Position numbers and translations under genes: made by a program
Shown here: piece after piece, positions 1 through 64,000 of the stretch
How positions within the stretch are numbered: the stretch's first letter is position 1
Layout: every line of letters starts with the position of its first letter
Notes under the pieces: model-generated
Databases searched by the model: none
Told to the model about the DNA's origin: nothing
What the model saw: only the letters and a program-made list of their open reading frames with translations
IMG/VR virus record: IMGVR_UViG_3300025121_000011
Span: 1-64,000 of that record
Direction: 5' to 3' (one strand)
Length of the DNA: 64,000 bases

Positions 1-537
1 AATCCTCCTAAATATTTATCTGTATTGATTACTTATACAGTTGCCGCAGATGTTCTGCCTATATTTGAAAAGCATTTTCCGAAGGATTTAAGACCAAGAA
101 AAGCTGTTGAAGCGTCTAAGATGTATTTAGATGGATATGCGGTTGATGCTGATGCTGCTTATGTTGCTTATGCTGCTTATGCTGCTTATGTTGCTGTTTA
201 TGCTGCTTATGTCGCTGCTGATACTGCTTATGCTGCTTATGCTGCTAATGTCGCTTATTATGCTGCTAATGTCGCTTATTGTGCTGCTTATGCTACTGTT
301 AATGACATCGCTGATTATACTGCTTATGCTGTTTATTATGCAGCTCTTGCCTCTTCCGAAGAACACATCTTAAATCTTATTTTATCTCTGCTTCCTCAGA
401 TGATCGATTATGCTGTTGAAAATCAAATCAAGTTGTTTACCGGATCCGGAGATTTCTCAGAGATATTTGAGATGTTAACCGATGAGCAGAAGAAGCTGGT
501 CATATATAATATGAATGTAATTGGGAGTTGGAAATGA
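1..537 (+). CDS. Imm5-like variable-core array protein, copy A1 (5' end lies before the window)
   Basis: Frame 1 is open from base 1 (NPPKYLSVLITYTVAADVLPIFE...DLRPRKAVE); Ala/Tyr core; conserved SSEEH...VIYNM C-module. Confidence 0.85.
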   Translation, partial: NPPKYLSVLITYTVAADVLPIFEKHFPKDLRPRKAVEASKMYLDGYAVDADAAYVAYAAYAAYVAVYAAYVAADTAYAAYAANVAYYAANVAYCAAYATVNDIADYTAYAVYYAALASSEEHILNLILSLLPQMIDYAVENQIKLFTGSGDFSEIFEMLTDEQKKLVIYNMNVIGSWK

Positions 538-1091
538 TTTCATCAGGAGATTTGGTTAAATTCATTAATCCTCCTAAATATTTATGCGTATTAATTGCTT
601 ATACAGTTGCCGCAGATGTTCTGCCTATATTTGAAAAGCATTTTCCGAAGGATTTAAGACCAAGAAAAGCTGTTGAAGCGTCTAAGATGTATTTAGATGG
701 ATATGCGGTTGTTGCTGCTGATGCTTATACTGCTGCTTATGCCGCTTATGCTGCTTATGATGCTTATGCTGCTAATGCTACTTATGATGCTAATGCTGCT
801 TATGCTGCTTATGCTGCTTATTATGCTGCCGCTGCTGCTTATGTTTATGCTACCGCTGTCGCTATTGCTAATACTGATTATGTCGCTCGTTATGCGGTTA
901 GAGTCTCTTCTAAAGAACATGTCTTTAATCTTATTTTATCTCTGCTTCCTCAGATGATCGATTATGCCGTTGAAAATCAAATTAAATTATTCACCGGACC
1001 TGGAGACTTCTCAGATATATTTGAGATGTTAACCGATGAACAGAAGAAATCGGTGATATACAATATGGATGTAATTGGAGGTTGGAAATGA
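534..1091 (+). CDS. Imm5-like variable-core array protein, copy A2
   Basis: ATG at 534 overlaps the previous TGA (ATGA) with GGAG upstream; VLPIFE..PKDLRPRKAVE resembles the Imm5-like N-terminal motif. Confidence 0.85.
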   Translation: MISSGDLVKFINPPKYLCVLIAYTVAADVLPIFEKHFPKDLRPRKAVEASKMYLDGYAVVAADAYTAAYAAYAAYDAYAANATYDANAAYAAYAAYYAAAAAYVYATAVAIANTDYVARYAVRVSSKEHVFNLILSLLPQMIDYAVENQIKLFTGPGDFSDIFEMLTDEQKKSVIYNMDVIGGWK

Positions 1092-1672
1092 TTTCATCAA
1101 GAAATTTGGTTAAATTCATTAATCCTCCAGAATATTTATGCGTATTGATTGCTTATACAGTTGCCGCAGATGTTCTGCCTATATTTGAAGAGAAGTATCC
1201 GAAGGATTTAAGACCGAGAAAAGCTGTTGAAGTTGCTAAGATGTATTTGGAGGGATATGCGGTTGTTGCTGCTGATGTTGATGCTGCTATTTATGCCGCT
1301 GCTGATGCTGCTGATGCTGCTTATGCTGCTAATGCTGCTAATGCTGCTTATTATGCTTATGTTGCTGTCGCTAATGTTGCTAATGCTGCTTATGCTGCTG
1401 CTTATGTTGCTTATTATGCCGCTGTTGCTGATGTTTCTTATACCGTTGCTTATGCTACTTATGCTGCTGATTATGCAGTTTCTGTTTCTTCCGAAGAACA
1501 CATCTTCAATTTGATTCTATCTCTGATTCCTCAGATGATCGATTATGCTGTTGAAAATCAAATCAAATTATTTACTGGATCCGGAGACTTCTCGGAGATA
1601 TTTGAGATGTTAATTGATGAACAGAAGAAGCTGGTGATATTTAATATGGATGTATTTAGGAATTGGAAATGA
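1088..1672 (+). CDS. Imm5-like variable-core array protein, copy A3
   Basis: Same architecture, ATGA coupling. Confidence 0.85.
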   Translation: MISSRNLVKFINPPEYLCVLIAYTVAADVLPIFEEKYPKDLRPRKAVEVAKMYLEGYAVVAADVDAAIYAAADAADAAYAANAANAAYYAYVAVANVANAAYAAAYVAYYAAVADVSYTVAYATYAADYAVSVSSEEHIFNLILSLIPQMIDYAVENQIKLFTGSGDFSEIFEMLIDEQKKLVIFNMDVFRNWK

Positions 1673-2247
1673 TTTCATCAAAGAATTTAGTTTACTTCAT
1701 TAATCCTCCTGAATATTTATCTGTATCGATTGCTTATACAGTTGCCGCAGATGTTCTGCCTATATTTGAAAAGCATTTTCCGAAGGATTTAAGACCAAGA
1801 AAAGCTGTTGAAGCGTCTAAGATGTATTTAGATGGATATGCGGTTGATTCTGCTGATGCTTATGATGCTGCTTATGCTGCTTATTCTGCTTATGCTGCTG
1901 CTTATGATGTTGCTGTCGCTGCTAATGCTGCTCATATTGTTTATGCTACTTATGCTGCTGCTGCTGCTAATGCTGCTGCTGCTGTTGTTAACGCTGCTAA
2001 TGCCACCGCTAATGCTGTTGCTGTTAATACTGCTTATGCCGTTTATTATGCAGTTTCTGCCTCTTCCGAAGAACACATCTTCAATCTTATTTTATCTCTG
2101 ATTCCTCAGATGATCGATTATGCTGTTGAAAATCAAATCAAGTTGTTCACCGGATCTGGAGACTTCTCGGAAATATTTGAGAAGTTAACCGATGAACAGA
2201 AGAAATCGGTGATATACAATATGGATGTAATCGGGAATTGGAAATGA
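1669..2247 (+). CDS. Imm5-like variable-core array protein, copy A4
   Basis: Same architecture, ATGA coupling. Confidence 0.85.
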   Translation: MISSKNLVYFINPPEYLSVSIAYTVAADVLPIFEKHFPKDLRPRKAVEASKMYLDGYAVDSADAYDAAYAAYSAYAAAYDVAVAANAAHIVYATYAAAAANAAAAVVNAANATANAVAVNTAYAVYYAVSASSEEHIFNLILSLIPQMIDYAVENQIKLFTGSGDFSEIFEKLTDEQKKSVIYNMDVIGNWK

Positions 2248-2837
2248 TTTCATCAAAAGATTTGGTTCTCTTCATTAATCCTCCTAAATATTTATCCGTA
2301 TTGATTGCTTATACAGTTGCCGAAGATGTTCTGCCTATATTTGAAAAACAGTATCCAAAGGATTTAAGACCGAGAAAAGCTGTTGAAGCGTCTAAGATGT
2401 ATTTAAATGGATATGCTGCTGATGCTAATGCTGCTTATGATGCTGCTAATGCTGCTTATGATGCTGCTAATGCTGCTTATGCTGCTTATGATGCTGCTAA
2501 TGCTGCTGCTTATGTTGCTTATTATGCTGCTAATGCTGCTGCTGCTTATGTTGCTTATTATGCTGTTTATGCTGTTAATGCTGCTAATGCTGCTTATTAT
2601 GCTGCTAGTGCCGTTTATTATGCAGCCAAAGCCTCTTCCGAAGAACACATCTTTAATCTTATTCTATCTCTGCTTCCTCAGATGATCGATTATGCTGTTG
2701 AAAATCAAATCAAGTTGTTCACCGGTTCTGGAGACTTCTCGGAAATATTTGAGATGTTAACTGATGAACAGAAGAAATCGGTGATATACAATATGGATAT
2801 GTTTTATTTAAGTAATAATAAATTACTTTTTAAGTAA
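2244..2837 (+). CDS. Imm5-like variable-core array protein, copy A5 (last of array, unique tail)
   Basis: Same architecture; similarity ends after YNMD. Confidence 0.85.
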   Translation: MISSKDLVLFINPPKYLSVLIAYTVAEDVLPIFEKQYPKDLRPRKAVEASKMYLNGYAADANAAYDAANAAYDAANAAYAAYDAANAAAYVAYYAANAAAAYVAYYAVYAVNAANAAYYAASAVYYAAKASSEEHIFNLILSLLPQMIDYAVENQIKLFTGSGDFSEIFEMLTDEQKKSVIYNMDMFYLSNNKLLFK

Positions 2838-2893
2838 TTGTCACTACAATATTATTATAATATCATCGGTATAAGTATATTGTAGGAGGTAAA

Positions 2894-3283
2894 ATGATGC
2901 AGTATGTTGAAGTAAGACATAATCTATATATTTGTTTTAATCCATTTGAAATTGTTGAAGAATCAAGAAAAGTTAATGGGTGTGGAAATAAGTATTATAA
3001 AATTCCTATTATATTATTAATGTTTTTAACTCCAATATTAGGTGGGTTATTTGTAATAGCCTTTCCAATGATTATATTCGCTTCTATCATTTATTCTATC
3101 TTTGCAATAATATTTGGAAATATGAAAGAAGATGTTTTAGGCTTTGGAGTTCAAGAATATGATCCAATTATATCTTATTTAGCAAATCGTGAAATAAAAG
3201 ATTTACCATTAGAAGAAGAAGAATTAGAAGAAGAATTAAAAGAGTTGGTATCTGAAGTTGAAATAGTTAGAAAATCTGAATAA
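2894..3283 (+). CDS. Small membrane protein
   Basis: AGGAGG RBS; long hydrophobic segment IPIILLMFLTPILGGLFVIAFPMIIF; acidic tail. Confidence 0.7.
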   Translation: MMQYVEVRHNLYICFNPFEIVEESRKVNGCGNKYYKIPIILLMFLTPILGGLFVIAFPMIIFASIIYSIFAIIFGNMKEDVLGFGVQEYDPIISYLANREIKDLPLEEEELEEELKELVSEVEIVRKSE

Positions 3284-3568
3284 ACCATAAAATAATGAGT
3301 ATAAATAATATTTTGATTATAGATATATTGAATGGAAATATCACCACTAATTAATATATATAATAGGGGGGGCAATACAATGTGATATTTTCTTTTTTTA
3401 AATGGCGGTGTTTGAGGCTATATCTGGTATATCGCAGTTAAGATGCGTGAGGATCTTTGATATGCCGAACAGTGATGTCGACAAATAAATTTTGATTGTT
3501 TTGTGTTATGATTGAAGGCGGTGTATCCTATCTATCTATGTTTTTATAGTAGGTGAGGATACGTTTTG

Positions 3569-3750
3569 GGGCAATTAGCTTATAACTGGATAAAGCATAT
3601 ATATAAAGATTATGAAGCTAATAACAGTATGCATGTTGTTATTAGATTATTATCTTCTACTAACTTATGTAAAGTTACGTTGTGGCCGCAGCGTAAAGAA
3701 AAGTAAGAATATGTAAAGTATAAAAGTGGGTTCGAATCCTACATTGCTCT
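3569..3750 (+). ncRNA. tRNA-like RNA with ~110-nt structured insert in the anticodon arm (intron-containing tRNA or tRNA mimic)
   Basis: Acceptor GGGCAAT(3569-75)/ATTGCTC(3743-49); U8A9; D-stem GCTT/AAGC with GG in the loop; T-arm GTGGG-TTCGAAT-CCTAC(3726-42); no encoded CCA. Confidence 0.8.
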
Positions 3751-3759
3751 TATAAAAGA

Positions 3760-4779
3760 TTATTTGAATGAAAACAAACCTACGTCAACAATTTTTAAAT
3801 GATTATCTTTTGTGGACATCATAATGTTTTCAGCGTGAACATCTTTCCAATGAATATTATAACTGCCTGATATAAATCGTAATGTGTCAAGTAGACCTTG
3901 TATATTTTCAGCAACATCATTATTAGGTCTTTTATTAAATATTTCTTCTGAATACGGAAATGCTATTTTAAAAAGTTCTTCTGATAGAAGATCATATATA
4001 ATATCTTTGATATTATAATAATTCGGATTACTGGTGTGTTTTTCAATTATATTAACAACTTGTGTTAAACTCAAAGTGTTTGTTTTTGGAAAATCTTTTA
4101 ATATTTGTTCTATTGTTGAAATATCAACATCCTCTTTAATTCTCTTTTGAATTTCTATTTCTATTTGGGTAATAAAAAGTGGTGTAAGTATTTTACGCCA
4201 AATATCTTTTCTGTATACTTTTGCCGCAGAAAATTCGCTAGCAACTTCGGCTGGAAGTGGTTTTAATTGTTCCATAACAATTAAATCATATAATTCATTT
4301 TCTGGCATAATTGTTCCACGTTTAATTAAATATATTTTTGGAAAATAGTCTGCATATTGTTTTGGCATTTGTTCTATGCGTTTTTGCAGAGCACCCCATA
4401 TTGGAAAGTCATTTGCTAAATAGCTGATAGTGATTTTTGCTGCAACTTGTTGACCCTTATAAATCGCGGAAAATACGCTACCAAATGCACCGGAGCCAAG
4501 ATGCTCCTTTGCATTTTGAGGCACCATTTGCAATCCATTTTCTTTTAGTATTTTTGCAGCCAAACTAATGATAACGGTTTGGTACTTATCTGATTTTTGT
4601 GCCGAAGGAATTATCTTTTCTAAATATTCTTCATCAGATATGGATTTTTCACCAAACTCTTCAGCATCTTCTTTATATCTATCTTCGAAAGATTGGTGTA
4701 ATTCAGAAACTGCTTGAGATTCAACAGTCAGATGTAAATCATTAAGTATTGTCTGCAAAATTTTAAGATAATCTTTCAT
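3760..4779 (-). CDS. Protein kinase-like (Hanks-type fold) protein
   Basis: LGSGAFGSVF Gly-loop, VAAKI Lys, WKDVHAENIM catalytic loop, KIVDVG. Confidence 0.85.
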   Translation of the reverse strand: MKDYLKILQTILNDLHLTVESQAVSELHQSFEDRYKEDAEEFGEKSISDEEYLEKIIPSAQKSDKYQTVIISLAAKILKENGLQMVPQNAKEHLGSGAFGSVFSAIYKGQQVAAKITISYLANDFPIWGALQKRIEQMPKQYADYFPKIYLIKRGTIMPENELYDLIVMEQLKPLPAEVASEFSAAKVYRKDIWRKILTPLFITQIEIEIQKRIKEDVDISTIEQILKDFPKTNTLSLTQVVNIIEKHTSNPNYYNIKDIIYDLLSEELFKIAFPYSEEIFNKRPNNDVAENIQGLLDTLRFISGSYNIHWKDVHAENIMMSTKDNHLKIVDVGLFSFK

Positions 4780-4814
4780 GCTGATTTCCTCGTTATTATA
4801 ATGTAATGCGTATA

Positions 4815-4821
4815 ATTAGTA
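4815..4821 (-). promoter_or_regulatory. TACTAAT candidate late-promoter motif
   Basis: 35 nt upstream of the kinase start; same motif upstream of 17531, 20902 and 27524. Confidence 0.5.
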
Positions 4822-4856
4822 TGACTTAATATGAAAATTAATTTACTTGGAGAACA

Positions 4857-5405
4857 ATGAATCCTTCTTTAAATATTCCATTATTTGAACTCGTTAAAGC
4901 AAAAGATCCTGTTTGTGATATTTTGGGTAATGAAATTATCCGAGGACAGGTGATAGCTTATAGTAAGGGTAGTCGTGGGCAAAGGAATCTGCTTGTCGGG
5001 GTAGTATCATGTCTTGTTCCTCATGGAAAAGGATATTCTATTCATTTAGTTTCCCAATCTGAATGGCACAATTGTAATCATCAGACTTATGCGGGAATAG
5101 ACAATTCTATTGTAATTCTGCATAATCCTCTTTATAGTTTAAATTCAAAAGTAATTGCTAATTTATTTGAAAATGTGGAGTCAATTAAAGGTAAGTCTCA
5201 TGGAGATGTTCAAGAGTTTAATGCAGAAAAAGGACCTGGTTACAGTTTTTATAGAAAAATTCATTGGAAAAATATCTTGCCAATGAATTATAAGTTTGGG
5301 GAAGCATTAGATTTGGAACAATATATTTCAATTCCAAATAAAAAAGAATTGGCTAAATTAGATAAAGCTTTTAAAGAAAAATATAAAAATATTACTGTAT
5401 ATTAG
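4857..5405 (+). CDS. Hypothetical protein
   Basis: 182-aa ORF with GGAG RBS. Confidence 0.7.
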   Translation: MNPSLNIPLFELVKAKDPVCDILGNEIIRGQVIAYSKGSRGQRNLLVGVVSCLVPHGKGYSIHLVSQSEWHNCNHQTYAGIDNSIVILHNPLYSLNSKVIANLFENVESIKGKSHGDVQEFNAEKGPGYSFYRKIHWKNILPMNYKFGEALDLEQYISIPNKKELAKLDKAFKEKYKNITVY

Positions 5406-5673
5406 GTTTAAAATTAATTATGATATACTATCAAGCCTTGGTAATGGATAGATAGAGATAAAACACAATGATGTATAATGGTGCTAGTCCGTGGGAAGAT
5501 ATATTAGGTGGTGAAGATATGGAATCAGTTAATATATCCATAGGATGCATTTTGAGACTTGGACTAAGTCTCAAAGAATAGTTGTAATTAATTTTTTGTT
5601 TTAACGATAGAATAAATTTTATCATATAAATAAAATAAAGATAGTAATAAGATTATATATTTACGGAGGTTTA

Positions 5674-6126
5674 ATGAGCCAAGAGAAATATGAAGCCAAA
5701 ATTCAAAAATATATACTTCTTATAGAGGCTAATCCAAATGATAAAACTCTAGATGATATAAGATTTGAAGTCACACTTCATCAGTTTTATCCCATTACGT
5801 GTCGAGATATAGAGATTGGGTGTGAATGTCCTGTTGGCTGGCGTAAAATTGTAGAATGTGCAATTTCCGCTATAGAAGAGATAGCAACAAATACCACTTC
5901 TTCTCCACCGCAAGTGGTTCAAATAAAACAAAAATACGGCACATTAAGAATATATATGATGTCAGAAGGCCATCCAGATGTTAGTAGAATTATAGATTTA
6001 GCTGAAAAGAAGTGTCATCGGACATGCACAAAATGTGGAGACTCTGGAATATTTAGAACTCAAATTCCTTGGGGTGGAGTATTGTGCGATCATCATTATG
6101 AGATATGGGTGACAGAGCATATTTAA
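5674..6126 (+). CDS. Hypothetical phage protein with C-terminal CxxC
   Basis: GGAGG RBS; GW...VVQIKQKYGTLRIY...CTKCG...LCDHH pattern. Confidence 0.75.
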   Translation: MSQEKYEAKIQKYILLIEANPNDKTLDDIRFEVTLHQFYPITCRDIEIGCECPVGWRKIVECAISAIEEIATNTTSSPPQVVQIKQKYGTLRIYMMSEGHPDVSRIIDLAEKKCHRTCTKCGDSGIFRTQIPWGGVLCDHHYEIWVTEHI

Positions 6127-6181
6127 TTACATTATTTCATGAATATTAGAATCCGCCTGATATGGCGAAGTTAGGTTTGGA

Positions 6182-6841
6182 GTGAAGTTATTTAACATTC
6201 CCATTAAATTTCATTGGTCATCTGTTTTTTTATTGCTGATGATTTTTTGTACTTCTAATTTTAGTATTATTTATGGATGTGTAATTGCGATAATGGTTTT
6301 GTTTTCCTTAATAGGGCATGAGCTGGCACACTGTTTGGTTGCTCGTGAATTTAATTATGATACCAAAGATATAACCATTATGGCTTTAGGCGGTGTAGCG
6401 CAAATAGCTCGCGCATCTAAAATGTCAGCTAAAGAAAATTTTTTAATGTCAATAGCGGGTCCAACATTTAACTTGTTTTGCGTAATAATACTTTTTATTC
6501 CTGCTATAATTTTAATTAATACGTTTTTAGGTTTAACAATATGTTACGCTATGGCGATCAACCTAATTATGTTTGGTTTCAATATGTTACCAGCTTATCC
6601 GTTAGATGGCAGTAGAGTATTTGGAGCTGTAATAGAATACTTTTTCGGAAAACAAAAAAGTATTTTGATGACAACCTGGATATCTTTAGCATCTGGAGTA
6701 TGTATTTGTTTTTTTGGAGGAATCAGTGGTTCTATATTTATTCTGATTATTGGCTTCATTGTTTGCTTTATTTCTTCTCCAGCACTTATAAGAAAGATAC
6801 AAAATACCTTTAGGTTTAAAAATGATAGATTCAATGTTTGA
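6182..6841 (+). CDS. Site-2 protease (M50) membrane metalloprotease
   Basis: HELAH, AGP..N, NMLPAYPLDG motifs; multiple TM segments. Confidence 0.92.
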   Translation: MKLFNIPIKFHWSSVFLLLMIFCTSNFSIIYGCVIAIMVLFSLIGHELAHCLVAREFNYDTKDITIMALGGVAQIARASKMSAKENFLMSIAGPTFNLFCVIILFIPAIILINTFLGLTICYAMAINLIMFGFNMLPAYPLDGSRVFGAVIEYFFGKQKSILMTTWISLASGVCICFFGGISGSIFILIIGFIVCFISSPALIRKIQNTFRFKNDRFNV

Positions 6842-7157
6842 AAGTATAGTAAAGAACTTAACAGATGAACCCGGTTTAACTTTAGTTGGAAGTCGCATCA
6901 CAAATAATGGTACGAAAGAATGTGTAACTTTTAAAATTAATGATTCTGATTTTTATATCTTCTTATTATGTAGTGAAGAATCAATTATTGGAAAATTATT
7001 TGAAAGACGCAAAACGGATGAGGTGTCTATTGTGGAAATTCAAGATCCTATAGATGTTTTGTTAGTTTGCAATATTATTACAGTCGAAAGATTGCTGGAT
7101 GTAATTTGTGATTTTAGAGTTAAACCAATTCTTTTTCATTTAAATTTATTTAATTAA
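6822..7157 (+). CDS. Hypothetical protein with C-terminal tag A
   Basis: ORF ends ..VERLLDVICDFRVKPILFHLNLFN. Confidence 0.65.
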   Translation: MIDSMFESIVKNLTDEPGLTLVGSRITNNGTKECVTFKINDSDFYIFLLCSEESIIGKLFERRKTDEVSIVEIQDPIDVLLVCNIITVERLLDVICDFRVKPILFHLNLFN

Positions 7158-7183
7158 AATATATAATCTACAGAGAGTTATCA

Positions 7184-7930
7184 ATGTCCATAGGTCTAAA
7201 AATAGATAATTTGCCAACTTTTAATATTGTTCCGGATTTTAATTTATTTGTGACGGGTGGATTCGTTCGAGATTCTCTTTTGCATATTGCATCAAAAGAT
7301 ATAGACATTGCTTGCGAAGCAAAAAGCTTTACAGAAATGTCCGATTGGGTAGAAAAAACTCATAGTAAAGTTTTCTTATCTAATCCTGAGTTCTTAACTA
7401 TTCGAGCCTTATATAAAAAAGGTGATGCACGAGATTATGTCTTGTGTCGAAAAGATGGAGCTTACAGTGATGGACGACATCCGGATGAAGTGAGTGCTGG
7501 TTCTATTCTGGATGATTTATCTCGACGGGACTTTACGATTGGAGCCATGGCAATAGACCTTAAAACTGGTCAGCTAATCGATCCTCACGGTGGGGCGTCT
7601 GATTTAAAACAACGCCTCATAAGAACCGTGGGGCGTGCTAGCGATAGGTTTGAAGAAGACCCGTTACGAATGTTGCGCGCTATTAGGTTTGCAATTACCA
7701 AGGGATTCTTTATTTCAGATGAAATTCTAAATATTTTATCAAATCCGGATTGGGCGGAGAAACTTTTGACAGTTTCTTCAGAAAGAATAAGAGAAGAAGT
7801 GTTTAAATGTTTTGTATTTGATACAGTTAGAAGTATGGAATTTTTATGTTCACATTGCTCTGCTGAGCTAAAAAATATAATTTTTGGCAATACAGGAATC
7901 TGGTTGAAGCCCACTATGGAGGCTCGATAA
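7184..7930 (+). CDS. cca: CCA-adding enzyme / poly(A) polymerase family nucleotidyltransferase (short form)
   Basis: GGFVRD, DIDI, DLSRRDFT, EDPLRMLRAIRF, ERIREE motifs. Confidence 0.9.
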   Translation: MSIGLKIDNLPTFNIVPDFNLFVTGGFVRDSLLHIASKDIDIACEAKSFTEMSDWVEKTHSKVFLSNPEFLTIRALYKKGDARDYVLCRKDGAYSDGRHPDEVSAGSILDDLSRRDFTIGAMAIDLKTGQLIDPHGGASDLKQRLIRTVGRASDRFEEDPLRMLRAIRFAITKGFFISDEILNILSNPDWAEKLLTVSSERIREEVFKCFVFDTVRSMEFLCSHCSAELKNIIFGNTGIWLKPTMEAR

Positions 7931-7933
7931 GAT

Positions 7934-8611
7934 TTGGACAAAAAAATACAATTAGAGATAGAATTGGAATCTTTGGCCACAATGTTTATGTGTGATGCTA
8001 TAATGATTGGTAACATAAAATGGACTATAGCAAAAAAACACTCTTTAGCCCTTGGAATGAGTAGCTTTTCTGAGGACATCAAATCTTTAAAAGAAGATTT
8101 TCTAATTAATAAAACGCCAAATATTCCACTTAAAAGTGATAACACAATAAACTGTAAATTGGCAGCAATGCTTATTGTAGCTTTGGCGGTCACAAATAGG
8201 CATTGGCATTCTTTTCTTGAAGAGATCGAAATCAAATACGGAAAGAATATATATTTACAAGTTATTTTAGAATTACTTGAGCTTAAAAAATATTATCAAT
8301 TAACAAAAAATGATAAAGGTTACTTAGTAAAATATTGGGCAGATCAAGAATATCTAGAAGAAGATTTTGTAAAAATGGTTTGCTTATCTTATTTTGATTC
8401 AGACTATTATTCGGCAAAGACGCTCTATATGCGAAAATTAGCAAAATCAAATAAGTTTGATCTACTTAGATTGTTTACAAAATCTTCAGCAAAAGGGATT
8501 CAACAAGTTCTTGTAGAATTGCTCCCCAAAGAAGATCTTATATATTTAATTAATTCGCCTCACGAAGAGATACAGAAAATATTGGAAAAAAAACTTAATA
8601 CGGAATCTTAA
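7934..8611 (+). CDS. Helical hypothetical protein with C-terminal motif B
   Basis: Ends VLVELLPKEDLIYLINSPHEEIQKILEKKL. Confidence 0.7.
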   Translation: MDKKIQLEIELESLATMFMCDAIMIGNIKWTIAKKHSLALGMSSFSEDIKSLKEDFLINKTPNIPLKSDNTINCKLAAMLIVALAVTNRHWHSFLEEIEIKYGKNIYLQVILELLELKKYYQLTKNDKGYLVKYWADQEYLEEDFVKMVCLSYFDSDYYSAKTLYMRKLAKSNKFDLLRLFTKSSAKGIQQVLVELLPKEDLIYLINSPHEEIQKILEKKLNTES

Positions 8612-8688
8612 ATAATTAAGATAAAAATAAAATTAACCAGGTAACAGAATAGTAGCCTATTCGATAAACCATCAAGCAAGGATTTAAT

Positions 8689-8934
8689 ATGGAACAGAAA
8701 CAAGTTGGCATTACTGATGAATATGGGTGCTTTGACATTAGCGATTTTGAACCCGGTGATAATATCATCGTAACTAATCCAAGAACCAGAGAGAGGATTA
8801 AGGGGATTGTTGTATCAACAAATAACCGGCCGGCATCTGTTGTGTTTGAGGATAAGAGTGGAGAAACCCATACGGTTAAGCTGAATAATGTGACCTTTCT
8901 TCAAGCTCCGGAGCGGGGGTGGTTATATCGATAA
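8689..8934 (+). CDS. Small beta-rich (SH3-like) hypothetical protein
   Basis: 81 aa; FEPGDNIIV...KGIVV pattern. Confidence 0.6.
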   Translation: MEQKQVGITDEYGCFDISDFEPGDNIIVTNPRTRERIKGIVVSTNNRPASVVFEDKSGETHTVKLNNVTFLQAPERGWLYR

Positions 8935-8947
8935 TACAGGAGTATAA

Positions 8948-9229
8948 TTGATTATAATAGAACATGAAGGCGCAGAATATACGTTAATAACTCGAAGTGG
9001 AAAGCTGCTTTGGGTTGATTCTAGAAATCAAATAGCAGATGCAAAATTATCAAATACATTGATAACACAAGCATCTAATATAACTGATGACGCATTGCAA
9101 AAGAAGTTAAAATCTGTTTTACCTAAACTCATAAAACAAGTTCCGGTTGAGACAAATATACATCGAATGCGTAAAAAGAAAAACGGAATCTCAATTAAAA
9201 TTAATTTAAAAAAAATGGAGGAAGAATGA
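8948..9229 (+). CDS. Hypothetical protein
   Basis: ORF with GGAG RBS, coupled to the next gene. Confidence 0.6.
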   Translation: MIIIEHEGAEYTLITRSGKLLWVDSRNQIADAKLSNTLITQASNITDDALQKKLKSVLPKLIKQVPVETNIHRMRKKKNGISIKINLKKMEEE

Positions 9230-9435
9230 TTTCAAATGCAGAAACGGTACGACAAGAATATACAGGATTAAAGGTACGACTTACCAAGGGAAGTCGACGC
9301 AAACAGCGATTAAGTAATCATCTAAAAATTACTATGGAAGGCGAGCGCACCGATGTTTCTATGCGGTTAACGATTCGTCAGGCGAGGGCACTTCGCGACT
9401 TTCTAGATAAGAATCTTGGAGAATCCGCTGAGTAA
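9226..9435 (+). CDS. Small basic hypothetical protein
   Basis: GGAGG RBS, ATGA overlap. Confidence 0.65.
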   Translation: MISNAETVRQEYTGLKVRLTKGSRRKQRLSNHLKITMEGERTDVSMRLTIRQARALRDFLDKNLGESAE

Positions 9436-9638
9436 CGTCTGATACATCAAGCAGTTGACCCGGCTGCTTAAAATTAAGCAAATAAAATAAAAATCGAAAG
9501 ATTTGTTGAAGCATTAGAAATGATTATGATAAACTCAAAGAAAATGTGGCGTCATAATCCAGTCTAATCTCACTTTATTTAAAATTAGCTGGAGAAGAAA
9601 TAAAAAGCTACTTCAGCTGCATTTACATCGGAGATTCA

Positions 9639-10319
9639 ATGTCAGACAAATATCCAAGATCCATGCACCTCCCATTTTCCCCTGGGACCACATCAGATGA
9701 TCGCATTATGAACGAAGACGACTTAGCTTTTTTGATTAGTCAGGAAGTGTTATTGACTGAAAAAATGGATGGTTCAAATGTGTGCTTTACAAAAGACGAG
9801 GTATTTTCACGCTCTCACAGCGGGCCTCCTTCTCATAAATCTTTTGATACGTTAAAATTATTGCACAAACAAAAGCAAAGCTTAATACCACCCAATATTT
9901 CAGTCTTTGCAGAGTGGACTTATGCCGTGCACTCAATACGATACACTCTTTTGCCATCTCATATATTTATCATAGGAATTAGAGATGATGAATTAAATTT
10001 TTGGTGGCCATGGGATGAAGTATCTTTGTTTGCAAAATCAAAACTCGAACTTCCCACGGTTCCAGTTATACTGCGCGGTATGTTTCCAGACAAAGAAGTT
10101 TTTGAAAAAATAATTGTGGATTTTTCAAAACTTTCTTCATTTTATGGACCAGATCGGGAAGGGTTGGTGGTTCGACATACCTCCGAGCTTTATGATGCAG
10201 ATAAAAAAATTCTTGGTCTTGGCAAAATGGTTCGTAAAAATCATGTTACAACCGATGTTCATTGGTCTCGACAACAAATTGAAGTACAGCCCACGCTAAA
10301 TTATTTTCAAAAAAAATGA
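9639..10319 (+). CDS. ATP-dependent RNA ligase family protein
   Basis: KYPRS.HLPFSPG N-terminus; motif I TEKMDGSN (KxDG); FAEW; REGLVVR; KMVR. Confidence 0.85.
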   Translation: MSDKYPRSMHLPFSPGTTSDDRIMNEDDLAFLISQEVLLTEKMDGSNVCFTKDEVFSRSHSGPPSHKSFDTLKLLHKQKQSLIPPNISVFAEWTYAVHSIRYTLLPSHIFIIGIRDDELNFWWPWDEVSLFAKSKLELPTVPVILRGMFPDKEVFEKIIVDFSKLSSFYGPDREGLVVRHTSELYDADKKILGLGKMVRKNHVTTDVHWSRQQIEVQPTLNYFQKK

Positions 10320-10405
10320 TCTAGGGGGTTAAAATTTTGAAATGTTTCGGTATATTTATATTCTAACAGGTATATGCTTAGAGCTATTACCACTAACACA
10401 AGGAA

Positions 10406-11320
10406 ATGCCCGCCATGTTTGGTACCTTATTCTTTAAGCCAAAAAGCGCTATTCGTGTCACCAATTTAAATGATGTTTATGTTGCTAATGGAGTTATAAT
10501 TGATCAAGCCGATAAAACTAAGATAATCAATCTTAAGAATATTAAGAGGCTGGCACATAGTAACAATGGTAGATTATTTGTTTTGGATTTTGTTGGTGAT
10601 GTTATGGCATCCCAAGCTGAGGCTTTATCGCAAGAAGTGAATGCGATACTGGCCGCTGGAAATCCAAATTTAGATCAGGTTCTAATTAGACTTGAAAGTC
10701 CCGGTGGAGCGGTCCATGTATATGGATATGCCTCTTCTCAATTGCAGAGGATTAGAAATGCGGGATATGACATGACAGTGGCTGTAGATAAAGTTGCGGC
10801 ATCAGGCGGATATATGATGGCTTGTATCGCACATAATATTATTTCTGCACCATATGCTATCGTTGGTTCTATAGGTGTGGTGTCGGAGTTTATGAATTTT
10901 AATACCTTGTTGGAATCAATTGGAATCAATTACAAACAGTATACTGCTGGAAAATATAAGCGAACAGTGGGTCCTTTAGGTCCAATTACCGTTGAGGCTG
11001 AAGCAAAGTTTAATAGCGACTTAGATCGTGTACATCGGTTGTTCAAGGATCATGTTAAAAAATTTCGAAATAGTTTGGATATAGATGAAATTGCAACCGG
11101 AGAGTATTGGTACGGTTTAGATGCAAAAGAGCGTGGACTAGTTGATCAGATTCTTCCTAGTGATGATTTTATTATTCAGGCTCTTTCCAAGAAGGAGGTT
11201 TTACATATCCAGTATATTCCGCATCGCAGTTTTGGTGATAAACTTAGATTGGGTTTTGTCAAAGCAATTAAAGATGTTGCACTTGAAATGATTAGTACTT
11301 ACATGCATTTAAGGCTTTAA
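10406..11320 (+). CDS. sohB: S49 family serine peptidase (SohB-like)
   Basis: RLESPGG, VDKVAASGGYMMAC, GSIGV, AGKYKRT, ATGEYW motifs. Confidence 0.9.
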   Translation: MPAMFGTLFFKPKSAIRVTNLNDVYVANGVIIDQADKTKIINLKNIKRLAHSNNGRLFVLDFVGDVMASQAEALSQEVNAILAAGNPNLDQVLIRLESPGGAVHVYGYASSQLQRIRNAGYDMTVAVDKVAASGGYMMACIAHNIISAPYAIVGSIGVVSEFMNFNTLLESIGINYKQYTAGKYKRTVGPLGPITVEAEAKFNSDLDRVHRLFKDHVKKFRNSLDIDEIATGEYWYGLDAKERGLVDQILPSDDFIIQALSKKEVLHIQYIPHRSFGDKLRLGFVKAIKDVALEMISTYMHLRL

Positions 11321-11321
11321 A

Positions 11322-11876
11322 ATGGTAAGAGCAGAGACTCGGAGGCAAAGATACCGTAGAAAGTTGGGTGATAAAATTCTTTTGCCAGCAAGCTTTACTA
11401 CGGTTTGTTTTAACTTTGATGATAATCTTGCTTTTTTACTCCGTACGGCTGCGTGTTTTGGGTTTAGTCACATTAATGTGATCGGGTCTATTCCAGCTAG
11501 AAGCAAAATAGATGCCAAGTCTGGTAGTCTTTTTGATTTTATAGAGATACGACAATATCCAAATCCCCACGCTTTTATGGAGATGGTGCGAGCAGAAAAG
11601 ATTTATTTGGTATCCGCAGATTTATCACCGTCAGCTGATAGTTTATATGAGTATAAGTTTAAATTTGATATTCATACGTCCATTGTGATTGGAAACGAGA
11701 CAACCGGAATCCCTGTTGAAATTTCAATCAATAGTGATGAGGTTTTTATTCCGATGCCTGGACCTGGATATTGTCTTAACGCCAGTCAGAGTGGTACTGT
11801 TTTTGCCGCTGAATATAGTCGACAGCTATTTATGCATCGTCCTATACTTAAAAAAGAATTTTCACAGGTGATATAG
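11322..11876 (+). CDS. SpoU/TrmH family RNA 2'-O-methyltransferase
   Basis: N.A.LLRTAACFG, IVIGNETTGI, FIPMPG...CLNAS SPOUT motifs. Confidence 0.88.
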   Translation: MVRAETRRQRYRRKLGDKILLPASFTTVCFNFDDNLAFLLRTAACFGFSHINVIGSIPARSKIDAKSGSLFDFIEIRQYPNPHAFMEMVRAEKIYLVSADLSPSADSLYEYKFKFDIHTSIVIGNETTGIPVEISINSDEVFIPMPGPGYCLNASQSGTVFAAEYSRQLFMHRPILKKEFSQVI

Positions 11877-11878
11877 AT

Positions 11879-12073
11879 ATGAAGTTAACACAGAAAATTA
11901 AGCAAGGTAAGTGTAAAATTCAGAAAGCTGCTATTAGTGGTTGTGATGTTATCATTGGATGCCTGGGGTGGGCAATGATATTATCTGGATTATATGTGAC
12001 CCTTGTGATTCGAGCCATGTCACAAACAGGAGAGTCAATTGAAGAACTTAAGCAAACGGAAGGAGACGAATGA
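11879..12073 (+). CDS. Small membrane protein
   Basis: 64 aa with one hydrophobic helix; fits operon spacing. Confidence 0.5.
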   Translation: MKLTQKIKQGKCKIQKAAISGCDVIIGCLGWAMILSGLYVTLVIRAMSQTGESIEELKQTEGDE

Positions 12074-12860
12074 TTTTTTATCAATCTTGTATAAGAATGA
12101 TTTAAAAAAATCTAATGGATATGTTAAGGTCAGTGATCCGTTGTTTCGATGTGCAATAAATTATATTAATAGTTTGAGTTTAATACAGTTAAAGAGATTA
12201 GTTTCTGATCCCATTTGGAACGACTATAAAAGTTATAGATATTTGTGTAAATATGATGATAATATATATAAAGACATTATTAATAATGAATCAGTTTACA
12301 AAACTTGGTATGGATCATTAATTTCGCGAGTCATCAAACAGTTGATTTGTTTAGATAATGATTTTTCTCTTTTTTTAGCTAAGCATGCTTCTGGTTTGAT
12401 ACTTAATGTCTTATTAAGGAATTCTTATGGAGAGCCAATTAGAATTGGGTGTCAGAGAGCTTTGAAGTCAAAGGATCCTAGAGTTAGATTGACGGCTGCT
12501 AAGATAGGATCAATATGCATCGCGAAAAAATTGCAAAATGATCCAATTGGAATAGTTAGGGCGGCAGCTATCAGAAGGATAGGTGTTAATTATTGTTATA
12601 AGCAACATTTAAATGATCCTAATCGTAAAATAAAAGCAGAAGCGATTTTGGTCGCATCGTTAAAGGATATTGATTATAATTCTATACTTGGTAGTTTAAT
12701 GGAGAAGAACACCCGAAATTGGATAGATGATCAGATTCTTAGAAGTTTATTATCAAAAATGGATCCAAAAGAAATAGTTTATTATTTAAATTTAGTTGAT
12801 AAAGATAAATTAACCGCAGGTGTTTTAAAGCATAAGTTGTCACAAGTAAAGTTTCATTAA
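12039..12860 (+). CDS. HEAT-like repeat protein with C-terminal motif B
   Basis: Repeats LKSKDPRVRLTAA / LQNDPIGIVRAAAI / LNDPNRKIKAEAI. Confidence 0.7.
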   Translation: MKNLSKRKETNDFLSILYKNDLKKSNGYVKVSDPLFRCAINYINSLSLIQLKRLVSDPIWNDYKSYRYLCKYDDNIYKDIINNESVYKTWYGSLISRVIKQLICLDNDFSLFLAKHASGLILNVLLRNSYGEPIRIGCQRALKSKDPRVRLTAAKIGSICIAKKLQNDPIGIVRAAAIRRIGVNYCYKQHLNDPNRKIKAEAILVASLKDIDYNSILGSLMEKNTRNWIDDQILRSLLSKMDPKEIVYYLNLVDKDKLTAGVLKHKLSQVKFH

Positions 12861-12884
12861 TATGTTGATGAGTTAAATGATATT

Positions 12885-13142
12885 GTGAGGTTTAAAATGA
12901 ATAATGAAGTGGCTGTCATAAGATATGATAATCATAGTCTATTTACTGTGGATCTCTATATTGATGGGAAGTTTTCTAAAAATATTGGAGGAGGTTATCC
13001 GGGATCTAAGGCTTGCGAGATAGATGCCAAAGGTTGTTGGGGTAGAGATATAGAGGTTCGTAATACAAGATATACTAATATTGATGATGTAGAACAATAT
13101 TTGGCTTTGCTCAAATTAAAAGGTAATTATTGTAGGCTATGA
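12885..13142 (+). CDS. Hypothetical protein
   Basis: ORF coupled to the next gene by ATGA. Confidence 0.6.
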   Translation: MRFKMNNEVAVIRYDNHSLFTVDLYIDGKFSKNIGGGYPGSKACEIDAKGCWGRDIEVRNTRYTNIDDVEQYLALLKLKGNYCRL

Positions 13143-13405
13143 ACGATAAGCATCTTTTGGAGCTTGGTATCTTTAAGCAAAAAGGCGATGGAAGGTTTAA
13201 ATTGGTAGGTACAAGTATTGAATATTATCCACAGGGACGGTCGATGTATAATCGAAAAAATATATGGACTGTATCTCAATATAAATGGTGGAAACGTGGG
13301 AGAGATAGATTGGTACGTCCAATATCTATTGATCAAGTTTTAAAAGAATTGCCATATGAATTAAAGATGTTGTTTATTTTTAACATTACGTTATTTAGGG
13401 ATTAA
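13139..13405 (+). CDS. Hypothetical protein with C-terminal tag A
   Basis: Ends ISIDQVLKELPYELKMLFIFNITLFRD. Confidence 0.7.
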   Translation: MNDKHLLELGIFKQKGDGRFKLVGTSIEYYPQGRSMYNRKNIWTVSQYKWWKRGRDRLVRPISIDQVLKELPYELKMLFIFNITLFRD

Positions 13406-13454
13406 AAATATTGATTTTAGATATTCAAATTTCTTAAGAAAGAATAAATATTTA

Positions 13455-13816
13455 GGGGGCGAAATAGATTTCGACAGGGTGGATTAAATTAATGGTGCAA
13501 GTCGTCTACGATAACAATAGACGTTAAAGTTGTTATAAAAAAATCAATTGCTGAATTAAAACTCGCAGCTTAATCTTTAAGATTAAGTCCAGGTTTCTAA
13601 CCACCTGGTTTCCAAGGTTAGATAAGCGGTTGGCCACGCTGACAGAAAACAAATGCCAAAATGGTTACCCTCATTGTATGAGGTGGAATTCCTTAGCTCA
13701 TTTAAGGAATGGTTGGAAAAAAGAGATACTTTGCTTATTTAGAGAAATAAGACAAGCTTGTAAATGACCAGATGTTGAAGCTGCTTTGGACGAGGGTGCG
13801 ATTCCCTCCGCCTCCA
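13455..13816 (+). ncRNA. ssrA: tmRNA
   Basis: GGGGGCG...GATTTCGAC 5' end pairs with CGCCTCC-A (G3.U70 Ala determinant); T-arm GAGGG-TGCGATT-CCCTC; pk1 CGTCTA/TAGACG plus ATAACAA/TTGTTAT; tag 13550-13573 AELKLAA*. Confidence 0.95.
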
Positions 13817-13855
13817 CTATTTAACGGTGTCTTGTAAAGGAGGGTTTTGAGAATA

Positions 13856-14473
13856 ATGGATTTAAAAAAGTTAGTTAATGATGCTAGAATATCAGCAGTT
13901 AAAGCAAATAATGAAAGACTGAGACTGAAAGAGGAGAAAGCGGAAGAGCTTAAAAGAAAATTAGATTCTTTTTCAAATGAATTTATATCAAATAGACTCC
14001 CAAAATTATTGAGGGATGCCATAGATAATAGCAGAACATATATTTATGTTTGCTTTCTGGATAATAGGCGCTATATAATTCCATATAACATAGAACATAT
14101 AAGATACCTAGCTCAAGCAGTTGAAAAAGAAACGGGATTAGTATGTGCTGTATCTGAAGATATAGTAGAAGAAAATTCTACTTTAAATCAACTCATTCTT
14201 AATATCGATCTTCTCTCTTTTAAATCTCCCGATGAATGGGTGGATTCCAGCCTTAATGCTTGTGCTTTTTTTGACACTTATCATCACGGAGAGAAATCCT
14301 GGTATGTAGCGATTTCAGATGAAGAGTTTAAACAGTTACTGGCAGATGAGGATCAACTTAGGAAGGGGAAATGGACTGATTTGGCTAATAAGATTTTTGA
14401 TCGTCCTCATTTAGAGCCTCCCAATCTTTCTCATTGTAAGCTTTCTAACAGTGTTCTAATTGCGGTGTGTTGA
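13856..14473 (+). CDS. Hypothetical protein
   Basis: ~205-aa ORF; coiled-coil N-terminus. Confidence 0.65.
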   Translation: MDLKKLVNDARISAVKANNERLRLKEEKAEELKRKLDSFSNEFISNRLPKLLRDAIDNSRTYIYVCFLDNRRYIIPYNIEHIRYLAQAVEKETGLVCAVSEDIVEENSTLNQLILNIDLLSFKSPDEWVDSSLNACAFFDTYHHGEKSWYVAISDEEFKQLLADEDQLRKGKWTDLANKIFDRPHLEPPNLSHCKLSNSVLIAVC

Positions 14474-14501
14474 TGAGCAGATTTAACTCTAAGGTGAAGT
14501 A

Positions 14502-14732
14502 ATGAAAGTTAAAGCTCTAATAATGAAGTTGCAAAAGCTTGATCAAAATTTGGATGTCTATATCATGGAAGATGACGATGATTATGGATTGGTAGGTAGT
14601 TGTATTGAGCAGTTGTTTGTAACAGAGCATTCTGAAAAAAGAACGGCTCCTGTTGATGAAGATGATGTTGCAAATGGCGAGATTACTCTAAGTCCAAAGG
14701 ATAAGTTGTTTAGAGCTGTCTGGATTTTGTGA
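14502..14732 (+). CDS. Small acidic phage protein (MKVK.LI.KLQ.LD type)
   Basis: N-terminal pattern common in small phage proteins. Confidence 0.65.
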   Translation: MKVKALIMKLQKLDQNLDVYIMEDDDDYGLVGSCIEQLFVTEHSEKRTAPVDEDDVANGEITLSPKDKLFRAVWIL

Positions 14733-15061
14733 GGACCCTTAAAATGATAGAAATGGAAAAATCTCTTGAAGAGGAATTGCTTGATTTTGGATTTAAAAGA
14801 GTAATATCCATTAAAAATGTAACATTCACAAGGATACCTTTGAAATATAAGTGTTATACGTATAAGAATGACCAAATGTCTATTTGCATTTTTATATATA
14901 TAAGTTTAAAAAATATATGGCATAATCATGCGGCATGGGTATATGAGGAATATGATGAAGGCCAATTATTAAAGGCTCTATGTGGAGAATATCAAGATAT
15001 AGAATATTATCTTCCATTAGAATTAAGAGAAAGATTGTTGTATCATTTGTATGAATTGTAA
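14729..15061 (+). CDS. Hypothetical protein with C-terminal tag A
   Basis: Ends EYQDIEYYLPLELRERLLYHLYEL. Confidence 0.65.
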   Translation: MRTLKMIEMEKSLEEELLDFGFKRVISIKNVTFTRIPLKYKCYTYKNDQMSICIFIYISLKNIWHNHAAWVYEEYDEGQLLKALCGEYQDIEYYLPLELRERLLYHLYEL

Positions 15062-15326
15062 TAAATATTTATCACGAAGAATGGTGTGATAGATTTATTG
15101 TATAAATGTAATACTTATCAAGTTACCGAAGCATATTCGTGTTGAGATGTTATATTATTCAGATATATTACTCGGGCTTTCTAAATAACAATATATGTCA
15201 TTTTTTTCTTAGAAGGTGGACAAAAAAATGACATAATCACTGGATGCAGTATTTCTATGCAGATTAAAGAATGTAGAAATTTTTGCTAATGGTAGTAGGA
15301 TTTTTCATCAGTTATATAGGAGTGTT

Positions 15327-15986
15327 ATGGATAGAAAAGTACATTGGGTTTCTAGATCAAAAGATAAAAAGACAGGAGAGGTTTTGGTTTCTTATTCTCC
15401 AAAAGAAACTTGTCCAAAAACTTGTTCTCTTAAAAAAGGAGGGTGTTACGCATGGGGTCTTTATTATTTAAAATCGTTGGGAGATAAATTATCCTCTGGA
15501 AAACTGGTTCCAAGAACATTAGATATTGCTATTAAGAATATCTTGCCTACAACAAAAATAGCGCGTCATAGGGTGGCTGGAGATGTTGTCGGGGATGTAG
15601 CTGCTACAATACAAGAATGTCGGGATCTAGATTCGGCGGGATTAATTAATATAGGATATACTCACAATTGGAGAGCAGCAGAATCTCAACCCTTAAAGCA
15701 TTACTTCAGAGCATCATGTCAATCAGTTGAAGAGGTATTAATCGCTAGAGAAATGGGTTGGGCAACAACTTTGATTGTCTCACAAGGTGTAGATAAAAAA
15801 ACCAAACTTCCTAATGGTGAATTTTCAGTAAAATGTCCGGCTAAACATGATATCGCTGGAAAGAAAGATGTTACCTGTAATACCTGCACATTATGTCGAG
15901 TGGATGGTAAAACGGAAAAGACAACAGTTATGTTTGAAGTGCATGGAAATAATTCAACTATTCAGAAGGCTAATGGAAAAATTTGA
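15327..15986 (+). CDS. Cys-rich phage protein, possible Fe-S / radical-SAM-like fold
   Basis: TCPKTCSLKKGGCYA, RHRVAGD, YTHNW, CPA...CNTCTLC. Confidence 0.65.
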   Translation: MDRKVHWVSRSKDKKTGEVLVSYSPKETCPKTCSLKKGGCYAWGLYYLKSLGDKLSSGKLVPRTLDIAIKNILPTTKIARHRVAGDVVGDVAATIQECRDLDSAGLINIGYTHNWRAAESQPLKHYFRASCQSVEEVLIAREMGWATTLIVSQGVDKKTKLPNGEFSVKCPAKHDIAGKKDVTCNTCTLCRVDGKTEKTTVMFEVHGNNSTIQKANGKI

Positions 15987-16007
15987 TAAAATTATAGGAG
16001 TAAAGTA

Positions 16008-16253
16008 ATGGGAGATTGGATTGGAAATAGAGTCGAAGAGGCTTTAGGAGCACTTCGTGGGGCTATGTATGATTTAAAAGTAGAAAACAATAAGGCTCAT
16101 GTTGTACTGGATTCATACGATATTCCGCAGTATACGGATGGCGAACTAAGTCGCCCACTCACATTGTCAGAAAGAATACAACTTAATCATGAAAAAGATC
16201 AAAATTATATTTTAAAATTATGTGAACAATTATTCATCGCAAGTAACGTTTAA
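16008..16253 (+). CDS. Hypothetical protein
   Basis: AGGAG RBS. Confidence 0.65.
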   Translation: MGDWIGNRVEEALGALRGAMYDLKVENNKAHVVLDSYDIPQYTDGELSRPLTLSERIQLNHEKDQNYILKLCEQLFIASNV

Positions 16254-16282
16254 CTAAATAAAAAAATAGAAAAAGTAACAAT

Positions 16283-16633
16283 ATGTTTGGAGAGTATATG
16301 AAAAAAAATCCTGAAGCAGGAGAATTGGTTTGCCTTAGTTCTAATGATAAATTTGCTTATCCGCATGGAGTAGCTTTATACTTAGATGATGGTAAAGTGG
16401 TTTTACCATCTTATTTGAAGGGGTGGGTTGTAACCGATATTGATGGTTTAGAAAATTATAGCACATTTGGCCGACATAATATCAGGAAAACACATTTCAA
16501 TGAATATGGAGAGATATGTGGATATGATTATTTAGCATATGATGCAGGTATTCCAACCGAACTTTGTCTTAGAAGAACAAATGGAGAATGGATTATTTCA
16601 AATGAGTTTAAACTTCCGACGTGGGTTCAGTAG
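16283..16633 (+). CDS. Hypothetical protein
   Basis: ORF; alternative start at 16298 has a GGAG RBS. Confidence 0.6.
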   Translation: MFGEYMKKNPEAGELVCLSSNDKFAYPHGVALYLDDGKVVLPSYLKGWVVTDIDGLENYSTFGRHNIRKTHFNEYGEICGYDYLAYDAGIPTELCLRRTNGEWIISNEFKLPTWVQ

Positions 16634-17531
16634 TTTTAAACAGATCATCAAAGAAACTCATTCCTCTTTCATCTATAATAGAATTCATAACTTCTGAATA
16701 TTTTTTAGAAACATTTTGTTGAATGGTGTGAATAACTTTATCAAAGTCTGGTAAGATCTGGCCTTCTGTTGCCCACTGGATGCCCATAATTGCGATAGAT
16801 AAACCAATATCTATCCAAAATAAAGATCCGGCAGATACAAGTTCTATAAAAGCCAAAACAGCATCTTTTACTGCATCTATAGAATTTGCAATTAATCCGA
16901 TAAATTCTTTAATAAAACCACGAGAAGCTTTTGATAACTGATCAACAGAGATTGTTTTTTCAGGGTCCTCACGAGTTTGTTCTGTGATGGAATTTAGTAT
17001 TTTTGGATCTAATGCATCTTTCCAAGAAATTCCTAAAGTGTCAGAAACACCTAAAACATTAGATAATTCTTTGGAGCCGTAATATAGGTTTTTTAATGCA
17101 AAAGCAATACTGAAGAATACACCAATAAAAGGAATGGCGCGCAAAGTAGCCCCAGCCAAAGCTTGCTTTATTAAGATTGGATTATGTTCAATTTGAGATA
17201 GATGTTTCAATGTTGCGGTTTTAGTTTCACTTGATATCATTTGATCAACATATTTGCCAGCCTCTTTTAAGGCATTTGGATCCGCACTTCTAATTTTATT
17301 TCCAGCATCGGCTAATTGACCGATTCCTACAGAAAAGTATTGCATGGCTCTGGTGTTTAAAGTTGGCTCATAAGGTTTTGCAACTTCTGAAAATGTGTGT
17401 CGCCATTGTTCAAATTCTTTATTTAGATTTGCATCTAGTGCTAAAATAATTAATTGACGCGTTTCCAAAGAGGCGTCTATATAATTATAGTGGTCTAAAA
17501 TTTTAGAAAGTTGAAGAAGTTGTTTATTCAT
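16608..17531 (-). CDS. Putative virion/ejected protein with N-terminal leader motif and hydrophobic helices
   Basis: MNKQLLQLSKILDHYNYIDASLETRQLI leader; LRAIPFIGVFFSIAFAL and FWIDIGLSIAIMGI helices; GAGG RBS. Confidence 0.7.
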   Translation of the reverse strand: MNKQLLQLSKILDHYNYIDASLETRQLIILALDANLNKEFEQWRHTFSEVAKPYEPTLNTRAMQYFSVGIGQLADAGNKIRSADPNALKEAGKYVDQMISSETKTATLKHLSQIEHNPILIKQALAGATLRAIPFIGVFFSIAFALKNLYYGSKELSNVLGVSDTLGISWKDALDPKILNSITEQTREDPEKTISVDQLSKASRGFIKEFIGLIANSIDAVKDAVLAFIELVSAGSLFWIDIGLSIAIMGIQWATEGQILPDFDKVIHTIQQNVSKKYSEVMNSIIDERGMSFFDDLFKTTEPTSEV

Positions 17532-17556
17532 TGTTGCCTCATTTTCTTAGTTTAAA

Positions 17557-17563
17557 ATTAGTA
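17557..17563 (-). promoter_or_regulatory. TACTAAT candidate late-promoter motif
   Basis: 25 nt upstream of the 17531 start. Confidence 0.5.
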
Positions 17564-17574
17564 GAGGATATATT

Positions 17575-18663
17575 ATGAAAGTAGTAAAAAGTAGCGAAGA
17601 AGTGGATCAGCTTATTTTACAATTAACATCAAAAGAGTTTTTGGGTTTACAACCTATTTTGGCAGGAGGGTTTGTAGCTTGGTTATATCAATTGGAGACT
17701 AATAGTCAAGAACAAATACCAGAGATTATAACTGCATATAAGAATATGAAGAAAATAAGAGAAACGGCATCCATTGCTGGCGTAAATTTAAATATTATTA
17801 CAACAGTAAAATATGATTTTTTATCTAATTATCCATATTATGATATAGATGCTTGGTTTAAAAATACAAATGATGTTTGGGATATTAATAATCCAGAGTC
17901 TGTTTTGATAACCGCAGAAGGAGAACGAGATCTCTTAAAAGAGATGGCAATTAAAATAGGCTTTCAAGATGTAAAGCATCAGTCTCTCTGGGCAAATACA
18001 TTATCTAGGCGTATCCGCTCTGATAATCATGAAGATAAATTGCAAATTATAATTCGACCATATTCTTCTACAGAAGAGATATTATCATCTTTTGATTTAG
18101 ACGGATGTAAGATTGGTTGGGAAAATGGATTTTTTCATCTTACAGATGAGTTTTTAGAGTCTATCCAAAATAGAAGAATAATTATAAATGATAATAATTG
18201 GAAATCTTCAGAACATTTTCAAAGAGTACAAACGGCGCTTAGAGCTTTCAAGTATCACAAAAGAATGGGATGGCCACTTTCTAAAGACTCTTTAAATAAG
18301 ATTTTTGAAGTTTATCAAGAAGTGTTCTCTCATAAAAAATATAAAGTTTCTGTTGTAAAAACAACAAGTCTAATCACCAAGGTTAGTACCGGGATTTCAT
18401 CAGTTTTGTCAAAAATATTACCAAAAATGTCGCCACATATGGCTCATCAGATTTCGATTTATGGACAGAATAAAAGCGTAGATGTGTTAAAGGATTTTCA
18501 GATGAAACTGTTGGATTCTTTTGAGATAATTGTTGTTCAGCCGGATTTCGAAAGTAGCATGCTTCCGTATTTTATTGGTACAGGTAATTATAAGATAGAA
18601 AAATTAGTTTTGGCTATGATGGAGTGTGAATCTAACAATAATTCTAGTACGTCAAAAATATGA
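17575..18663 (+). CDS. Divergent nucleotidyltransferase-fold protein with C-terminal motif B
   Basis: ILAGGF, DIDAWF, LQII, ILSSFDL..CKIG, R..KY..R pattern. Confidence 0.7.
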   Translation: MKVVKSSEEVDQLILQLTSKEFLGLQPILAGGFVAWLYQLETNSQEQIPEIITAYKNMKKIRETASIAGVNLNIITTVKYDFLSNYPYYDIDAWFKNTNDVWDINNPESVLITAEGERDLLKEMAIKIGFQDVKHQSLWANTLSRRIRSDNHEDKLQIIIRPYSSTEEILSSFDLDGCKIGWENGFFHLTDEFLESIQNRRIIINDNNWKSSEHFQRVQTALRAFKYHKRMGWPLSKDSLNKIFEVYQEVFSHKKYKVSVVKTTSLITKVSTGISSVLSKILPKMSPHMAHQISIYGQNKSVDVLKDFQMKLLDSFEIIVVQPDFESSMLPYFIGTGNYKIEKLVLAMMECESNNNSSTSKI

Positions 18664-18740
18664 ATGTAGAGAATTCTTCTATATTTAAATTTATTTAGAT
18701 GATGTATTTGCATTCATAATTTATATTTTATTATAATACG

Positions 18741-19337
18741 GTGAGTATTTGTATGTTACCAGATTCATTGGTTTATTTTATTCAACCTTCATCATACTTA
18801 GCTGTATTAATTGCTTATACGGTAGCTATGGATGTTTTGCCAATATTTGAAACGCAGAGACCAACAGATGATAAACTTAGGCAAATCATTAGTGTATGTA
18901 AGATGTATTTAAAATATATCTTAATTGATGTTAGGTCGCTGAATGATGATATTAAACGCTTATCTCGTGAACTTAAGTCCTACAATCCTGCTATGGACAG
19001 TTATGAATATATTTATATTGTTAACACAGCTGTTAGTGTTTTTGCAACTTTAAATTCTGCTATTAGATTTAAGAAAACTGGTATACTTATTAATCAGATA
19101 GATGCTTCTCTTAATAATGCTGCTGATGTTGTTTATTATGCAGCTCTCGCCTCTTCCGAAGAACACATCTTCAATTTGATTCTATCTCTGTTTCCTCAGA
19201 TGATCAATTATGCTGTTGAAAATCAAATCAAGTTGTTCACCGGACCTGGAGATTTCTCAGAGATATTTGAGATGTTAACCGATGAACAGAAGAAGCTGGT
19301 GATATATAATATGGATGTAATTGGAAATTGGAAATGA
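18741..19337 (+). CDS. Imm5-like array paralog B1 with non-repetitive core
   Basis: Diverged N-module (VLIAYTVAMDVLPIFE); unique core; near-identical C-module from ~19130. Confidence 0.8.
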   Translation: MSICMLPDSLVYFIQPSSYLAVLIAYTVAMDVLPIFETQRPTDDKLRQIISVCKMYLKYILIDVRSLNDDIKRLSRELKSYNPAMDSYEYIYIVNTAVSVFATLNSAIRFKKTGILINQIDASLNNAADVVYYAALASSEEHIFNLILSLFPQMINYAVENQIKLFTGPGDFSEIFEMLTDEQKKLVIYNMDVIGNWK

Positions 19338-19951
19338 TTTCATCAAAAGATTTGGTTTTATTCATTAATCCTCCTAAATATTTATCCGTATTAATTGCTT
19401 ATACAGTTGCCGCAGATGTTCTGCCTATATTTGAAAAGCATTTTCCGAAGGATTTGAGACCGAGAAAAGCTGTTGAAGTTGCTAAGATGTATTTGGAGGG
19501 ATATGCGGTTGTTGCTGCTGATGTTGATGCTGCTGCTTATGATGCTGCTGATGCTGCTTATGATGCTGCTAATGCTGCTTATGATGCTGCTAATGCTGCT
19601 TATGCTGCTTATACTAATGTTGTTGTTGTTAATGCCGCTGTTTATGCTGTTTATTATGCCGCTGCTCATGCTGCTTATGCTGCTCATGCTTCTTATGCTG
19701 CTACTTATGCTGCTTCTTATGCTGCTTCTTATGCTGCTTCTGCTGCTTGTTATGCAGCCAAAGCCTCTTCCGAAGAACACATCTTCAACCTGATTTTATC
19801 TCTGCTTCCTCAGATGATCGATTATGCTGTTGAAAATCAAATTAAGTTATTCACAGGACCCGGAGATTTCTCAGGAATATTTGAGATGTTAACCGATGAG
19901 CAGAAGAAGCTGGTGATATTTAATATGGATGTAATTGGGAATTGGAAATGA
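19334..19951 (+). CDS. Imm5-like variable-core array protein, copy B2
   Basis: Same modules as array A; ATGA coupling. Confidence 0.85.
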   Translation: MISSKDLVLFINPPKYLSVLIAYTVAADVLPIFEKHFPKDLRPRKAVEVAKMYLEGYAVVAADVDAAAYDAADAAYDAANAAYDAANAAYAAYTNVVVVNAAVYAVYYAAAHAAYAAHASYAATYAASYAASYAASAACYAAKASSEEHIFNLILSLLPQMIDYAVENQIKLFTGPGDFSGIFEMLTDEQKKLVIFNMDVIGNWK

Positions 19952-20511
19952 TTTCATCAAGAGATTTAGTTTACTTCATTAATCCTCCAAAATATTTATC
20001 CGTATTAATTGCTTATACAGTTGCCACAGATGTTCTGCCTATATTTGAAAAGCAGCATTCGAAGGATTTAAGACCAAGAAAAGCTGTTGAAGCGTCTAAG
20101 ATGTATTTGGATGGATATGCGGTTGATGCTGTTTATGCTGCTCATGCTTCTGCTGCTTATGCTGCTTATGTCACTGCTGATACTGTTTATGCTGCTTATG
20201 CTGCTAATGCTGCTGCTAATGCTGCTGCTGCTTATGCTGCTTATGCCGCTTATGTTGTTGTTGATTATGCTGCTTATGCTGTTTATTATGCAGCTCTTGC
20301 CTCTTCCGAAGAACACATCTTCAACCTGATTTTATCTCTGCTTCCTCAGATGATCAATTATGCTGTTGAAAATCAAATCAAGTTGTTTACGGGATCTGGA
20401 GATTTCTCAGAGATATTTGAGATATTAACCGATGAACAGAAGAAACCAGTGATATACAATATGGATGTAATTGGGAGTTTAAAGAGTATAATTTTAGAAA
20501 AGGAGAAATGA
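19948..20511 (+). CDS. Imm5-like variable-core array protein, copy B3
   Basis: Same modules; unique tail after MDVIGS. Confidence 0.85.
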   Translation: MISSRDLVYFINPPKYLSVLIAYTVATDVLPIFEKQHSKDLRPRKAVEASKMYLDGYAVDAVYAAHASAAYAAYVTADTVYAAYAANAAANAAAAYAAYAAYVVVDYAAYAVYYAALASSEEHIFNLILSLLPQMINYAVENQIKLFTGSGDFSEIFEILTDEQKKPVIYNMDVIGSLKSIILEKEK

Positions 20512-20819
20512 TGTCTATTGATGATACATATAGTTTAAATAAATTTACGGAAATTGTTTATAAAATGACTGATCCTGAGTTGTTGGAGGCGGCAGAAGGT
20601 TTAATGAATGATTTAGCTATGATCAATAATATGAAACAAAAAATTGAAATGATGGAAGAGACTCTTCACGCAGGAAAACGAGCTGCATTCTATTTTTTCA
20701 CACTTAATTTAGACAGTGATGAAATCGCTATGGCAACCCAAACTGTTCGTGGAAGAAAAAGAGTATTAGCTGAAAAAGCAGCAAGAGAAGATAAAAAAAC
20801 AGAACCAGAGAATTCATAA
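20508..20819 (+). CDS. Hypothetical coiled-coil protein
   Basis: AGGAG RBS, ATGA overlap. Confidence 0.65.
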   Translation: MMSIDDTYSLNKFTEIVYKMTDPELLEAAEGLMNDLAMINNMKQKIEMMEETLHAGKRAAFYFFTLNLDSDEIAMATQTVRGRKRVLAEKAAREDKKTEPENS

Positions 20820-20845
20820 GAATAATTCATAAAAATCGTTACCCA

Positions 20846-20852
20846 TACTAAT
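20846..20852 (+). promoter_or_regulatory. TACTAAT candidate late-promoter motif
   Basis: Intergenic, ~50 nt upstream of ATG 20902. Confidence 0.5.
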
Positions 20853-20901
20853 ATCAAAAGATAGATTGAATACATTTAATCTAGATCTGTATGGAGAATT
20901 T

Positions 20902-22269
20902 ATGGATAAAGAACAAAGGTTAAGACGGCTTAGGGCTATTGTTGCGGCTAGAAAAATTATTGCAGCTAAAGATAAAAGGTACATTGTAGAAATACCCGGA
21001 TATAACCTGCGAGGTTCTATTCGCTCGCAAACTCCTCACGAAGCTATTAATCAGATGGTGCAAAAGTGGTCTAAATCTGGAGAGCTTAATATTGCTTCTG
21101 TTGGAGACTTTAAAACTACAGATCCAAGCCAGCCCCTTCGGGTAAAGTTAACAGATTTTGAGTCAAGAAAAACTGTAGAATTATCTGTGCCTATAGAACA
21201 GGCTTTAATTGGATCGACCAGTTATCTTATACCAGATTTTGGCGGTTATACTTCTGAGTCTGCAAACTTGGGTCCTAACGTAGAAGAGTATGAAGAAAGA
21301 GATATTTTTCCTGTTTCTGAAAAAGAAATTGGAGAAAGAGAAGCTGTAATGGAAGATGTTTCTACTATGGAATTAGTGGAACCAAACTTTTCAGTACCAA
21401 AAATTTTAACAGCAGATCCATCGTTGAATTTTGCAGCAGAAGATATTAATGAATTGATTTTTAGATCTAAGAATAAAGAGTGGATTACTATACCATCTCA
21501 AGCTAGAAAGAAAGGGATCCCAAATCTCTATATTCTTGGAGATAGTCCCACATCACATGAGAAGTATTTTGGTATTAAAACTGAATATGGATATCTTCCA
21601 ACCATAGCTTCATCTGTTTTGTTATTTTTAGCCCTAGCTGGAAAGGCGAATCGTGGTGATTTAAGTCAGGTTCAGAAATTAAAAGTTCCAGATGATTTTA
21701 AATTTACCAATAAAATGCCTGGATCAGATTTTATATTGACGCTTCCACCATATATAGAAGAAGCGGCTATTAGAGATTCTTATTTTATTATGCGTGATGC
21801 CGAATTTACACCAGGATTTTTAACGCGATTAAGTTATAACGCAGGAACTGATAACTTCACTTTTGGCCACACCAAAGCACAGGGCGGAAGAAAAGAGGAT
21901 AAACAAACTCCAGCTAATGCTCCGGTCTCAAAAGATATGCAAGATCGCTTAGCCGTATTAAATCGTGGACTTTCCAAACCAATAGAGAATTATAGAGTTT
22001 TAAATTCTTTAGTTAAAGATTTTGTAATTAATCTTGATGCAAAAATTGTGCTTCTTTTAAAAGAACAGCATGCTGTTAATGCATCTGCTAGATTTTTAAA
22101 ACCAAGTGGAAAGCAAACGGATGTTGATGATGTATTAAGAAATATCATTCTAAGAAAAATTATTGCAGCTATACAAGGTGCGGAATCGTTCAGAGTGGGT
22201 GATGAAGATTTGAAATCACCCTTGGAAAGCGCAGAGTTTGAAGAAGGAGAATACCTTAGCCCAAGCTAA
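20902..22269 (+). CDS. Hypothetical protein, possibly virion-associated
   Basis: GGAGA RBS before ATG 20902; 455 aa; TACTAAT upstream. Confidence 0.7.
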   Translation: MDKEQRLRRLRAIVAARKIIAAKDKRYIVEIPGYNLRGSIRSQTPHEAINQMVQKWSKSGELNIASVGDFKTTDPSQPLRVKLTDFESRKTVELSVPIEQALIGSTSYLIPDFGGYTSESANLGPNVEEYEERDIFPVSEKEIGEREAVMEDVSTMELVEPNFSVPKILTADPSLNFAAEDINELIFRSKNKEWITIPSQARKKGIPNLYILGDSPTSHEKYFGIKTEYGYLPTIASSVLLFLALAGKANRGDLSQVQKLKVPDDFKFTNKMPGSDFILTLPPYIEEAAIRDSYFIMRDAEFTPGFLTRLSYNAGTDNFTFGHTKAQGGRKEDKQTPANAPVSKDMQDRLAVLNRGLSKPIENYRVLNSLVKDFVINLDAKIVLLLKEQHAVNASARFLKPSGKQTDVDDVLRNIILRKIIAAIQGAESFRVGDEDLKSPLESAEFEEGEYLSPS

Positions 22270-22301
22270 GCCGTTTGATGTAAATATGGTATCATATATT
22301 T

Positions 22302-22655
22302 ATGAAATGTGCCATTCTGATAAAATTGCCGATTATTAAACCAATTACGCACATTAATAATGTTTGTGAATTTTCTGAAGTTAATGGTTATTTGTATCAC
22401 AAAGATAGTATTTTTGCAGTTTGTCAGGTGAAAGAGATAAGTGGGGATTGGTGGCTTGTACATCGCCCCACAGAACATTTGTTTGCGCGATTTCGCAGTA
22501 AGCGTGATGTAGAAAAGTTTTTAGATTTTTTTCTTAAGGAGCTGGATGAAAAAGATATTTGTTTGCTGACACCAATGTATTCACAGGTGAAAGAGGCATT
22601 AGAATCTTCTTTTAATATTGCATATCCGCGTTATTGGTGTGAATCTCGGCGGTAA
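22302..22655 (+). CDS. Hypothetical protein
   Basis: 117-aa ORF. Confidence 0.6.
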   Translation: MKCAILIKLPIIKPITHINNVCEFSEVNGYLYHKDSIFAVCQVKEISGDWWLVHRPTEHLFARFRSKRDVEKFLDFFLKELDEKDICLLTPMYSQVKEALESSFNIAYPRYWCESRR

Positions 22656-22691
22656 AAACTTAACCCATGATAGTATGGAATCGAAATATAT

Positions 22692-23357
22692 ATGACAACA
22701 AATATTATTGAAACGGAATTAGATATTTATATCTGGTTTCAACAATTAAATGATAAAATAAATTTATGGATTACAGATCCTCCATATCCGTTTAATAATA
22801 AAAATGGAACCGGACGCTTTTCTTATAAAGATGGTAATGATGATATGTATACTAGGTTAGATTGGCCTGGATTAAGTTTGGTTTTTAAAGAAATGTATGA
22901 CGCATCATCAGAAGGTAGTCGAGCATATATTTTTGCTAATAAAGATGGATTAATTGAAACAATTAATCGCTTAAAATCTGTAGGCTGGATACATAGAAAT
23001 ATTTTAGTATGGGATAAGCAGCATTTTGGCGGAGGATATCATTGGAGAAATCAAATAGAGTATATTGTTTATGTTAGTAAAGGTAAGCCAAAAGTGTATG
23101 TTAAAGGCGTTGGAAATAAATTTAATTATAAGCGACCAACAAAAAGCAGCGTAAATCTGGCTATTGGGTATAATCCAATCGGTGCATCGTGTAAGCCTCT
23201 GGAGATTTGGAGAGATATCATTACTTATGGTGCAGCAGATGATGATGTCATTGCGGATCCATTTGCAGGTTCTAATCCGATGAAAGCTGCGTTGATGATG
23301 AATAATAATTTATCAAACAAAATTAAAACGGCATATACCAATGCGCTTAAGATTTAG
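22692..23357 (+). CDS. N6-adenine/N4-cytosine DNA methyltransferase (beta-class motif order)
   Basis: ITDPPY catalytic motif precedes the DPFAGS SAM-binding motif; NILVWDK, KP..IW. Confidence 0.85.
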   Translation: MTTNIIETELDIYIWFQQLNDKINLWITDPPYPFNNKNGTGRFSYKDGNDDMYTRLDWPGLSLVFKEMYDASSEGSRAYIFANKDGLIETINRLKSVGWIHRNILVWDKQHFGGGYHWRNQIEYIVYVSKGKPKVYVKGVGNKFNYKRPTKSSVNLAIGYNPIGASCKPLEIWRDIITYGAADDDVIADPFAGSNPMKAALMMNNNLSNKIKTAYTNALKI

Positions 23358-23366
23358 GGAGTATAT

Positions 23367-24953
23367 ATGGGAAAAATTGTTATTACTGGTCAAGAAGCAA
23401 GACAAAAAACTTTAGCCGGAGTTAATATTTTAGCTGATGCCGTCAAAGTTACACTTGGACCTCGCGGCAAAAATGTGGCCATTGAAGTACAAAAATATCA
23501 GGTACCCTTAATTACCAAGGATGGGGTAACAGTAGCAAGACACATTACTTTAGATGATCACTGTGAGAATATGGGTGCACAGTTAGTTAAGTCTGTGGCG
23601 GCAGCAGCTAATAATACTGCTGGTGATGGGACAACGACAGCAACGGTATTGGCTCAAGCCATTTATAGTCACGGATTAAAGATGGTTGCAGCAGGTTATA
23701 ATCCCGTTTTAATTAAAAGAGGGATAGAGTTAGCAACTGAAACTGTAGTTACTCATTTGAAAGAAATGGCAATAGGTGTATCAGATGAAAATACATTAGC
23801 TTACGTTGCTTCAATTTCGGCTAATAACGATAAAGCTTTGGGGAAAATGATTGCAGAAGCAGTGGCTATGGTTGGTAATGATGGAATATTAACGGTTGAA
23901 GAGGAATCTGGAACAACAACTCATGTGGAATATACTGATGGATTAAAATTAGAACGAGGTTTGTTGCATCCTGATTTTATTACAAATCCAAATAAATTAA
24001 CATCTGAGTTACAAGATGCATATATTCTACTTCATGATGGTAAAATTGATAATATTCATATGATCGTTCCTCTTCTTAAGACAGTCAGTGAAAGCGGTCG
24101 AGCGATTTTGATTGTTGTTAAAGAGATTGATTCTCAGACTATTAATCAGATTGCTTACAATTGTGCGAAAGGTAGTTTAAAGGCTTGCGTCATTAGAGCA
24201 CCGGGTTTTGGAGATCATCGGCGGGCCTTTTTAGAAGATATTGCTGTGGTCACAGGTGGTATAGTTACAAGTGATGCAAGACCATTAGATACCATAAATA
24301 TATTAGATTTAGGAGAAGCCAGAAAGGTTTCTGTAGGATTAAATTTTACTTCCATTATCGATGGGAAGGCTCCGGCGGGAGCCGTTGATGAAATGATTGT
24401 TACAATTAATAATCAATTATCTAATGGTGATTTGTTTGATCATCAAATAGATATTTTAAAAGGTAGACTATCTCGACTTGGTGGTGGTGCAGCAATTTTT
24501 AAGGTAGGTGGGACTTCAGATGCTGAAGTCAGAGAAAAACGCGATAGAGTAGAGGATGCTATAAATGCAGTACGCTCCGCTATAGAAGAGGGAATTGTTC
24601 CAGGTGGTGGAGCAGCTTTACTAAAATGTTTAAAAGTTCTAAAGAAAATGGATACATCTGATTTATTACCAGAAGAAGCAGTAGGTGTAAAAATTGTTAT
24701 GGAATCCATTCAAGCACCATTTTCTCAAATTATGAAAAATGCTGGAGTCGAATTTTCGTCAATTTATATCGAAAGGATTTCTGAAAGTAAATCATCAGGA
24801 TTTGATGCATTAAAAATGGAATATGTTGAGGATATGATAGAGAGAGGAATCATAGATCCTGTCAAAGTTGTGAGGGCGGCACTCGAACACGCAGCATCTG
24901 CTAGTGGTACTCTTTTAACAACAGAAGTGGTTATTTTTGATTCGGAGCAATAG
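23367..24953 (+). CDS. groEL: Group I chaperonin GroEL
   Basis: AVKVTLGPRGKNV, ITKDGVTVA, AGDGTTTATVLAQ, APGFGD, GIVPGGG, GIIDPVKV; no GGM tail. Confidence 0.97.
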   Translation: MGKIVITGQEARQKTLAGVNILADAVKVTLGPRGKNVAIEVQKYQVPLITKDGVTVARHITLDDHCENMGAQLVKSVAAAANNTAGDGTTTATVLAQAIYSHGLKMVAAGYNPVLIKRGIELATETVVTHLKEMAIGVSDENTLAYVASISANNDKALGKMIAEAVAMVGNDGILTVEEESGTTTHVEYTDGLKLERGLLHPDFITNPNKLTSELQDAYILLHDGKIDNIHMIVPLLKTVSESGRAILIVVKEIDSQTINQIAYNCAKGSLKACVIRAPGFGDHRRAFLEDIAVVTGGIVTSDARPLDTINILDLGEARKVSVGLNFTSIIDGKAPAGAVDEMIVTINNQLSNGDLFDHQIDILKGRLSRLGGGAAIFKVGGTSDAEVREKRDRVEDAINAVRSAIEEGIVPGGGAALLKCLKVLKKMDTSDLLPEEAVGVKIVMESIQAPFSQIMKNAGVEFSSIYIERISESKSSGFDALKMEYVEDMIERGIIDPVKVVRAALEHAASASGTLLTTEVVIFDSEQ

Positions 24954-25003
24954 TTATTCATTTAAAAAAAAATCTTGATAGTAACTCTGGTGTAGAGGTA
25001 AGA

Positions 25004-26089
25004 ATGAATATTAAGATATTTCCAAATGAAGACGATGTTAAAAGGCGGGATCAAATTGAAAAAAATTTGATTATTATGGGCACAGGTTTAATATCTGGTA
25101 GTTGGGTTTATCGCTTTTTGGAGGAAGCCTTTTGTAATTTGGAATTGGAAAAAATCCGTCCATATTGGAATGATTTAAATAAAGATATTATAATTTCAAT
25201 AATTTGCAAAGGACATCTTGATGAATTTAGAAAGATGATGAATGGTAAATATGTAATTTTGCCTGATCAAACGTTTAAAGGTTCTGAATTGTATAATGAT
25301 ATTATTCGAGTAAGTATAGAACAGTTATTTAGAACCGATTATTATGGTGATCGCCCTGAAAAATACATAACTATGTGTGAAGAAATAGTTATTTTTCATC
25401 CAGAAATATTAGAAGAGAGTTTTTTAAAACTTCCGATGTTAGAGAGGGTTTTGGCTTTTAAAACCCTAATTGATAAAAATTTTGCTAAACTGCATTCTCC
25501 ATATTGGATTAATTTTTGTCAAAATATAATAGATAATATAGATTGGACTACTTTGGGTGGACTCTCTGGTGAGATGTTGCTTTTAGCGGCAGATGTTTTG
25601 GATGAAATTAAAAAAGATGTTGATTGGGAGATTATTTACGCATGCTTCGCTAAGCTTGTAGAGCATAATAGACGCACATGCGATAATTTCGGAAAGATGA
25701 TTAATATGTGTTTACAAAAAATTCCAGATATAATATTTGAATATGCAATGGAAGCAAACTTTAAAAAAGTTCATAAGGATATTAGAATGGAGGTATACTC
25801 TGCTATCATTGGAGCGGGATTATTTGATGTGCAACTCGCTAGAAGAATTAGAAGTGATAGCAGTATGTATGTTTCATCAATTTGTATTGAATCATTTTTT
25901 AAAGAAATTGAAAATTACGATAATAAAGAAAAATTATTAGAGCAATTTTTAGATACCAGATATGATCCTGTTATAAAAATTTTAATAGAAAAGGCGCCAG
26001 TTAAATATCTTCCATTTTTTGTTGGAATTACAGATGTAAGCTGTAAAAAGTTATTAGAAAAGCGAATGCAATCTGATATTATTAAATAA
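25004..26089 (+). CDS. Helical hypothetical protein with C-terminal motif B
   Basis: Ends VIKILIEKAPVKYLPFFVGITDVSCKKLLEKRM. Confidence 0.7.
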   Translation: MNIKIFPNEDDVKRRDQIEKNLIIMGTGLISGSWVYRFLEEAFCNLELEKIRPYWNDLNKDIIISIICKGHLDEFRKMMNGKYVILPDQTFKGSELYNDIIRVSIEQLFRTDYYGDRPEKYITMCEEIVIFHPEILEESFLKLPMLERVLAFKTLIDKNFAKLHSPYWINFCQNIIDNIDWTTLGGLSGEMLLLAADVLDEIKKDVDWEIIYACFAKLVEHNRRTCDNFGKMINMCLQKIPDIIFEYAMEANFKKVHKDIRMEVYSAIIGAGLFDVQLARRIRSDSSMYVSSICIESFFKEIENYDNKEKLLEQFLDTRYDPVIKILIEKAPVKYLPFFVGITDVSCKKLLEKRMQSDIIK

Positions 26090-26113
26090 TTTCAATATGG
26101 AGCATGTAAAAAA

Positions 26114-26491
26114 ATGACTGATTTAGATGATTGTTATATTTTAAGTAGAAATTTTCACATTAATAAATTCAGAGCATTATTTAATGTAACTATTTCGGTC
26201 ACAAAAAGTGATGAAACTGGTGAAGATATAAGTTCAGAAGATGTAAAGTATCAGGAAGAGATAGAATCAGCGAGAATTACTCAACAGAATCTTGAAGAAA
26301 ATTTATTTATTACCCAAGATGGTACAATAATTGGAATTAATCGTACGATAGCAGATCAATGGCTAACGGATTCTGATGTCCATGCTGTAAGATGGGGAAA
26401 TAAGAAAATACCAGATAAGCTGCTGATTTCTAAACCAGAAGATCTTTATAAGATGCTTTCTGCATTTATTCCATTGGATGAAACTGTTTAA
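26114..26491 (+). CDS. Hypothetical protein
   Basis: GGAG RBS; 125 aa. Confidence 0.65.
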   Translation: MTDLDDCYILSRNFHINKFRALFNVTISVTKSDETGEDISSEDVKYQEEIESARITQQNLEENLFITQDGTIIGINRTIADQWLTDSDVHAVRWGNKKIPDKLLISKPEDLYKMLSAFIPLDETV

Positions 26492-26520
26492 TATATTTAT
26501 ATAAAATTTTGGATGGAAAC

Positions 26521-26550
26521 GGCCGCGATCATAAGTCGCGGCTATTTTTA
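26521..26550 (+). terminator. Intrinsic terminator
   Basis: GGCCGCGAT-cataa-GTCGCGGCT hairpin followed by ATTTTT. Confidence 0.8.
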
Positions 26551-26636
26551 TTTGTTTTTAAATAAAGTAATTTTGTAATGATCTGTTAATATTTTTTATT
26601 GTGATATGGCATTTCGATTGTAAACTATAACTAGAG

Positions 26637-27020
26637 GTGCGTGTGCAAAAGCAGGCTGGATTAGAAGATACAACAATGACAGATCCAAATACTGGTCTGA
26701 AAATTAGAGTATCTACTACAACTCGTAAGATGTATAGATACATTTTTAGAGGTCAAGAAGAAGAGGCGATGCGAAATAATCAATTAAATGAATTTATTGC
26801 TAATGATTTTGTTAAAAGTTCTGATAAGGTTGTACATCATTTTAGACTTGGAAAAGGTGGTGACTCAGAAAGGACTAAGGCAGAGATTAGAAATAAAGTT
26901 GGCTCAACAATGTTTTTTATTTCAGTAGAACGAGGCTCTTATATTGATATTTTAACAATTCAAAGCGCTTGGAAATCTCCTAAATATACCTCTACATATG
27001 GAATTAGGAAAAATAAATAA
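26637..27020 (+). CDS. Hypothetical protein
   Basis: 127-aa ORF 2 nt before the next gene. Confidence 0.65.
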   Translation: MRVQKQAGLEDTTMTDPNTGLKIRVSTTTRKMYRYIFRGQEEEAMRNNQLNEFIANDFVKSSDKVVHHFRLGKGGDSERTKAEIRNKVGSTMFFISVERGSYIDILTIQSAWKSPKYTSTYGIRKNK

Positions 27021-27022
27021 TC

Positions 27023-28417
27023 ATGAAAAAAATTTCTCAAATAGTTGCTGCTTGGCCTCAATTATATAGTAAATTAAAAACTCCTCCACAAGGCGTTAAT
27101 CTTGGAGGATTTTCATCTAAATTGCCGCCTCAAAGTCAGATTATTTTTGAAAATCAACCTAATACAGAAAATCCTCAAGCTATAGCTTATGTTTCATCTG
27201 GAGATAATCAGGATGGTGTAATTGATAAAATTCATGTTGTTGTACCTCGATTAGAGCAAGAGTTTAGACGCCTTGGTATTACTGGGGATACAAATGATCC
27301 GGAAAATCTAACCAAAATGCTTGCAGCCTTTGTAGAGATTTTATCTCATGAGATTGGTCATATACAAGATTTTGATCCAAATAATAAACAAAATCCATTT
27401 CCAGGTAATGAGCCTAGAGCAGAACAGGCGGCCCGAGAAGCACTTTCTCAATTTTCCGTACAAGGTACTACTAATATTCGAGATAGATTTAACAAACACA
27501 TTAATAATGGTGGGAGACAATTAATGATTAATATTTTATCTAAGCTTAATAAACTGGCATCAGATTTGGATGCTAAAAAGCAATATGAATTAGCAGACGA
27601 AGCAGATCGTATAGCAAGAGGTATGCTTAATGTTAAAGCTGAAGATGAAGATTGGGTGGGACGTGAAAAGATGCCCCCACAGAGTTCGGCGGAAGCATTA
27701 CCACCAGAAATGAATCCACCTCAAACTGGAGCATTAAGTCAATATGACAAGTCTAGGAATGCTCAAAAGGGATCAATTCAACCCCCTGGTGATAAAAATT
27801 ATACATATGATTATCTTCCAGAAGAAGATGCATTTATTGTTAGAACTGCTCCACCAGCTAATTACAAGGCCGTAGGGGCACGTTTAAGGAAGGGAACTAA
27901 AGCTTATAAGATATTGGAACAGTACATTCCAAAAACAGAAAATCAACCTGTAGCAAGTGGACCAATTAATGAAGACGGTAATACGGTAGCATTAAGAGGT
28001 GTTTTAAATCAGTTTAAGCGAGCATTAGAGAAAAATGCTTGGGGTGAAGACATTACTAATTTATTTAAGTCTACTGCTGCTATTACAAGTACATCTGCGG
28101 ATTTTTTAAATAAATTTTTAAATGCAAAAGGTATAGAGATTTTAATTAAATCACCACTTGAATTACAAGAACTTGGTAATGTATTGAAGTCTGAAATACG
28201 TAATCAGAATATACAATTTAAGCATAAAAATAAAGAATCTTTGGTACAGATGGTTTCAGCTATTGAAGGGCTTGCTAAGAAGTCTAAGGAAAATGAACAA
28301 ATCCAGCCAAATGCCAAGAATTTAAGTGATAAGTTAAAGAAAGCTGCATCATTAGATATTAAATCTAATATGGAAGTGGCATTTGGGACTTCATGTAGAA
28401 CTCCATTTGGAAGGTAA
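27023..28417 (+). CDS. HExxH metalloprotease-like N-domain fused to a leader-motif protein; probable nested in-frame start at 27524
   Basis: LSHEIGH...E motif; internal GGGAGA RBS plus ATG 27524 giving MINILSKLNKLASDLDAKKQYELADEADRI. Confidence 0.75.
   Translation: MKKISQIVAAWPQLYSKLKTPPQGVNLGGFSSKLPPQSQIIFENQPNTENPQAIAYVSSGDNQDGVIDKIHVVVPRLEQEFRRLGITGDTNDPENLTKMLAAFVEILSHEIGHIQDFDPNNKQNPFPGNEPRAEQAAREALSQFSVQGTTNIRDRFNKHINNGGRQLMINILSKLNKLASDLDAKKQYELADEADRIARGMLNVKAEDEDWVGREKMPPQSSAEALPPEMNPPQTGALSQYDKSRNAQKGSIQPPGDKNYTYDYLPEEDAFIVRTAPPANYKAVGARLRKGTKAYKILEQYIPKTENQPVASGPINEDGNTVALRGVLNQFKRALEKNAWGEDITNLFKSTAAITSTSADFLNKFLNAKGIEILIKSPLELQELGNVLKSEIRNQNIQFKHKNKESLVQMVSAIEGLAKKSKENEQIQPNAKNLSDKLKKAASLDIKSNMEVAFGTSCRTPFGR
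27469..27475 (+). promoter_or_regulatory. Intragenic TACTAAT candidate late promoter
   Basis: 48 nt upstream of internal ATG 27524. Confidence 0.45.
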
Positions 28418-28419
28418 AA

Positions 28420-30192
28420 ATGTTTGAAACGTCAAAGCTGCTTGCAAAGCTAGCTACAGAGTTGGATGAAAATGGGTATCTGGATTGGGCAGATCAAATC
28501 GATGATATAGAAAATATCACAACTGATGTAGATGTTGCCTCGGGGCAACACATGCCCGCTGGAGATGCACAATGGACACACCCAACTGTTTGTGCAAGTC
28601 TTAGTAAGAAGTCTATGGGACTTATGGATGTGCCAATTGGTGATTTGGATTATGCTAATAGACAGGGTATACCAGATGATGACATGGATAAGCAGTTATT
28701 TTCTGGAGAAGAAGACGGTGTATCTATGCCACCAATCAATAGAAAATATCATGAGGTAGATGATATGGAAATTCCACTTAAAAAGCTTGAAGAATATTTT
28801 AAATCTCATGGATTATATAAGCAGGCAAAAGACATTTCTGCAATCAGAATTGCTAATCTGGGTGGGCCAATAACTACAGGTGGGACTGCTGGAACTGTTG
28901 CCGGTGCTTCGGCTGGTACTGTCGGTGGATTAACAATTGGAACAGCTTTAGGAGTATTATTTCCACCTTTGTTACCAGTTTCAACTGTTTTAGGTTCTGT
29001 TATTGGAGCTTTTAGTGGTGGTATTGCCGGAAAATATACCGGAGAAGAGATTCAGGCAAAGATAAAAAAATATCTTGATGATAGGCCACCTCAAAAAGAA
29101 GAACTAATGAGAGTAACTAATCGACTTAGAGAGATTCGCAATACTTTAATTACTAAATATAAGTTAACAGAACCAGAAATTGAGTCAATCATTGCTGGCA
29201 GGGTAAATGTAAACTCTTTAATATCTAGTAAATTTCCGGGAAAAGATGAAAAGGAGCTTGTAGCGTTAATTTCAGAATATGATAAATTAGTTAAACGTTT
29301 CACACAAATAATTTCTGAAGGTCTTAAAGAAGAAACTAGTTCCGATTCTAAAGGCATCTCAGAAGGAGAACCCGTTAGTACTGGACGAATAGAAGAATCT
29401 AGTCCCGCTAAAACACGAGGAAATAATTCAGTTGCTAAATTGCAAAAACTTATTGGAGTGACTTCAGATGGTATTTGGGGGCCTGAGACATCCGAAGCGT
29501 GGAACAAATTTATAAATAATAATAAAGACGAGATTTTAAAAGAATTTCCTGAGGCCGATCTAGAAGCTACTAAGAATAATTGGCCCGCTGTTGCAAAATT
29601 TTATAAACTGACTCCAGATGCCATTGGTATTTTACAATTTGCTCAAGCAATTGTAAATACATCAGCAGAAGCACCAGCAGTAACACCAGAAGCAGTAACA
29701 CCAGAAGCAGTAACACCAGAAGCAGTAACACCAGAAGAAACACCGGCAATAACTTCAGATGAAGTTTTAAAGGCTCTCACAATGCTTTCTACTAGTGATG
29801 AGCCACATATGTCTGAGGGAAATGGTAAGACGGTAAAATCTCTTGACGGGGTTATTTCTAATAGACGTACTAATAGATATATTAGACACTTAGGTAAAGT
29901 TGCTGATGGAGATGGAAACGATATTCAAAATGTTGCAAATCTTATGGTTTCAAGATATGGAGATGCTATGCAGGCTGAGCTTCAAACAGCTAAAAAAACT
30001 CATGAAGCAACTGATATGCCGGATTATAATGCAAAACATAGGGCAGATCATTTGAATTATATTGTTTATAAGTATCTTCAGAGGGCTTGGGGAGCATTAA
30101 GTAAGAATCCCGAATCAAGCAGACGAGATGAGAGAGCGGCTAGACGAGAAAGAAAACAAGAAAATAGGGGACAGCGAAGATTAGCCCGATAA
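28420..30192 (+). CDS. Putative virion protein: leader motif, glycine-zipper TM region, peptidoglycan-binding-like motif
   Basis: LLAKLATELDENGYLDWADQID; GxxxG-rich hydrophobic region; VAKLQKLIGVTSDGIWGPETSEA resembles PG_binding_1. Confidence 0.75.
   Translation: MFETSKLLAKLATELDENGYLDWADQIDDIENITTDVDVASGQHMPAGDAQWTHPTVCASLSKKSMGLMDVPIGDLDYANRQGIPDDDMDKQLFSGEEDGVSMPPINRKYHEVDDMEIPLKKLEEYFKSHGLYKQAKDISAIRIANLGGPITTGGTAGTVAGASAGTVGGLTIGTALGVLFPPLLPVSTVLGSVIGAFSGGIAGKYTGEEIQAKIKKYLDDRPPQKEELMRVTNRLREIRNTLITKYKLTEPEIESIIAGRVNVNSLISSKFPGKDEKELVALISEYDKLVKRFTQIISEGLKEETSSDSKGISEGEPVSTGRIEESSPAKTRGNNSVAKLQKLIGVTSDGIWGPETSEAWNKFINNNKDEILKEFPEADLEATKNNWPAVAKFYKLTPDAIGILQFAQAIVNTSAEAPAVTPEAVTPEAVTPEAVTPEETPAITSDEVLKALTMLSTSDEPHMSEGNGKTVKSLDGVISNRRTNRYIRHLGKVADGDGNDIQNVANLMVSRYGDAMQAELQTAKKTHEATDMPDYNAKHRADHLNYIVYKYLQRAWGALSKNPESSRRDERAARRERKQENRGQRRLAR
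29677..29736 (+). repeat. 15-bp coding tandem repeat x4 (AVTPE)
   Basis: Four exact copies of GCAGTAACACCAGAA. Confidence 0.95.
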
Positions 30193-30273
30193 TTTATATC
30201 TAAAAATATTTACATATAAAAATTTTTCATATGGTAACTCCTTCATAAGTATCTTTAATTTCAAGGAGTTGAT

Positions 30274-30732
30274 ATGAGTAAATTGTCAAGATTGCATCCA
30301 ATGGCAATAGGTTTGTTAACCGTTAAGCGTACAGAGATACCTTTATCTGAATTTGTGATCTCTGCTTATACGATGATCGATCAACGATCAGAATCTTTAA
30401 CAGATAAGTGGATTAAAGATATAAATAGTTGGTGTGAAAAAATATTATTAGGTATGTCTCTTGGAAATGAATATTCTTTAAAAATTGGAGATATAATAAA
30501 TATTAAAGATGTTACTGTAATTAAGCGTCGAGCAAAGAAATATAAAACTTCGGGATATCCAGCCTTAATTACAAAAGATTTTTATGGTTGGAAATATTGG
30601 ATGATTTGTCCAAAAGCATTTGAATTTGCAGTTGGAGAGCGGGTTTCAATTACTGGAACTATCAGAGATATTAAAGATGGGATGGTCTTTTTGCGTCAAC
30701 CTAGTGATGTAATTTCTTTTAAAAATAAATAA
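30274..30732 (+). CDS. Hypothetical protein, possible OB-fold C-terminus
   Basis: AAGGAG RBS; FAVGERVSITGTIRDIKDGMVFL. Confidence 0.65.
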   Translation: MSKLSRLHPMAIGLLTVKRTEIPLSEFVISAYTMIDQRSESLTDKWIKDINSWCEKILLGMSLGNEYSLKIGDIINIKDVTVIKRRAKKYKTSGYPALITKDFYGWKYWMICPKAFEFAVGERVSITGTIRDIKDGMVFLRQPSDVISFKNK

Positions 30733-30736
30733 GTCT

Positions 30737-30804
30737 ATAATATTTTCTCCAGGTACATTCCTGGTGGCTCACGCGTTTGGCGTGTGTTCTGGAGAAAATA
30801 TTAT
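30737..30804 (+). promoter_or_regulatory. RBS-sequestering 16-bp inverted repeat with alternative hairpins upstream of purA
   Basis: ATAATATTTTCTCCAG(30737-52) is the perfect reverse complement of CTGGAGAAAATATTAT(30789-804), which holds the RBS and the AT of the ATG. Confidence 0.7.
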
Positions 30805-31804
30805 GATTGAATATGCTGATGTAGTATGTGGTGTATCTTTTGGTGACGAAGCAAAAGGTAAAGTAACTAGTTTTTTGGCTGCTACAGGTAATTATAATAT
30901 TGTAGCTAGGTTTGGCGGAGGAAATAACGCGGGCCATACAGTATATGTTGATGGTAAAAAATATAAGACGCATTTGGTTCCCTCTGGAGTGTTTCACGGA
31001 ATAACATCGGTTATTGGTCCGGGATGTGTTCTGCATCCAGAATCCTTTAATAAGGAATTGGAATACTTGTCAGAAAATGGATTTGATACATCTTTGGTAA
31101 AGGTTTCACCAAAATGTCATATTGTTCAGGAAAAGCATATTGAATTTGATAAGAAAAATTTATCTAATTTATTAGGTACAACTGCTCGTGGAATAGCACC
31201 GGTATATGCCGACAAGTATGCTAGAATAGGCATATTGGCTGAACAAGTTTTATCAGAAGAATTGTTGTGGCGTGATACTCTACATGGTAGAATATTATGT
31301 GAGGGGGCTCAAGGGATTTGGCTAGATATTGATTATGGTACATATCCATATGTAACTTCCAGTGTTACTCTTCCATATGCGGCTTGTAGTTTAGGATTTC
31401 CGCCTCAAAAGATTAGACATATTTGGGGAGCTGCTAAAGCGTATGATACTAGAAGTGGGGTAGATCCATTATTTCCAGAATCTTTATTAGATGATCCAAT
31501 CTTATTAAATATAGCTGATGCTGGATCAGAATATGGTGTAACAACAGGTCGTAGGCGTAAAGTCAATTGGTTAGATCTTGATCGCCTAATTAAGGCCGTT
31601 AATATAACTGGAACAACGCATATTGTAATAAGCAAATTTGATGTTTTAGAGATGGTAGGAGCTTTTAAATTATTTCGAAATAAACAGTTAATGGATTTTT
31701 GTTGTTTGTTGGATATGGAAGATTTCATTGATATAGAATTAGAAACGAATTGTCCACTTCTGGTTGAGCGACATCACGCATTTTCTCCAGAAACAATAGA
31801 TTAG
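30803..31804 (+). CDS. purA: Adenylosuccinate synthetase (short, 333 aa)
   Basis: FGDEAKGK, GGNNAGHT, GTTARGI, EGAQG, GTYPYVTSS, EYGVTTGRRR. Confidence 0.96.
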   Translation: MIEYADVVCGVSFGDEAKGKVTSFLAATGNYNIVARFGGGNNAGHTVYVDGKKYKTHLVPSGVFHGITSVIGPGCVLHPESFNKELEYLSENGFDTSLVKVSPKCHIVQEKHIEFDKKNLSNLLGTTARGIAPVYADKYARIGILAEQVLSEELLWRDTLHGRILCEGAQGIWLDIDYGTYPYVTSSVTLPYAACSLGFPPQKIRHIWGAAKAYDTRSGVDPLFPESLLDDPILLNIADAGSEYGVTTGRRRKVNWLDLDRLIKAVNITGTTHIVISKFDVLEMVGAFKLFRNKQLMDFCCLLDMEDFIDIELETNCPLLVERHHAFSPETID

Positions 31805-31810
31805 GTGATT

Positions 31811-32635
31811 ATGAAAGATATCGTTTTATTTTATCACGCAAAGTGCTCTGATGGATTTGGGGCAGCTTATGCTTTTTGGTGCAAGTTTAAAGATCAGATA
31901 TCATATGTGCCTTTAGAACATTTTAAACGCGTATATTTTGATATAGAGGCGTGTCGTGGAAAAACTGTTTTTATGGTTGATATTTCTCTTGATAGGGAAG
32001 CCATGTTAGCTCTTAAAAGGGTTGCAAAAGAGTTAATAGTCTTAGATCATCATAAGTCAGCTCAATTAGAAATCGGAGATCTTGATTTTTGCTTATTTGA
32101 TATGAATTCATCTGGAGCAATTTTAGCTTGGAATTATTTATTTAATACACCGGCCCCACTGTTGTTGCAGTGTGTACAAGATAGAGATTTGTGGAGTTGG
32201 AAAATTCCACATTCTGAAGAGATTCTTCTGTGTTGTGATTCTTTTGATAAGTCATTTGATAATTGGGATAAATTACGTAATGAATGTGATTCAGAATATG
32301 AGTTATTAAAAGTTATTGAGGCTGGAACAACAATTAAGAGATATGCTAAGAATATTCTTAATGATCTTTTTTCTCAAATATTTAAAACGAATATTAAAGG
32401 TTATTTTGTACCTATTATTAATACACCTTTATTTAGAAATGACATTATTTCTATTATGGCAAAAAATCAACCATTTGCAGCCGGATACCATTTTAATGGA
32501 GATTGTTATATTTTTTCTCTACGATCAGATTGTAATGGAATAGATGTATCTGAAATAGCCAGTTATTTTCCAGGTGGCGGAGGTCACTTTCACTCAGCTG
32601 GGTTCGTTGTGAGAACATTAGAAGAACTTAAATAA
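31811..32635 (+). CDS. DHH/DHHA1 phosphoesterase
   Basis: YH..CSDG, VD, LDHHKS, DRDLW, SLRS, GGGH..SAG. Confidence 0.88.
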   Translation: MKDIVLFYHAKCSDGFGAAYAFWCKFKDQISYVPLEHFKRVYFDIEACRGKTVFMVDISLDREAMLALKRVAKELIVLDHHKSAQLEIGDLDFCLFDMNSSGAILAWNYLFNTPAPLLLQCVQDRDLWSWKIPHSEEILLCCDSFDKSFDNWDKLRNECDSEYELLKVIEAGTTIKRYAKNILNDLFSQIFKTNIKGYFVPIINTPLFRNDIISIMAKNQPFAAGYHFNGDCYIFSLRSDCNGIDVSEIASYFPGGGGHFHSAGFVVRTLEELK

Positions 32636-32677
32636 TGTTATATCTTCTGGGTACAAAAAAATTACAGGAACTGAATT

Positions 32678-33409
32678 ATGGAATCAAATGAATTATATGA
32701 CAGATATACAAAAGCGGTGCAACAAGCTTGGCTTGTCAAGCATAATACAGAAGAGTTAATAAATTTATCATATGAAGATATTCGAATTCTAATTGAATTA
32801 GATACAAGTCTTGTTCAAAATATTGTTGAAATTTCTCAAGCTATTGCTAATCTTAATGATTGGCTTATTAATAAATTTTATTATTCTATAGCTCGGCAGC
32901 ATTTAGATAAAATAAGACAATGGGAAAAGAGTAGTTTAAATTTTGAGTTTTTAGCAAGTAGAGTGTATTTTTCGGAATATTATGATTTTGATATTTTTAA
33001 TAGATTAACATATAGCCCTCGGGCCACACATAGACTTCTTGGCATCAAGTTTTGTAATGAAGATGAGTTGTTAAAGTTATCAGAAGATGCAGACATTCGT
33101 GTTAGAAAAGAAGCCTTAATAAGACTGGGTTATAAAGCTTTAGATAGGATGTTAAAGGATTCTAGATGTGAAATTCGAGAGGCTGGAGTTATAATTTCTC
33201 CAATGGAGTATCCTGGGTTAATAGAAATGAAGGATGATTTGTCATTTAAGGTTGTTGCACATTTGGTGAGAAAAATAGATATTAAGGAGTTACCATATAT
33301 TTTAGGAAATAGAAATTTTAAAAAGAACAATAGAATTAGGAAAATTATTGAAGAACGAATGTCCATTAATGGAGCGCCACATGAAACTACAGAAAAGAAA
33401 GACATATAA
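32678..33409 (+). CDS. HEAT-like repeat protein with C-terminal motif B
   Basis: LSEDADIRVRKEAL / LKDSRCEIRE / KDDLSFKVV repeats; ends ELPYILGNR...IRKIIEERM. Confidence 0.7.
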   Translation: MESNELYDRYTKAVQQAWLVKHNTEELINLSYEDIRILIELDTSLVQNIVEISQAIANLNDWLINKFYYSIARQHLDKIRQWEKSSLNFEFLASRVYFSEYYDFDIFNRLTYSPRATHRLLGIKFCNEDELLKLSEDADIRVRKEALIRLGYKALDRMLKDSRCEIREAGVIISPMEYPGLIEMKDDLSFKVVAHLVRKIDIKELPYILGNRNFKKNNRIRKIIEERMSINGAPHETTEKKDI

Positions 33410-33563
33410 GGTTAAGATAACAAACAGTCAGAATCAAAGAGTGGATTATCATGATGAACTTAGTCGACGGGATTTAGAGTGGATTCAGACATGTCCACAT
33501 TTACAAATAGAGATTATTGAAGTAAACCTTACAGATGTCGAAGAAGATGATGGAGTTGAATAA
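33381..33563 (+). CDS. Small hypothetical protein
   Basis: GGAG RBS before ATG 33381. Confidence 0.5.
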   Translation: MKLQKRKTYKVKITNSQNQRVDYHDELSRRDLEWIQTCPHLQIEIIEVNLTDVEEDDGVE

Positions 33564-34134
33564 TAAAACCTCATTAATCCTTCTTTTTTTAATTCCATTT
33601 TTATTATGCGGATATATTCCTAAAAATTATAAACCATTAGCTGATGTATCTTTTGAAATAGTAGAACAGTTTGATGATTCTAAAATATATAGACCAACAA
33701 ATACAATATTTTCAGGTCAATTTATTTCTAAAGAAGTATCTCTTATTAAAGATAGTTTAATGGATTTTTCAAAAGAATGGCGATTGCCAGAGAAATCATG
33801 TAAAAGTCTTGATGTCGATTATTATGTGATAGATAGTAAAATTATTAATGATGTAAAAAGATTCCCATTAACATTAAATGATATTTCAGATCGATGGGCT
33901 ATGTATAGCCCGTATCACGAGAAATCTGGTTATTCTGTTATTATGTTGGCAAATTCAACATATTCTACATCAAGAATTAATAGCGTAATTTTAGCTCATG
34001 AATATGCTCATTATGTCTATGATAAAAATTGTTGGAGTGACTATTGGTCTGGTAATACAGAAACTTTTGCGCAGGCATTTCATAAATATTATGGATTAAA
34101 TAGATTTGGGAGAATATATAATGCGGTTAGATAA
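33535..34134 (+). CDS. Exported HExxH metalloprotease-like protein
   Basis: N-terminal hydrophobic signal; LAHEYAH followed by a downstream E. Confidence 0.65.
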   Translation: MSKKMMELNNKTSLILLFLIPFLLCGYIPKNYKPLADVSFEIVEQFDDSKIYRPTNTIFSGQFISKEVSLIKDSLMDFSKEWRLPEKSCKSLDVDYYVIDSKIINDVKRFPLTLNDISDRWAMYSPYHEKSGYSVIMLANSTYSTSRINSVILAHEYAHYVYDKNCWSDYWSGNTETFAQAFHKYYGLNRFGRIYNAVR

Positions 34135-35674
34135 AATTAAAAGATGTTTGGCATATGATGATGTATTGCTGGTACCAAATAAATTATCAACTGGATTATC
34201 TAGATTGGATATGGATTTATCAACTTTAGTTGGTAATTTAAATTTGAAAATTCCAATTGTGTCATCACCAATGGATACTGTTACCGAATCTGAAATGGCT
34301 ATTGAAATAGGTCGGCTTGGTGGATTGGGAATATTGCATAGATTCAATACCCCGCAAGAACAGGCTGAAATGATTCGTGTCATGCTTTTACCGCCGAATG
34401 CAATGAAGGTCGGACGTTCAGCATATATCGCACCAGCAATTGGTGTAACTAAAGATGAATTGGAGAGAGCCAAATATCTATATAATGAATTTGGTAAAAC
34501 AATTGATATGATGGTTGTTGACGTAGCAAACGGATATCATGTATTAATGCGGGATACAGTTAAATATATTCAAGATTTAACACAGGGTGATGTACAAATT
34601 ATGGCTGGAAATGTTGCTACAGAAGAGGGGTTTTTGTTTTTGGCAGAATTAGGGGTAAATGCGGTCAGAGTTGGAATCGGGGGAGGATGTCACACTGCTG
34701 ATACAAAAGTCTTGATGACTACTGGTTATTATAAAAATATAAATCAGGTCATAATTGGAGATTGGGTTATAAATAAATTTGGTCAACCGGTACAAGTTAA
34801 GGGTGTGATAAACAATGGATACAAAAAGGTTGTTAAGGTTTGTGTTGCAAACTGGAAAGAGCCTATTTATGTTACACCAGAACATGAATATTGGCGAGCC
34901 AGTTTATCCAATGTAGATTGCTTTCCAGATGAAGAGTGTGTTAATTTTAAATTAAGTTGGGCGCCGATTGGTGAAATTGAAAGGGGAGATGTTTTATTAA
35001 CTCCTAGAAATATAGAATTTGATGGGGTCGAGAATGGACTTTCATATTATTATTCTGAGGTTATCTCTATAGAAGAATGTCCTATAGATATGGAGGTTTG
35101 GGATATAGAGATAGATTGTCCAACTCACAGTTTTGTAGCCAACAATTTGATTGTTCACAACTCCATTTGTAAGACTCGAATACAAACAGGATTTGGCATG
35201 CCAACTTTGGCTTCTATTGATGATTGCGCTGATGCTGCAATAAAAACAGGTGTTTCTATTATAGCTGATGGTGGAATTAAATATCCTTCTGATGTTGCTA
35301 AAGGAATTGCGGCTGGTGCGTCCGCAGTAATGTGTGGCGGTATTTTAGCCGGAACAAAAGAATCTCCTGGCGAAGTTATTTATGATAAAGAAGGAAAAGC
35401 TTGGAAGAAGTATCGAGGTATGGCGAGTACTGAAGTGCAAAACGAAAAAAGAGGAGGAATGAAAAAGGGTACTTGTGCGGAAGGTGTATCGACATTAATC
35501 CCATATCAAGGTAGCTTAAAAAGAGTAATTGAAGAATTTACAGGAGGTATTCGCTCTGCTCTTACTTATAATAACTCTAAAACACTTGATAACTTTAGAG
35601 AAACAGCTTTGTTTGTAGAAATTACAGGTTCTGGACTTTCAGAATCTCATGCTTATGGAACAGTAAAAAGATAG
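34121..35674 (+). CDS. guaB: IMP dehydrogenase (GuaB family, no CBS subdomain), intein-containing
   Basis: YDDVLLVP, SSPMDTVTE, GGLGILHR, AGNVAT, GIGGG|SICKTR, ADGGIK, YRGMAS, AEGV; GMP reductase not excluded. Confidence 0.9.
   Translation: MRLDKIKRCLAYDDVLLVPNKLSTGLSRLDMDLSTLVGNLNLKIPIVSSPMDTVTESEMAIEIGRLGGLGILHRFNTPQEQAEMIRVMLLPPNAMKVGRSAYIAPAIGVTKDELERAKYLYNEFGKTIDMMVVDVANGYHVLMRDTVKYIQDLTQGDVQIMAGNVATEEGFLFLAELGVNAVRVGIGGGCHTADTKVLMTTGYYKNINQVIIGDWVINKFGQPVQVKGVINNGYKKVVKVCVANWKEPIYVTPEHEYWRASLSNVDCFPDEECVNFKLSWAPIGEIERGDVLLTPRNIEFDGVENGLSYYYSEVISIEECPIDMEVWDIEIDCPTHSFVANNLIVHNSICKTRIQTGFGMPTLASIDDCADAAIKTGVSIIADGGIKYPSDVAKGIAAGASAVMCGGILAGTKESPGEVIYDKEGKAWKKYRGMASTEVQNEKRGGMKKGTCAEGVSTLIPYQGSLKRVIEEFTGGIRSALTYNNSKTLDNFRETALFVEITGSGLSESHAYGTVKR
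34688..35161 (+). mobile_element. Mini-intein (158 aa, no endonuclease) in guaB
   Basis: Starts CHTADT; block B VTPEH; VWDIEI...HSFVANNLIVHN then Ser+1. Confidence 0.93.
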
Positions 35675-35682
35675 GAGAAAAA

Positions 35683-36015
35683 ATGGATGAAAAAACGGTA
35701 GTAGAAGCAACTTCAACGCCTGAGTCGATTATTGAGTCTATTAAAAATGGCGAATTAACAGATCTTTTGAAAAGAGTTAAAGATGCTCAGGCAAAATTAG
35801 CTGAATTTAAAACATGTGAACAGGGGTCGGCATCGCGTGAATTAAAGCCTAATGAAATAGCCGGGATTACATCTTTAATTCTGAAGGATATGATGGATTT
35901 AAAAAGGTTACTTGGGTCTGATGAAGAATTATCCGCACTCATTAATCTTGTAATTAAAGCCGGAGTAATGCAACACGGTCGCATGCTTGGTGTAAAGATC
36001 ACTGAAGCGAAATAA
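35683..36015 (+). CDS. Hypothetical protein
   Basis: AGGAG RBS. Confidence 0.7.
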   Translation: MDEKTVVEATSTPESIIESIKNGELTDLLKRVKDAQAKLAEFKTCEQGSASRELKPNEIAGITSLILKDMMDLKRLLGSDEELSALINLVIKAGVMQHGRMLGVKITEAK

Positions 36016-36112
36016 TTATATAGATATAAAGAAAATCCGCAATGTAAGGTGGAGTTGGCGCTGAGAACAATTTCTTGGTTAGCGATATTATTTTAATGAG
36101 GAGAAAAAATAA

Positions 36113-37171
36113 ATGAATGCAGAGCAAACGAAAGACATTCTGAAGATGTTTCCAACTCGTTTTTCTATTATGTTGCGTGCCAAACACGGAGTTGGCAAAT
36201 CTTCTGTAGTAAAACAAGCTGCTGATGAAATGGGCGTCGGATTTTATGACGTTCGCTTATCACAGTGTGAGGTCGGTGACATTAAAGGTCTACCATTTTT
36301 AAATACAGAGGAAAAGCGAACCGAATTCGCTAAGCCTTATTGGTGGCCACGCGATCCAGATTCTTCAGGAATTTTATTTTTTGATGAGCTTAACCGTGCG
36401 TCAAAAGATGTATTGCAGGCAGTTTTTGAAATTTGTCTTGATAAACGCTTAGACGGCGAAAATCTTCCGGTTGGCTGGCGAGTTGTTACAGCGGTTAATG
36501 CTGACGACGAATATGATGTTGTTGAATTAGACCCAGCGCTTCTTGATCGATGGTTTATCATTGATTTTGATCCATCACACAAGGAGTGGTTACAGTGGGC
36601 TTCCAATAATGAAGTTAGTGAAGAGGTATGTGAATTTATTCGCTCGCATCCAAACGCATTAGATCCGCCCATTGGAAACCTGGAAGCTGGCCGTATTTAT
36701 CCTTCTCGGAGGAGCTGGGTTGCTTGTGATTTGTCTCTCAAATCTTTGGGCCTTTACAATGCCGGAGCTAATGATGGAACTTTAACACAAGTAGTTAAGG
36801 GATGGCTGGGCTCTGAAATTGCGGCAATGTTTCAAAAGTTTGTGCAGAATGAATTTTCTCGACTTCGAGCATCTGATATCTTAGACAAGTGGGAGAAAGT
36901 TAAGGACCGAGTAGAAGGTGCCTGTGCAGATATTGAGGTAATTTCTGCTCATGCTAATGCTGTAATGCAAGAGCTTAAGCGCAGAACCGCCAAAGATATT
37001 GGGGATATTCAAAAGGAAGCAATAAAGCAGTTTTTCCTTATGCTACCTTCTGATGTTGCATCTAGTATTTGGGTAGAATTGCTTAATGACTCTAAAACTA
37101 AACGTATTGTAGCAACTTGGCGTAGTGATCCAGAAATGTCGGAGAAACTACACAAGATTTACTTAAAATAA
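36113..37171 (+). CDS. MoxR-type AAA+ ATPase
   Basis: HGVGKS Walker A; LFFDELNR Walker B; LDPALLDRW; PSRRSW. Confidence 0.9.
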   Translation: MNAEQTKDILKMFPTRFSIMLRAKHGVGKSSVVKQAADEMGVGFYDVRLSQCEVGDIKGLPFLNTEEKRTEFAKPYWWPRDPDSSGILFFDELNRASKDVLQAVFEICLDKRLDGENLPVGWRVVTAVNADDEYDVVELDPALLDRWFIIDFDPSHKEWLQWASNNEVSEEVCEFIRSHPNALDPPIGNLEAGRIYPSRRSWVACDLSLKSLGLYNAGANDGTLTQVVKGWLGSEIAAMFQKFVQNEFSRLRASDILDKWEKVKDRVEGACADIEVISAHANAVMQELKRRTAKDIGDIQKEAIKQFFLMLPSDVASSIWVELLNDSKTKRIVATWRSDPEMSEKLHKIYLK

Positions 37172-37196
37172 TTTTTCTTGAAAAGAGGGTTTATAT

Positions 37197-38351
37197 ATGG
37201 CTACAATTACAGACAGACCAGCGAGAGAGCGCCTTGATAGCGCAATTTCTAAACTGGTATGCTTTAGACCACTTTTTGGTACGGTATTTTTATTTTTAAA
37301 TAAAGTAGAATGTTTTGATATGCCAACAATGGCAGTAGGTGTTACCAGAAGAGTGGATTTAGCTTTGTATTACAATCCAAATTTTGTTGCAAAGTTAACT
37401 TCTGATGAATTAAAAGCAGTATTGATTCATGAATCTTTACACGTACTTTTGCATCACATTACTCGTGCGACTCACTTTGACTACAATATGAAGGGTTATA
37501 ATATTGCAGCAGATATGGCTATTAATTGCAATGTTGTAAATCTTCCAGAGGGTGCGCTTTATCCTAAGTCTTTTAATTTCCCTGATTTCGAATCGTCAGA
37601 ATGGTATTATGAAAGCTTAAGTAAAGAGGCTGAGAAAAATGGTGGAACGATAGAATCTAACGCTTCTGGAAAGGGAGATTTAGTTGATGATCACTCAAAG
37701 TGGGGTGATTGTGAAGAGGATGTAATTAAAGAAAAAGTTAGAGGTATTGCAGATCGAGCTATTAAAGAACAAGAGAAGCGAGGATGGGGTGATATTCCTG
37801 GTAAAATTGCGCAGCAAGTAATTGCAGCAAATAAGCCAATAGTAAATTGGAAGAAAGAAGTTAGATACTTTATAAACAAACTGGTGTTGGCTGGGCGCCA
37901 TAATACAAGAATGCGTCCAAATAGACGATATGGTTATGTAAACCCGGGAAGTAAGAGAGATTTTACGAGTCGTCTTCTTATCGGAATAGATACTTCAGGG
38001 TCAGTATCGGATAAAGATTTATCATTATTCTTAGATGAAATTAATGGAATGATTGAACACGTTAAGTGTGACTTAATCTTTTTTGATACTCAAATATATG
38101 GCGAACCAAAACCATTTGACAAAAAAGCTAAAAAGCTTGATATCATGGGTCGAGGTGGTACCGCATTTGGTCCGATCTGTACTTTGGTAGATGAATTATC
38201 TTATGATGGTTTGATTATCATGACAGATGGTTATGCACCTTTCCCAGCTAAACCAAAGGCTAGAACATTATGGTGTTTATGTCCAGCCGGAGAATCTGTT
38301 CACCCACCTTTTGGAAAGCGGGTAGTTATCGATTTAAAGAAACGGGACTGA
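37197..38351 (+). CDS. Metallopeptidase-like + VWA domain protein (DUF2201-like), partner of the AAA ATPase
   Basis: HESLH, NIAADMAIN, IDTSGS MIDAS, GRGGT, MTDGY. Confidence 0.88.
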   Translation: MATITDRPARERLDSAISKLVCFRPLFGTVFLFLNKVECFDMPTMAVGVTRRVDLALYYNPNFVAKLTSDELKAVLIHESLHVLLHHITRATHFDYNMKGYNIAADMAINCNVVNLPEGALYPKSFNFPDFESSEWYYESLSKEAEKNGGTIESNASGKGDLVDDHSKWGDCEEDVIKEKVRGIADRAIKEQEKRGWGDIPGKIAQQVIAANKPIVNWKKEVRYFINKLVLAGRHNTRMRPNRRYGYVNPGSKRDFTSRLLIGIDTSGSVSDKDLSLFLDEINGMIEHVKCDLIFFDTQIYGEPKPFDKKAKKLDIMGRGGTAFGPICTLVDELSYDGLIIMTDGYAPFPAKPKARTLWCLCPAGESVHPPFGKRVVIDLKKRD

Positions 38352-38360
38352 CGCTAATTT

Positions 38361-38398
38361 AAAAAGCAGATATTCTTTTGAAGCATATCTGCTTTTTT
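38361..38398 (+). terminator. Intrinsic (possibly bidirectional) terminator
   Basis: AAAAAGCAGATAT ... ATATCTGCTTTTTT inverted repeat. Confidence 0.8.
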
Positions 38399-38467
38399 AC
38401 TTTTGGATGCAAAAATTTTTCTAGTTTGGGTACAAAAAATTAATACAAATAACTTAAGGAGCCTTTA

Positions 38468-39664
38468 ATGATACACATATTTAATCGAGTTTCTAGCAGG
38501 ATGGCTACTGTTTCGGTTGCATTAGATGCTGGTGCAAGATCTGAAGGTGATACATTTTCACTTGGATTGGCACATATGATGGAACATATGTGTTTTAAAG
38601 GAACAAAAACTAGAAACTGGCAGGAAATTAATAGACAAATTGCTTTTATTGGTGGACATGCCAATGCCTATACTTCCCACGAATTGGTATGTTATTACGT
38701 TAGCGTGCCAGTTGAAAATTTAGAAAGTGCAATAGAAATTTTAGCAGATCAGGTTTTTAATTCTACATTGCCAGAAGAAGAGTTTATTAAAGAGTGGGAA
38801 GTTGTAAAACAAGAAGAGATTGGTCAAGCTGATGATCCGACTAATGGCTTGTTCAAAGAGCTTGGTGAAAGGGTAATGCCTGGTAGATTGGCTAATCCAA
38901 TAATTGGTACAAAAGAAAGTATTGAAGGTTTTTCTATTGAGGAACTTCGAAAGTTTTATAAACAAATATATAAACCATCTAACATGATTGTATCTTTAGC
39001 GGCTAATTGTTCAAAACGAGACGCAAAAAAAATGTTGGTTAAGTATTTTGGAAAACAAACAAAATTTGCATTGAGTGCCCCAGTTTATAAACCAGTTGAA
39101 ATTAAAAGTAATAGAGTTGTTGTTAATAAGGACGGTTTGGAGCACGTGTATGCATGTGTGTGTATGCCTGGAATTAATATATCTGATTCAAGAGATAATG
39201 CTTTAGGTATTGCTGAGCATATCTTGGGAGGAGGTATGGACAGTCGATTGTTTGAAGAAATTAGAGAAAAGTTGGGATTGGTGTATGCTATTAGTACTAG
39301 TTCTACATCATATAGGGAAGCTGGATATGTATTAATTTATTTTCAAACTGAAGAAGATAAAGTTGAACAAGTGATTGAAGTAATCAACCAAGAATTGAAT
39401 AAAATAACCACTGAAGAGATTACTGAAGAAGAATTAATACGAGCCAAAAACTCTATTAAATCTATGGTATATTCTATGCAGGATAGCACTATGGGTATGG
39501 CTCAAGATAGTTTGAGACGCAGTATGTTTAATCAACCTTCTTTGAAAATGGATATGGAGGAGTTTGATAAAGTAACCATAGCTGATGTCTTAAGTGTTGC
39601 TAAAGCTATGTTTACATCAGATAAACAATTAGTGATAATTTGTAAAGATGACCAAACAATTTAG
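38468..39664 (+). CDS. M16 family zinc peptidase
   Basis: GLAHMMEHMCFKGT (HxxEH), NAYTS, LGGGMDSRLFEEIREKLGLVY. Confidence 0.93.
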   Translation: MIHIFNRVSSRMATVSVALDAGARSEGDTFSLGLAHMMEHMCFKGTKTRNWQEINRQIAFIGGHANAYTSHELVCYYVSVPVENLESAIEILADQVFNSTLPEEEFIKEWEVVKQEEIGQADDPTNGLFKELGERVMPGRLANPIIGTKESIEGFSIEELRKFYKQIYKPSNMIVSLAANCSKRDAKKMLVKYFGKQTKFALSAPVYKPVEIKSNRVVVNKDGLEHVYACVCMPGINISDSRDNALGIAEHILGGGMDSRLFEEIREKLGLVYAISTSSTSYREAGYVLIYFQTEEDKVEQVIEVINQELNKITTEEITEEELIRAKNSIKSMVYSMQDSTMGMAQDSLRRSMFNQPSLKMDMEEFDKVTIADVLSVAKAMFTSDKQLVIICKDDQTI

Positions 39665-39672
39665 AGGAATTT

Positions 39673-39930
39673 TTGAAAAAAAATTTAAAATCAAGAAAAT
39701 TTGTAAAAGCAGGAACAGTCTTTTTTTATCGCTCTCCTTATTCAAAAGTTATTGTTAAAATAGAGGTAAAAACCGATGCTTATTCTAGCTCTCGGTGGAT
39801 TAATAAAATTGATGATGATCAAGAATATTATGTTTATAATGGAAATAATTGCGTATCTAAGGAAGCAGCGCCAGCTCGGGTTATTAAAAGCTGGTTTGAT
39901 AATAAATATTTAGGTATTTACTGGATTTAA
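39673..39930 (+). CDS. Small hypothetical protein (paralog of next gene)
   Basis: TVF...KI.V...I..WFD..L pattern shared with 39932. Confidence 0.6.
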   Translation: MKKNLKSRKFVKAGTVFFYRSPYSKVIVKIEVKTDAYSSSRWINKIDDDQEYYVYNGNNCVSKEAAPARVIKSWFDNKYLGIYWI

Positions 39931-39931
39931 G

Positions 39932-40165
39932 GTGAATTATATTTCTAAAAATACTGTATTTTGGATGAATAATTATAATGGGTCTATTTTGAAAATTAAA
40001 GTGTTAAGCAATCCAGAAAATGATTCAGAGAATAATTTAATACAATTAATACAATTATATTCTTGGTCAGACGAGACAACTATAAAAACACATTATACAT
40101 TTGTATCTGCAATTAATAATTGGTTTGATCATAGGTTTTTGGATATGGATATATTAGAAGAATAG
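39932..40165 (+). CDS. Small hypothetical protein (paralog of previous gene)
   Basis: Same pattern as 39673. Confidence 0.6.
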   Translation: MNYISKNTVFWMNNYNGSILKIKVLSNPENDSENNLIQLIQLYSWSDETTIKTHYTFVSAINNWFDHRFLDMDILEE

Positions 40166-40219
40166 TAAATTTTAATTAATCATTTATTTGAAAAAAAGAT
40201 TTTTAGAGGTACATATATA

Positions 40220-40552
40220 ATGTTTAAGAAACATGAAATTAAATTCAAAGCTCATACACTTTATTTGGAAAATTACATAGATATTGGAAATGGACTATAT
40301 AAATGTGGTTGCGGAATAATATTTTCATCATTATGGAATGCCAAACTATTTCCAGAATGTCCACGGTGTAAAACTGAAAATACTTTGGTTAAATCAATTG
40401 AAGATATTTCTGCACTTATGATAGAATATAATTTGACAAAACATTTTGAACCCATTATTAGAGAAATGAGTATAGCTCTTCCGGGGTATGATTTATTTGA
40501 TGAGGAAAAGTTTCCAAAATTAAATCAAGTTTTTAAGAAATTAAAAGAGTAA
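40220..40552 (+). CDS. Zn-ribbon-like hypothetical protein
   Basis: YKCGCG...ECPRC. Confidence 0.65.
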   Translation: MFKKHEIKFKAHTLYLENYIDIGNGLYKCGCGIIFSSLWNAKLFPECPRCKTENTLVKSIEDISALMIEYNLTKHFEPIIREMSIALPGYDLFDEEKFPKLNQVFKKLKE

Positions 40553-40563
40553 ATTTAATAGAT

Positions 40564-40729
40564 ATGAGTGCTTCCGAAGATGATGCAGAAGCTGAAGTTG
40601 AATATATATATATATTCTCGATACGAGCGAGATTCATCTGGAGATTATTATACAATATATGGTAAAAGATATGTCTGGTATGAGATTATAGATCTCAGAG
40701 AATGGATTTTTAAAAAGGAGGAGGAGTAA
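40564..40729 (+). pseudogene. Small gene remnant frameshifted at an (AT)7 tract
   Basis: MSASEDDAEAEVE in one frame; after (AT)7 at 40602-40615 the +1 frame reads YSRYERDSSG...WYEIIDLREWIFKKEEE*. Confidence 0.35.
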
Positions 40730-40734
40730 AATAA

Positions 40735-40932
40735 ATGACAAAAGCACAACAAAATATTATTAATAAGGTAGTTTCTATAATAACTTCAGAAGTCTATAGA
40801 AAATATAAAGATGCAGATCCCGCAGAATTATCTTCGGAAATGCATGCTATACAAGACTACCTTGGTAATTTTAATATTAATGGAAAAGAAGTAGTCTATC
40901 CAGATAAAACAACCTGGAGGATGGATGAGTGA
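40735..40932 (+). CDS. Small hypothetical protein
   Basis: GGAGGAG RBS. Confidence 0.6.
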   Translation: MTKAQQNIINKVVSIITSEVYRKYKDADPAELSSEMHAIQDYLGNFNINGKEVVYPDKTTWRMDE

Positions 40933-41827
40933 GAAAATAGGAGAAGAAATTCAAGTATTAGATAATGGATTTGTAAGCCTGGTTGATTTTTTCGGATCTG
41001 ATTCGGAAATTGTCCGGGCTGCTCGTGTTTCTTATGCTCAAGGAACAAAAATAGTTAGTGAGGATGAAGAATTAATTCGTTATCTTATGCGATATGAGCA
41101 TTACAGCCCATTTGCTATGGCTCAGGTTAAATTTCATATTAGATTGCCGATTTTTGTACACAACCAGTGGGTCCGTCATGACAGACTTCATTGGAATCTG
41201 ATTTCAGCAAGGTATTCAATAATGCCAAAAGAAAAATGGTTAAGCAAATCATCTTGGCGTGCTCCTAGCTCTAGTAATAAGCAGGCGGGAGAAAAACTTA
41301 TAGATTCTTCTTTAACGGATGTTTGGCGAGATTTAGATTATATTCCCACTACCATGAATCCAGATACACCTACACAAGCGTATCTGGATGAACTTCAGAC
41401 AAATAGTTATCACAGTTCTGAGTCTGCATATCAACGTCTTATAAGAACGGGCGTATGTCGGGAGCAGGCCCGTTCTGTGTTGCCTATGGGTCAGTATACG
41501 GAGGCGTTTGTTACGGCAAATCTTGGGGATTGGATGCTTTTCTTAAGAAAAAGGTTGGATAGCCATGCTCAAAAAGAAATTCAAGAATATGCCGGTGTCA
41601 TTTTTGCAATATTAAATGACATTTTTCCCGTTTCAATGAAGGCATTTGTTGATTACCAGCAAAATGCTAGAATTTTTTCTAGATGTGAGATGAATATTTT
41701 GCTTGAAGTGCTAAACTCTGGTGTGAAGATTTTTGATTTATCTTCTGATGATCGCGTAAAATTATTGGAGAAGCATGGTCTCAAATCTAAACGTGAGAGG
41801 ATAGAGTTTTTCAGTAAGCTGAAATAA
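40925..41827 (+). CDS. thyX: Flavin-dependent thymidylate synthase
   Basis: IVRAARVSY, H.SPF, PIFV..QWVRH, N.ISARY, REQARSVLP, HAQKEIQEYA. Confidence 0.93.
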   Translation: MSEKIGEEIQVLDNGFVSLVDFFGSDSEIVRAARVSYAQGTKIVSEDEELIRYLMRYEHYSPFAMAQVKFHIRLPIFVHNQWVRHDRLHWNLISARYSIMPKEKWLSKSSWRAPSSSNKQAGEKLIDSSLTDVWRDLDYIPTTMNPDTPTQAYLDELQTNSYHSSESAYQRLIRTGVCREQARSVLPMGQYTEAFVTANLGDWMLFLRKRLDSHAQKEIQEYAGVIFAILNDIFPVSMKAFVDYQQNARIFSRCEMNILLEVLNSGVKIFDLSSDDRVKLLEKHGLKSKRERIEFFSKLK

Positions 41828-41865
41828 ATTTTAATTCTCTTATTTATTGGAGAAAGATAAATTAA

Positions 41866-42363
41866 ATGAGAGAATTATTACAATCAATGAAACAGAATTT
41901 TAAACAAAATATCAAAAAAATTGGAAAAAAGTTTTTAAACAGGTATCTTGATTTTGGTGCGTATATAGAGGACTCTTTGCACATAGAGGGTGAAGCCGAG
42001 TCAGAAGAAATAGATTTAGAACCATTGCAAGAGTACATGAGCGAATATATTGGAATGATGGTTTTAGGAATTAAAGGCTTTAGTAAAGATATAGTATTTA
42101 AAGATTTAGAAACAATACGCTTTAAAACAGTTTCGGATTGTCGTTTGGTAAAAGATTCTATAGAGTTGCACTTGTCGCATCCAAATGGAAAGCCATCGGG
42201 ATATATAAGAATATCTCCAAGTAAACATGGATCTTTTGCAGAAAGAGACCCTGGAGCAATTCCTGTCTGGTCATCTAGATATCGTATTCTTTTTTATGGT
42301 GGAGATACTTTGGAATATTTAGATCCAGAAAAACAAGGAAGTATTGAATATATTAAGGGGTGA
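41866..42363 (+). CDS. Hypothetical protein
   Basis: GGAGA RBS; 165 aa. Confidence 0.65.
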   Translation: MRELLQSMKQNFKQNIKKIGKKFLNRYLDFGAYIEDSLHIEGEAESEEIDLEPLQEYMSEYIGMMVLGIKGFSKDIVFKDLETIRFKTVSDCRLVKDSIELHLSHPNGKPSGYIRISPSKHGSFAERDPGAIPVWSSRYRILFYGGDTLEYLDPEKQGSIEYIKG

Positions 42364-42707
42364 TAATGAATATTGTAACTTTAGTATTGTTTGTACTAAT
42401 TGGCACCGGTATCACTAATATAGTGGTCAATGCAGCCATCCTTGATTTTGTAAGAGGTTTTATAGTTTCAAATGCGTATAAGATAAACAAATCATTTGGG
42501 AAGATTATAGAATACTTATTAGGATGTATGATGTGTTCCGGTTTTTGGATTGGAGTTTTATTTTCTATATTTTTTCCAATTAATATCATTAGTGCAGGTG
42601 CAATAATCAGTCTATCTAGTCATTTTTATAATACATTGATTATTGGATTAGAAGGATTATCAAATTTATCAAAGATTGTAGTTGTAGAAGATGTTGAGGA
42701 AGATTGA
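42360..42707 (+). CDS. Membrane protein with CxxC (DUF1360-like)
   Basis: LLGCMMCSGFWIG motif; TM helices. Confidence 0.7.
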   Translation: MIMNIVTLVLFVLIGTGITNIVVNAAILDFVRGFIVSNAYKINKSFGKIIEYLLGCMMCSGFWIGVLFSIFFPINIISAGAIISLSSHFYNTLIIGLEGLSNLSKIVVVEDVEED

Positions 42708-43192
42708 TGAAAAAAAATTATTCTAGGTTTTCGTTACCAGGTCGAATTATAGATATGTTATATTGTGATGATGAATTTTATAGATATGTTTTAAAAGATA
42801 AAAAAGCAAAGGAACATGCTTTTCCAAAGTATAATACTTGGAGAGATTCTGATGGATTTCATATGGTTTTTGCCCTCGCTGGATATTCTGCTTCAGATAT
42901 AAAGGTAGAGGCTTCTGGATCAGAGTTAATAATAAGTAGTCTTGGTGCCCAAGATGATGAATCAATATCCTTTGCAGATGCACCGGAAAATGCAAAGTCA
43001 AGTGTGCAGCGAGGCTATATCGTAAGGGGTATAGCAAGAAGAAAATTTTTAATTAATTTTCAAATAAGTAATAACTTTAGCATTACTAATGCTACGGCGC
43101 AGATGAAGGATGGAGAATTACATATTTCTATTCCAGAGTCAGATAATGTTACTACCACCATTAAAATTAAATATGTATCAAGTGGGGAATAA
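42707..43192 (+). CDS. Small heat-shock protein (Hsp20/IbpA-like)
   Basis: FPKYN, FALAGYS..DIKVE, RGIARRKF, A.MKDGELHI. Confidence 0.88.
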   Translation: MKKNYSRFSLPGRIIDMLYCDDEFYRYVLKDKKAKEHAFPKYNTWRDSDGFHMVFALAGYSASDIKVEASGSELIISSLGAQDDESISFADAPENAKSSVQRGYIVRGIARRKFLINFQISNNFSITNATAQMKDGELHISIPESDNVTTTIKIKYVSSGE

Positions 43193-43193
43193 T

Positions 43194-43439
43194 ATGGAAT
43201 TTAAAGATTTTGTAAAAGAATTGGTATGCTCTATTATAGATGATACAGAGAATATCCTTATAGAAGAGATTATTAGTGATGAGGGTGTTTTATATAGAAT
43301 AACTGTTTCTAAAGAAGATGTTGGTAAGTTAATTGGAAAGGGCGGCAGAATTGCTTCTGCCCTTCGGACGGTACTTAAAGCCGCTGGAGCTAAACAGGGG
43401 ATTAGAATTTCCATAAATGTTATGAATACCTCTTTATAA
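43194..43439 (+). CDS. khpA: KH-domain RNA-binding protein (KhpA/YlqC family)
   Basis: V.KEDVGKLIGKGGRIASALRTVL; 81 aa. Confidence 0.88.
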   Translation: MEFKDFVKELVCSIIDDTENILIEEIISDEGVLYRITVSKEDVGKLIGKGGRIASALRTVLKAAGAKQGIRISINVMNTSL

Positions 43440-43451
43440 AATGAGCGCAAA

Positions 43452-43700
43452 ATGGATAATTTTATGAAAGATAAAGATGACGAAGAGAATGATGATTCTA
43501 TGCAATATATAGAATATCCAAAAGATGCCATAATTGAAAAAATAAAAAAATTATATGCAAATTATGATATAGATATTGCAGATATGTCAGAGGATGAATT
43601 TTTACGCATTAGAGATCAATATATTAAAAACCCGAAAGGTTCTTTGGATGCTGATTTGGAAATATCTCGAAAACATCGAACATCTGATATAGATGAATGA
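43452..43700 (+). CDS. Small acidic hypothetical protein
   Basis: 82-aa ORF. Confidence 0.6.
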   Translation: MDNFMKDKDDEENDDSMQYIEYPKDAIIEKIKKLYANYDIDIADMSEDEFLRIRDQYIKNPKGSLDADLEISRKHRTSDIDE

Positions 43701-43720
43701 ATTTATGACATGGGGTTTAA

Positions 43721-44134
43721 ATGGAACAAAAAAGATGTCATAAATGCAATCAACTTAAAGATGAAATAGATTTTTCCAAATGCGGTTCGGGAAAAAGGCG
43801 CACAGTATGTAAGTCATGTTATAATAAAAGAGCTAGAAAGTTAGAATCAAAGCCGGAGTCAAGATATAAGGAGTATAGGCGTTCTGCTAAGCGAAGAAAT
43901 TTATCTTTTGATTTAACTCTAACTCAATTTAAAAAGTTTGAAGAAAAACCGTGTAGATATTGTGGACAACAAGTGCGTCCTATTAGTTTAGATAGAATAG
44001 ATAATGACATTGGTTATGTTATAGATAATGTAGACTCATGCTGTTATCGTTGTAATACCTTAAAGCATGTTTTTGATGAAATAGATTTCTTAAAACATAT
44101 TTCTGAGGTCAGCTCTTTCCAAAAAAATAAATGA
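43721..44134 (+). CDS. HNH-type endonuclease with Zn-finger
   Basis: CxxC pairs; CRYCG...LDRIDNDIGY..DNV..CC..CN. Confidence 0.82.
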   Translation: MEQKRCHKCNQLKDEIDFSKCGSGKRRTVCKSCYNKRARKLESKPESRYKEYRRSAKRRNLSFDLTLTQFKKFEEKPCRYCGQQVRPISLDRIDNDIGYVIDNVDSCCYRCNTLKHVFDEIDFLKHISEVSSFQKNK

Positions 44135-44143
44135 GTTTAAAAT

Positions 44144-44449
44144 ATGAATAAAAAAACATTAGCTAAGGAATTATCAAGACGAACATTAATGACTCAGAAA
44201 GAAGCAATACAAATTGTGAATGAGTTATTTGAAATTATATTAGAAGAAATAAAAGATGGGGACGAAGTGTCTGTTGTAGGATTTGGAAAGTTTTATGCAT
44301 ACGAACACGCAGAGAGACCTGTCAGAAACCCAAAGACACAAGAAAGTATATTGTTAAATCCATATAGGTCATTGCGGTTTAAAACCAGTAATGTAGTTAA
44401 AAAACTACTAAAAAACAAGTCTTATAGTGGAGACTCCAATCCGCTATAG
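44144..44449 (+). CDS. HU/IHF family DNA-binding protein
   Basis: MNKKTL, V.VVGFGKF, RPVRNPKT, LRFK. Confidence 0.92.
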   Translation: MNKKTLAKELSRRTLMTQKEAIQIVNELFEIILEEIKDGDEVSVVGFGKFYAYEHAERPVRNPKTQESILLNPYRSLRFKTSNVVKKLLKNKSYSGDSNPL

Positions 44450-44454
44450 GAGAT

Positions 44455-45930
44455 ATGATGGCATCTGGTAGTACAACCATATTAACTAAGTACGAATCTG
44501 CTGTGACTATTGTTACAGCAGAAGTAGCTAATTCTTGGTTTGGAGGATTGTATGGTTCTTTTGAGGGTTCTACCAAGCTAGCAACAGATCCGTTGGTAGC
44601 AGGTCATGCTCATGACGGTTTGCATCAAAATGGACATGCACAAAAGATAAATTTAGTTAGTCATGTTACAGGGCAATTAAGAAACACTAATATAGCTGAT
44701 GATGCTGTGACTAAAAGAAATGTTAGTTCCTTTGTGTCTCAGGGGCAGGCTATACCAGAATCAGAACTTATAGATGGTACTGTATATTATTATTTGGATT
44801 TGACTGATGTTTATTCTGCAATTTTAGATTGCTTTGGGGTGCTTGATATACAGGCGAATGGAGGTACAGTTACAGGTGATGGCGTTGGAGTTATAGAAGC
44901 GGATCAAACACAAGATACATTAACTTTATATGCCGGCACTGGAATTGAAATAGAAACCGACCAAACAAATGATGCTTTAACAATAAAAGCGGTTGGTGGT
45001 ATAGATGATATTTTTAATCAAGTTGTTTTAACGGCATCTGGTGGTACGGCATCTGGTGGTCCAGTAGTAGCCTCTGGACCAACTAATCCTCTTGGATTAG
45101 TTGCTGGACCTGGAATTACGTTAACTGGCGATGCCATTACCGATACTGTTAAAATTGAAACCGAACCATATTTTAGTACATTTGGATTATTATCTGCTGG
45201 TACCGGAGTAACTGCTGGAACATCTCCAATTGTAGCTGATACAGTTAGTGATACTTTGGGCGTTGTAGCTGGTGATGGAATTATGTTAACTGGTGATGCT
45301 GTTAATGATAAAATTGCAATATCAAATATGTACAGTTTTGCGAGTGGGATAATTCATCCTGAAGAAACTTTTGGTGCATGGGCTGCTGCGACTACCAATA
45401 CTATTGGTTTGACGCCAGATAATGATTTTCTTTATCAACATAGAGTAGTTAGTGATGATGCAAATGGTGTACAATTTTGGATTCCAATGGTTCAAAATGT
45501 ATATAATGAAAGACCGAGAAAAATCAAAATAAGAACATATTACGTGTGTGTAGATACCGGACTTCCAGCATATTTAAATGGTACACAAAATTTTACTATG
45601 AGAATGCGTCATGGTTCCAATTCAAACCAAACGGATCCTGGAGAAACAAATCAAATTGGAACTATACCAACTAATACTCCAGTAGATGCTGGGATTTCAC
45701 AACTTTGGGCTTTAAGTATAGATCAGATTTCTGTAAATGTTACGGCAACTGGTAACTTGATAATTATAGAATTTCCAATTAATGAATTGCAACTTAATGA
45801 AAATACTTTAGGAATTTTCCAGCTTAAATTAATAGGTTTGAATGGATTTGGTGCTGGAGAGGCTTTTAGTGGTGAAGGTGGAAAAGCTGAAGCGCATTTT
45901 ATTGGGGCAGATTATACTTGGTTTTACTAA
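44455..45930 (+). CDS. Probable virion fibre/structural protein
   Basis: GHAHDG motif; three ~55-aa Gly/Thr-rich repeats (..AD...DTL.L.AG.GI.L..D...D.I.I). Confidence 0.65.
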   Translation: MMASGSTTILTKYESAVTIVTAEVANSWFGGLYGSFEGSTKLATDPLVAGHAHDGLHQNGHAQKINLVSHVTGQLRNTNIADDAVTKRNVSSFVSQGQAIPESELIDGTVYYYLDLTDVYSAILDCFGVLDIQANGGTVTGDGVGVIEADQTQDTLTLYAGTGIEIETDQTNDALTIKAVGGIDDIFNQVVLTASGGTASGGPVVASGPTNPLGLVAGPGITLTGDAITDTVKIETEPYFSTFGLLSAGTGVTAGTSPIVADTVSDTLGVVAGDGIMLTGDAVNDKIAISNMYSFASGIIHPEETFGAWAAATTNTIGLTPDNDFLYQHRVVSDDANGVQFWIPMVQNVYNERPRKIKIRTYYVCVDTGLPAYLNGTQNFTMRMRHGSNSNQTDPGETNQIGTIPTNTPVDAGISQLWALSIDQISVNVTATGNLIIIEFPINELQLNENTLGIFQLKLIGLNGFGAGEAFSGEGGKAEAHFIGADYTWFY

Positions 45931-45939
45931 GGGGCAAAT

Positions 45940-46287
45940 ATGAAAAAAAATATAGACGCCTTCTTGGTCCTCGGGTGTGGGGGATATGAAACCTCCAGTG
46001 GATTCATAATATGTTCGGCAATATCGAATCCAATATTAGATCTCGCAATCATTTCTTCAGATTATTATGAGAATTTGGAGAAATTTTTAGATCAAGCTTG
46101 TGGTCTTTTTGATAAACCAATATATGATTATAATAAATTGGTCAATGTAATTACTATGTTATATAGAAAAAATGAAGTAATAGATGAAACACGGCTTGTT
46201 GAAATTCAGAGATTTATAAAATTACATAAAGATTGCGGGTTATTTTTAACGCTTTTAACCAAGGAGGACTTTAATGCCAGAAAATGA
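45940..46287 (+). CDS. Hypothetical protein
   Basis: 115-aa ORF. Confidence 0.65.
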   Translation: MKKNIDAFLVLGCGGYETSSGFIICSAISNPILDLAIISSDYYENLEKFLDQACGLFDKPIYDYNKLVNVITMLYRKNEVIDETRLVEIQRFIKLHKDCGLFLTLLTKEDFNARK

Positions 46288-46630
46288 TGAACTATCTATG
46301 CCAACAAATAGATATTTGGATGTAAAAAAACAAGAAGCAAAAGGTCATATATCGACAGTTTTTGATGAATATAAAGAGTTATTAAAAGATAAGGTTCATC
46401 CTGATAATCAAAATGTAACATACAATAAAAGGGTACAGAAAACGCTTCAAAGACTTTTATCTGCGGCAGATGATATGGATAATGTTACACCAGGAGAGGG
46501 TATCTTTGGTCTAATTATTTTATGTTTGCGATCTATTTTAAGAATTAAAGATGAAAATGTTAGATTAGAAGTTAAATTAAAAGATTTAGAACGTGAAGTT
46601 AATAGGCTGAAAAAACAAAGAGGATCTTGA
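46274..46630 (+). CDS. Hypothetical protein with coiled-coil C-terminus
   Basis: AAGGAGG RBS. Confidence 0.7.
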   Translation: MPENDELSMPTNRYLDVKKQEAKGHISTVFDEYKELLKDKVHPDNQNVTYNKRVQKTLQRLLSAADDMDNVTPGEGIFGLIILCLRSILRIKDENVRLEVKLKDLEREVNRLKKQRGS

Positions 46631-46806
46631 TGTCAGATAATAGCTCAAAATCTGTAAAAATATGGAATGAAATTGATAGAATTCAGTTGCTTATTAGACA
46701 GATGGAGAATGAAGCAGAAAAGCTTCAAATTAATATTGAGCGTGATACGCTTTATATAGCGCTTATATCATATATATCTGGATTGAGAACTGTAAATAGT
46801 ATGTAA
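46630..46806 (+). CDS. Small hypothetical protein (58 aa, below the ORF-track cutoff)
   Basis: TGATG overlap; MSDNSSKSVKIWNEIDRIQLL...NSM*; fills the gap exactly. Confidence 0.6.
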   Translation: MSDNSSKSVKIWNEIDRIQLLIRQMENEAEKLQINIERDTLYIALISYISGLRTVNSM

Positions 46807-46819
46807 AAATAGGAGATGC

Positions 46820-47902
46820 ATGGGCTCATTGAATATTCCTGTTACCATTGGCAATGATAAACCATTAAAATTAAAAAAAGTATTACAAGCTTTTAAAATA
46901 GATTGCGCGAACATAGAAATAAATGAAGGGACTTATTTTGATGTTTATGATATTTCATTAGAACCGGGAACACACTCTAATCATATTGATAGGGCGTTAG
47001 TAGATGTTGGAATAGCACTTAAAGCTCATTCATGTCCAAGAGGTTATCCAATTCTTAATAAGGGTGTCTATAGAATTGAAGTCCAAAAACAAGAATTAAA
47101 ATCAATCGGATTTGAACAAGCTTACTGCCCCGCGGATAATATGTATGCACCGATTGCACTTGGTGTCCGCGCCGATGGTTCTAAATTTTGTATAGATTTG
47201 CAACAACTTCCAAATTTATTAATTGGGGGAATTCCAGGTTCTGGAAAAAGTGTGTTGTTGCACTCTATCATCTTGTCGCTTATTAAAGCAAATGCAAGTT
47301 TGTATTTGGTTGACCCAAAAATGGTGGAGTTCAATATTTATGAGAATGTAGAGAACGTAAGATCTATCGTTTATGATGTAGCTGGCGTAGAAGGTATAAT
47401 TAGTGCAGTTTCAATAATAATGGAGAGACGATTTAATTTATTAAAATCTAATAAAGTTCGTAATGTTCAGGATTATAATAAAAAGGTGCCAAAAAAGAAA
47501 CTAAGACCTATTGTCATCATCATCGATGAATGGGCGGATATTATTTTGCAAAATAATAAAATTCAAGAATCTTTATGTAGAGTGGCACAAAAAGGAAGGG
47601 CGGCCGGAATAAGTATTGTATTAGCTACGCAAAGACCATCCTCTAGGGTGATTAGTGGATTAATTAAAGCAAATTTCTCCGGCAGGATTGGTCTTAGAGT
47701 GGTTTCTAATATAGATAGTCGAGTTATTTTAGATCAAAAAGGTGCCGAAAAGATCGAAGACGTTGGTGTGGGGTTGTACTTAGATCAAACCATGAACGAA
47801 GCAAAGATGTTTAGAGCAACTTGGATTCAAAATATAGAAATAGAATTAAGACGATTAGGTGCTAAAACAAAAAAATCCGGTTTTTGGTCAATATTTAATT
47901 GA
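46820..47902 (+). CDS. FtsK/SpoIIIE-family ATPase (motor domain only)
   Basis: GIPGSGKS, LVDPKMVE, IIIDEWAD, GRAAGI..VLATQRP, DSRVILD..GAEK. Confidence 0.9.
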   Translation: MGSLNIPVTIGNDKPLKLKKVLQAFKIDCANIEINEGTYFDVYDISLEPGTHSNHIDRALVDVGIALKAHSCPRGYPILNKGVYRIEVQKQELKSIGFEQAYCPADNMYAPIALGVRADGSKFCIDLQQLPNLLIGGIPGSGKSVLLHSIILSLIKANASLYLVDPKMVEFNIYENVENVRSIVYDVAGVEGIISAVSIIMERRFNLLKSNKVRNVQDYNKKVPKKKLRPIVIIIDEWADIILQNNKIQESLCRVAQKGRAAGISIVLATQRPSSRVISGLIKANFSGRIGLRVVSNIDSRVILDQKGAEKIEDVGVGLYLDQTMNEAKMFRATWIQNIEIELRRLGAKTKKSGFWSIFN

Positions 47903-47910
47903 GAGTACAG

Positions 47911-49575
47911 ATGAAAAAATATATATCCAAGGATGACATTATTCGTTGCATTAATATTGTAGATATAGCGGAAGAATTTGAAATCAAATTAGAAGATGCA
48001 GCATCTGGAAGTTTTAATCGAAAATGTATTTGTCCTTCCAAAGAACATAAGAATGGAAATGAAAGAACTGGTTCGCTATATATAGACACCGTAGATAATA
48101 ATTTTTGGTGTTTTGGATGTTTGCCACCAGATCAAGAGATCTGGACTGCATATGATGGTCTTGTTCCAATTAAAGATATTAAAGTTGGTGATATTGTTAT
48201 TGATAAAAACGGGCAAGAGGCGGCTGTAACTAATCATATTGAGAAAAAGGTTGATGAAAGACTTCTATCTTTTGAATTAGCAAATATACATAAACATGTT
48301 TTGTCATTTACAGAAAATCATACCATGTTGGTATGTAGAAATATACATGAGGATCTTAATTACTTTTGGAAGCATAGCAAGACTGAGGAAGTTAAATTTA
48401 ACATTCAAGCTAAAAGAAGGACGGCTAAAAAATATTCCAATAAGTTGAGATCTATTGAGGTAATAGCTAAAGATGTAATCGTCGGTGATTACTTTATGCA
48501 TCCCGTTATTCAATCAGATTTAAAAATCAATGAAATTAAAAATGTTTTCTTAAAAAAATATACAAAAGGTGTTAAAAATAATCGAATAGATACAATTCCC
48601 ATAAATGAGAACACTATGTGGATATTTGGTCTTTATTGTGCAGAAGGCTCATCATATAGGGGTGGAATTCGTTTTTCAATGCATTTCAAAGAAAAACATA
48701 TGTTGAATAGAGTTGCTGCGATTCTAAAAGAAGACTTGGGTCTGAATTCCACAATACATGAGTGGGAAGATAAAAATGGTGCCGAACTCACATGTTCAAA
48801 TACAGATTTGGAGCAATTCTTTAAGAATTCTTTCGGCCAGGGATGTCAAAACAAAACTGCTCCAGCTTATTTTGCAAGATTATCTATTAGATTACAAGAT
48901 GCGTTCTGGAATGGTGTTATGGATGGGAATGGTTCATCGGATAAGTGTGTACTTGGAATTACATCATATAAGTTAATATCTTTAATGCAGAAAATATCTG
49001 TTAACTTAATGAAGCCATTTTCTTTTTCGAAATTAGAAACTAGTCAGACCAAAAAGAATGTGTTTATTATGAGATTTTATAAGAATAATTCTTCAAATGT
49101 GTTTTTTGAAGAAGTTGACGGACACATGTGTATGTTGCAAAAAGTCATTGCTATAAGTTATGAAGAGCTTAAAACCTCTGTTTTTGATATATCGGTAGAG
49201 AAAACAAATACATTTCTTTGTAAGGATTATATTGTACATAATTGTAATGCTGGAAAAAATGTAATTGATTTTTATATGATATGTGCAGACTTAGAATTTG
49301 CAGATGCATTAAAGATATTGCGAGAAAGAATTGATCCCAGTAAAGCAACCGGTACTTCTCGTCTTCCGGTACAATCAAGTTTTGGAGAATTGCTTAAAAT
49401 ATCTGACTTACTTAGAGAAACAATGATAAATCATCCAAGTGATTTATATTGGATTAATATATTGATGCAAAATATAGATCAATATATTTTTGATATAGCA
49501 TCTGATGATGTGGATGGTGCAAAGGTTTTATTTGATAAGGTTGAAAATGAAATTTTAAATAGATATAAAAAATAA
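47911..49575 (+). CDS. Stand-alone primase-type CHC2 zinc-binding protein, intein-containing
   Basis: CICPSKEH...ERTGS...FWCFG|C.AG.NVIDF; ~179 aa after splicing; no TOPRIM domain. Confidence 0.85.
   Translation: MKKYISKDDIIRCINIVDIAEEFEIKLEDAASGSFNRKCICPSKEHKNGNERTGSLYIDTVDNNFWCFGCLPPDQEIWTAYDGLVPIKDIKVGDIVIDKNGQEAAVTNHIEKKVDERLLSFELANIHKHVLSFTENHTMLVCRNIHEDLNYFWKHSKTEEVKFNIQAKRRTAKKYSNKLRSIEVIAKDVIVGDYFMHPVIQSDLKINEIKNVFLKKYTKGVKNNRIDTIPINENTMWIFGLYCAEGSSYRGGIRFSMHFKEKHMLNRVAAILKEDLGLNSTIHEWEDKNGAELTCSNTDLEQFFKNSFGQGCQNKTAPAYFARLSIRLQDAFWNGVMDGNGSSDKCVLGITSYKLISLMQKISVNLMKPFSFSKLETSQTKKNVFIMRFYKNNSSNVFFEEVDGHMCMLQKVIAISYEELKTSVFDISVEKTNTFLCKDYIVHNCNAGKNVIDFYMICADLEFADALKILRERIDPSKATGTSRLPVQSSFGELLKISDLLRETMINHPSDLYWINILMQNIDQYIFDIASDDVDGAKVLFDKVENEILNRYKK
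48118..49242 (+). mobile_element. Intein (375 aa) with LAGLIDADG-type endonuclease motifs
   Basis: CLPPDQ start; FTENH block B; GLYCAEGS and GVMDGNG; VFDISVE..NTF...YIVHN then Cys+1. Confidence 0.93.
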
Positions 49576-49590
49576 ATTTAGGAGAAAATA

Positions 49591-49806
49591 ATGGATAGAT
49601 ATCCGATACTTGAAGTTCATTTGTGGTATCCCTCTGATTCTATAAGTACTAGAAATATTTTAAACTGGGTGCAAACTGCGCCAGCAGGCGATTTAATTGG
49701 ATTTATACAAATAGGACGCCAAAAGCCACATCAGATTACTCATAATAATCGACGTATTTGGGAAGATATATTATTTGATGTTTATAAGGAAATGGAAGAT
49801 GAATAA
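49591..49806 (+). CDS. Small hypothetical protein
   Basis: AGGAG RBS. Confidence 0.6.
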   Translation: MDRYPILEVHLWYPSDSISTRNILNWVQTAPAGDLIGFIQIGRQKPHQITHNNRRIWEDILFDVYKEMEDE

Positions 49807-49867
49807 GGGATCATTGTGAAATGGCAGTCAACTTTTTGCCGCCAACAATCCTCATAGCGGAGGCACT

Positions 49868-51031
49868 TTGAGAGTAATTATTTGTGGAGATACACATATT
49901 GGAGCTATTCTTGGTTTGGGTAAACCAAATGGAAACGGTGGTAATTCGCGAATTGATGATTATGAGGCAAGCTTAAATTATATTATAGATTATGCAATTG
50001 AGGTAAAAGCAGATGTTTTTGCGCAAACTGGAGATGTATTTGATGTTCGTAATCCAGAAGCTGAGCATGTAGCTGTAATTAACAGATGTATTAAGAGGTT
50101 GTCTGTAGCAGGAATTCCATCAATCTGGTTAATGGGAAATCATGATTATAAGAAGTCTGGCGAATCTTTTACAAGTGCAATAGCAAGCATTTCCGCTAAA
50201 GATTATCCTAATACTAGGATAATTTTAAATCCAAGTGTAGTTGAGATTGCAGATGGAAAGGGCGATAAAATATCTCTTATTTTAATGCCATATAGAGACC
50301 GCAGAATGTACGAAGGAAAAACTACGGAAGAAGATTCATTTTTATGTGAATTAGAAGTAGAAAAATTAATTAAAGATTGTGATGATAAATATCCTATTAT
50401 AACAATCGGACATAATTTCTTTTTCGAAGGAAGTTATAGCCATTATGGTGGAGCCGAAGTTCTTATTCGTCATGAGATATTTAAGAAGTGTGATTTAGTA
50501 ACTATGGGACATTATCATCATTTTAGGATTTTAAATAAAAAAGATCCTATTGTATTTTATATAGGTTCTATGGATCGGCTTAATTTTGGTGATGCAAATG
50601 TAGATAAGTATTTTGTTGATTACAACACGCAAACTAAAAAAGTTAATGTTAAAACAGTACCAAGCAGACCTTTAATAGATAGTTACTTGATTCTAGAAGA
50701 TGCAGATTTTAATAATTTAAACAGTATGATTGTGGAAAAAATTGACAGTTTGATTGTTAAAGATGCTGTAGTTAGAGTTAAATTGGCTATTAAAGATACT
50801 TTGGTAGCTTCTGTAAAAAAATCGGATATATCAAAACAATTGTATAATAACGGGGCATTCTATGTGTCTAAAATTCTCTTGGATCCGATTAGTAAAAAAA
50901 TAAACAGAGATATTGAGATTTTACAAGAAAAAACTGACATTAGTATGTTTGAGGCGTTTCTTAAGAAGCAGGAATTTCCCAAGGAAATGACCGAAGATAT
51001 ATTAAGACAGGCTAAAATATTAATGAAGTGA
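49868..51031 (+). CDS. sbcD: SbcD/Mre11-like nuclease
   Basis: GDTHIG, GDVFD, GNHD, GH, GHYH, YIGS metallophosphoesterase motifs. Confidence 0.92.
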   Translation: MRVIICGDTHIGAILGLGKPNGNGGNSRIDDYEASLNYIIDYAIEVKADVFAQTGDVFDVRNPEAEHVAVINRCIKRLSVAGIPSIWLMGNHDYKKSGESFTSAIASISAKDYPNTRIILNPSVVEIADGKGDKISLILMPYRDRRMYEGKTTEEDSFLCELEVEKLIKDCDDKYPIITIGHNFFFEGSYSHYGGAEVLIRHEIFKKCDLVTMGHYHHFRILNKKDPIVFYIGSMDRLNFGDANVDKYFVDYNTQTKKVNVKTVPSRPLIDSYLILEDADFNNLNSMIVEKIDSLIVKDAVVRVKLAIKDTLVASVKKSDISKQLYNNGAFYVSKILLDPISKKINRDIEILQEKTDISMFEAFLKKQEFPKEMTEDILRQAKILMK

Positions 51032-51053
51032 CGACTAAGCGAAAGGCGGCAAA

Positions 51054-51374
51054 ATGATACACAAGCTGATTGGGTTGAGGAGTGATATTGAATATAGGCT
51101 CAGTAGTTATAATGATGACCATATGGATTACAATTCTCAAATATCAGAGGTAAGAGAGGTTGTTGCAACCTTTGATACCAAGGAAGCGGCTGAGTAATAT
51201 GCCAATAACTCTGAGATTGCTTCTGCCAAGAAAAGATCATACTTTTCAGCAAACGTCTTCAGAGGGAAATATAGATATCGAAAAGACTCCCTCCTTAGAA
51301 TATATCATGAACACGAGGTAGTGGCTTATTATCCAGAGATTGCACCACCACATAACCCGGAGTTAGGAAAGTAA
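51054..51374 (+). pseudogene. 106-codon gene interrupted by one in-frame TAA
   Basis: MIHKLIG...DTKEAAE*(51195-97)YANNS...PPHNPELGK*; ends flush with ATG 51375. Confidence 0.65.
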
Positions 51375-51656
51375 ATGGCTAAAAAATTCGTATATGCAAA
51401 TAGATTTAACTTAAGTGGATTATATGCAAAAACGCCAATGAAGTGTTATTCTCCTTCAAAAAAAGAGTGTAATTGCTATCTTGATGAGTGTAAATGCAAC
51501 TATTGGTATCGTGGTGGAAATTTTGATTGTGTTGGAAACCCAGGAACTTATGATAATAAAGACAGTATTACATTTGTAAGTTATTCCAAAGAAGAGGTTC
51601 AAGCGTGGTCAGATGGTATAAGGGCCGTGATTAAGATGATATCAAGGTTGGCATAA
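51375..51656 (+). CDS. Cys-rich small hypothetical protein
   Basis: 93 aa; coupled to both neighbours. Confidence 0.6.
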   Translation: MAKKFVYANRFNLSGLYAKTPMKCYSPSKKECNCYLDECKCNYWYRGGNFDCVGNPGTYDNKDSITFVSYSKEEVQAWSDGIRAVIKMISRLA

Positions 51657-51914
51657 TGGATTTAAAGCAGTTTAATAAATTAGATCCCGAATTATATCAA
51701 GTTTGGTGGAAAGATGGGAGCTGTTCTTTGGCTGCAATTGGGATAAAACCAGATGGTGATAGATGGATAGCAATAACGGAATCGGAATGGTCATGGGTGG
51801 GTAAATTTAGGTTACTTTGAAAGTATTGTTGATGATATTTATATTATGAGATTATTAGATATTGACAAGTCAAATATATCTGTTGTGCTGGAATTTAGCG
51901 GGGGTGGTATTTGA
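51656..51914 (+). pseudogene. Small gene, probably frameshifted near 51800
   Basis: MDLKQF...YQVWWKDGSCSLAAIG...RWIA stops at 51820; another frame continues NLGYFES...GGGI* and overlaps the sbcC start. Confidence 0.4.
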
Positions 51915-54900
51915 TTCCAATTAATTTGAAAATAAAAAACTTTTTCTCTCATAAAGAGACTGAAATTGATTTTACTAAATTTAACTCTGCTTTATTAATC
52001 GGAAATGTAGAAGGTGATTATAACATTTCAAATGGCAGCGGAAAGTGTCTCTCTGGTAATACAATTTTGACAAGCCCGTTAACTGGAGAGAGAATCTCTA
52101 TAAGGGATTTGTATAATTGTAAAAAACCCTTTAGCGTTTGGGGCCTTGATAAAAATTTAAAATTATCTCCATCAGAAATTACAGCCATTCAATTATCTGG
52201 TAAGAAAGAAATTCTTAAAATTACTTTGGAGAATGGATATGAAGAATGTGTTTCAACAACACATCCCATTTTATCTATTGATAAAAACTGTGTTTTAGCC
52301 AAAGATTTATTAATTGGTAGTTATGTCGCTCAACCAAGGCATATGAATGTTCTATATCCTCAAAAAACCTTATCTATGGAAGAGTCGAGATTATTAGGTT
52401 TATATGCATCAGAGGGCGGATTGACAGAGGGACGCGCTCGGTTTACAAATGCAGATCAGGATATAATTGCGAAAGCCAAGCACGGCTTATGGAATAAAAA
52501 AGCTATAAATAGATGCCTTCCACCAGTTTTCTTTTCGGAATCAAAAGAAAATGTTGGGGCCTTTTTGGGAATGTTTTTTTCTGGAAATGGATATATATCA
52601 GATATAGAGCGAGCAAGAGAAATTTCTATTGGATTAGGATCAAAAGAATTTATTTATGATTTACAAGTATTATTGCAGCGATTTGGAATTCAGTCGTCTA
52701 TAAGATTTAAAAAGATAAATCTTATATACAATTCATGGATCTTATCTATTCATACAAATGTAGATAATTTTATCAAATTCTATGCTCTTGTAAATGATAA
52801 ATTATATGGGCCCAAAAAATATAGATTAGAAAAATTTAATGAATTCATTATTAAATTAAATAGTAATCCGAATAAAGATATTATTCCATCTGCTTTATAT
52901 TGTGATAAAATTATTGAATATAAGAAAAATTATAAACATTCTAATATCGATTTATCAAATAACCAATTAAAAAATACAAATTTAAGTCGCAAAAAATTAA
53001 AAAAATATGCTGAAATTGTAAATGACAAAGATCTTTTGTTGCTGTCTGATTCTGATATAGTTTGGACGAAAATCAAAAGTATAGAAAATATTGGTGTACA
53101 AGAAACTTATGATATTGAGATAGACAATGATACACATTTGTATGCTTTAAATGGGTTTATTACTCATAATTCCGCTCTGTTTGAAGCCATTTTATGGTGT
53201 TTATTTAATAAAGCTAGGACTGCATCTATGGATGATGTAGTTATGTGGAATGAAACAAATTGTTCTGTATCTTTTGAATTTATTCATCATGGAGAACGAT
53301 ATAAGATAATTAGAGATAGATCAAGAACTACTGGAACATCTACAGTAGAATTCTTTATAGATGATCAAGGAAGTTGGATTGATAAATCTGGTTCTACAGC
53401 GAGGTTAACAAATGATGAAATTATTTCAGTTATACATGTTGATTATAAAACTTTTATTAATTCAGCCTATTTTAGACAGAATGACATTTCTGAGTTTGCA
53501 GAATCTGATGCAGGAAGAAAAAAAGAAATCTTAAAAAATATTATCGATTTATCCAAATGGGATGAATATGAAAAGACAGCCAAAAATGATGTTAAACTAT
53601 TAAAACAAGAATGCATAATCTTAGAAGCGGAGTCTAATGAGCTAAATGATACTAGACAATCTTTGGCAGAATCAGAGTTTAAATTTAAAGAACTAACACG
53701 TTTAGTAGATTCTAAGGGTCTAGAAAGAGAAGATGTGGCACACAGACTAGAATCTTTAAGTGAAAAATATACATCATTAAAACAAAGTCTTGATACAGAT
53801 AAGTGGGATAAAATTACAGATGAAAATGCAAAATTAACAACATCTTTGAGTATTATAGAGGGTAAGAAAGATTCTTTGCTTAAAGAAATTTGTGATTATG
53901 AAAAGCAAGTTTCTGTAATGAATATAAAAATATCCGAATTTCAAGAAGAATTGGTAAATATAAAATTAGATCCAGAGGCTCCAAATAAGTTGTTGCTTTG
54001 TAGAGATGAAAAGAACAAATACAAAGCTGAGATTTCAAGTAATAAAGAGCGGTTATTAGAACTTGAATCAGTTAATATCATTAAAGGAACCTGTTATGTT
54101 TGTGGGCAGGGAGTTGCGGAAAATTTAAGTGAAATCTTAAAACAAGAGTATCAAACTAAAATTAATGATTTCAAAAGAAGGATAGTATTTGGAAAAAATA
54201 GAGTCAATCAATTAGAAGCAGAAATTAACCTTCTTGAGAAAATAACATTAGATGGTCAACGATTTCAGACGTTAACTGCATCCACAAGTTCATTACAATC
54301 TGAAATAAAAATGTTATGCGGACATCTGGATAGAATTTCTAATGAAAAAGTTGAAGTCATTAGACATATAAATGAAATACAAAGTAAATTAAAAAGTAAT
54401 GAAGATATTTTAACATCATTACGAGATGATAATTTTAACAGTTTGAGATTACAAATTAAAGAATTAAAGCAAAATCGAATTTCTGTACAATCTGAGTTAG
54501 AATCGATAAATAGAGATGTCGGGATCTATAGCCAAAGGGTTATTAATTTAACAGAAAAAATAAATAAAATGCAAAAATCTCAAAAGAAGTTGATTGAGAA
54601 AGGCAAAGAATTAATTATTCTTGAAAAATTTGTAAAATTATTAGGAAAAAACGGCATCCAAACTATTTTATTAAATGCAGTAATTGAAGATTTAGAATTA
54701 GTATCTAATGATATTCTATCTTCTATTTGTAATGAACCATTTCAGGTAATTTTAGAGACGCAAAGATTAGGAGCAGATGGATCTTCTATTGTAGATACTT
54801 TAGACTTAAAGGTTAAAAAGGATGGAATTATTCAGAATTTTAAATCTTTAAGTGGGGGAGAACAATTTAGAATTTCTTTGGCTTTACGAATTGCTTTAAG

Positions 54901-55138
54901 CGAAATTTCCAGTAAGCATGGGGGCTCATCTTTAGACTTCTTATTATTGGATGAAATAAATTCTCCTTTGGATAGACACGGAACAGAGAATTTATTTGTT
55001 AATGTAATTAAATCATTAGAGCAAAAATATAAAATTTTAGTTATCACTCATGACGATTTACTAAAAGAAAAGTTTGATTTTATTTTAGATGTAACAAAAA
55101 TAAACGGTGAGAGCACCACCAAATTTATCTCAAAGTAG
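51911..55138 (+). CDS. sbcC: SbcC/Rad50-like SMC ATPase, intein-containing
   Basis: NFFSH; NGSGK|S Walker A; coiled coils; CYVC Zn-hook; LSGGEQ; LLLDE; ITHD. Confidence 0.93.
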   Translation: MIPINLKIKNFFSHKETEIDFTKFNSALLIGNVEGDYNISNGSGKCLSGNTILTSPLTGERISIRDLYNCKKPFSVWGLDKNLKLSPSEITAIQLSGKKEILKITLENGYEECVSTTHPILSIDKNCVLAKDLLIGSYVAQPRHMNVLYPQKTLSMEESRLLGLYASEGGLTEGRARFTNADQDIIAKAKHGLWNKKAINRCLPPVFFSESKENVGAFLGMFFSGNGYISDIERAREISIGLGSKEFIYDLQVLLQRFGIQSSIRFKKINLIYNSWILSIHTNVDNFIKFYALVNDKLYGPKKYRLEKFNEFIIKLNSNPNKDIIPSALYCDKIIEYKKNYKHSNIDLSNNQLKNTNLSRKKLKKYAEIVNDKDLLLLSDSDIVWTKIKSIENIGVQETYDIEIDNDTHLYALNGFITHNSALFEAILWCLFNKARTASMDDVVMWNETNCSVSFEFIHHGERYKIIRDRSRTTGTSTVEFFIDDQGSWIDKSGSTARLTNDEIISVIHVDYKTFINSAYFRQNDISEFAESDAGRKKEILKNIIDLSKWDEYEKTAKNDVKLLKQECIILEAESNELNDTRQSLAESEFKFKELTRLVDSKGLEREDVAHRLESLSEKYTSLKQSLDTDKWDKITDENAKLTTSLSIIEGKKDSLLKEICDYEKQVSVMNIKISEFQEELVNIKLDPEAPNKLLLCRDEKNKYKAEISSNKERLLELESVNIIKGTCYVCGQGVAENLSEILKQEYQTKINDFKRRIVFGKNRVNQLEAEINLLEKITLDGQRFQTLTASTSSLQSEIKMLCGHLDRISNEKVEVIRHINEIQSKLKSNEDILTSLRDDNFNSLRLQIKELKQNRISVQSELESINRDVGIYSQRVINLTEKINKMQKSQKKLIEKGKELIILEKFVKLLGKNGIQTILLNAVIEDLELVSNDILSSICNEPFQVILETQRLGADGSSIVDTLDLKVKKDGIIQNFKSLSGGEQFRISLALRIALSEISSKHGGSSLDFLLLDEINSPLDRHGTENLFVNVIKSLEQKYKILVITHDDLLKEKFDFILDVTKINGESTTKFISK
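52046..53170 (+). mobile_element. Intein (375 aa) in the Walker A of sbcC, degenerate LAGLIDADG
   Basis: CLSGNT start; STTHP; GLYASEGG and GMFFSGNG; TYDIEI...NGFITHN then Ser+1. Confidence 0.93.
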
Positions 55139-55182
55139 TGTTGATAATCTAGTAATTTAATTACTATTATTGAGGAACCGCC

Positions 55183-56070
55183 ATGGCTATCATTATCTTA
55201 ACTATGACCGAAAGTGATAATCAGTTAATTACTGGAATTCCTGAATATGTAGTTTTTTCTACCAGTGAGCCATCAACTATATATTATACGTTTGATGGAG
55301 AGGATCCAACTGAAGACTCAGATATGGCTGTTGGAAATGTATACCTTCCGACTTTAATTCCGTCATTCACCCTAAAGGCTATTTCACTTATAAATAATGA
55401 CGCATCTATAATACTAGAGCAAGACTATGCCGTCCTTCAAGATGATTTAGGTGTATCACGTCGCACTGGTAGGGAAGGAGTGTCTGTTTTGCCGGTAGGA
55501 AGAGATATAATTGATAGTTTGGCATACGATGCCGATGGATATGCTGCACAAGAAACATCTATTGATGTAACAGATTTAGACATCATCGCTTCACGTACCA
55601 ATAGATTAGGAGAGAAAATTGTTGATGGCAGCAGCAGTAGGTCTTTTATTAATTTTATAAAACCAGAAATAACCAGTATTACGGAGGAGTACAGGTCTAG
55701 TCCAAATAACGATAATGTAAGCTTTAATCCTAATGCTAGTGTAATTGTTATAGATGGATCTAGTGTAGAAAATGCAGAATCACAAATTGTAAAAATAATA
55801 AATCGCCCACATGGAACTATGTCTGTGGTTAGCCCATTTTATAATGAGCATCTTCAGTCAGAACCAATAGTGACTGGAAATTTTGTTAGAAGCATGTACA
55901 ATCCTACAACTGGAAAAATTGTATTTTATTATTCGGAGAGCAGAGAAAATAGGTGGATAAAGTCTATTCAAAAAGTAGAAAGTCTCCCAAGATTAAACTT
56001 AACAGGCCGTATGGTCCCCACATTTGTTTTCCAGTGGATTGAAGATAGGGCGATGTCAAAAATATTTTAA
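55183..56070 (+). CDS. Probable structural protein with Fn3-associated/chitobiase-like domain
   Basis: STIYYTFDGEDPT...Y...TLKAI motif; GAGG RBS. Confidence 0.65.
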   Translation: MAIIILTMTESDNQLITGIPEYVVFSTSEPSTIYYTFDGEDPTEDSDMAVGNVYLPTLIPSFTLKAISLINNDASIILEQDYAVLQDDLGVSRRTGREGVSVLPVGRDIIDSLAYDADGYAAQETSIDVTDLDIIASRTNRLGEKIVDGSSSRSFINFIKPEITSITEEYRSSPNNDNVSFNPNASVIVIDGSSVENAESQIVKIINRPHGTMSVVSPFYNEHLQSEPIVTGNFVRSMYNPTTGKIVFYYSESRENRWIKSIQKVESLPRLNLTGRMVPTFVFQWIEDRAMSKIF

Positions 56071-56081
56071 GGTAAACAAAC

Positions 56082-56813
56082 ATGTTAAAATTATCAGCAT
56101 CTTCTATGGGCACTTATGATAAGTGTCCAAAGAAATATCATTATACATATATTGAAAAACCAAAGATTGAGGAAAAAGAATGGATACATTTGGAGTTTGG
56201 AAGTTGCGCACATAAAGTTTTAGAATTATTTCATTTAGATCTTATTCAAAATATACATACTCCTGAAGAGTATCCAATTATTATGAGAAAAAGTTTCCAA
56301 AAAGCCTTGGAGGAATTTAATGCCAAGTTACTTCAACCAGAATTACCATATTTAAGAGAAATTTTGCAGGATTATCTTGATTATATAAAATATTTTGGGC
56401 TGCCACAAGTTATTTCAACAGAGAAGCCCTTTAATTATTCTGTAGGAGATTTTTTAGTTCGAGGAATAATTGATCGAATTGATCGAGTTAATCCTGGTGA
56501 ATATCATGTTGTAGATTATAAAACTAGTAAGTCTGATAAATATCTAACTGATTTTCAGTTAATATTATATGCATTGGCAGTTCAAAAAATGTATCCTGAT
56601 GCAAAAGTTATTCATGGATCATATTGTATGCTTAAACATAAATCTAAATTAAAAAAATGGACATTTAGTGAAGATGATTATGTTAAAACACAAGAGACCG
56701 TTTTAAGATTAGGTACTTCTATTTCCTTGGATCAAGTGTGGTATAAAAAACCCACATTTTTATGTGATTGGTGTGATTATAAGTCAATTTGTCAAGATTC
56801 TTGGATTGGATAA
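56082..56813 (+). CDS. PD-(D/E)XK (RecB/AddB-like) nuclease
   Basis: LSASS...CP, G..AH, EKPF, GIIDRID, VDYKT, QL..Y, CDWC...C. Confidence 0.88.
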   Translation: MLKLSASSMGTYDKCPKKYHYTYIEKPKIEEKEWIHLEFGSCAHKVLELFHLDLIQNIHTPEEYPIIMRKSFQKALEEFNAKLLQPELPYLREILQDYLDYIKYFGLPQVISTEKPFNYSVGDFLVRGIIDRIDRVNPGEYHVVDYKTSKSDKYLTDFQLILYALAVQKMYPDAKVIHGSYCMLKHKSKLKKWTFSEDDYVKTQETVLRLGTSISLDQVWYKKPTFLCDWCDYKSICQDSWIG

Positions 56814-56824
56814 AAGGATAATAT

Positions 56825-57541
56825 ATGAATAAAACTTACGCAAGAAATGTAGAAGTATATGATGAAATAATATTTGTAAATACAAAAACAGGAGAAGGTA
56901 TTGAGCAGGTTTTGAGAAAGATTGATCCACTATTATGCGGTCAGGCGGCAAAAAGTTATCTTCCTGGATACACTTTTGAAGATATCAAACAAGAGCTTTT
57001 GATTATTGCTATAGATGGAATTAATGCATTTGATCCTGACCGAGGAGTAAAATTAAGCACGTTTTTGCAAACACATTTAAGACATAAATTTATTTCTAAG
57101 CTAAGAAGTGAAAACAAGATGTCTAATGATGCGTTTGGTTATGAAGAGGGAAGTAGTGAAAAACCTTGTAAAATTCCTAGAATTAGAGAGGAGTTAAGTT
57201 TTAGTCAATGTACTTCAACAGTTTCAGATAATGAAGCTATACCATTTGAATACTCTGTTGGCGAAGATGACTCTTTGTATGGTATTAAAAGAATGGATTA
57301 TGATTCTATTAATTTTGAAATCTCTTTAAATAAATTATTAGAGAAGATAGATGATAAGACTGCTAAAATCGTTAGATTGGTATATTTTGAAGATTATACA
57401 ATTAAAGATGCAGCCAGAAAAGTTGGGTTATCTGGCTGGGCAGCTAGTATGCGTATCAAAAAGTTAGCTGAAAAAAATACTTTTAAAGATATTTTTGGTG
57501 AGATAAGAGGTATACCGGTTTCATATTATGAGTCCTATTGA
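56825..57541 (+). CDS. Sigma-70-family-like phage sigma factor
   Basis: EDIKQE...AFDPDRGVKLSTF region 2; YTIKDAARKVGLS region-4 HTH. Confidence 0.8.
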   Translation: MNKTYARNVEVYDEIIFVNTKTGEGIEQVLRKIDPLLCGQAAKSYLPGYTFEDIKQELLIIAIDGINAFDPDRGVKLSTFLQTHLRHKFISKLRSENKMSNDAFGYEEGSSEKPCKIPRIREELSFSQCTSTVSDNEAIPFEYSVGEDDSLYGIKRMDYDSINFEISLNKLLEKIDDKTAKIVRLVYFEDYTIKDAARKVGLSGWAASMRIKKLAEKNTFKDIFGEIRGIPVSYYESY

Positions 57542-58865
57542 TAAGTATATCAAGAATGAATATGATATCGCACAATATCATATTCATATGCTTCAAAAGC
57601 TTAAAAAATTAAATCCAGCAAATAGAAGGCTTTTGGAACGTGAAATGGAATTTATAAGTATTCCATTTCATTCAATGAAATTTAATAATATTGAGGAAGT
57701 TGTAGAAGCAATAAGCTTATATCGAACAGCTAGACGACAATTTTATATAAAATATGGATGTTCTAATTTAAATAAACTTGTAGAAAGTTTTGAAAAAAAA
57801 TTAGAATTTTTATTAGACAGAAGAGATGAATTATTAAAAAGTAGAATAGAAGAGTTAAATGTAGTTCAAAATCCATATTTCTATGATCGGTTGGTTGAAT
57901 ATGAGGTTCAGCGTGGGGGGTTGAATAGAACTGAAATTAAACAAGCGAATATATCTTCTTTACTTAAAATCGAACCAATCAGTCTTGCTAAGGAGCGCGC
58001 ACGCGTACAGGGCATATTATATTCTGTTGGTTTACATTTGGAGGAATCATTAAGAAAAATTGAGATGCCGAAGAATTCTTTTGAATCTGTATATTTTAGT
58101 TTAAGTAAAATAGAGGCTATAACAGATACTTTAGGAGATAATCTTTTTAAAAATTATAATAAAGCATTGAAACTTTTACCTACAAGATTATCTAATACTT
58201 TGGGAGAAAATGATCAATTATCTAAGCTACATCCTATTGTTAATTTAATAGAAGAATTTCCAGTATCTGTATCACCAATTTATAAACATTCTAGTTTTAA
58301 TAATAATATTCCACAAATAGGGTATATTTTATATGGAATAAAACAAGCTATTTATCAAACTATAGAAAAAGATCGAGATAAGAAAACAAATAATAAAGTT
58401 TATGGTATTTTGCTTCCTAGGGAAAGAATTGGTAATGAAAAATTATCTTTATTGTATAAAAAAATTATATATGACGGAATAGATATTGCCTCTATATTTT
58501 CAAATGATTTGTCAAATGTAAAAGCAGTTAATACACTTGGGGAAGTAAATTATTTTAAAGCGATTATGATGCATCCTTTGTGGAAAATAATTACTAAAAT
58601 AGATAGAGATGCAAAATATAATACTATTATAACAAAAATTATAGGTTATGATATTGGAAATCTCTGTAATAACACAAAGATAGAGTCGGCCGTTATAAAA
58701 ATAAACACAACTTGTACTAATTTTTTAGATCTATCTAGGGATAATAGTACTATACTTGTAGCCAAAACCAGATCTGAAGAGGATTACTTACAGCGAGCCG
58801 TGGAAATAGCTAGTGGAAGAATTAGTGATTTATATTTGGATACGGCGGTTGATAATAGCTTATAA
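57528..58865 (+). CDS. Hypothetical protein
   Basis: 445-aa ORF overlapping the sigma gene. Confidence 0.7.
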   Translation: MSPIDKYIKNEYDIAQYHIHMLQKLKKLNPANRRLLEREMEFISIPFHSMKFNNIEEVVEAISLYRTARRQFYIKYGCSNLNKLVESFEKKLEFLLDRRDELLKSRIEELNVVQNPYFYDRLVEYEVQRGGLNRTEIKQANISSLLKIEPISLAKERARVQGILYSVGLHLEESLRKIEMPKNSFESVYFSLSKIEAITDTLGDNLFKNYNKALKLLPTRLSNTLGENDQLSKLHPIVNLIEEFPVSVSPIYKHSSFNNNIPQIGYILYGIKQAIYQTIEKDRDKKTNNKVYGILLPRERIGNEKLSLLYKKIIYDGIDIASIFSNDLSNVKAVNTLGEVNYFKAIMMHPLWKIITKIDRDAKYNTIITKIIGYDIGNLCNNTKIESAVIKINTTCTNFLDLSRDNSTILVAKTRSEEDYLQRAVEIASGRISDLYLDTAVDNSL

Positions 58866-58885
58866 TTTTAAATAGGATGCTAATT

Positions 58886-61800
58886 ATGCAAATTGATAAT
58901 CAAGATTCATTACGGAACATTTTACAGGCAATTAATGCGTTCGAATATAAAAGAACAATTAAACCAGCTCTATCTCAGGTTCATGCCGATTTTGCTACAA
59001 AAGGACCAGAAGACAGTATAGTTTCTTCTTTGCGTTTAATCTCTGATTTTGGTGTTAAACTCACCATTAGAAGAATTATTGTGGCAATTGGACCTGAAAA
59101 CTTTAAATCTGTCACAACCAATGATGCTATTTCTACAATAGATCAAGTTTATGAATCTAATGATTCGACTCCATTATATACACCCAAGGTGAAGTCAGAA
59201 GTTATACCTGTAGTAGAAGAACCGAAGCCTATTGATGAGAAGACAAATGAAGAGGTTGAAGTAGAAGCGCTTGGTTCTGATATGATAAGATTAGAAAATA
59301 TAGAAAGAAGATTTTCTAAATTTGAAGCTGCGAATTTTCCGGAAGCACATTCAAAAACATCTAAAGCAACTTTAATAAGAATTAAAACATTCATTAAAAA
59401 CGCTCGTAGTTATGCGATTCCTAATGGTATAGATATTACTGATATGCTTGATGATATGGAAAAGTGGTGCGAAGAGCTAGATGATATTTTGGCAGGCAAA
59501 ATAGTTGCTCCAATTGAGTCAAGTGTACCTAAGCCTAATGTTAAGATTTTAAAAAGAAGAAAGACAAAGATAGTAAGCCCCGGCCAAACAACTCTAGATC
59601 CAGAAGATGATGAAGATTTGGAAGAAGCTGGTAAAACCTTATCTGAAGTTGATGATGATAAGGTTTTTGCAGTTACAGGTCTTTTTAAAGATTCTGATGG
59701 TTTTTTAGTTATAGATGAATCTGGAAATCCATCTCTAAATAATGAAAAATTTGAAGCAGCTTATAATGAGGCTAAGGCAGCTTTATTATCTGTTCAAAAA
59801 GAATATGAAACAGATAGAAATTCTGATAAAAATCTAAATGCATCTAAGTTTAGAAGAAAATTAAATATAATATTTCATGCAATTAAAGTTCAAGATTGGA
59901 ATATCAGAAGTATATTTTTTGATAGTAAGGATGATTTTATACAAAAAATGGGTGGTGCCCAAAACTTTGACGCTTTTGATAGAGAATTGAATAAACAATA
60001 TCTTTCTACAAAACTTAGTCGAGATATGTCTTTATTCGATACTATATGGAGAGGTGTTTTAGCTTTAGCAATTAACAGGTCTATGTATGGGCATATTCAA
60101 CGAACTAAACCTATAATCGTTGAATTTAAAAAGGCAAAAATTGACGTAGACCCTACAGACTTAGATGAATTAACAGAAAAATATCTTGAGACTGCATACG
60201 AGCGTGTGCGCGCAAAATATTTCAGTACATTTAGAATAAGTTCTCCTGCGTTTTATTCAACAAGAAAAGATACAATTTCTACATTGGCTGTAAAACCAAG
60301 TTTGTTTATTTCCATGATTTGGAACTCCGATTATGGTTATGCTTCAGCTAAAGAAAATAAAGCTAGGTATACAAAAACATACTGTCCAGTCTGTTTTAAG
60401 CAAATTAAATGGCGCGCCACAGGAGAGCTTAAAACTCAAGAAGAGCATGAGCATTTTGATGCTCCAGCTGTTATTCCTTATAACATAGATAAACGAGCAC
60501 CAATAACAGAGGCGGATTTACGCGCAGCAGGTAAGTTCGCACCACCACTTGGAAGCAAATATCGCGGTCCAAAGACATGGGATGAAATTGTAGCTTTGTT
60601 GGCGTCAGAAAGTATTACTAGTCATAGGGAAGGCTGGATTAGACGAGCAGAGGCGCTTAAATCATTGGGTGGAGAAGATGTTGGAACTACAGATATTACC
60701 AATACAATGTTTAGATGCCCATATCCAAGAGAAGGTTCTTGCGGAATTTCACTAAATAAAATTATTACTGGAGATAATTTTTCTCCACCAATTCCAACTA
60801 TGGAATCAACTCCAGAAGAAAAGCTGGAATATGCCCAATCATTGGTGAAGATGCCAATAGCTCAATTAGATCAAAATACTTTAAAAAATGCATTTGATCT
60901 ATTAGATACTATAGAAGTCACAGTAGACACAAAAGCTGCTATTCATATGGCAAAGCGTTCTATTAGAGTTCTTATGCCAGAGGTTCAAACTCTTAAAGAA
61001 ACAAAGGATCAATATCAGCCGACATATTCTCCTGCATCTATAGATGGTTCCTTGGTAAGTTTTGATAATAAAGTAAAAGATGTACCAGCAGATATGCGTG
61101 CGCTGATGAAAACGCAAGCAGCGGGTGGATATAAATTCTCTAAATCATTTTTCAGATGTCCATGTAGAATTTCTGCGGAAATGGCCAGAAAGGGTTTAGC
61201 TGGAAATAAAGTTGAGAACGCATATTTCACTTATGCTATACCATATAGTGGAGTATATAATGCATCAGAAAAATCCGCATGGCAATTGCCAACAACTCCA
61301 GAAGGAGGGGAGAGTCAAGATATCCCGGATGGTGCGTTTGGATATTTAATTTGTGGAGCGCAGACATCTTTGTCGGCATTTGATCGCAATACTCGTAATG
61401 TAGATGGATTTGCAGCTATGATGAGTAAAATTCATAATGAGGACATTAAACTATTCCTATCGCTGTTAGAATATTTTATCAAAGAGGGAGTCGATGTTCG
61501 TGATATAATGGCTGTATTACCACATATATCTGTTCAAACCCCAACGGTGGTCTCTAATAAACAGATTCGAGATAGAATTCAAAAATTGGCAGATCTACTT
61601 TCGCTTGGTATGGCTAAAAAGGGTGATGATTTATTTGATCAGTTGGCTGAGTTTATTTTAATTTGTCCTTTTGGTCATAAATTTAAAATTGGCGATTCTC
61701 TTAAATTTGGAGAGAATCACTTATCAATGTCTTTAAAGGGAATTAAAATGGTTCCTTATCGAGATATGATTAATGGAAAAGTTGATTCATTATCATTTTT

Positions 61801-64000
61801 AATAGGACGTGGCGATCTAATTAAATTAGATAAAAATATTCCAAGACGATACCTATATTATAGCGAATGGATAGCTGTACCAGAGAAAGATCGTATTGTT
61901 AATATATTTATGATACAAAAAGCTTTATCACAATTAAGTGAAGAAGAATATCAAGATAGAATTCGAAATTTGGCTTTTTTGAAATTCAAACACAATGATG
62001 TTGATTATGTTTTTAGAGATAATATAAGATTGGCAAAAGAAGTTTGGTCTGGATTTGGGAGCGCTACAGAAATGTATGCTGGAGAAGATCGCGTTTCATT
62101 AATATCAGGCTCTAGGTTAATTCACGAAACAGCTAATGAAGAAGGAAAGTATACAAATTTTGGCGAAACTGCATCTGCGCAAGAATTTCAAACCGATAAA
62201 TATAATATTGATAATGATCTAGTTGTAACAGAAATACCCGGCTCTGTTTTTACAGGTAATGTCAGAAAAGATTTGGATGCTAAGCGAATCGCGCTTTCAC
62301 GTACTCTGTCTTCTGTACTCCGAATTATTTACACTTGGAATAGTGGTATCCCAAATGAAAATATGGCAGAAATTTTTACAATTAGAGAAAAAGAAAATGT
62401 ACCTCTGGCTCCTATAGCTCTGGATGTTTTAACTAATATTCCCAAGGAACTAACAGAATTGCAACCTATATCAAATCTATTGATGTCTGAAGCTAGTGCT
62501 TTAGAAGAAGCAATACGAGATAATGTAGAGTCTTTTGGTATTATAAGACCGCAAGAAGAGCCTTTAAACTTTGCTGTAAATATTTTAGTACGAGCTACTA
62601 TGGAGGTTTTGACCTCTGGAAAATTTAGTGGAACTATTCATGAAGGAAATCTAGCTAAGATTCAGAAAATTGTTCGAAAAATTGCTCAAAATCTATTAGC
62701 TGGTAATGAATCCGCTATTGGATTTTTGACTTCTTCAGCTAGATCTGCTCGTTCTAGAGTTAGAGATTCTTCTAAAGAACGAATGTTGCAGAAGTTATTT
62801 TTACTTTCATTTGCATCTTATTTAGCGACTGAAGTAACAAATCTTGCAACAGACTATTTTAATACAGATAGTCCAATGTATATTGGATATGATATTGGAG
62901 CAGATTTAACTGATTTTGATATTGTTTCTAATATTTCTGTTGATATTTTAGATAAAGTCTTATCAGCGGGAACGGCGGCATTGGGTTTGGAAGTTTATAA
63001 GAAGTTTGAAGGAATTGAACCAGAATATAATATAGATAGATTAGACCGCGCATATAATCGATTAATTTTGGTATTAGATCTTGCTAGTAAATTTTCTATG
63101 AATCCATATAATGTTGATAAAGCTAAAAAATATTTAACCAGAAGAATAGCTGAATTAAGTGGAAATGAAGCTAGTTGGGTTGCCGCAGAAATTGAAAAAT
63201 ATTTTCCAGTAGCCAACATGGTTTTAACTCATGATATTTTCTCTACAGATGAAGGGATGGCAAGATTAAGCAGAAATGTTCCCGTCACCGGTTTCTCAAG
63301 GCAAATTACAGATATGCCAGACACCAGATATCCAGGTGGAATAATAGTAAATCCAAGTATTAACTTTGATTCTTCTAAACTACAGATAGGAATGATTTCA
63401 GACCGACCACAAACAACAACCTTGTGGCCTCCAGAGCAGCAGGGTTTTGGCTCTAGTGCATTCGTAGGATTTAGACTTCCTGTGGTCTCACGTGGAATGG
63501 CTCAAAATATAACAGCATCAGCTATGGATTTAAAGATTCTTGACTTTTCAATGATGATTTCTATAGATGAAACACCAATAGATATATCATTTTTATTCCA
63601 AAGAGGATTTTCTGATAAAGATCGAGAAGCTCTCGACAGAATCGAGTCCTTAATATTAAAAGCCGAATCAGATCATAGTCGGGCGGTATCAATTCTTGGA
63701 CAGGAGTTATCTGGAGAGGAATATGATATTCAATTGGCAGAATTACAATTTGCATATAGAACTAGATTAGAATCTTTACGCGCAAGACGCAAAGAAATTC
63801 CGCTTAATTATGTAACGGGTTCTAATACATTTAGCGTGCAAAGCGCTTCTAGAAAAGATATTAATGATATAGCTTTTATACCTAAAAATGAATTTTTAGA
63901 AAAATATGCTAGATTGGTACAGGGAACCAAAGGTGTATATCATGGTTATCCTACTCATCGATTTATTAGAGTTGGATTCGTTATTAAGTCTGCATTACGT
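58886..64000 (+). CDS. Giant hypothetical protein (>=1705 aa, runs off the window) with scattered Cys motifs
   Basis: AGGA RBS, ATG 58886 (MQIDNQDSLRN); frame consistent to the last base and absent from the track for lack of a stop; YCPVC, FRCPY..SCG, FRCPC, LICG, ICPFGH. Confidence 0.85.
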   Translation, partial: MQIDNQDSLRNILQAINAFEYKRTIKPALSQVHADFATKGPEDSIVSSLRLISDFGVKLTIRRIIVAIGPENFKSVTTNDAISTIDQVYESNDSTPLYTPKVKSEVIPVVEEPKPIDEKTNEEVEVEALGSDMIRLENIERRFSKFEAANFPEAHSKTSKATLIRIKTFIKNARSYAIPNGIDITDMLDDMEKWCEELDDILAGKIVAPIESSVPKPNVKILKRRKTKIVSPGQTTLDPEDDEDLEEAGKTLSEVDDDKVFAVTGLFKDSDGFLVIDESGNPSLNNEKFEAAYNEAKAALLSVQKEYETDRNSDKNLNASKFRRKLNIIFHAIKVQDWNIRSIFFDSKDDFIQKMGGAQNFDAFDRELNKQYLSTKLSRDMSLFDTIWRGVLALAINRSMYGHIQRTKPIIVEFKKAKIDVDPTDLDELTEKYLETAYERVRAKYFSTFRISSPAFYSTRKDTISTLAVKPSLFISMIWNSDYGYASAKENKARYTKTYCPVCFKQIKWRATGELKTQEEHEHFDAPAVIPYNIDKRAPITEADLRAAGKFAPPLGSKYRGPKTWDEIVALLASESITSHREGWIRRAEALKSLGGEDVGTTDITNTMFRCPYPREGSCGISLNKIITGDNFSPPIPTMESTPEEKLEYAQSLVKMPIAQLDQNTLKNAFDLLDTIEVTVDTKAAIHMAKRSIRVLMPEVQTLKETKDQYQPTYSPASIDGSLVSFDNKVKDVPADMRALMKTQAAGGYKFSKSFFRCPCRISAEMARKGLAGNKVENAYFTYAIPYSGVYNASEKSAWQLPTTPEGGESQDIPDGAFGYLICGAQTSLSAFDRNTRNVDGFAAMMSKIHNEDIKLFLSLLEYFIKEGVDVRDIMAVLPHISVQTPTVVSNKQIRDRIQKLADLLSLGMAKKGDDLFDQLAEFILICPFGHKFKIGDSLKFGENHLSMSLKGIKMVPYRDMINGKVDSLSFLIGRGDLIKLDKNIPRRYLYYSEWIAVPEKDRIVNIFMIQKALSQLSEEEYQDRIRNLAFLKFKHNDVDYVFRDNIRLAKEVWSGFGSATEMYAGEDRVSLISGSRLIHETANEEGKYTNFGETASAQEFQTDKYNIDNDLVVTEIPGSVFTGNVRKDLDAKRIALSRTLSSVLRIIYTWNSGIPNENMAEIFTIREKENVPLAPIALDVLTNIPKELTELQPISNLLMSEASALEEAIRDNVESFGIIRPQEEPLNFAVNILVRATMEVLTSGKFSGTIHEGNLAKIQKIVRKIAQNLLAGNESAIGFLTSSARSARSRVRDSSKERMLQKLFLLSFASYLATEVTNLATDYFNTDSPMYIGYDIGADLTDFDIVSNISVDILDKVLSAGTAALGLEVYKKFEGIEPEYNIDRLDRAYNRLILVLDLASKFSMNPYNVDKAKKYLTRRIAELSGNEASWVAAEIEKYFPVANMVLTHDIFSTDEGMARLSRNVPVTGFSRQITDMPDTRYPGGIIVNPSINFDSSKLQIGMISDRPQTTTLWPPEQQGFGSSAFVGFRLPVVSRGMAQNITASAMDLKILDFSMMISIDETPIDISFLFQRGFSDKDREALDRIESLILKAESDHSRAVSILGQELSGEEYDIQLAELQFAYRTRLESLRARRKEIPLNYVTGSNTFSVQSASRKDINDIAFIPKNEFLEKYARLVQGTKGVYHGYPTHRFIRVGFVIKSALR

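What the first reader, a model, noticed from the sequence alone, without database searches (positions are those of the whole stretch)
6822..20511. C-terminal tag A shared by the array proteins and unrelated small proteins
Seen: terminal ~25 aa align as h..hh..LP/T.E.K/R..hhF/Y-N/H-h..h in the array (FSEIFEMLTDEQKKLVIYNMDVI), 13139 (IDQVLKELPYELKMLFIFNITLF), 14729 (YQDIEYYLPLELRERLLYHLYEL) and, more loosely, 6822 (VERLLDVICDFRVKPILFHLNLF). The upstream parts are unrelated. Inference: a portable docking, localisation or degradation tag that delivers many effectors to one partner, in the way an F-box-like adaptor does. This would make the variable array a set of substrate-recognition subunits.
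Basis: partly seen in the sequence, partly recalled or inferred. Interest (0 to 1): 0.7.

Follow-up and report, generated by a model that had tools for sequence, protein, structure and literature searches.

The report
Shared C-terminal module of huge-phage gene families
About twenty proteins of this 335-kb groundwater phage end in the same short, strongly conserved C-terminal module. It is a real, previously undescribed signature of huge-phage gene families and sits on two unrelated protein bodies, but nothing yet shows that it is a docking or F-box-like tag.

Summary

- **What holds up.** A profile built only from proteins of other metagenomes scores the array proteins at 1e-8 to 1e-9 and the 13139 protein at 4e-6. 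The 14729 protein is borderline (0.07). The 6822 protein fails: only its last 8 residues match.
- **It is wider than reported.** Outside the window seven more small proteins and four more array copies carry the tail, giving 20 confident carriers among about 401 ORFs.
- **Position.** In a 1.84-billion-protein library, 74 proteins match and almost all matches end 0-2 residues from the C-terminus.
- **The module.** It spans about 34-38 residues: a strand, two short helices and a terminal F-[N/H]-L-D-[L/I]-[F/L]. It sits on two unrelated bodies:
  - Imm5-like all-helical proteins, whose predicted fold resembles the deaminase immunity protein SsdAI. They form tandem arrays with a hypervariable middle.
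  - Small alpha/beta proteins of 63-147 aa, which form tandem clusters in related huge phages.
- **Selection.** The tail is under purifying selection (dN/dS 0.15, dS 0.37).
- **No known match.** No Pfam, PHROG, PDB or F-box match exists.
- **Structure.** In both AlphaFold models the tail is confidently modelled and follows the body without a low-confidence linker, so it does not look like a tethered peptide.
- **Function.** Its role as a shared handle on diversifying binders is inferred, not shown.

The parts
25..537 (+). Array copy (Imm5-like plus tail). Its N-terminus lies at the other end of the circularly closed contig. Tail at 427-522.
528..1091 (+). Array copy. Tail at 981-1076.
1082..1672 (+). 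Array copy. Tail at 1562-1660.
1663..2247 (+). Array copy. Tail at 2137-2232.
2238..2837 (+). Array copy. Tail at 2709-2804, followed by a 10-residue extension.
6822..7157 (+). Only its last 8 residues (ILFHLNLF, 7128-7151) resemble the tail. Membership not supported.
13139..13405 (+). 88-aa small alpha/beta protein and confirmed tail carrier. Module at 13304-13399 (residues 56-87). AlphaFold model: one helix, five strands, then the tail helices.
14729..15061 (+). 110-aa ORFan, a borderline tail carrier (YLPLELRERLLYHL at 15008-15049). It lies just upstream of the DUF7227 gene, as a tail-bearing gene does in the related phage G001.
18741..19337 (+). Array copy with a divergent, non-Ala/Tyr middle. 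Tail at 19227-19322.
19328..19951 (+). Array copy with an Ala/Tyr-rich hypervariable middle. Tail at 19841-19936.
19942..20511 (+). Array copy that reaches the Pfam Imm5_like cut-off (25.0 bits). AlphaFold pLDDT 84.7. Residues 1-138 match SsdAI (Z 10.2). Tail at 20377-20472, then a 12-residue extension.

Best explanation
Tag A is the conserved C-terminal subdomain of an undescribed gene family found, in what was examined, only in huge-phage or phage-like contigs.

SHOWN
- The module spans about 34-38 residues: a short strand, two short helices and a terminal F/Y-[N/H]-L-D-[L/I]-[F/L], usually followed by 0-2 residues.
- It sits on two unrelated bodies: (i) Imm5-like all-alpha proteins in tandem arrays with a hypervariable Ala/Tyr-rich middle; (ii) small alpha/beta proteins of 63-147 aa that also form tandem clusters.
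- The tail sequence is kept by purifying selection while the bodies diverge.
- The carrier genes occupy variable, non-syntenic slots of the genome.

INFERRED
- The bodies are diversifying binding modules. For the arrays they are most likely immunity-type inhibitors of host or competitor toxins, such as deaminases.
- The tail provides one constant face, through which all of them meet the same invariant partner or site in the infected cell.
- That face would be a folded surface patch built on the conserved polar residues (E12, K/Q23, N/H29, D31 of the profile), not a flexible peptide.
- The partner is unknown. It is not an F-box/SCF system.
For: Homology and significance:
- Leave-one-out and external-profile E-values.
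- Clean shuffled and reversed controls.
- hhalign 97.8% probability, E 1e-12, over 38 C-terminal columns.

Independent recurrence and position:
- 78 hits at E<=1e-3 in 1.84e9 proteins, of which 4 are long repeat proteins that I count as false.
- Of the 64 that are not this phage's own, 55 end within 2 residues of the C-terminus. Fisher-combined p is about 1e-44, with the caveat that the proteins are related.

Two bodies:
- Array model: all-alpha, pLDDT 84.7, pTM 0.84. Residues 1-138 align to SsdAI, chain 7jtu_B, at Z 10.2 against 5.4 for the first unrelated row.
- Pfam Imm5/Imm5_like hits and transitive homology to PF21805 members.
- 13139 model: alpha plus five strands plus tail helices, pLDDT 87.2.

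Portability:
- Most Imm5_like relatives end differently.

Constraint:
- Tail dN/dS 0.15 at dS 0.37, pre-tail 0.07, middle 2.44.
- The same polar positions are conserved in both subgroups.

Multigene behaviour in other phages:
- L009 has 6 Imm5-like-plus-tail copies.
- G001 has 13-16 small carriers within 16 kb. L010, L011 and L013 have 2-3 adjacent carriers each.

Variable slots:
- G001 is syntenic with this phage over about 100 kb but lacks the array and the 13139 gene at the matching places.

Virus restriction:
- No confirmed match in one genome each of 185,579 prokaryote species.
Against: - No partner was found and no interaction of any kind was tested successfully.
- Both models place the tail confidently with no low-confidence linker, so its conservation could be purely structural.
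- The conserved hydrophobic residues (V14, F15, L18, F28, L30, L/F33) are what a packing element would keep.
- The SsdAI match (Z 10.2) lies in the range where helical proteins can match by arrangement alone.
- The dN/dS of the middle rests on an uncertain alignment of low-complexity sequence.
- The function of every carrier is unknown, and the host is unknown.
Confidence: 0.45

Rival explanations
1. Structural element only. The tail is a folding nucleus or C-terminal cap that packs on whatever body precedes it. It is conserved for stability and has no common partner. Each protein acts alone through its variable part.
For: - Both AlphaFold models place the tail confidently, with pLDDT blocks of about 83-93, and it continues directly from a strand of the body.
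- Half of the conserved positions are hydrophobic.
- No partner was found.
Against: - One and the same 30-residue sequence would have to pack on an all-alpha body and on a beta-sheet body.
- Polar positions (E12, K/Q23, N/H29, D31) are as conserved as the hydrophobic ones in both subgroups.
- Most Imm5_like proteins do without it.
Confidence: 0.3
2. Oligomerisation module. Two helical hairpins pair, so tail carriers form homo- or hetero-oligomers with each other, mixing array proteins and small proteins.
For: - A helix-turn-helix with a conserved hydrophobic face is a common dimerisation device (established knowledge).
- About 20 carriers coexist in one phage.
Against: No supporting evidence.
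Confidence: 0.1
3. Sorting or turnover signal. The C-terminus directs the proteins to a machine, for example for packaging into the virion and ejection, export, or regulated proteolysis.
For: - The position is at the extreme C-terminus.
- The phage encodes S49 and M50 peptidases nearby.
- Carriers sit in accessory regions of the genome.
Against: - The tail is predicted to be folded, not an exposed peptide.
- It does not end like an ssrA-type degron (...LAA). Most tails end in a hydrophobic residue followed by R, K or V.
- Two orthologues carry 34-41 further residues after it.
Confidence: 0.1
4. Sliding-clamp-binding mimic. The terminal [N/H]-L-D-L-F copies the bacterial beta-clamp motif QL[SD]LF, so the carriers ride on the host clamp.
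For: - The resemblance is recalled from memory and is a lead only.
- The phage has a DnaE-type polymerase and no detectable clamp of its own, so it may depend on the host clamp.
Against: - The defining Q is replaced by N or H in 52 of 53 sequences.
- The phage's own DnaE shows no such motif, and no protein of the phage has QL[SD]LF.
- The tail is predicted to be structured.
Confidence: 0.04

Closest known systems
Imm5 / Imm5_like immunity proteins (PF14423, PF21805) and homogeneous polyimmunity loci of polymorphic toxin systems (Zhang et al. 2012, PMC3482391)
   Same: - The array bodies hit these Pfam families.
- They are homologous to many PF21805 proteins.
- Their model matches the deaminase immunity protein SsdAI.
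- They are arranged as tandem paralogues, like polyimmunity loci (for the concept).
   Different: - They are encoded by phages.
- They carry an extra C-terminal module of about 50 residues that most family members lack and that no Pfam model covers.
- No toxin partner is known, and immunity activity is untested.
Poxvirus ankyrin-repeat proteins with a C-terminal PRANC/F-box-like domain (known from the literature, not tested here)
   Same: A large virus carries arrays of helical-repeat proteins with variable bodies and a short conserved helical module at the extreme C-terminus.
   Different: - No sequence match to F-box, F-box-like or PRANC models.
- Bacteria have no SCF ligase.
- The module here also ends small alpha/beta proteins.
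- The resemblance is one of architecture only.
SspB-type protease adaptors with a C-terminal docking peptide (known from the literature)
   Same: A substrate-binding body plus a conserved extreme C-terminal element that contacts one machine.
   Different: In SspB the docking peptide sits on a long flexible linker. Here the tail follows the body directly and is modelled as folded. No link to any protease was found.

Membership tests
F-box / F-box-like / PRANC | Sequence match to the roughly 40-50-residue three-helix F-box profile (PF00646, PF12937, PF09372) | tested here: not met
   No such hit at E<=1 on the array proteins, 13139, 14729 or 6822 or on six further carriers. None at E<=0.01 on the 31 small proteins. 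The conserved part is only about 26-34 residues.
F-box / F-box-like / PRANC | Binds Skp1 of an SCF ubiquitin ligase | not testable with these tools
   Bacteria, the hosts of tailed phages, have no SCF ligase (established knowledge). This phage's host is unknown.
Imm5_like (PF21805), array body only | Match to the family profile at or above its curated cut-off | tested here: inconclusive
   19942-20511 scores 25.0 bits, equal to the cut-off. The other two window copies score 15.5 and 17.1. Homologues found at E 1e-13 to 1e-20 carry PF21805.
Imm5_like (PF21805), array body only | All-alpha immunity-protein fold | tested here: met
   AlphaFold model is all-alpha with pTM 0.84. Its best solved match is SsdAI (7jtu_B): Z 10.2, 131 residues aligned over model residues 1-138. 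Caveat: background is high for helical folds.
Imm5_like (PF21805), array body only | Neutralises a cognate toxin | not testable with these tools
   No toxin partner is known. This needs co-expression assays.
Polyimmunity locus | Tandem paralogous immunity-type genes | tested here: met
   The phage has runs of 5, 3 and 3 adjacent copies with overlapping stop and start codons. L009 has 5 adjacent copies plus 1 more.
Bacterial beta-clamp-binding motif QL[SD]LF | Q at the first position, then L-[S/D]-L-F | tested here: not met
   Position 29 is N or H in 52 of 53 external sequences. L-D-[L/I]-[F/L] is kept.
Bacterial beta-clamp-binding motif QL[SD]LF | Binds the clamp | not tested
ssrA-type C-terminal degron | Unstructured C-terminus ending in ...LAA or similar | tested here: not met
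   The tails end in [L/I][F/L] followed mostly by R, K or V and are modelled as helices.
New tail family (this report) | Significant match to the tail profile ending within about 15 residues of the C-terminus | tested here: met
   Met by the array copies and 13139. Inconclusive for 14729 (E 0.03-0.07). Not met by 6822.

The most novel reading that the evidence does not exclude
The tail is a common docking handle. It hands many different host targets, captured by the hypervariable Imm5-like surfaces and the variable small domains, to one host or phage machine such as a protease, a clamp or a compartment. That would be a phage counterpart of the poxvirus ankyrin/PRANC adaptor arrays.
Probability: 0.12. 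Interest if true: 0.85.

Novelty: new variant of a known kind. Interest (0 to 1): 0.55.

Why it matters
- **Scale.** About one ORF in twenty of a 335-kb phage shares one C-terminal module that no domain library describes. The same module marks tandem gene clusters in other huge phages.
- **Evolutionary pattern.** Constant ends on fast-diverging bodies are typical of virus-host conflict genes.
- **Possible counter-defence role.** The array bodies look like immunity proteins against deaminase-type toxins. These arrays may therefore be a phage counter-defence repertoire.
- **Practical use.** The tail gives a simple sequence handle, a 34-column profile, for finding such genes in metagenomes. It also gives a defined element to delete, swap or use as bait.
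- **If it is only structural.** It is still a useful new family definition.

Tried and rejected
- **Homodimer test.** Complex prediction on the 13139 protein returned no answer, so it counts neither for nor against binding.
- **Fold searches of the 13139 model.** Nothing was significant in PDB Foldseek, the VIA wide search (best Z 4.6, HIV Vif, below the noise level), AFDB clusters, BFVD or the ESM Atlas. An F-box/WD row at TM 0.46 in the Atlas is not meaningful.
- **Other structure and feature searches.** Foldseek of the array model against PDB found nothing. Sequence profiles against PDB gave no real hit. Protein Atlas feature searches all scored below 0.9.
- **GenBank phages.** tblastn with an array protein and a small carrier found no match.
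- **Family libraries.** PHROGs and Pfam have no family for the small carriers.
- **Homologues of 14729 and 6822.** Only identical copies in near-identical contigs turned up, so relatives could not settle their membership.
- **Diversity-generating retroelement** as the source of the hypervariable middle: no reverse transcriptase in the genome.
- **Clamp lead.** No gp45-like or DnaN clamp, and no clamp motif in the phage DnaE or its proteome.
- **Collection scans.** A degenerate DNA pattern found 4 IMG/VR contigs, of which only one (G001) was real.
- **RNA runs.** None was listed that holds the stretch.
- **Looser look-alikes** at 7934-8611, 12039-12860, genome 213297 and genome 334711: not significant.
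Full report
**Setting.** The window is the first 64 kb of a 335,169-bp IMG/VR virus record. GC content is about 33% and almost all genes lie on the + strand. The sample type is probably groundwater, judging from the study-linked runs. The record's 'direct terminal repeat' is an exact 127-bp overlap that lies inside a conserved part of an array gene. It therefore marks circular closure of the assembly within a repeated gene, not physical genome ends.

**Checking the observation.**
It already found non-seed proteins elsewhere in the genome: 108906-109157 (E 0.003), 222570-223043 (0.013) and 311362-311805 (0.027).
- Reading the C-termini of all ORFs showed the same ending on many small proteins.
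- In leave-one-out tests against the phage's 401 non-overlapping ORFs, a profile of the small proteins alone found the array at E=1e-9. Several small proteins were found at 1e-5 to 1e-7.
- With the phage's own profile, twenty shuffled proteomes gave no hit below 0.01, and the reversed proteome's best was 0.45.
- A profile built from 59 sequences of other metagenomes, with none from this phage, scored as follows:
  - array copies 1e-8 to 1e-9
  - 222570 at 5e-10, 257123 at 2e-8, 327358 at 1.5e-7, 108906 at 9e-7
  - 13139 at 4e-6, 206242 at 7e-5, 311362 at 2e-4, 256712 at 4e-4, 257550 at 0.018
  - 14729 at 0.07 and 189305 at 0.9. Shuffles of the proteome reached 0.04-0.055 in 2 of 20 runs, so 14729 is borderline.
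- 6822 matches only in its last eight residues.
- Both 14729 and 6822 are ORFans, so relatives could not settle their membership.
- One point favours 14729. In the related phage G001 a tail-bearing 121-aa gene sits just upstream of the DUF7227 homologue, as 14729 does here.
- Verdict: the array and 13139 are confirmed, 14729 is borderline and 6822 is unsupported.

**Extent.** The phage has:
- 11 array copies plus a divergent one at 327358;
- a 49-aa array remnant;
- 8 small carriers;
- 2 borderline cases.

**Recurrence elsewhere and position.**
- The 34-column tail profile (A1) was scored against 1.84 billion representative proteins and gave 78 hits at E<=1e-3.
- Four are long repeat proteins with many weak stretches, which I count as false.
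- Of the other 74, ten are this phage's own proteins. Of the remaining 64, 55 end 0-2 residues from the C-terminus and only one ends more than 15 residues away.
- The Fisher-combined probability under uniform placement is about 1e-44. The proteins are related, so this number overstates independence.
- About half of these external carriers are Imm5-like proteins of 150-245 aa. The other half are proteins under 150 aa, most of them small carriers and a few truncated Imm5-like fragments.
- Two orthologues of 222570 carry 34-41 residues after the module.

**What the module is.**
- Profile-profile comparison of the small-protein alignment (A3) with the array alignment (A2) gives 97.8% probability and E 1e-12 over 38 columns, at the C-termini only.
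- The consensus is h-S-F-E-E-V-F-x-x-L-[S/P]-x-E-x-[K/Q]-E-x-h-h-[F/Y/W]-[N/H]-L-D-[L/I]-[F/L].
- The most informative positions are [F/Y/W]28, [N/H]29, L30 and D31. The same polar positions are conserved in both subgroups.
- No Pfam, PHROG or PDB sequence profile covers it.

**The two bodies.**
- *Array proteins.* They hit Pfam Imm5 and Imm5_like weakly, with one copy exactly at the cut-off. They are clearly homologous to many PF21805 proteins.
- Only a subfamily of those relatives carries the tail. The rest end in other sequences.
- The AlphaFold model (pLDDT 84.7, pTM 0.84) is all-alpha. The tail forms two short helices (155-161, 164-172) flanked by single bridge residues.
- The best solved match is chain B of 7JTU: Z 10.2, residues 1-138, next unrelated row 5.4. 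That chain is SsdAI, the immunity protein of the DYW-like ssDNA deaminase toxin SsdA.
- This fits the reported link of Imm5 with DYW deaminase toxins. Helical folds do have a high background at this Z.
- The match stops before the C-terminal 50 residues, so the tail region is an addition to the immunity-type body.
- *Small proteins.* Their parts upstream of the tail show almost no BLAST similarity to each other. They do align to a common pattern.
- The model of the 13139 protein, built with 31 family sequences (pLDDT 87.2, all five models 83.8-87.2), has one helix, five strands and then the tail helices.
- Fold searches found nothing significant.
- For the small proteins, the tail therefore looks like the conserved end of one fast-diverging alpha/beta family rather than an appended tag. 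Its presence on the Imm5-like subfamily is what shows portability.

**Evolutionary behaviour.**
- Nine array paralogues gave these Nei-Gojobori dN/dS values:

| Region | dN/dS |
|---|---|
| Constant N-terminus | 0.39 |
| Middle | 2.44 |
| Pre-tail | 0.07 |
| Tail | 0.15 (dS 0.37) |

- The tail is thus kept by selection on the protein, not by recent gene conversion. The value for the middle is only suggestive, because low-complexity Ala/Tyr sequence aligns poorly.
- There is no reverse transcriptase, so a diversity-generating retroelement is unlikely.
- Carriers also form tandem clusters elsewhere:
  - six Imm5-like-plus-tail genes in a 53-kb phage-like contig;
  - two or three adjacent small carriers in three contigs, one of 422 kb;
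  - 13-16 small carriers within 16 kb of IMG/VR contig G001.
- G001 is collinear with this phage over about 100 kb at 25-83% protein identity. It lacks the array and the 13139 gene at the matching positions, so the carriers occupy variable slots.
- A scan of one genome for each of 185,579 prokaryote species found no confirmed relative of the small-family tail. All contexts I inspected look viral.

**Mechanism.**
- *Shown:* a constant, constrained C-terminal subdomain on diversifying bodies of two kinds, in phage accessory regions.
- *Inferred:* the bodies are binding modules. For the arrays they are most likely inhibitors of deaminase-type or other toxins. The tail supplies one common face.
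- I rate a shared-partner role at about 0.45 and a purely structural role at about 0.3. Oligomerisation, sorting or turnover, and clamp mimicry are less likely.
- Against a tethered peptide tag: both models place the tail with confidence, directly after a strand, with no linker.
- Against the F-box reading: no profile match, and bacteria have no SCF system.
- The clamp-motif resemblance of [N/H]-L-D-L-F comes from memory only. The defining Q is absent and the phage's own DnaE lacks any such motif.

**Verdict.** The 'docking, degradation or F-box-like' part is untested. The module is an undescribed family signature attached to a known kind of protein, the Imm5-like polyimmunity-style array.

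Noticed in passing
window 13455-13819 (+): A phage-encoded tmRNA lies directly downstream of the 13139 gene. ARAGORN predicts the tag peptide VKVVIKKSIAELKLAA. Rfam RF00023 scores 97.3 bits over the full-length model.
   Followed up: partly
window 1-127 and genome 335043-335169: The record's 'direct terminal repeat' is an exact 127-bp overlap inside the conserved N-terminal part of an array gene. It differs by only 3-13 bases from the other copies. It shows assembly closure within a repeated gene, not true genome ends.
   Followed up: yes
window 19328-20511 and the other array copies: The Ala/Tyr/Asn/Asp/Val-rich middle of the array proteins varies in length and sequence, with an apparent dN/dS of 2.4 (alignment caveat). 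No reverse transcriptase is present in the genome.
   Followed up: partly
window 7934-8611, 12039-12860, 17575-18663, 25004-26089, 32678-33409: A different recurring C-terminal pattern appears in larger proteins (L-P-x-x-h ... K-K-h-h-E-K/R-h). One of them gives weak HEAT-repeat hits. It is not related to tag A by the profile.
   Followed up: no
window 6182-11876: A cluster of RNA-repair/modification and protease genes: M50 peptidase, a nucleotidyltransferase with the PolyA_pol head domain (CCA-adding type), RNA ligase, S49 peptidase and a SpoU methylase. DUF7227 lies at 15327-15986.
   Followed up: partly
genome 67116-71333; G001 33701-34735 and 39411-42065: The phage has a DnaE-type polymerase III alpha of 1405 aa and no detectable clamp. 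In the relative G001 the homologue appears as two ORFs about 4.7 kb apart, which suggests an inserted element.
   Followed up: no
genome 295320-295607: Remnants of a further array copy lie just upstream of the third array. A 49-aa ORF still ends in the tail, and fragments with stop codons are present.
   Followed up: no
genome about 258000-290000: This stretch has many short ORFs on both strands and protein compositions unlike the rest of the genome. It may be RNA-gene-rich or foreign DNA.
   Followed up: no
genome 222570-223043; P0159: This is the only carrier lineage in which the module is not terminal. It is followed by 34-41 further residues.
   Followed up: no

What the first reader, a model, noticed from the sequence alone, without database searches (positions are those of the whole stretch)
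30737..30804. Two-state RNA switch candidate over the purA ribosome-binding site
Seen: the whole intergenic region is a perfect 16-bp inverted repeat that buries GGAGA and the AT of the start codon. The loop holds CCTGG (30760-64), which can instead pair with CCAGG (30749-53) of the left arm, plus CACGC/GCGTG (30770-84); this alternative fold would free the RBS. In addition, ATTTTCTCCAGAA at the purA 3' end (31780-92) is a 13-nt perfect complement of the RBS region. I do not recognise it as a known purine riboswitch. Inference: a ligand-, protein- or temperature-controlled translational switch on a phage purine gene, or a scar of how purA was acquired.
Basis: partly seen in the sequence, partly recalled or inferred. 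Interest (0 to 1): 0.65.

Follow-up and report, generated by a model that had tools for sequence, protein, structure and literature searches.

The report
Hairpin locking the phage purA start
A very stable RNA hairpin found only in this 335-kb groundwater phage buries the ribosome-binding site and start codon of its purA gene, so it is an ordinary translational lock of the kind known from phage T4, not a metabolite- or temperature-sensing switch.

Summary
A perfect 16-bp inverted repeat (30737-52 / 30789-804) fills the 70-nt gap between an OB-fold gene (p152) and purA. As RNA it extends to about 21 bp and pairs GGAG and the whole AUG.

It is the most occluded of 321 gene starts in the genome, and simulated genomes never give a perfect repeat this long.

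The "two-state switch" reading is not supported:
- The alternative fold exists but is 14.4 kcal/mol less stable, with a barrier of only about 4 kcal/mol.
- The helix stays closed to 70 C.
- Rfam finds nothing.
- 80 other purA loci lack the hairpin.
- Every assembly of this phage is identical, so covariation cannot be tested.

The right arm is the ancestral ribosome-binding site; the left arm and the GC-rich loop are lineage-specific. They lie at a junction where relatives carry extra genes, including a TnsA-like endonuclease.

Most likely it is a cis translational lock. RNAs carrying the left arm are silent, and RNAs with a 5' end near 30748 are open, as in T4 e/soc/49/I-TevI. How the lock is opened is inferred, not shown.

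The 13-nt match at the purA 3' end is mostly a conserved ..SPE.. codon motif (empirical p about 0.03).

Ordinary kind, extreme example; moderate-to-low interest.

The parts
30274..30732 (+). Upstream gene p152 (152 aa). It has an N-terminal helical part and a C-terminal OB fold. It is the conserved partner of purA in many phages.
   Evidence: ORF list. No Pfam, PHROG or NCBIfam hit. The AlphaFold model (pLDDT 75) matches RPA, SSB, telomere-end-binding, HIN and aaRS OB folds (Foldseek prob ~1, E ~1e-3; Atlas). Synteny with purA.
30730..30732 (+). UAA stop of p152. Its last base is the first paired base of the extended helix.
30736..30741 (+). TATAAT hexamer inside or at the foot of the left arm. 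It is a possible -10 element that would place a 5' end near 30747-30750. There is no -35 and no TGn.
   Evidence: Sequence. Not called by the promoter scan, and sigma-70-like sites are not enriched (57 found against 70 expected). TATAAT is not enriched in intergenic DNA. Five of the six bases follow automatically from complementarity to the ancestral spacer ATTAT.
30737..30752 (+). Left arm: the anti-RBS and anti-start strand. This is the lineage-specific (derived) half.
   Evidence: No counterpart in relatives.
30753..30788 (+). 36-nt GC-rich interior (about 58% GC in a 34% GC genome). It holds two small helices: CCAGG/CCUGG (30749-53 / 30760-64, shared with the left arm) and CACGC/GCGUG (30770-74 / 30780-84).
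   Evidence: Unique in the genome and absent from viral and prokaryote genome collections.
30764..30766 (+). In-frame GTG in the loop, which automatic gene callers used as the start (346-aa product). It is not the conserved N-terminus.
   Evidence: Homologues begin at MIEYADVV / MIDYADVV, which aligns with ATG 30803.
30789..30804 (+). Right arm: Shine-Dalgarno GGAG (30791-94), the spacer, and AU of the start codon. This is the ancestral ribosome-binding region.
   Evidence: L120 has TTGGAGAAATGATATG and L030 has AATATTATGATTGAATA at the same place.
30803..31804 (+). purA: a short (333 aa) adenylosuccinate-synthetase-like gene.
   Evidence: Pfam PF00709 6.7e-83. PDB PurA chains 2e-60, PurZ chains only 5.6e-13. 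NCBIfam PurZ 94 bits against a cut-off of 300.
31780..31792 (+). 13-nt copy of the inner left arm (complement of 30787-99). It lies in codons for the conserved C-terminal motif F/Y-S-x-S-P-E-x-I. It is probably coincidental.
30227..30277 (+). A second, imperfect lock of the same design on p152 itself. UCAUAU..AACUCCUU pairs with AAGGAGUU..AUAUGA (SD plus AUG).
   Evidence: It is the third least accessible of 321 starts (0.17).

Best explanation
The element is a cis-acting translational lock on purA.

Shown:
- Any RNA that contains 30732-30808 folds into a ~21-bp helix that pairs the Shine-Dalgarno sequence, the spacer and the AUG.
- The helix is too stable (14 kcal/mol above the open state, closed up to 70 C) and too quickly re-formed to be flipped by a metabolite or by temperature.
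- Read-through transcripts from p152 should therefore be essentially untranslatable at purA.

Inferred from comparison:
- The right arm is the old ribosome-binding site.
- The left arm is a new, exact inverted copy of it. It probably arose in one step by an inverted duplication or template switch, at a junction that is repeatedly rearranged in relatives.

Inferred mechanism of opening:
- PurA is made from RNA molecules that lack the 5' half of the left arm. These would be transcripts started about 7 nt after the TATAAT in the left arm, or products of endonucleolytic processing there.
- This is the design of phage T4 genes e, soc, 49 and I-TevI: long early RNAs are silent and short RNAs are active.
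For: Structure and extremeness.

Energetics:
- Closed -37.4 against RBS-free -23.0 kcal/mol.
- Unpaired fraction of 30788-30805 stays between 0.01 and 0.09 from 10 to 70 C.
- For 5' ends at 30737 / 30745 / 30748, the unpaired fraction is 0.08 / 0.51 / 0.83.
- The barrier from the open to the closed fold is 4.1 kcal/mol.

A perfect TATAAT sits at 30736-41, positioned so that a start would fall at 30747-50.

The right arm is ancestral and the left arm is not.

The neighbouring gene p152 has the same kind of SD+AUG-pairing inverted repeat, in imperfect form. Two of the three most occluded starts of the genome are therefore adjacent, which argues for design rather than accident.

The element is fixed and identical in independent assemblies from six studies, and purA is intact.

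One-step birth of perfect stems by template switching is documented (PMC8794818).
Against: - No transcript data exist. No public run holding this phage is on record as RNA, so no 5' end is known.
- The TATAAT has no -35 or TGn and was not called by the promoter scan. Such hexamers are not enriched in this genome's intergenic DNA.
- Five of the six TATAAT bases are forced by complementarity to the spacer.
- The only enriched upstream motif found (TACTAATT) is absent here.
- There is no conservation in any relative and no sequence variation within the phage, so selection on the pairing cannot be shown.
- The perfect arms are equally what a recent neutral or harmful duplication would look like.
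Confidence: 0.4

Rival explanations
1. Attenuated translational coupling. The hairpin makes purA translation low and dependent on ribosomes that finish p152. A ribosome at the UAA melts the foot of the helix, exposes the AUG and lets a small fraction of ribosomes start. This sets a high p152 : low PurA ratio and may also shield the 3' end of the upstream RNA.
For: In 13 more distant relatives the p152 stop and the purA start overlap (-8, -4, -1) or lie 39 nt or less apart, so coupling is the ancestral arrangement.

Here the stop is 5 nt before the left arm, and its last base is in the helix.

Blocking the RNA up to 30738-44, the reach of a terminating ribosome, gives an AUG that is at least 0.97 unpaired.

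The RNA-unfolding model of coupling, with phage examples, is reviewed in PMC12548453.
Against: With the same block the SD stays 0.00-0.01 unpaired. It opens only if the block reaches 30748.

The start is 73 nt downstream in sequence, behind an 11-13-bp helix that a non-translocating ribosome cannot unwind.

The similar lock on p152 begins 34 nt after the preceding stop, so it cannot be opened this way.
Confidence: 0.2
2. A non-adaptive accident. A recent inverted duplication (template switch) or deletion scar at a hypervariable junction happens to silence purA, and there is no regulated opening.
For: - The arms are perfect.
- The structure is unique to one clonal population.
- It is absent from all 80 other loci.
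- The junction between p152 and purA holds 0-2 extra genes or a reverse-strand TnsA-like endonuclease gene in the nearest relatives.
- The genome has an excess of perfect repeats in general: 7 with arms of 14 bp or more, against 0-1 simulated. This fits an active repeat-generating process.
Against: - purA is intact over 333 codons.
- The element is fixed in samples from six studies.
- The adjacent gene carries an older-looking, imperfect version of the same design.
- A 14 kcal/mol block on a conserved metabolic gene should be selected against unless it is tolerated or used.
Confidence: 0.2
3. A double-strand-specific RNase (RNase III-type) processing or stability site that separates the p152 and purA messages, as in T7 and lambda.
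For: The helix is about 21 bp with a single bulge, roughly two turns, which is the usual minimum for RNase III (general knowledge).

Other long perfect intergenic hairpins exist in this genome, at 116326-406 and 191881-930.
Against: A cut in mid-stem would remove or split the SD from purA, so it would inactivate rather than activate.

The host and its RNases are unknown, and there are no RNA data.
Confidence: 0.08
4. One reading: a ligand-, protein- or temperature-controlled two-state riboswitch or thermometer.
For: Two mutually exclusive pairings for CCAGG exist, and the alternative would free the ribosome-binding site.

An OB-fold (nucleic-acid-binding type) protein is encoded immediately upstream.
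Against: - A 14.4 kcal/mol gap and a ~4 kcal/mol barrier.
- Closed to 70 C, while the habitat is cold groundwater.
- No Rfam family.
- No conserved loop or junction, and not present in any relative.
- p152 is paired with purA in many phages that have no hairpin.
Confidence: 0.04
5. A DNA-level element: a protein-binding palindrome, a recombination or cruciform site, or an intrinsic terminator.
For: A perfect repeat at a recombination-prone junction.
Against: - The arms are 36 bp apart, which is unusual for a dimer operator.
- It is a single copy in the genome.
- No U-tract follows on the + strand (AUUAUGAUUG), whereas the phage does use canonical terminators, for example at 26521-43.
- There are no minus-strand genes nearby.
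Confidence: 0.05

Closest known systems
Inhibitory start-region hairpins of phage T4 genes e, soc, 49, I-TevI (and mobE of Aeh1)
   Same: The SD and/or AUG are paired with an upstream complementary strand, so long read-through RNAs are silent. RNAs that begin inside or after the 5' strand are translated. A -10-like hexamer lies in the DNA that encodes the 5' strand (PMC3014915).
   Different: No promoter is verified, and no T4-type late motif (TATAAATA) lies in the right place. The stem is longer and perfect, with a large GC-rich interior. The regulated gene is a purine enzyme rather than a lysis, decoration or endonuclease gene. It is not conserved among relatives.
Translational coupling by RNA unfolding (f1 genes VII-IX, MS2 coat-lysis/replicase, rpmI-rplT)
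   Same: The downstream start is silenced by structure, and the upstream stop is placed so that the terminating ribosome disturbs that structure (PMC12548453).
   Different: Here the ribosome can reach only the foot of the helix, so the AUG is freed but the SD is not. The stop-to-start spacing is 70 nt, far beyond the usual coupling range.
Purine-pathway riboswitches (purine, ZTP, PRPP/ppGpp, 2'-dG, xanthine classes in Rfam)
   Same: It lies in the 5' leader of a purine gene and has a possible alternative pairing.
   Different: There is no aptamer match, no conservation, and no near-isoenergetic states.
RNA thermometers (ROSE, fourU)
   Same: The SD and AUG are paired in a hairpin.
   Different: Thermometers have short, mismatched stems that melt at 30-42 C. 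This one is perfect and stays closed to 70 C.
Hairpins created by template switching in replication
   Same: A long perfect stem appears in one lineage next to a pre-existing sequence that serves as the template (PMC8794818).
   Different: No ancestral sequence is available to reconstruct the event, so this concerns origin only, not function.

Membership tests
Riboswitch (any Rfam class) | Match to a curated aptamer model | tested here: not met
   cmscan at E up to 10 on 29500-32500. The only hits were SpF22 sRNA (25.7 bits against gathering 55) and mir-4504 (24 bits against 104). Both reflect a generic hairpin.
Riboswitch (any Rfam class) | Conserved ligand-binding core with covariation across relatives | tested here: not met
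   81 distinct purA start regions were compared and only this phage has the structure. All assemblies of this phage are identical, so no covariation data exist.
Riboswitch / two-state switch | Two alternative folds close enough in energy, or kinetically separated, for a ligand to decide between them | tested here: not met
   Gap 14.4 kcal/mol; direct-path barrier 4.1 kcal/mol from open to closed.
RNA thermometer | SD/AUG helix melts within the physiological temperature range | tested here: not met
   Unpaired fraction of SD-AUG is 0.011 at 10 C, 0.023 at 37 C and 0.093 at 70 C.
T4-type start-region lock (e, soc, 49, I-TevI) | SD and/or AUG sequestered in a helix with an upstream strand | tested here: met
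T4-type start-region lock | RNA lacking the 5' strand has an open start region | tested here: met
   In silico only: a 5' end at 30748 gives 0.83 unpaired.
T4-type start-region lock | A promoter in the DNA that encodes the 5' strand, active at a different time from the upstream promoter | tested here: inconclusive
   TATAAT is at 30736-41, but there is no -35 or TGn, it was not called by the scan, the hexamer is not enriched in intergenic DNA, and this phage's promoter consensus is unknown.
T4-type start-region lock | Mapped short and long transcripts with different translatability | not testable with these tools
   No listed run that holds the phage is on record as RNA.
Translational coupling by RNA unfolding | The upstream ribosome reaches and opens the inhibitory structure | tested here: inconclusive
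   With a block to 30738-44 the AUG is open (at least 0.97) and the SD is closed (at most 0.01).
Intrinsic terminator | GC-rich hairpin followed directly by a U-tract | tested here: not met
   The tail is AUUAUGAUUG and it was not listed by the terminator scan, which does find a canonical site at 26521-43.
RNase III processing site | About 20 bp or more of near-continuous duplex | tested here: met
   4 + 17 bp with one bulged U. Cleavage itself is not testable here.
Repeated intergenic cassette (PeSL / REP / MITE-like) | Several copies in the genome or in other genomes | tested here: not met
   Arms and loop are single-copy in the 335-kb genome. There are no exact matches in viral or prokaryote genome collections.

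The most novel reading that the evidence does not exclude
The hairpin works as a bacterial 'shunt'. It places the p152 stop and the purA AUG side by side at the foot of one helix, so a ribosome that terminates at the UAA and melts the foot is handed the AUG across a 70-nt structured spacer. This would restore the overlap-type coupling seen in relatives without linear scanning and without a free Shine-Dalgarno sequence. It would be one of several independent translation-level gates on purA in this phage clade. The others are the stop-plus-GC-hairpin inserts in the P-loop codons of relatives' purA.
Probability: 0.07. Interest if true: 0.75.

Novelty: new member of a known kind. Interest (0 to 1): 0.3.

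Why it matters
If the lock is functional, an uncultivated jumbo phage times or throttles a purine-nucleotide enzyme at the level of translation, using the device T4 uses for lysis and endonuclease genes. It would also be a clean natural example of a regulatory hairpin born in one step from an existing ribosome-binding site. In practice, it warns annotators that the database start (GTG 30764) is wrong. It also shows that an eye-catching alternative pairing does not make a riboswitch.

The comparison made to test the finding turned up something of wider interest in the relatives. Short stop-containing GC hairpins interrupt purA next to an endonuclease gene. This resembles the T4 gene 60 bypass cassette.

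Tried and rejected
- Rfam at a permissive threshold gave only chance hits.
- Similar DNA in the phage collection: none.
- Exact-pattern scans for the whole hairpin and for the loop in viral contigs and prokaryote genomes: none.
- Covariation failed for lack of variation. L035 and L114-L117 are identical over the element, and L114 differs only by a 30-nt gap in the 590-aa gene. Contigs of four runs showed no differences.
- RNA evidence: none of the 12 runs is on record as RNA, so starts and ends could not be read.
- Promoter discovery:
  - Sigma-70-like sites are not above shuffles.
  - ATAAATA-type enrichment is explained by stop codons and AT-rich spacers.
  - TACTAATT is enriched 20-35 nt before several starts but is absent here.
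- The 13-mer as a long-range partner or acquisition scar was rejected as the main reading. It has p about 0.026, and the motif TTCTCCNGA(A/G) is conserved coding sequence in all homologues.
- PurZ (2-aminoadenine pathway) identity of the gene was rejected. PurA chains score 2e-60 against 5.6e-13 for PurZ, and the PurZ model scores 94 bits against a cut-off of 300.
- One search was a mistaken trivial fold and carries no information.

Full report
**Context.** The window is the first 64 kb of a 335,169-bp virus record with direct terminal repeats. GC is 34%. A crude gene call gives 321 genes, 309 of them on the + strand. The same phage occurs, base for base, in assemblies and contigs from groundwater and soil metagenomes of six studies.

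**The observation.** The upstream ORF (p152, 30274-30732) ends in TAA at 30730-32, and purA begins at ATG 30803.

- Between them lie ATAATATTTTCTCCAG (30737-52) and its exact complement (30789-804), separated by 36 nt.
- As RNA the helix grows to 17 bp (G30753-U30788). After bulged U30736 it gains four more pairs (30732-35 with 30805-08). GGAG, the spacer and the complete AUG are therefore paired, and the last base of the upstream stop is in the helix.
- The MFE of 106 nt is -37.4 kcal/mol, against -19.2 +/- 2.9 for shuffles (z -6.4).
- Each of the 321 gene starts was folded over -80..+30. purA ranks first for stability (mean -16.0, sd 4.7) and first for occlusion of -15..+3 (0.023 unpaired; mean 0.46, first percentile 0.17).
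- Perfect inverted repeats with arms of 16 bp or more and loops of 80 nt or less number three in the genome. Ten Markov-chain genomes gave a longest arm of 12-14 bp.
- The feature is real and non-random. Because it is found in independent assemblies, it is not an assembly artefact.

When the right arm is forced single-stranded, the predicted fold is exactly CCAGG/CCUGG plus CACGC/GCGUG.

- That state is 14.4 kcal/mol less stable than the closed one.
- It does not use the 5' twelve bases of the left arm, so those bases can nucleate on the right arm. The best direct path from open to closed has a barrier of only 4.1 kcal/mol.
- A metabolite cannot pay 14 kcal/mol, and there is no kinetic trap to hold.
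- The helix does not melt in any plausible range: unpaired fraction 0.011 at 10 C and 0.093 at 70 C.
- Rfam gives nothing meaningful.
- I therefore reject the riboswitch and thermometer readings.

**Comparative evidence.**

- purA homologues were fetched from viral and metagenome collections, giving 113 loci. There are 81 distinct start regions including the phage's own.
- Only this phage has an occluded start. The median accessibility of the others is 0.47, the same as the genome background.
- The nearest relatives are only about 70-73% identical in PurA. Nothing lies between 73% and 100%, so covariation cannot be tested.
- The gene order [~600 aa]-p152-purA-DHH phosphoesterase-p243-...-IMPDH is shared.
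- In 13 more distant relatives, p152 and purA overlap by 8, 4 or 1 nt or lie 39 nt or less apart. In the nearest relatives, 341-1016 nt of extra material separates them.
  - The extra material is one or two small ORFs, or a reverse-strand gene with a TnsA-like endonuclease domain.
- So purA was not acquired at this spot, but the spot is a hot spot of insertion and loss.
- The bases just before the ATG match relatives: TTGGAGAAATGAT-ATG in L120 and AATATT-ATG in L030. The right arm is therefore the ancestral ribosome-binding site.
- The left arm and the GC-rich interior have no counterpart anywhere.
- A perfect copy of an existing sequence in inverted orientation is what a single template-switch event produces (PMC8794818). 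This is inference about origin.

**The 13-mer.** ATTTTCTCCAGAA at 31780-92 is the only other exact copy in the genome.

- It encodes ..F-S-P-E.. of the C-terminal motif (F/Y)S-x-SPE-x-I, which ends every homologue, and TTCTCCNGAR is present in all of them.
- Matches of 13 nt or more between a 68-nt segment and the next 1.1 kb occur in 2.6% of random placements in this genome.
- A 13-bp long-range duplex cannot compete with the local helix.
- I regard it as a coincidence between an anti-SD-like Ser-Pro codon pair and the SD, lengthened by chance.

**How it probably works.**

- Shown: RNAs that contain the left arm cannot expose the purA start.
- Computed: a 5' end at 30737 leaves it closed (0.08), at 30745 half open (0.51) and at 30748 open (0.83).
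- A ribosome parked on the p152 stop (RNA blocked to 30738-44) frees the AUG (at least 0.97) but not the SD (at most 0.01). The SD opens only when the block reaches 30748.
- The simplest physical route to expression is therefore an RNA whose 5' end lies at about 30745-30750.
- A perfect TATAAT at 30736-41 would put a start there. This is the arrangement of T4 genes e, soc, 49 and I-TevI.
  - In T4, long early RNAs are about 100-fold repressed.
  - There the late promoter lies in the DNA that encodes the 5' strand (PMC3014915).
- The promoter evidence is weak: there is no -35, five of the six bases are forced by complementarity, and neither sigma-70-like sites nor TATAAT are enriched.
- p152 has the same design in imperfect form, with UCAUAU..AACUCCUU pairing AAGGAGUU..AUAUGA at 30227-77. 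It is the third most occluded start in the genome. Its left strand begins 34 nt after the preceding stop, out of reach of a terminating ribosome.
  - Two adjacent genes with start-region locks argue for function.
  - They also argue, mildly, against coupling as the common key.
- My rough weights:

| Reading | Weight |
|---|---|
| T4-type or processing-dependent lock | 0.40 |
| Attenuated coupling | 0.20 |
| Recent accident that silences purA | 0.20 |
| RNase III-type site | 0.08 |
| DNA-level site or terminator | 0.05 |
| Ligand, temperature or protein switch | 0.04 |

**The genes.**

- PurA here is a short (333 aa) form. It is closer to bacterial PurA (2e-60) than to PurZ (5.6e-13; PurZ model 94 bits against a cut-off of 300).
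- Database gene calls start it at GTG 30764 in the loop (346 aa). Homologues show that ATG 30803 is the conserved N-terminus.
- p152 models as a helical N-terminal part plus an OB fold, and it resembles RPA, SSB and anticodon-binding domains. It accompanies purA in phages without the hairpin, so it is not a dedicated hairpin regulator.

**Side finding in relatives.** In five distinct lineages, the purA P-loop codons TGG GGT | GA(C/T) GAA GC. AAA GG are interrupted directly after GGT.

| Locus | Insert length |
|---|---|
| L124 | 9 nt |
| L118/L119 | 11 nt |
| L001/L032 | 12 nt |
| L031 | 13 nt |
| L122/L123 | 29 nt |

- Each insert begins with TAA or TGA. In the four shorter inserts a GGGG...CCCC mini-hairpin has the stop in its loop; the 29-nt insert instead folds as GACCC-UUCG-GGGUU.
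- Three of the five inserts end in a Gly codon (GGC or GGA).
- The lengths fall in all three frames, so no single frameshift or readthrough restores the protein. Only skipping the insert would.
- The downstream 318 codons are intact and under strong constraint. For L118 against L124, pN is 0.14 and pS is 0.87.
- In L118/L119 and L031 an intact TnsA-like/DUF7487 endonuclease gene lies just upstream on the other strand. L124/L125 and L127 keep remnants of it.
- This parallels the T4 gene 60 bypass cassette, which protects against its homing endonuclease (bioRxiv 10.1101/2022.08.31.505936, which does not mention purA).
- It is not part of the window, and I did not pursue it further.

**Verdict.** This is an extreme but conceptually ordinary ribosome-binding-site lock, specific to one phage lineage. 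The way it is opened is unproven. It is a new member of a known kind; interest 0.3.

Noticed in passing
L118:2502-2525, L119:2502-2525, L124:1719-1740, L122:2409-2445, L123:3269-3305, L001:3037-3057, L032:3037-3057, L031:3000-3021: In relatives' purA, the P-loop codons are interrupted right after TGG GGT by inserts of 9, 11, 12, 13 or 29 nt. Each insert starts with an in-frame TAA or TGA. The four shorter ones form a GGGG..CCCC mini-hairpin, and the 29-nt one folds as GACCC-UUCG-GGGUU. Three of the five end in a Gly codon. The insert lengths cover all three frames, yet the downstream 318 codons are intact and constrained (pN 0.14, pS 0.87). This looks like a programmed bypass (T4 gene 60 / mitochondrial byp type) or another excision mechanism. 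The window's own purA has no insert.
   Followed up: partly
L118:1516-2385 (- strand), L031:2041-2874, remnants L124:1450-1617, L125:1515-1682, L127:1581-1658: A 289-aa gene with DUF7487 and TnsA-like endonuclease N-domain hits sits between p152 and purA on the opposite strand. It occurs in lineages that also carry the purA mini-insert, and remnants survive in others. This is a likely free-standing homing endonuclease. By analogy with mobA/gene 60, the insert may give immunity to it.
   Followed up: partly
window 30227-30277: The start of p152 is itself buried in an imperfect inverted repeat (UCAUAU..AACUCCUU / AAGGAGUU..AUAUGA) that pairs the SD and the AUG. It is the third least accessible of 321 starts. 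It is not obviously conserved in L118, L120 or L122.
   Followed up: partly
window 30274-33409 and loci L002, L014, L037, L038, L048, L118, L120, L122: There is a conserved module: OB-fold protein p152, short PurA, DHH/DHHA1 phosphoesterase, p243, then two small ORFs (about 59 and 190 aa) and an IMPDH-like gene in close relatives. In many phages the p152 stop and the purA start overlap. The joint function of an OB-fold protein with PurA and a RecJ-like phosphoesterase is unexplained.
   Followed up: partly
window 30803-31804: The PHROG label for this family is '2-aminooxy adenylosuccinate synthetase' (PurZ-like), but the protein scores far better against bacterial PurA than against PurZ structures or the NCBIfam PurZ model. 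Thousands of short (about 330 aa) homologues occur in marine phage and giant-virus bins.
   Followed up: yes
window 15194-15235; genome G000:C1 116326-116406, 191881-191930, 283432-283533, 305496-305532, 332515-332609: The genome has an excess of long perfect inverted repeats (7 with arms of 14 bp or more, against 0-1 in simulations).
- 116326-406 is another 16-bp-arm intergenic hairpin with a GC-richer interior.
- 191881-930 holds the SD and ATG of the next gene in its loop.
- 283432-533 is a ~100-nt, -50 kcal/mol hairpin in apparently non-coding DNA.
   Followed up: partly
window 583, 1137, 1718, 2293, 19383, 19997; genome 295653, 296150, 296704, 335059: At least ten copies of a ~100-nt highly similar segment, spaced about 500-600 bp apart within each of several clusters near both genome ends, indicate a paralogous gene family. 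Part of it lies in the terminal repeat.
   Followed up: no
window 4821 and 17563 (- strand); genome 77261, 102212, 231267, 234649, 315492: The octamer TACTAATT is enriched in upstream regions (8 seen against 0.6 expected). It sits about 20-35 nt before several start codons. It is a candidate promoter element of this phage, and it is absent from the purA leader.
   Followed up: partly
window 26521-26543: A canonical intrinsic terminator (9-bp GC-rich stem plus a T-run) follows the gene that ends at 26491. This shows that the phage uses ordinary terminators.
   Followed up: no
window 28420-30192 (L114:1-1429): One 333-kb assembly of the same phage differs only by a 30-nt in-frame deletion in the 590-aa tail-lysin / tape-measure-like gene (580 aa there).
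   Followed up: no
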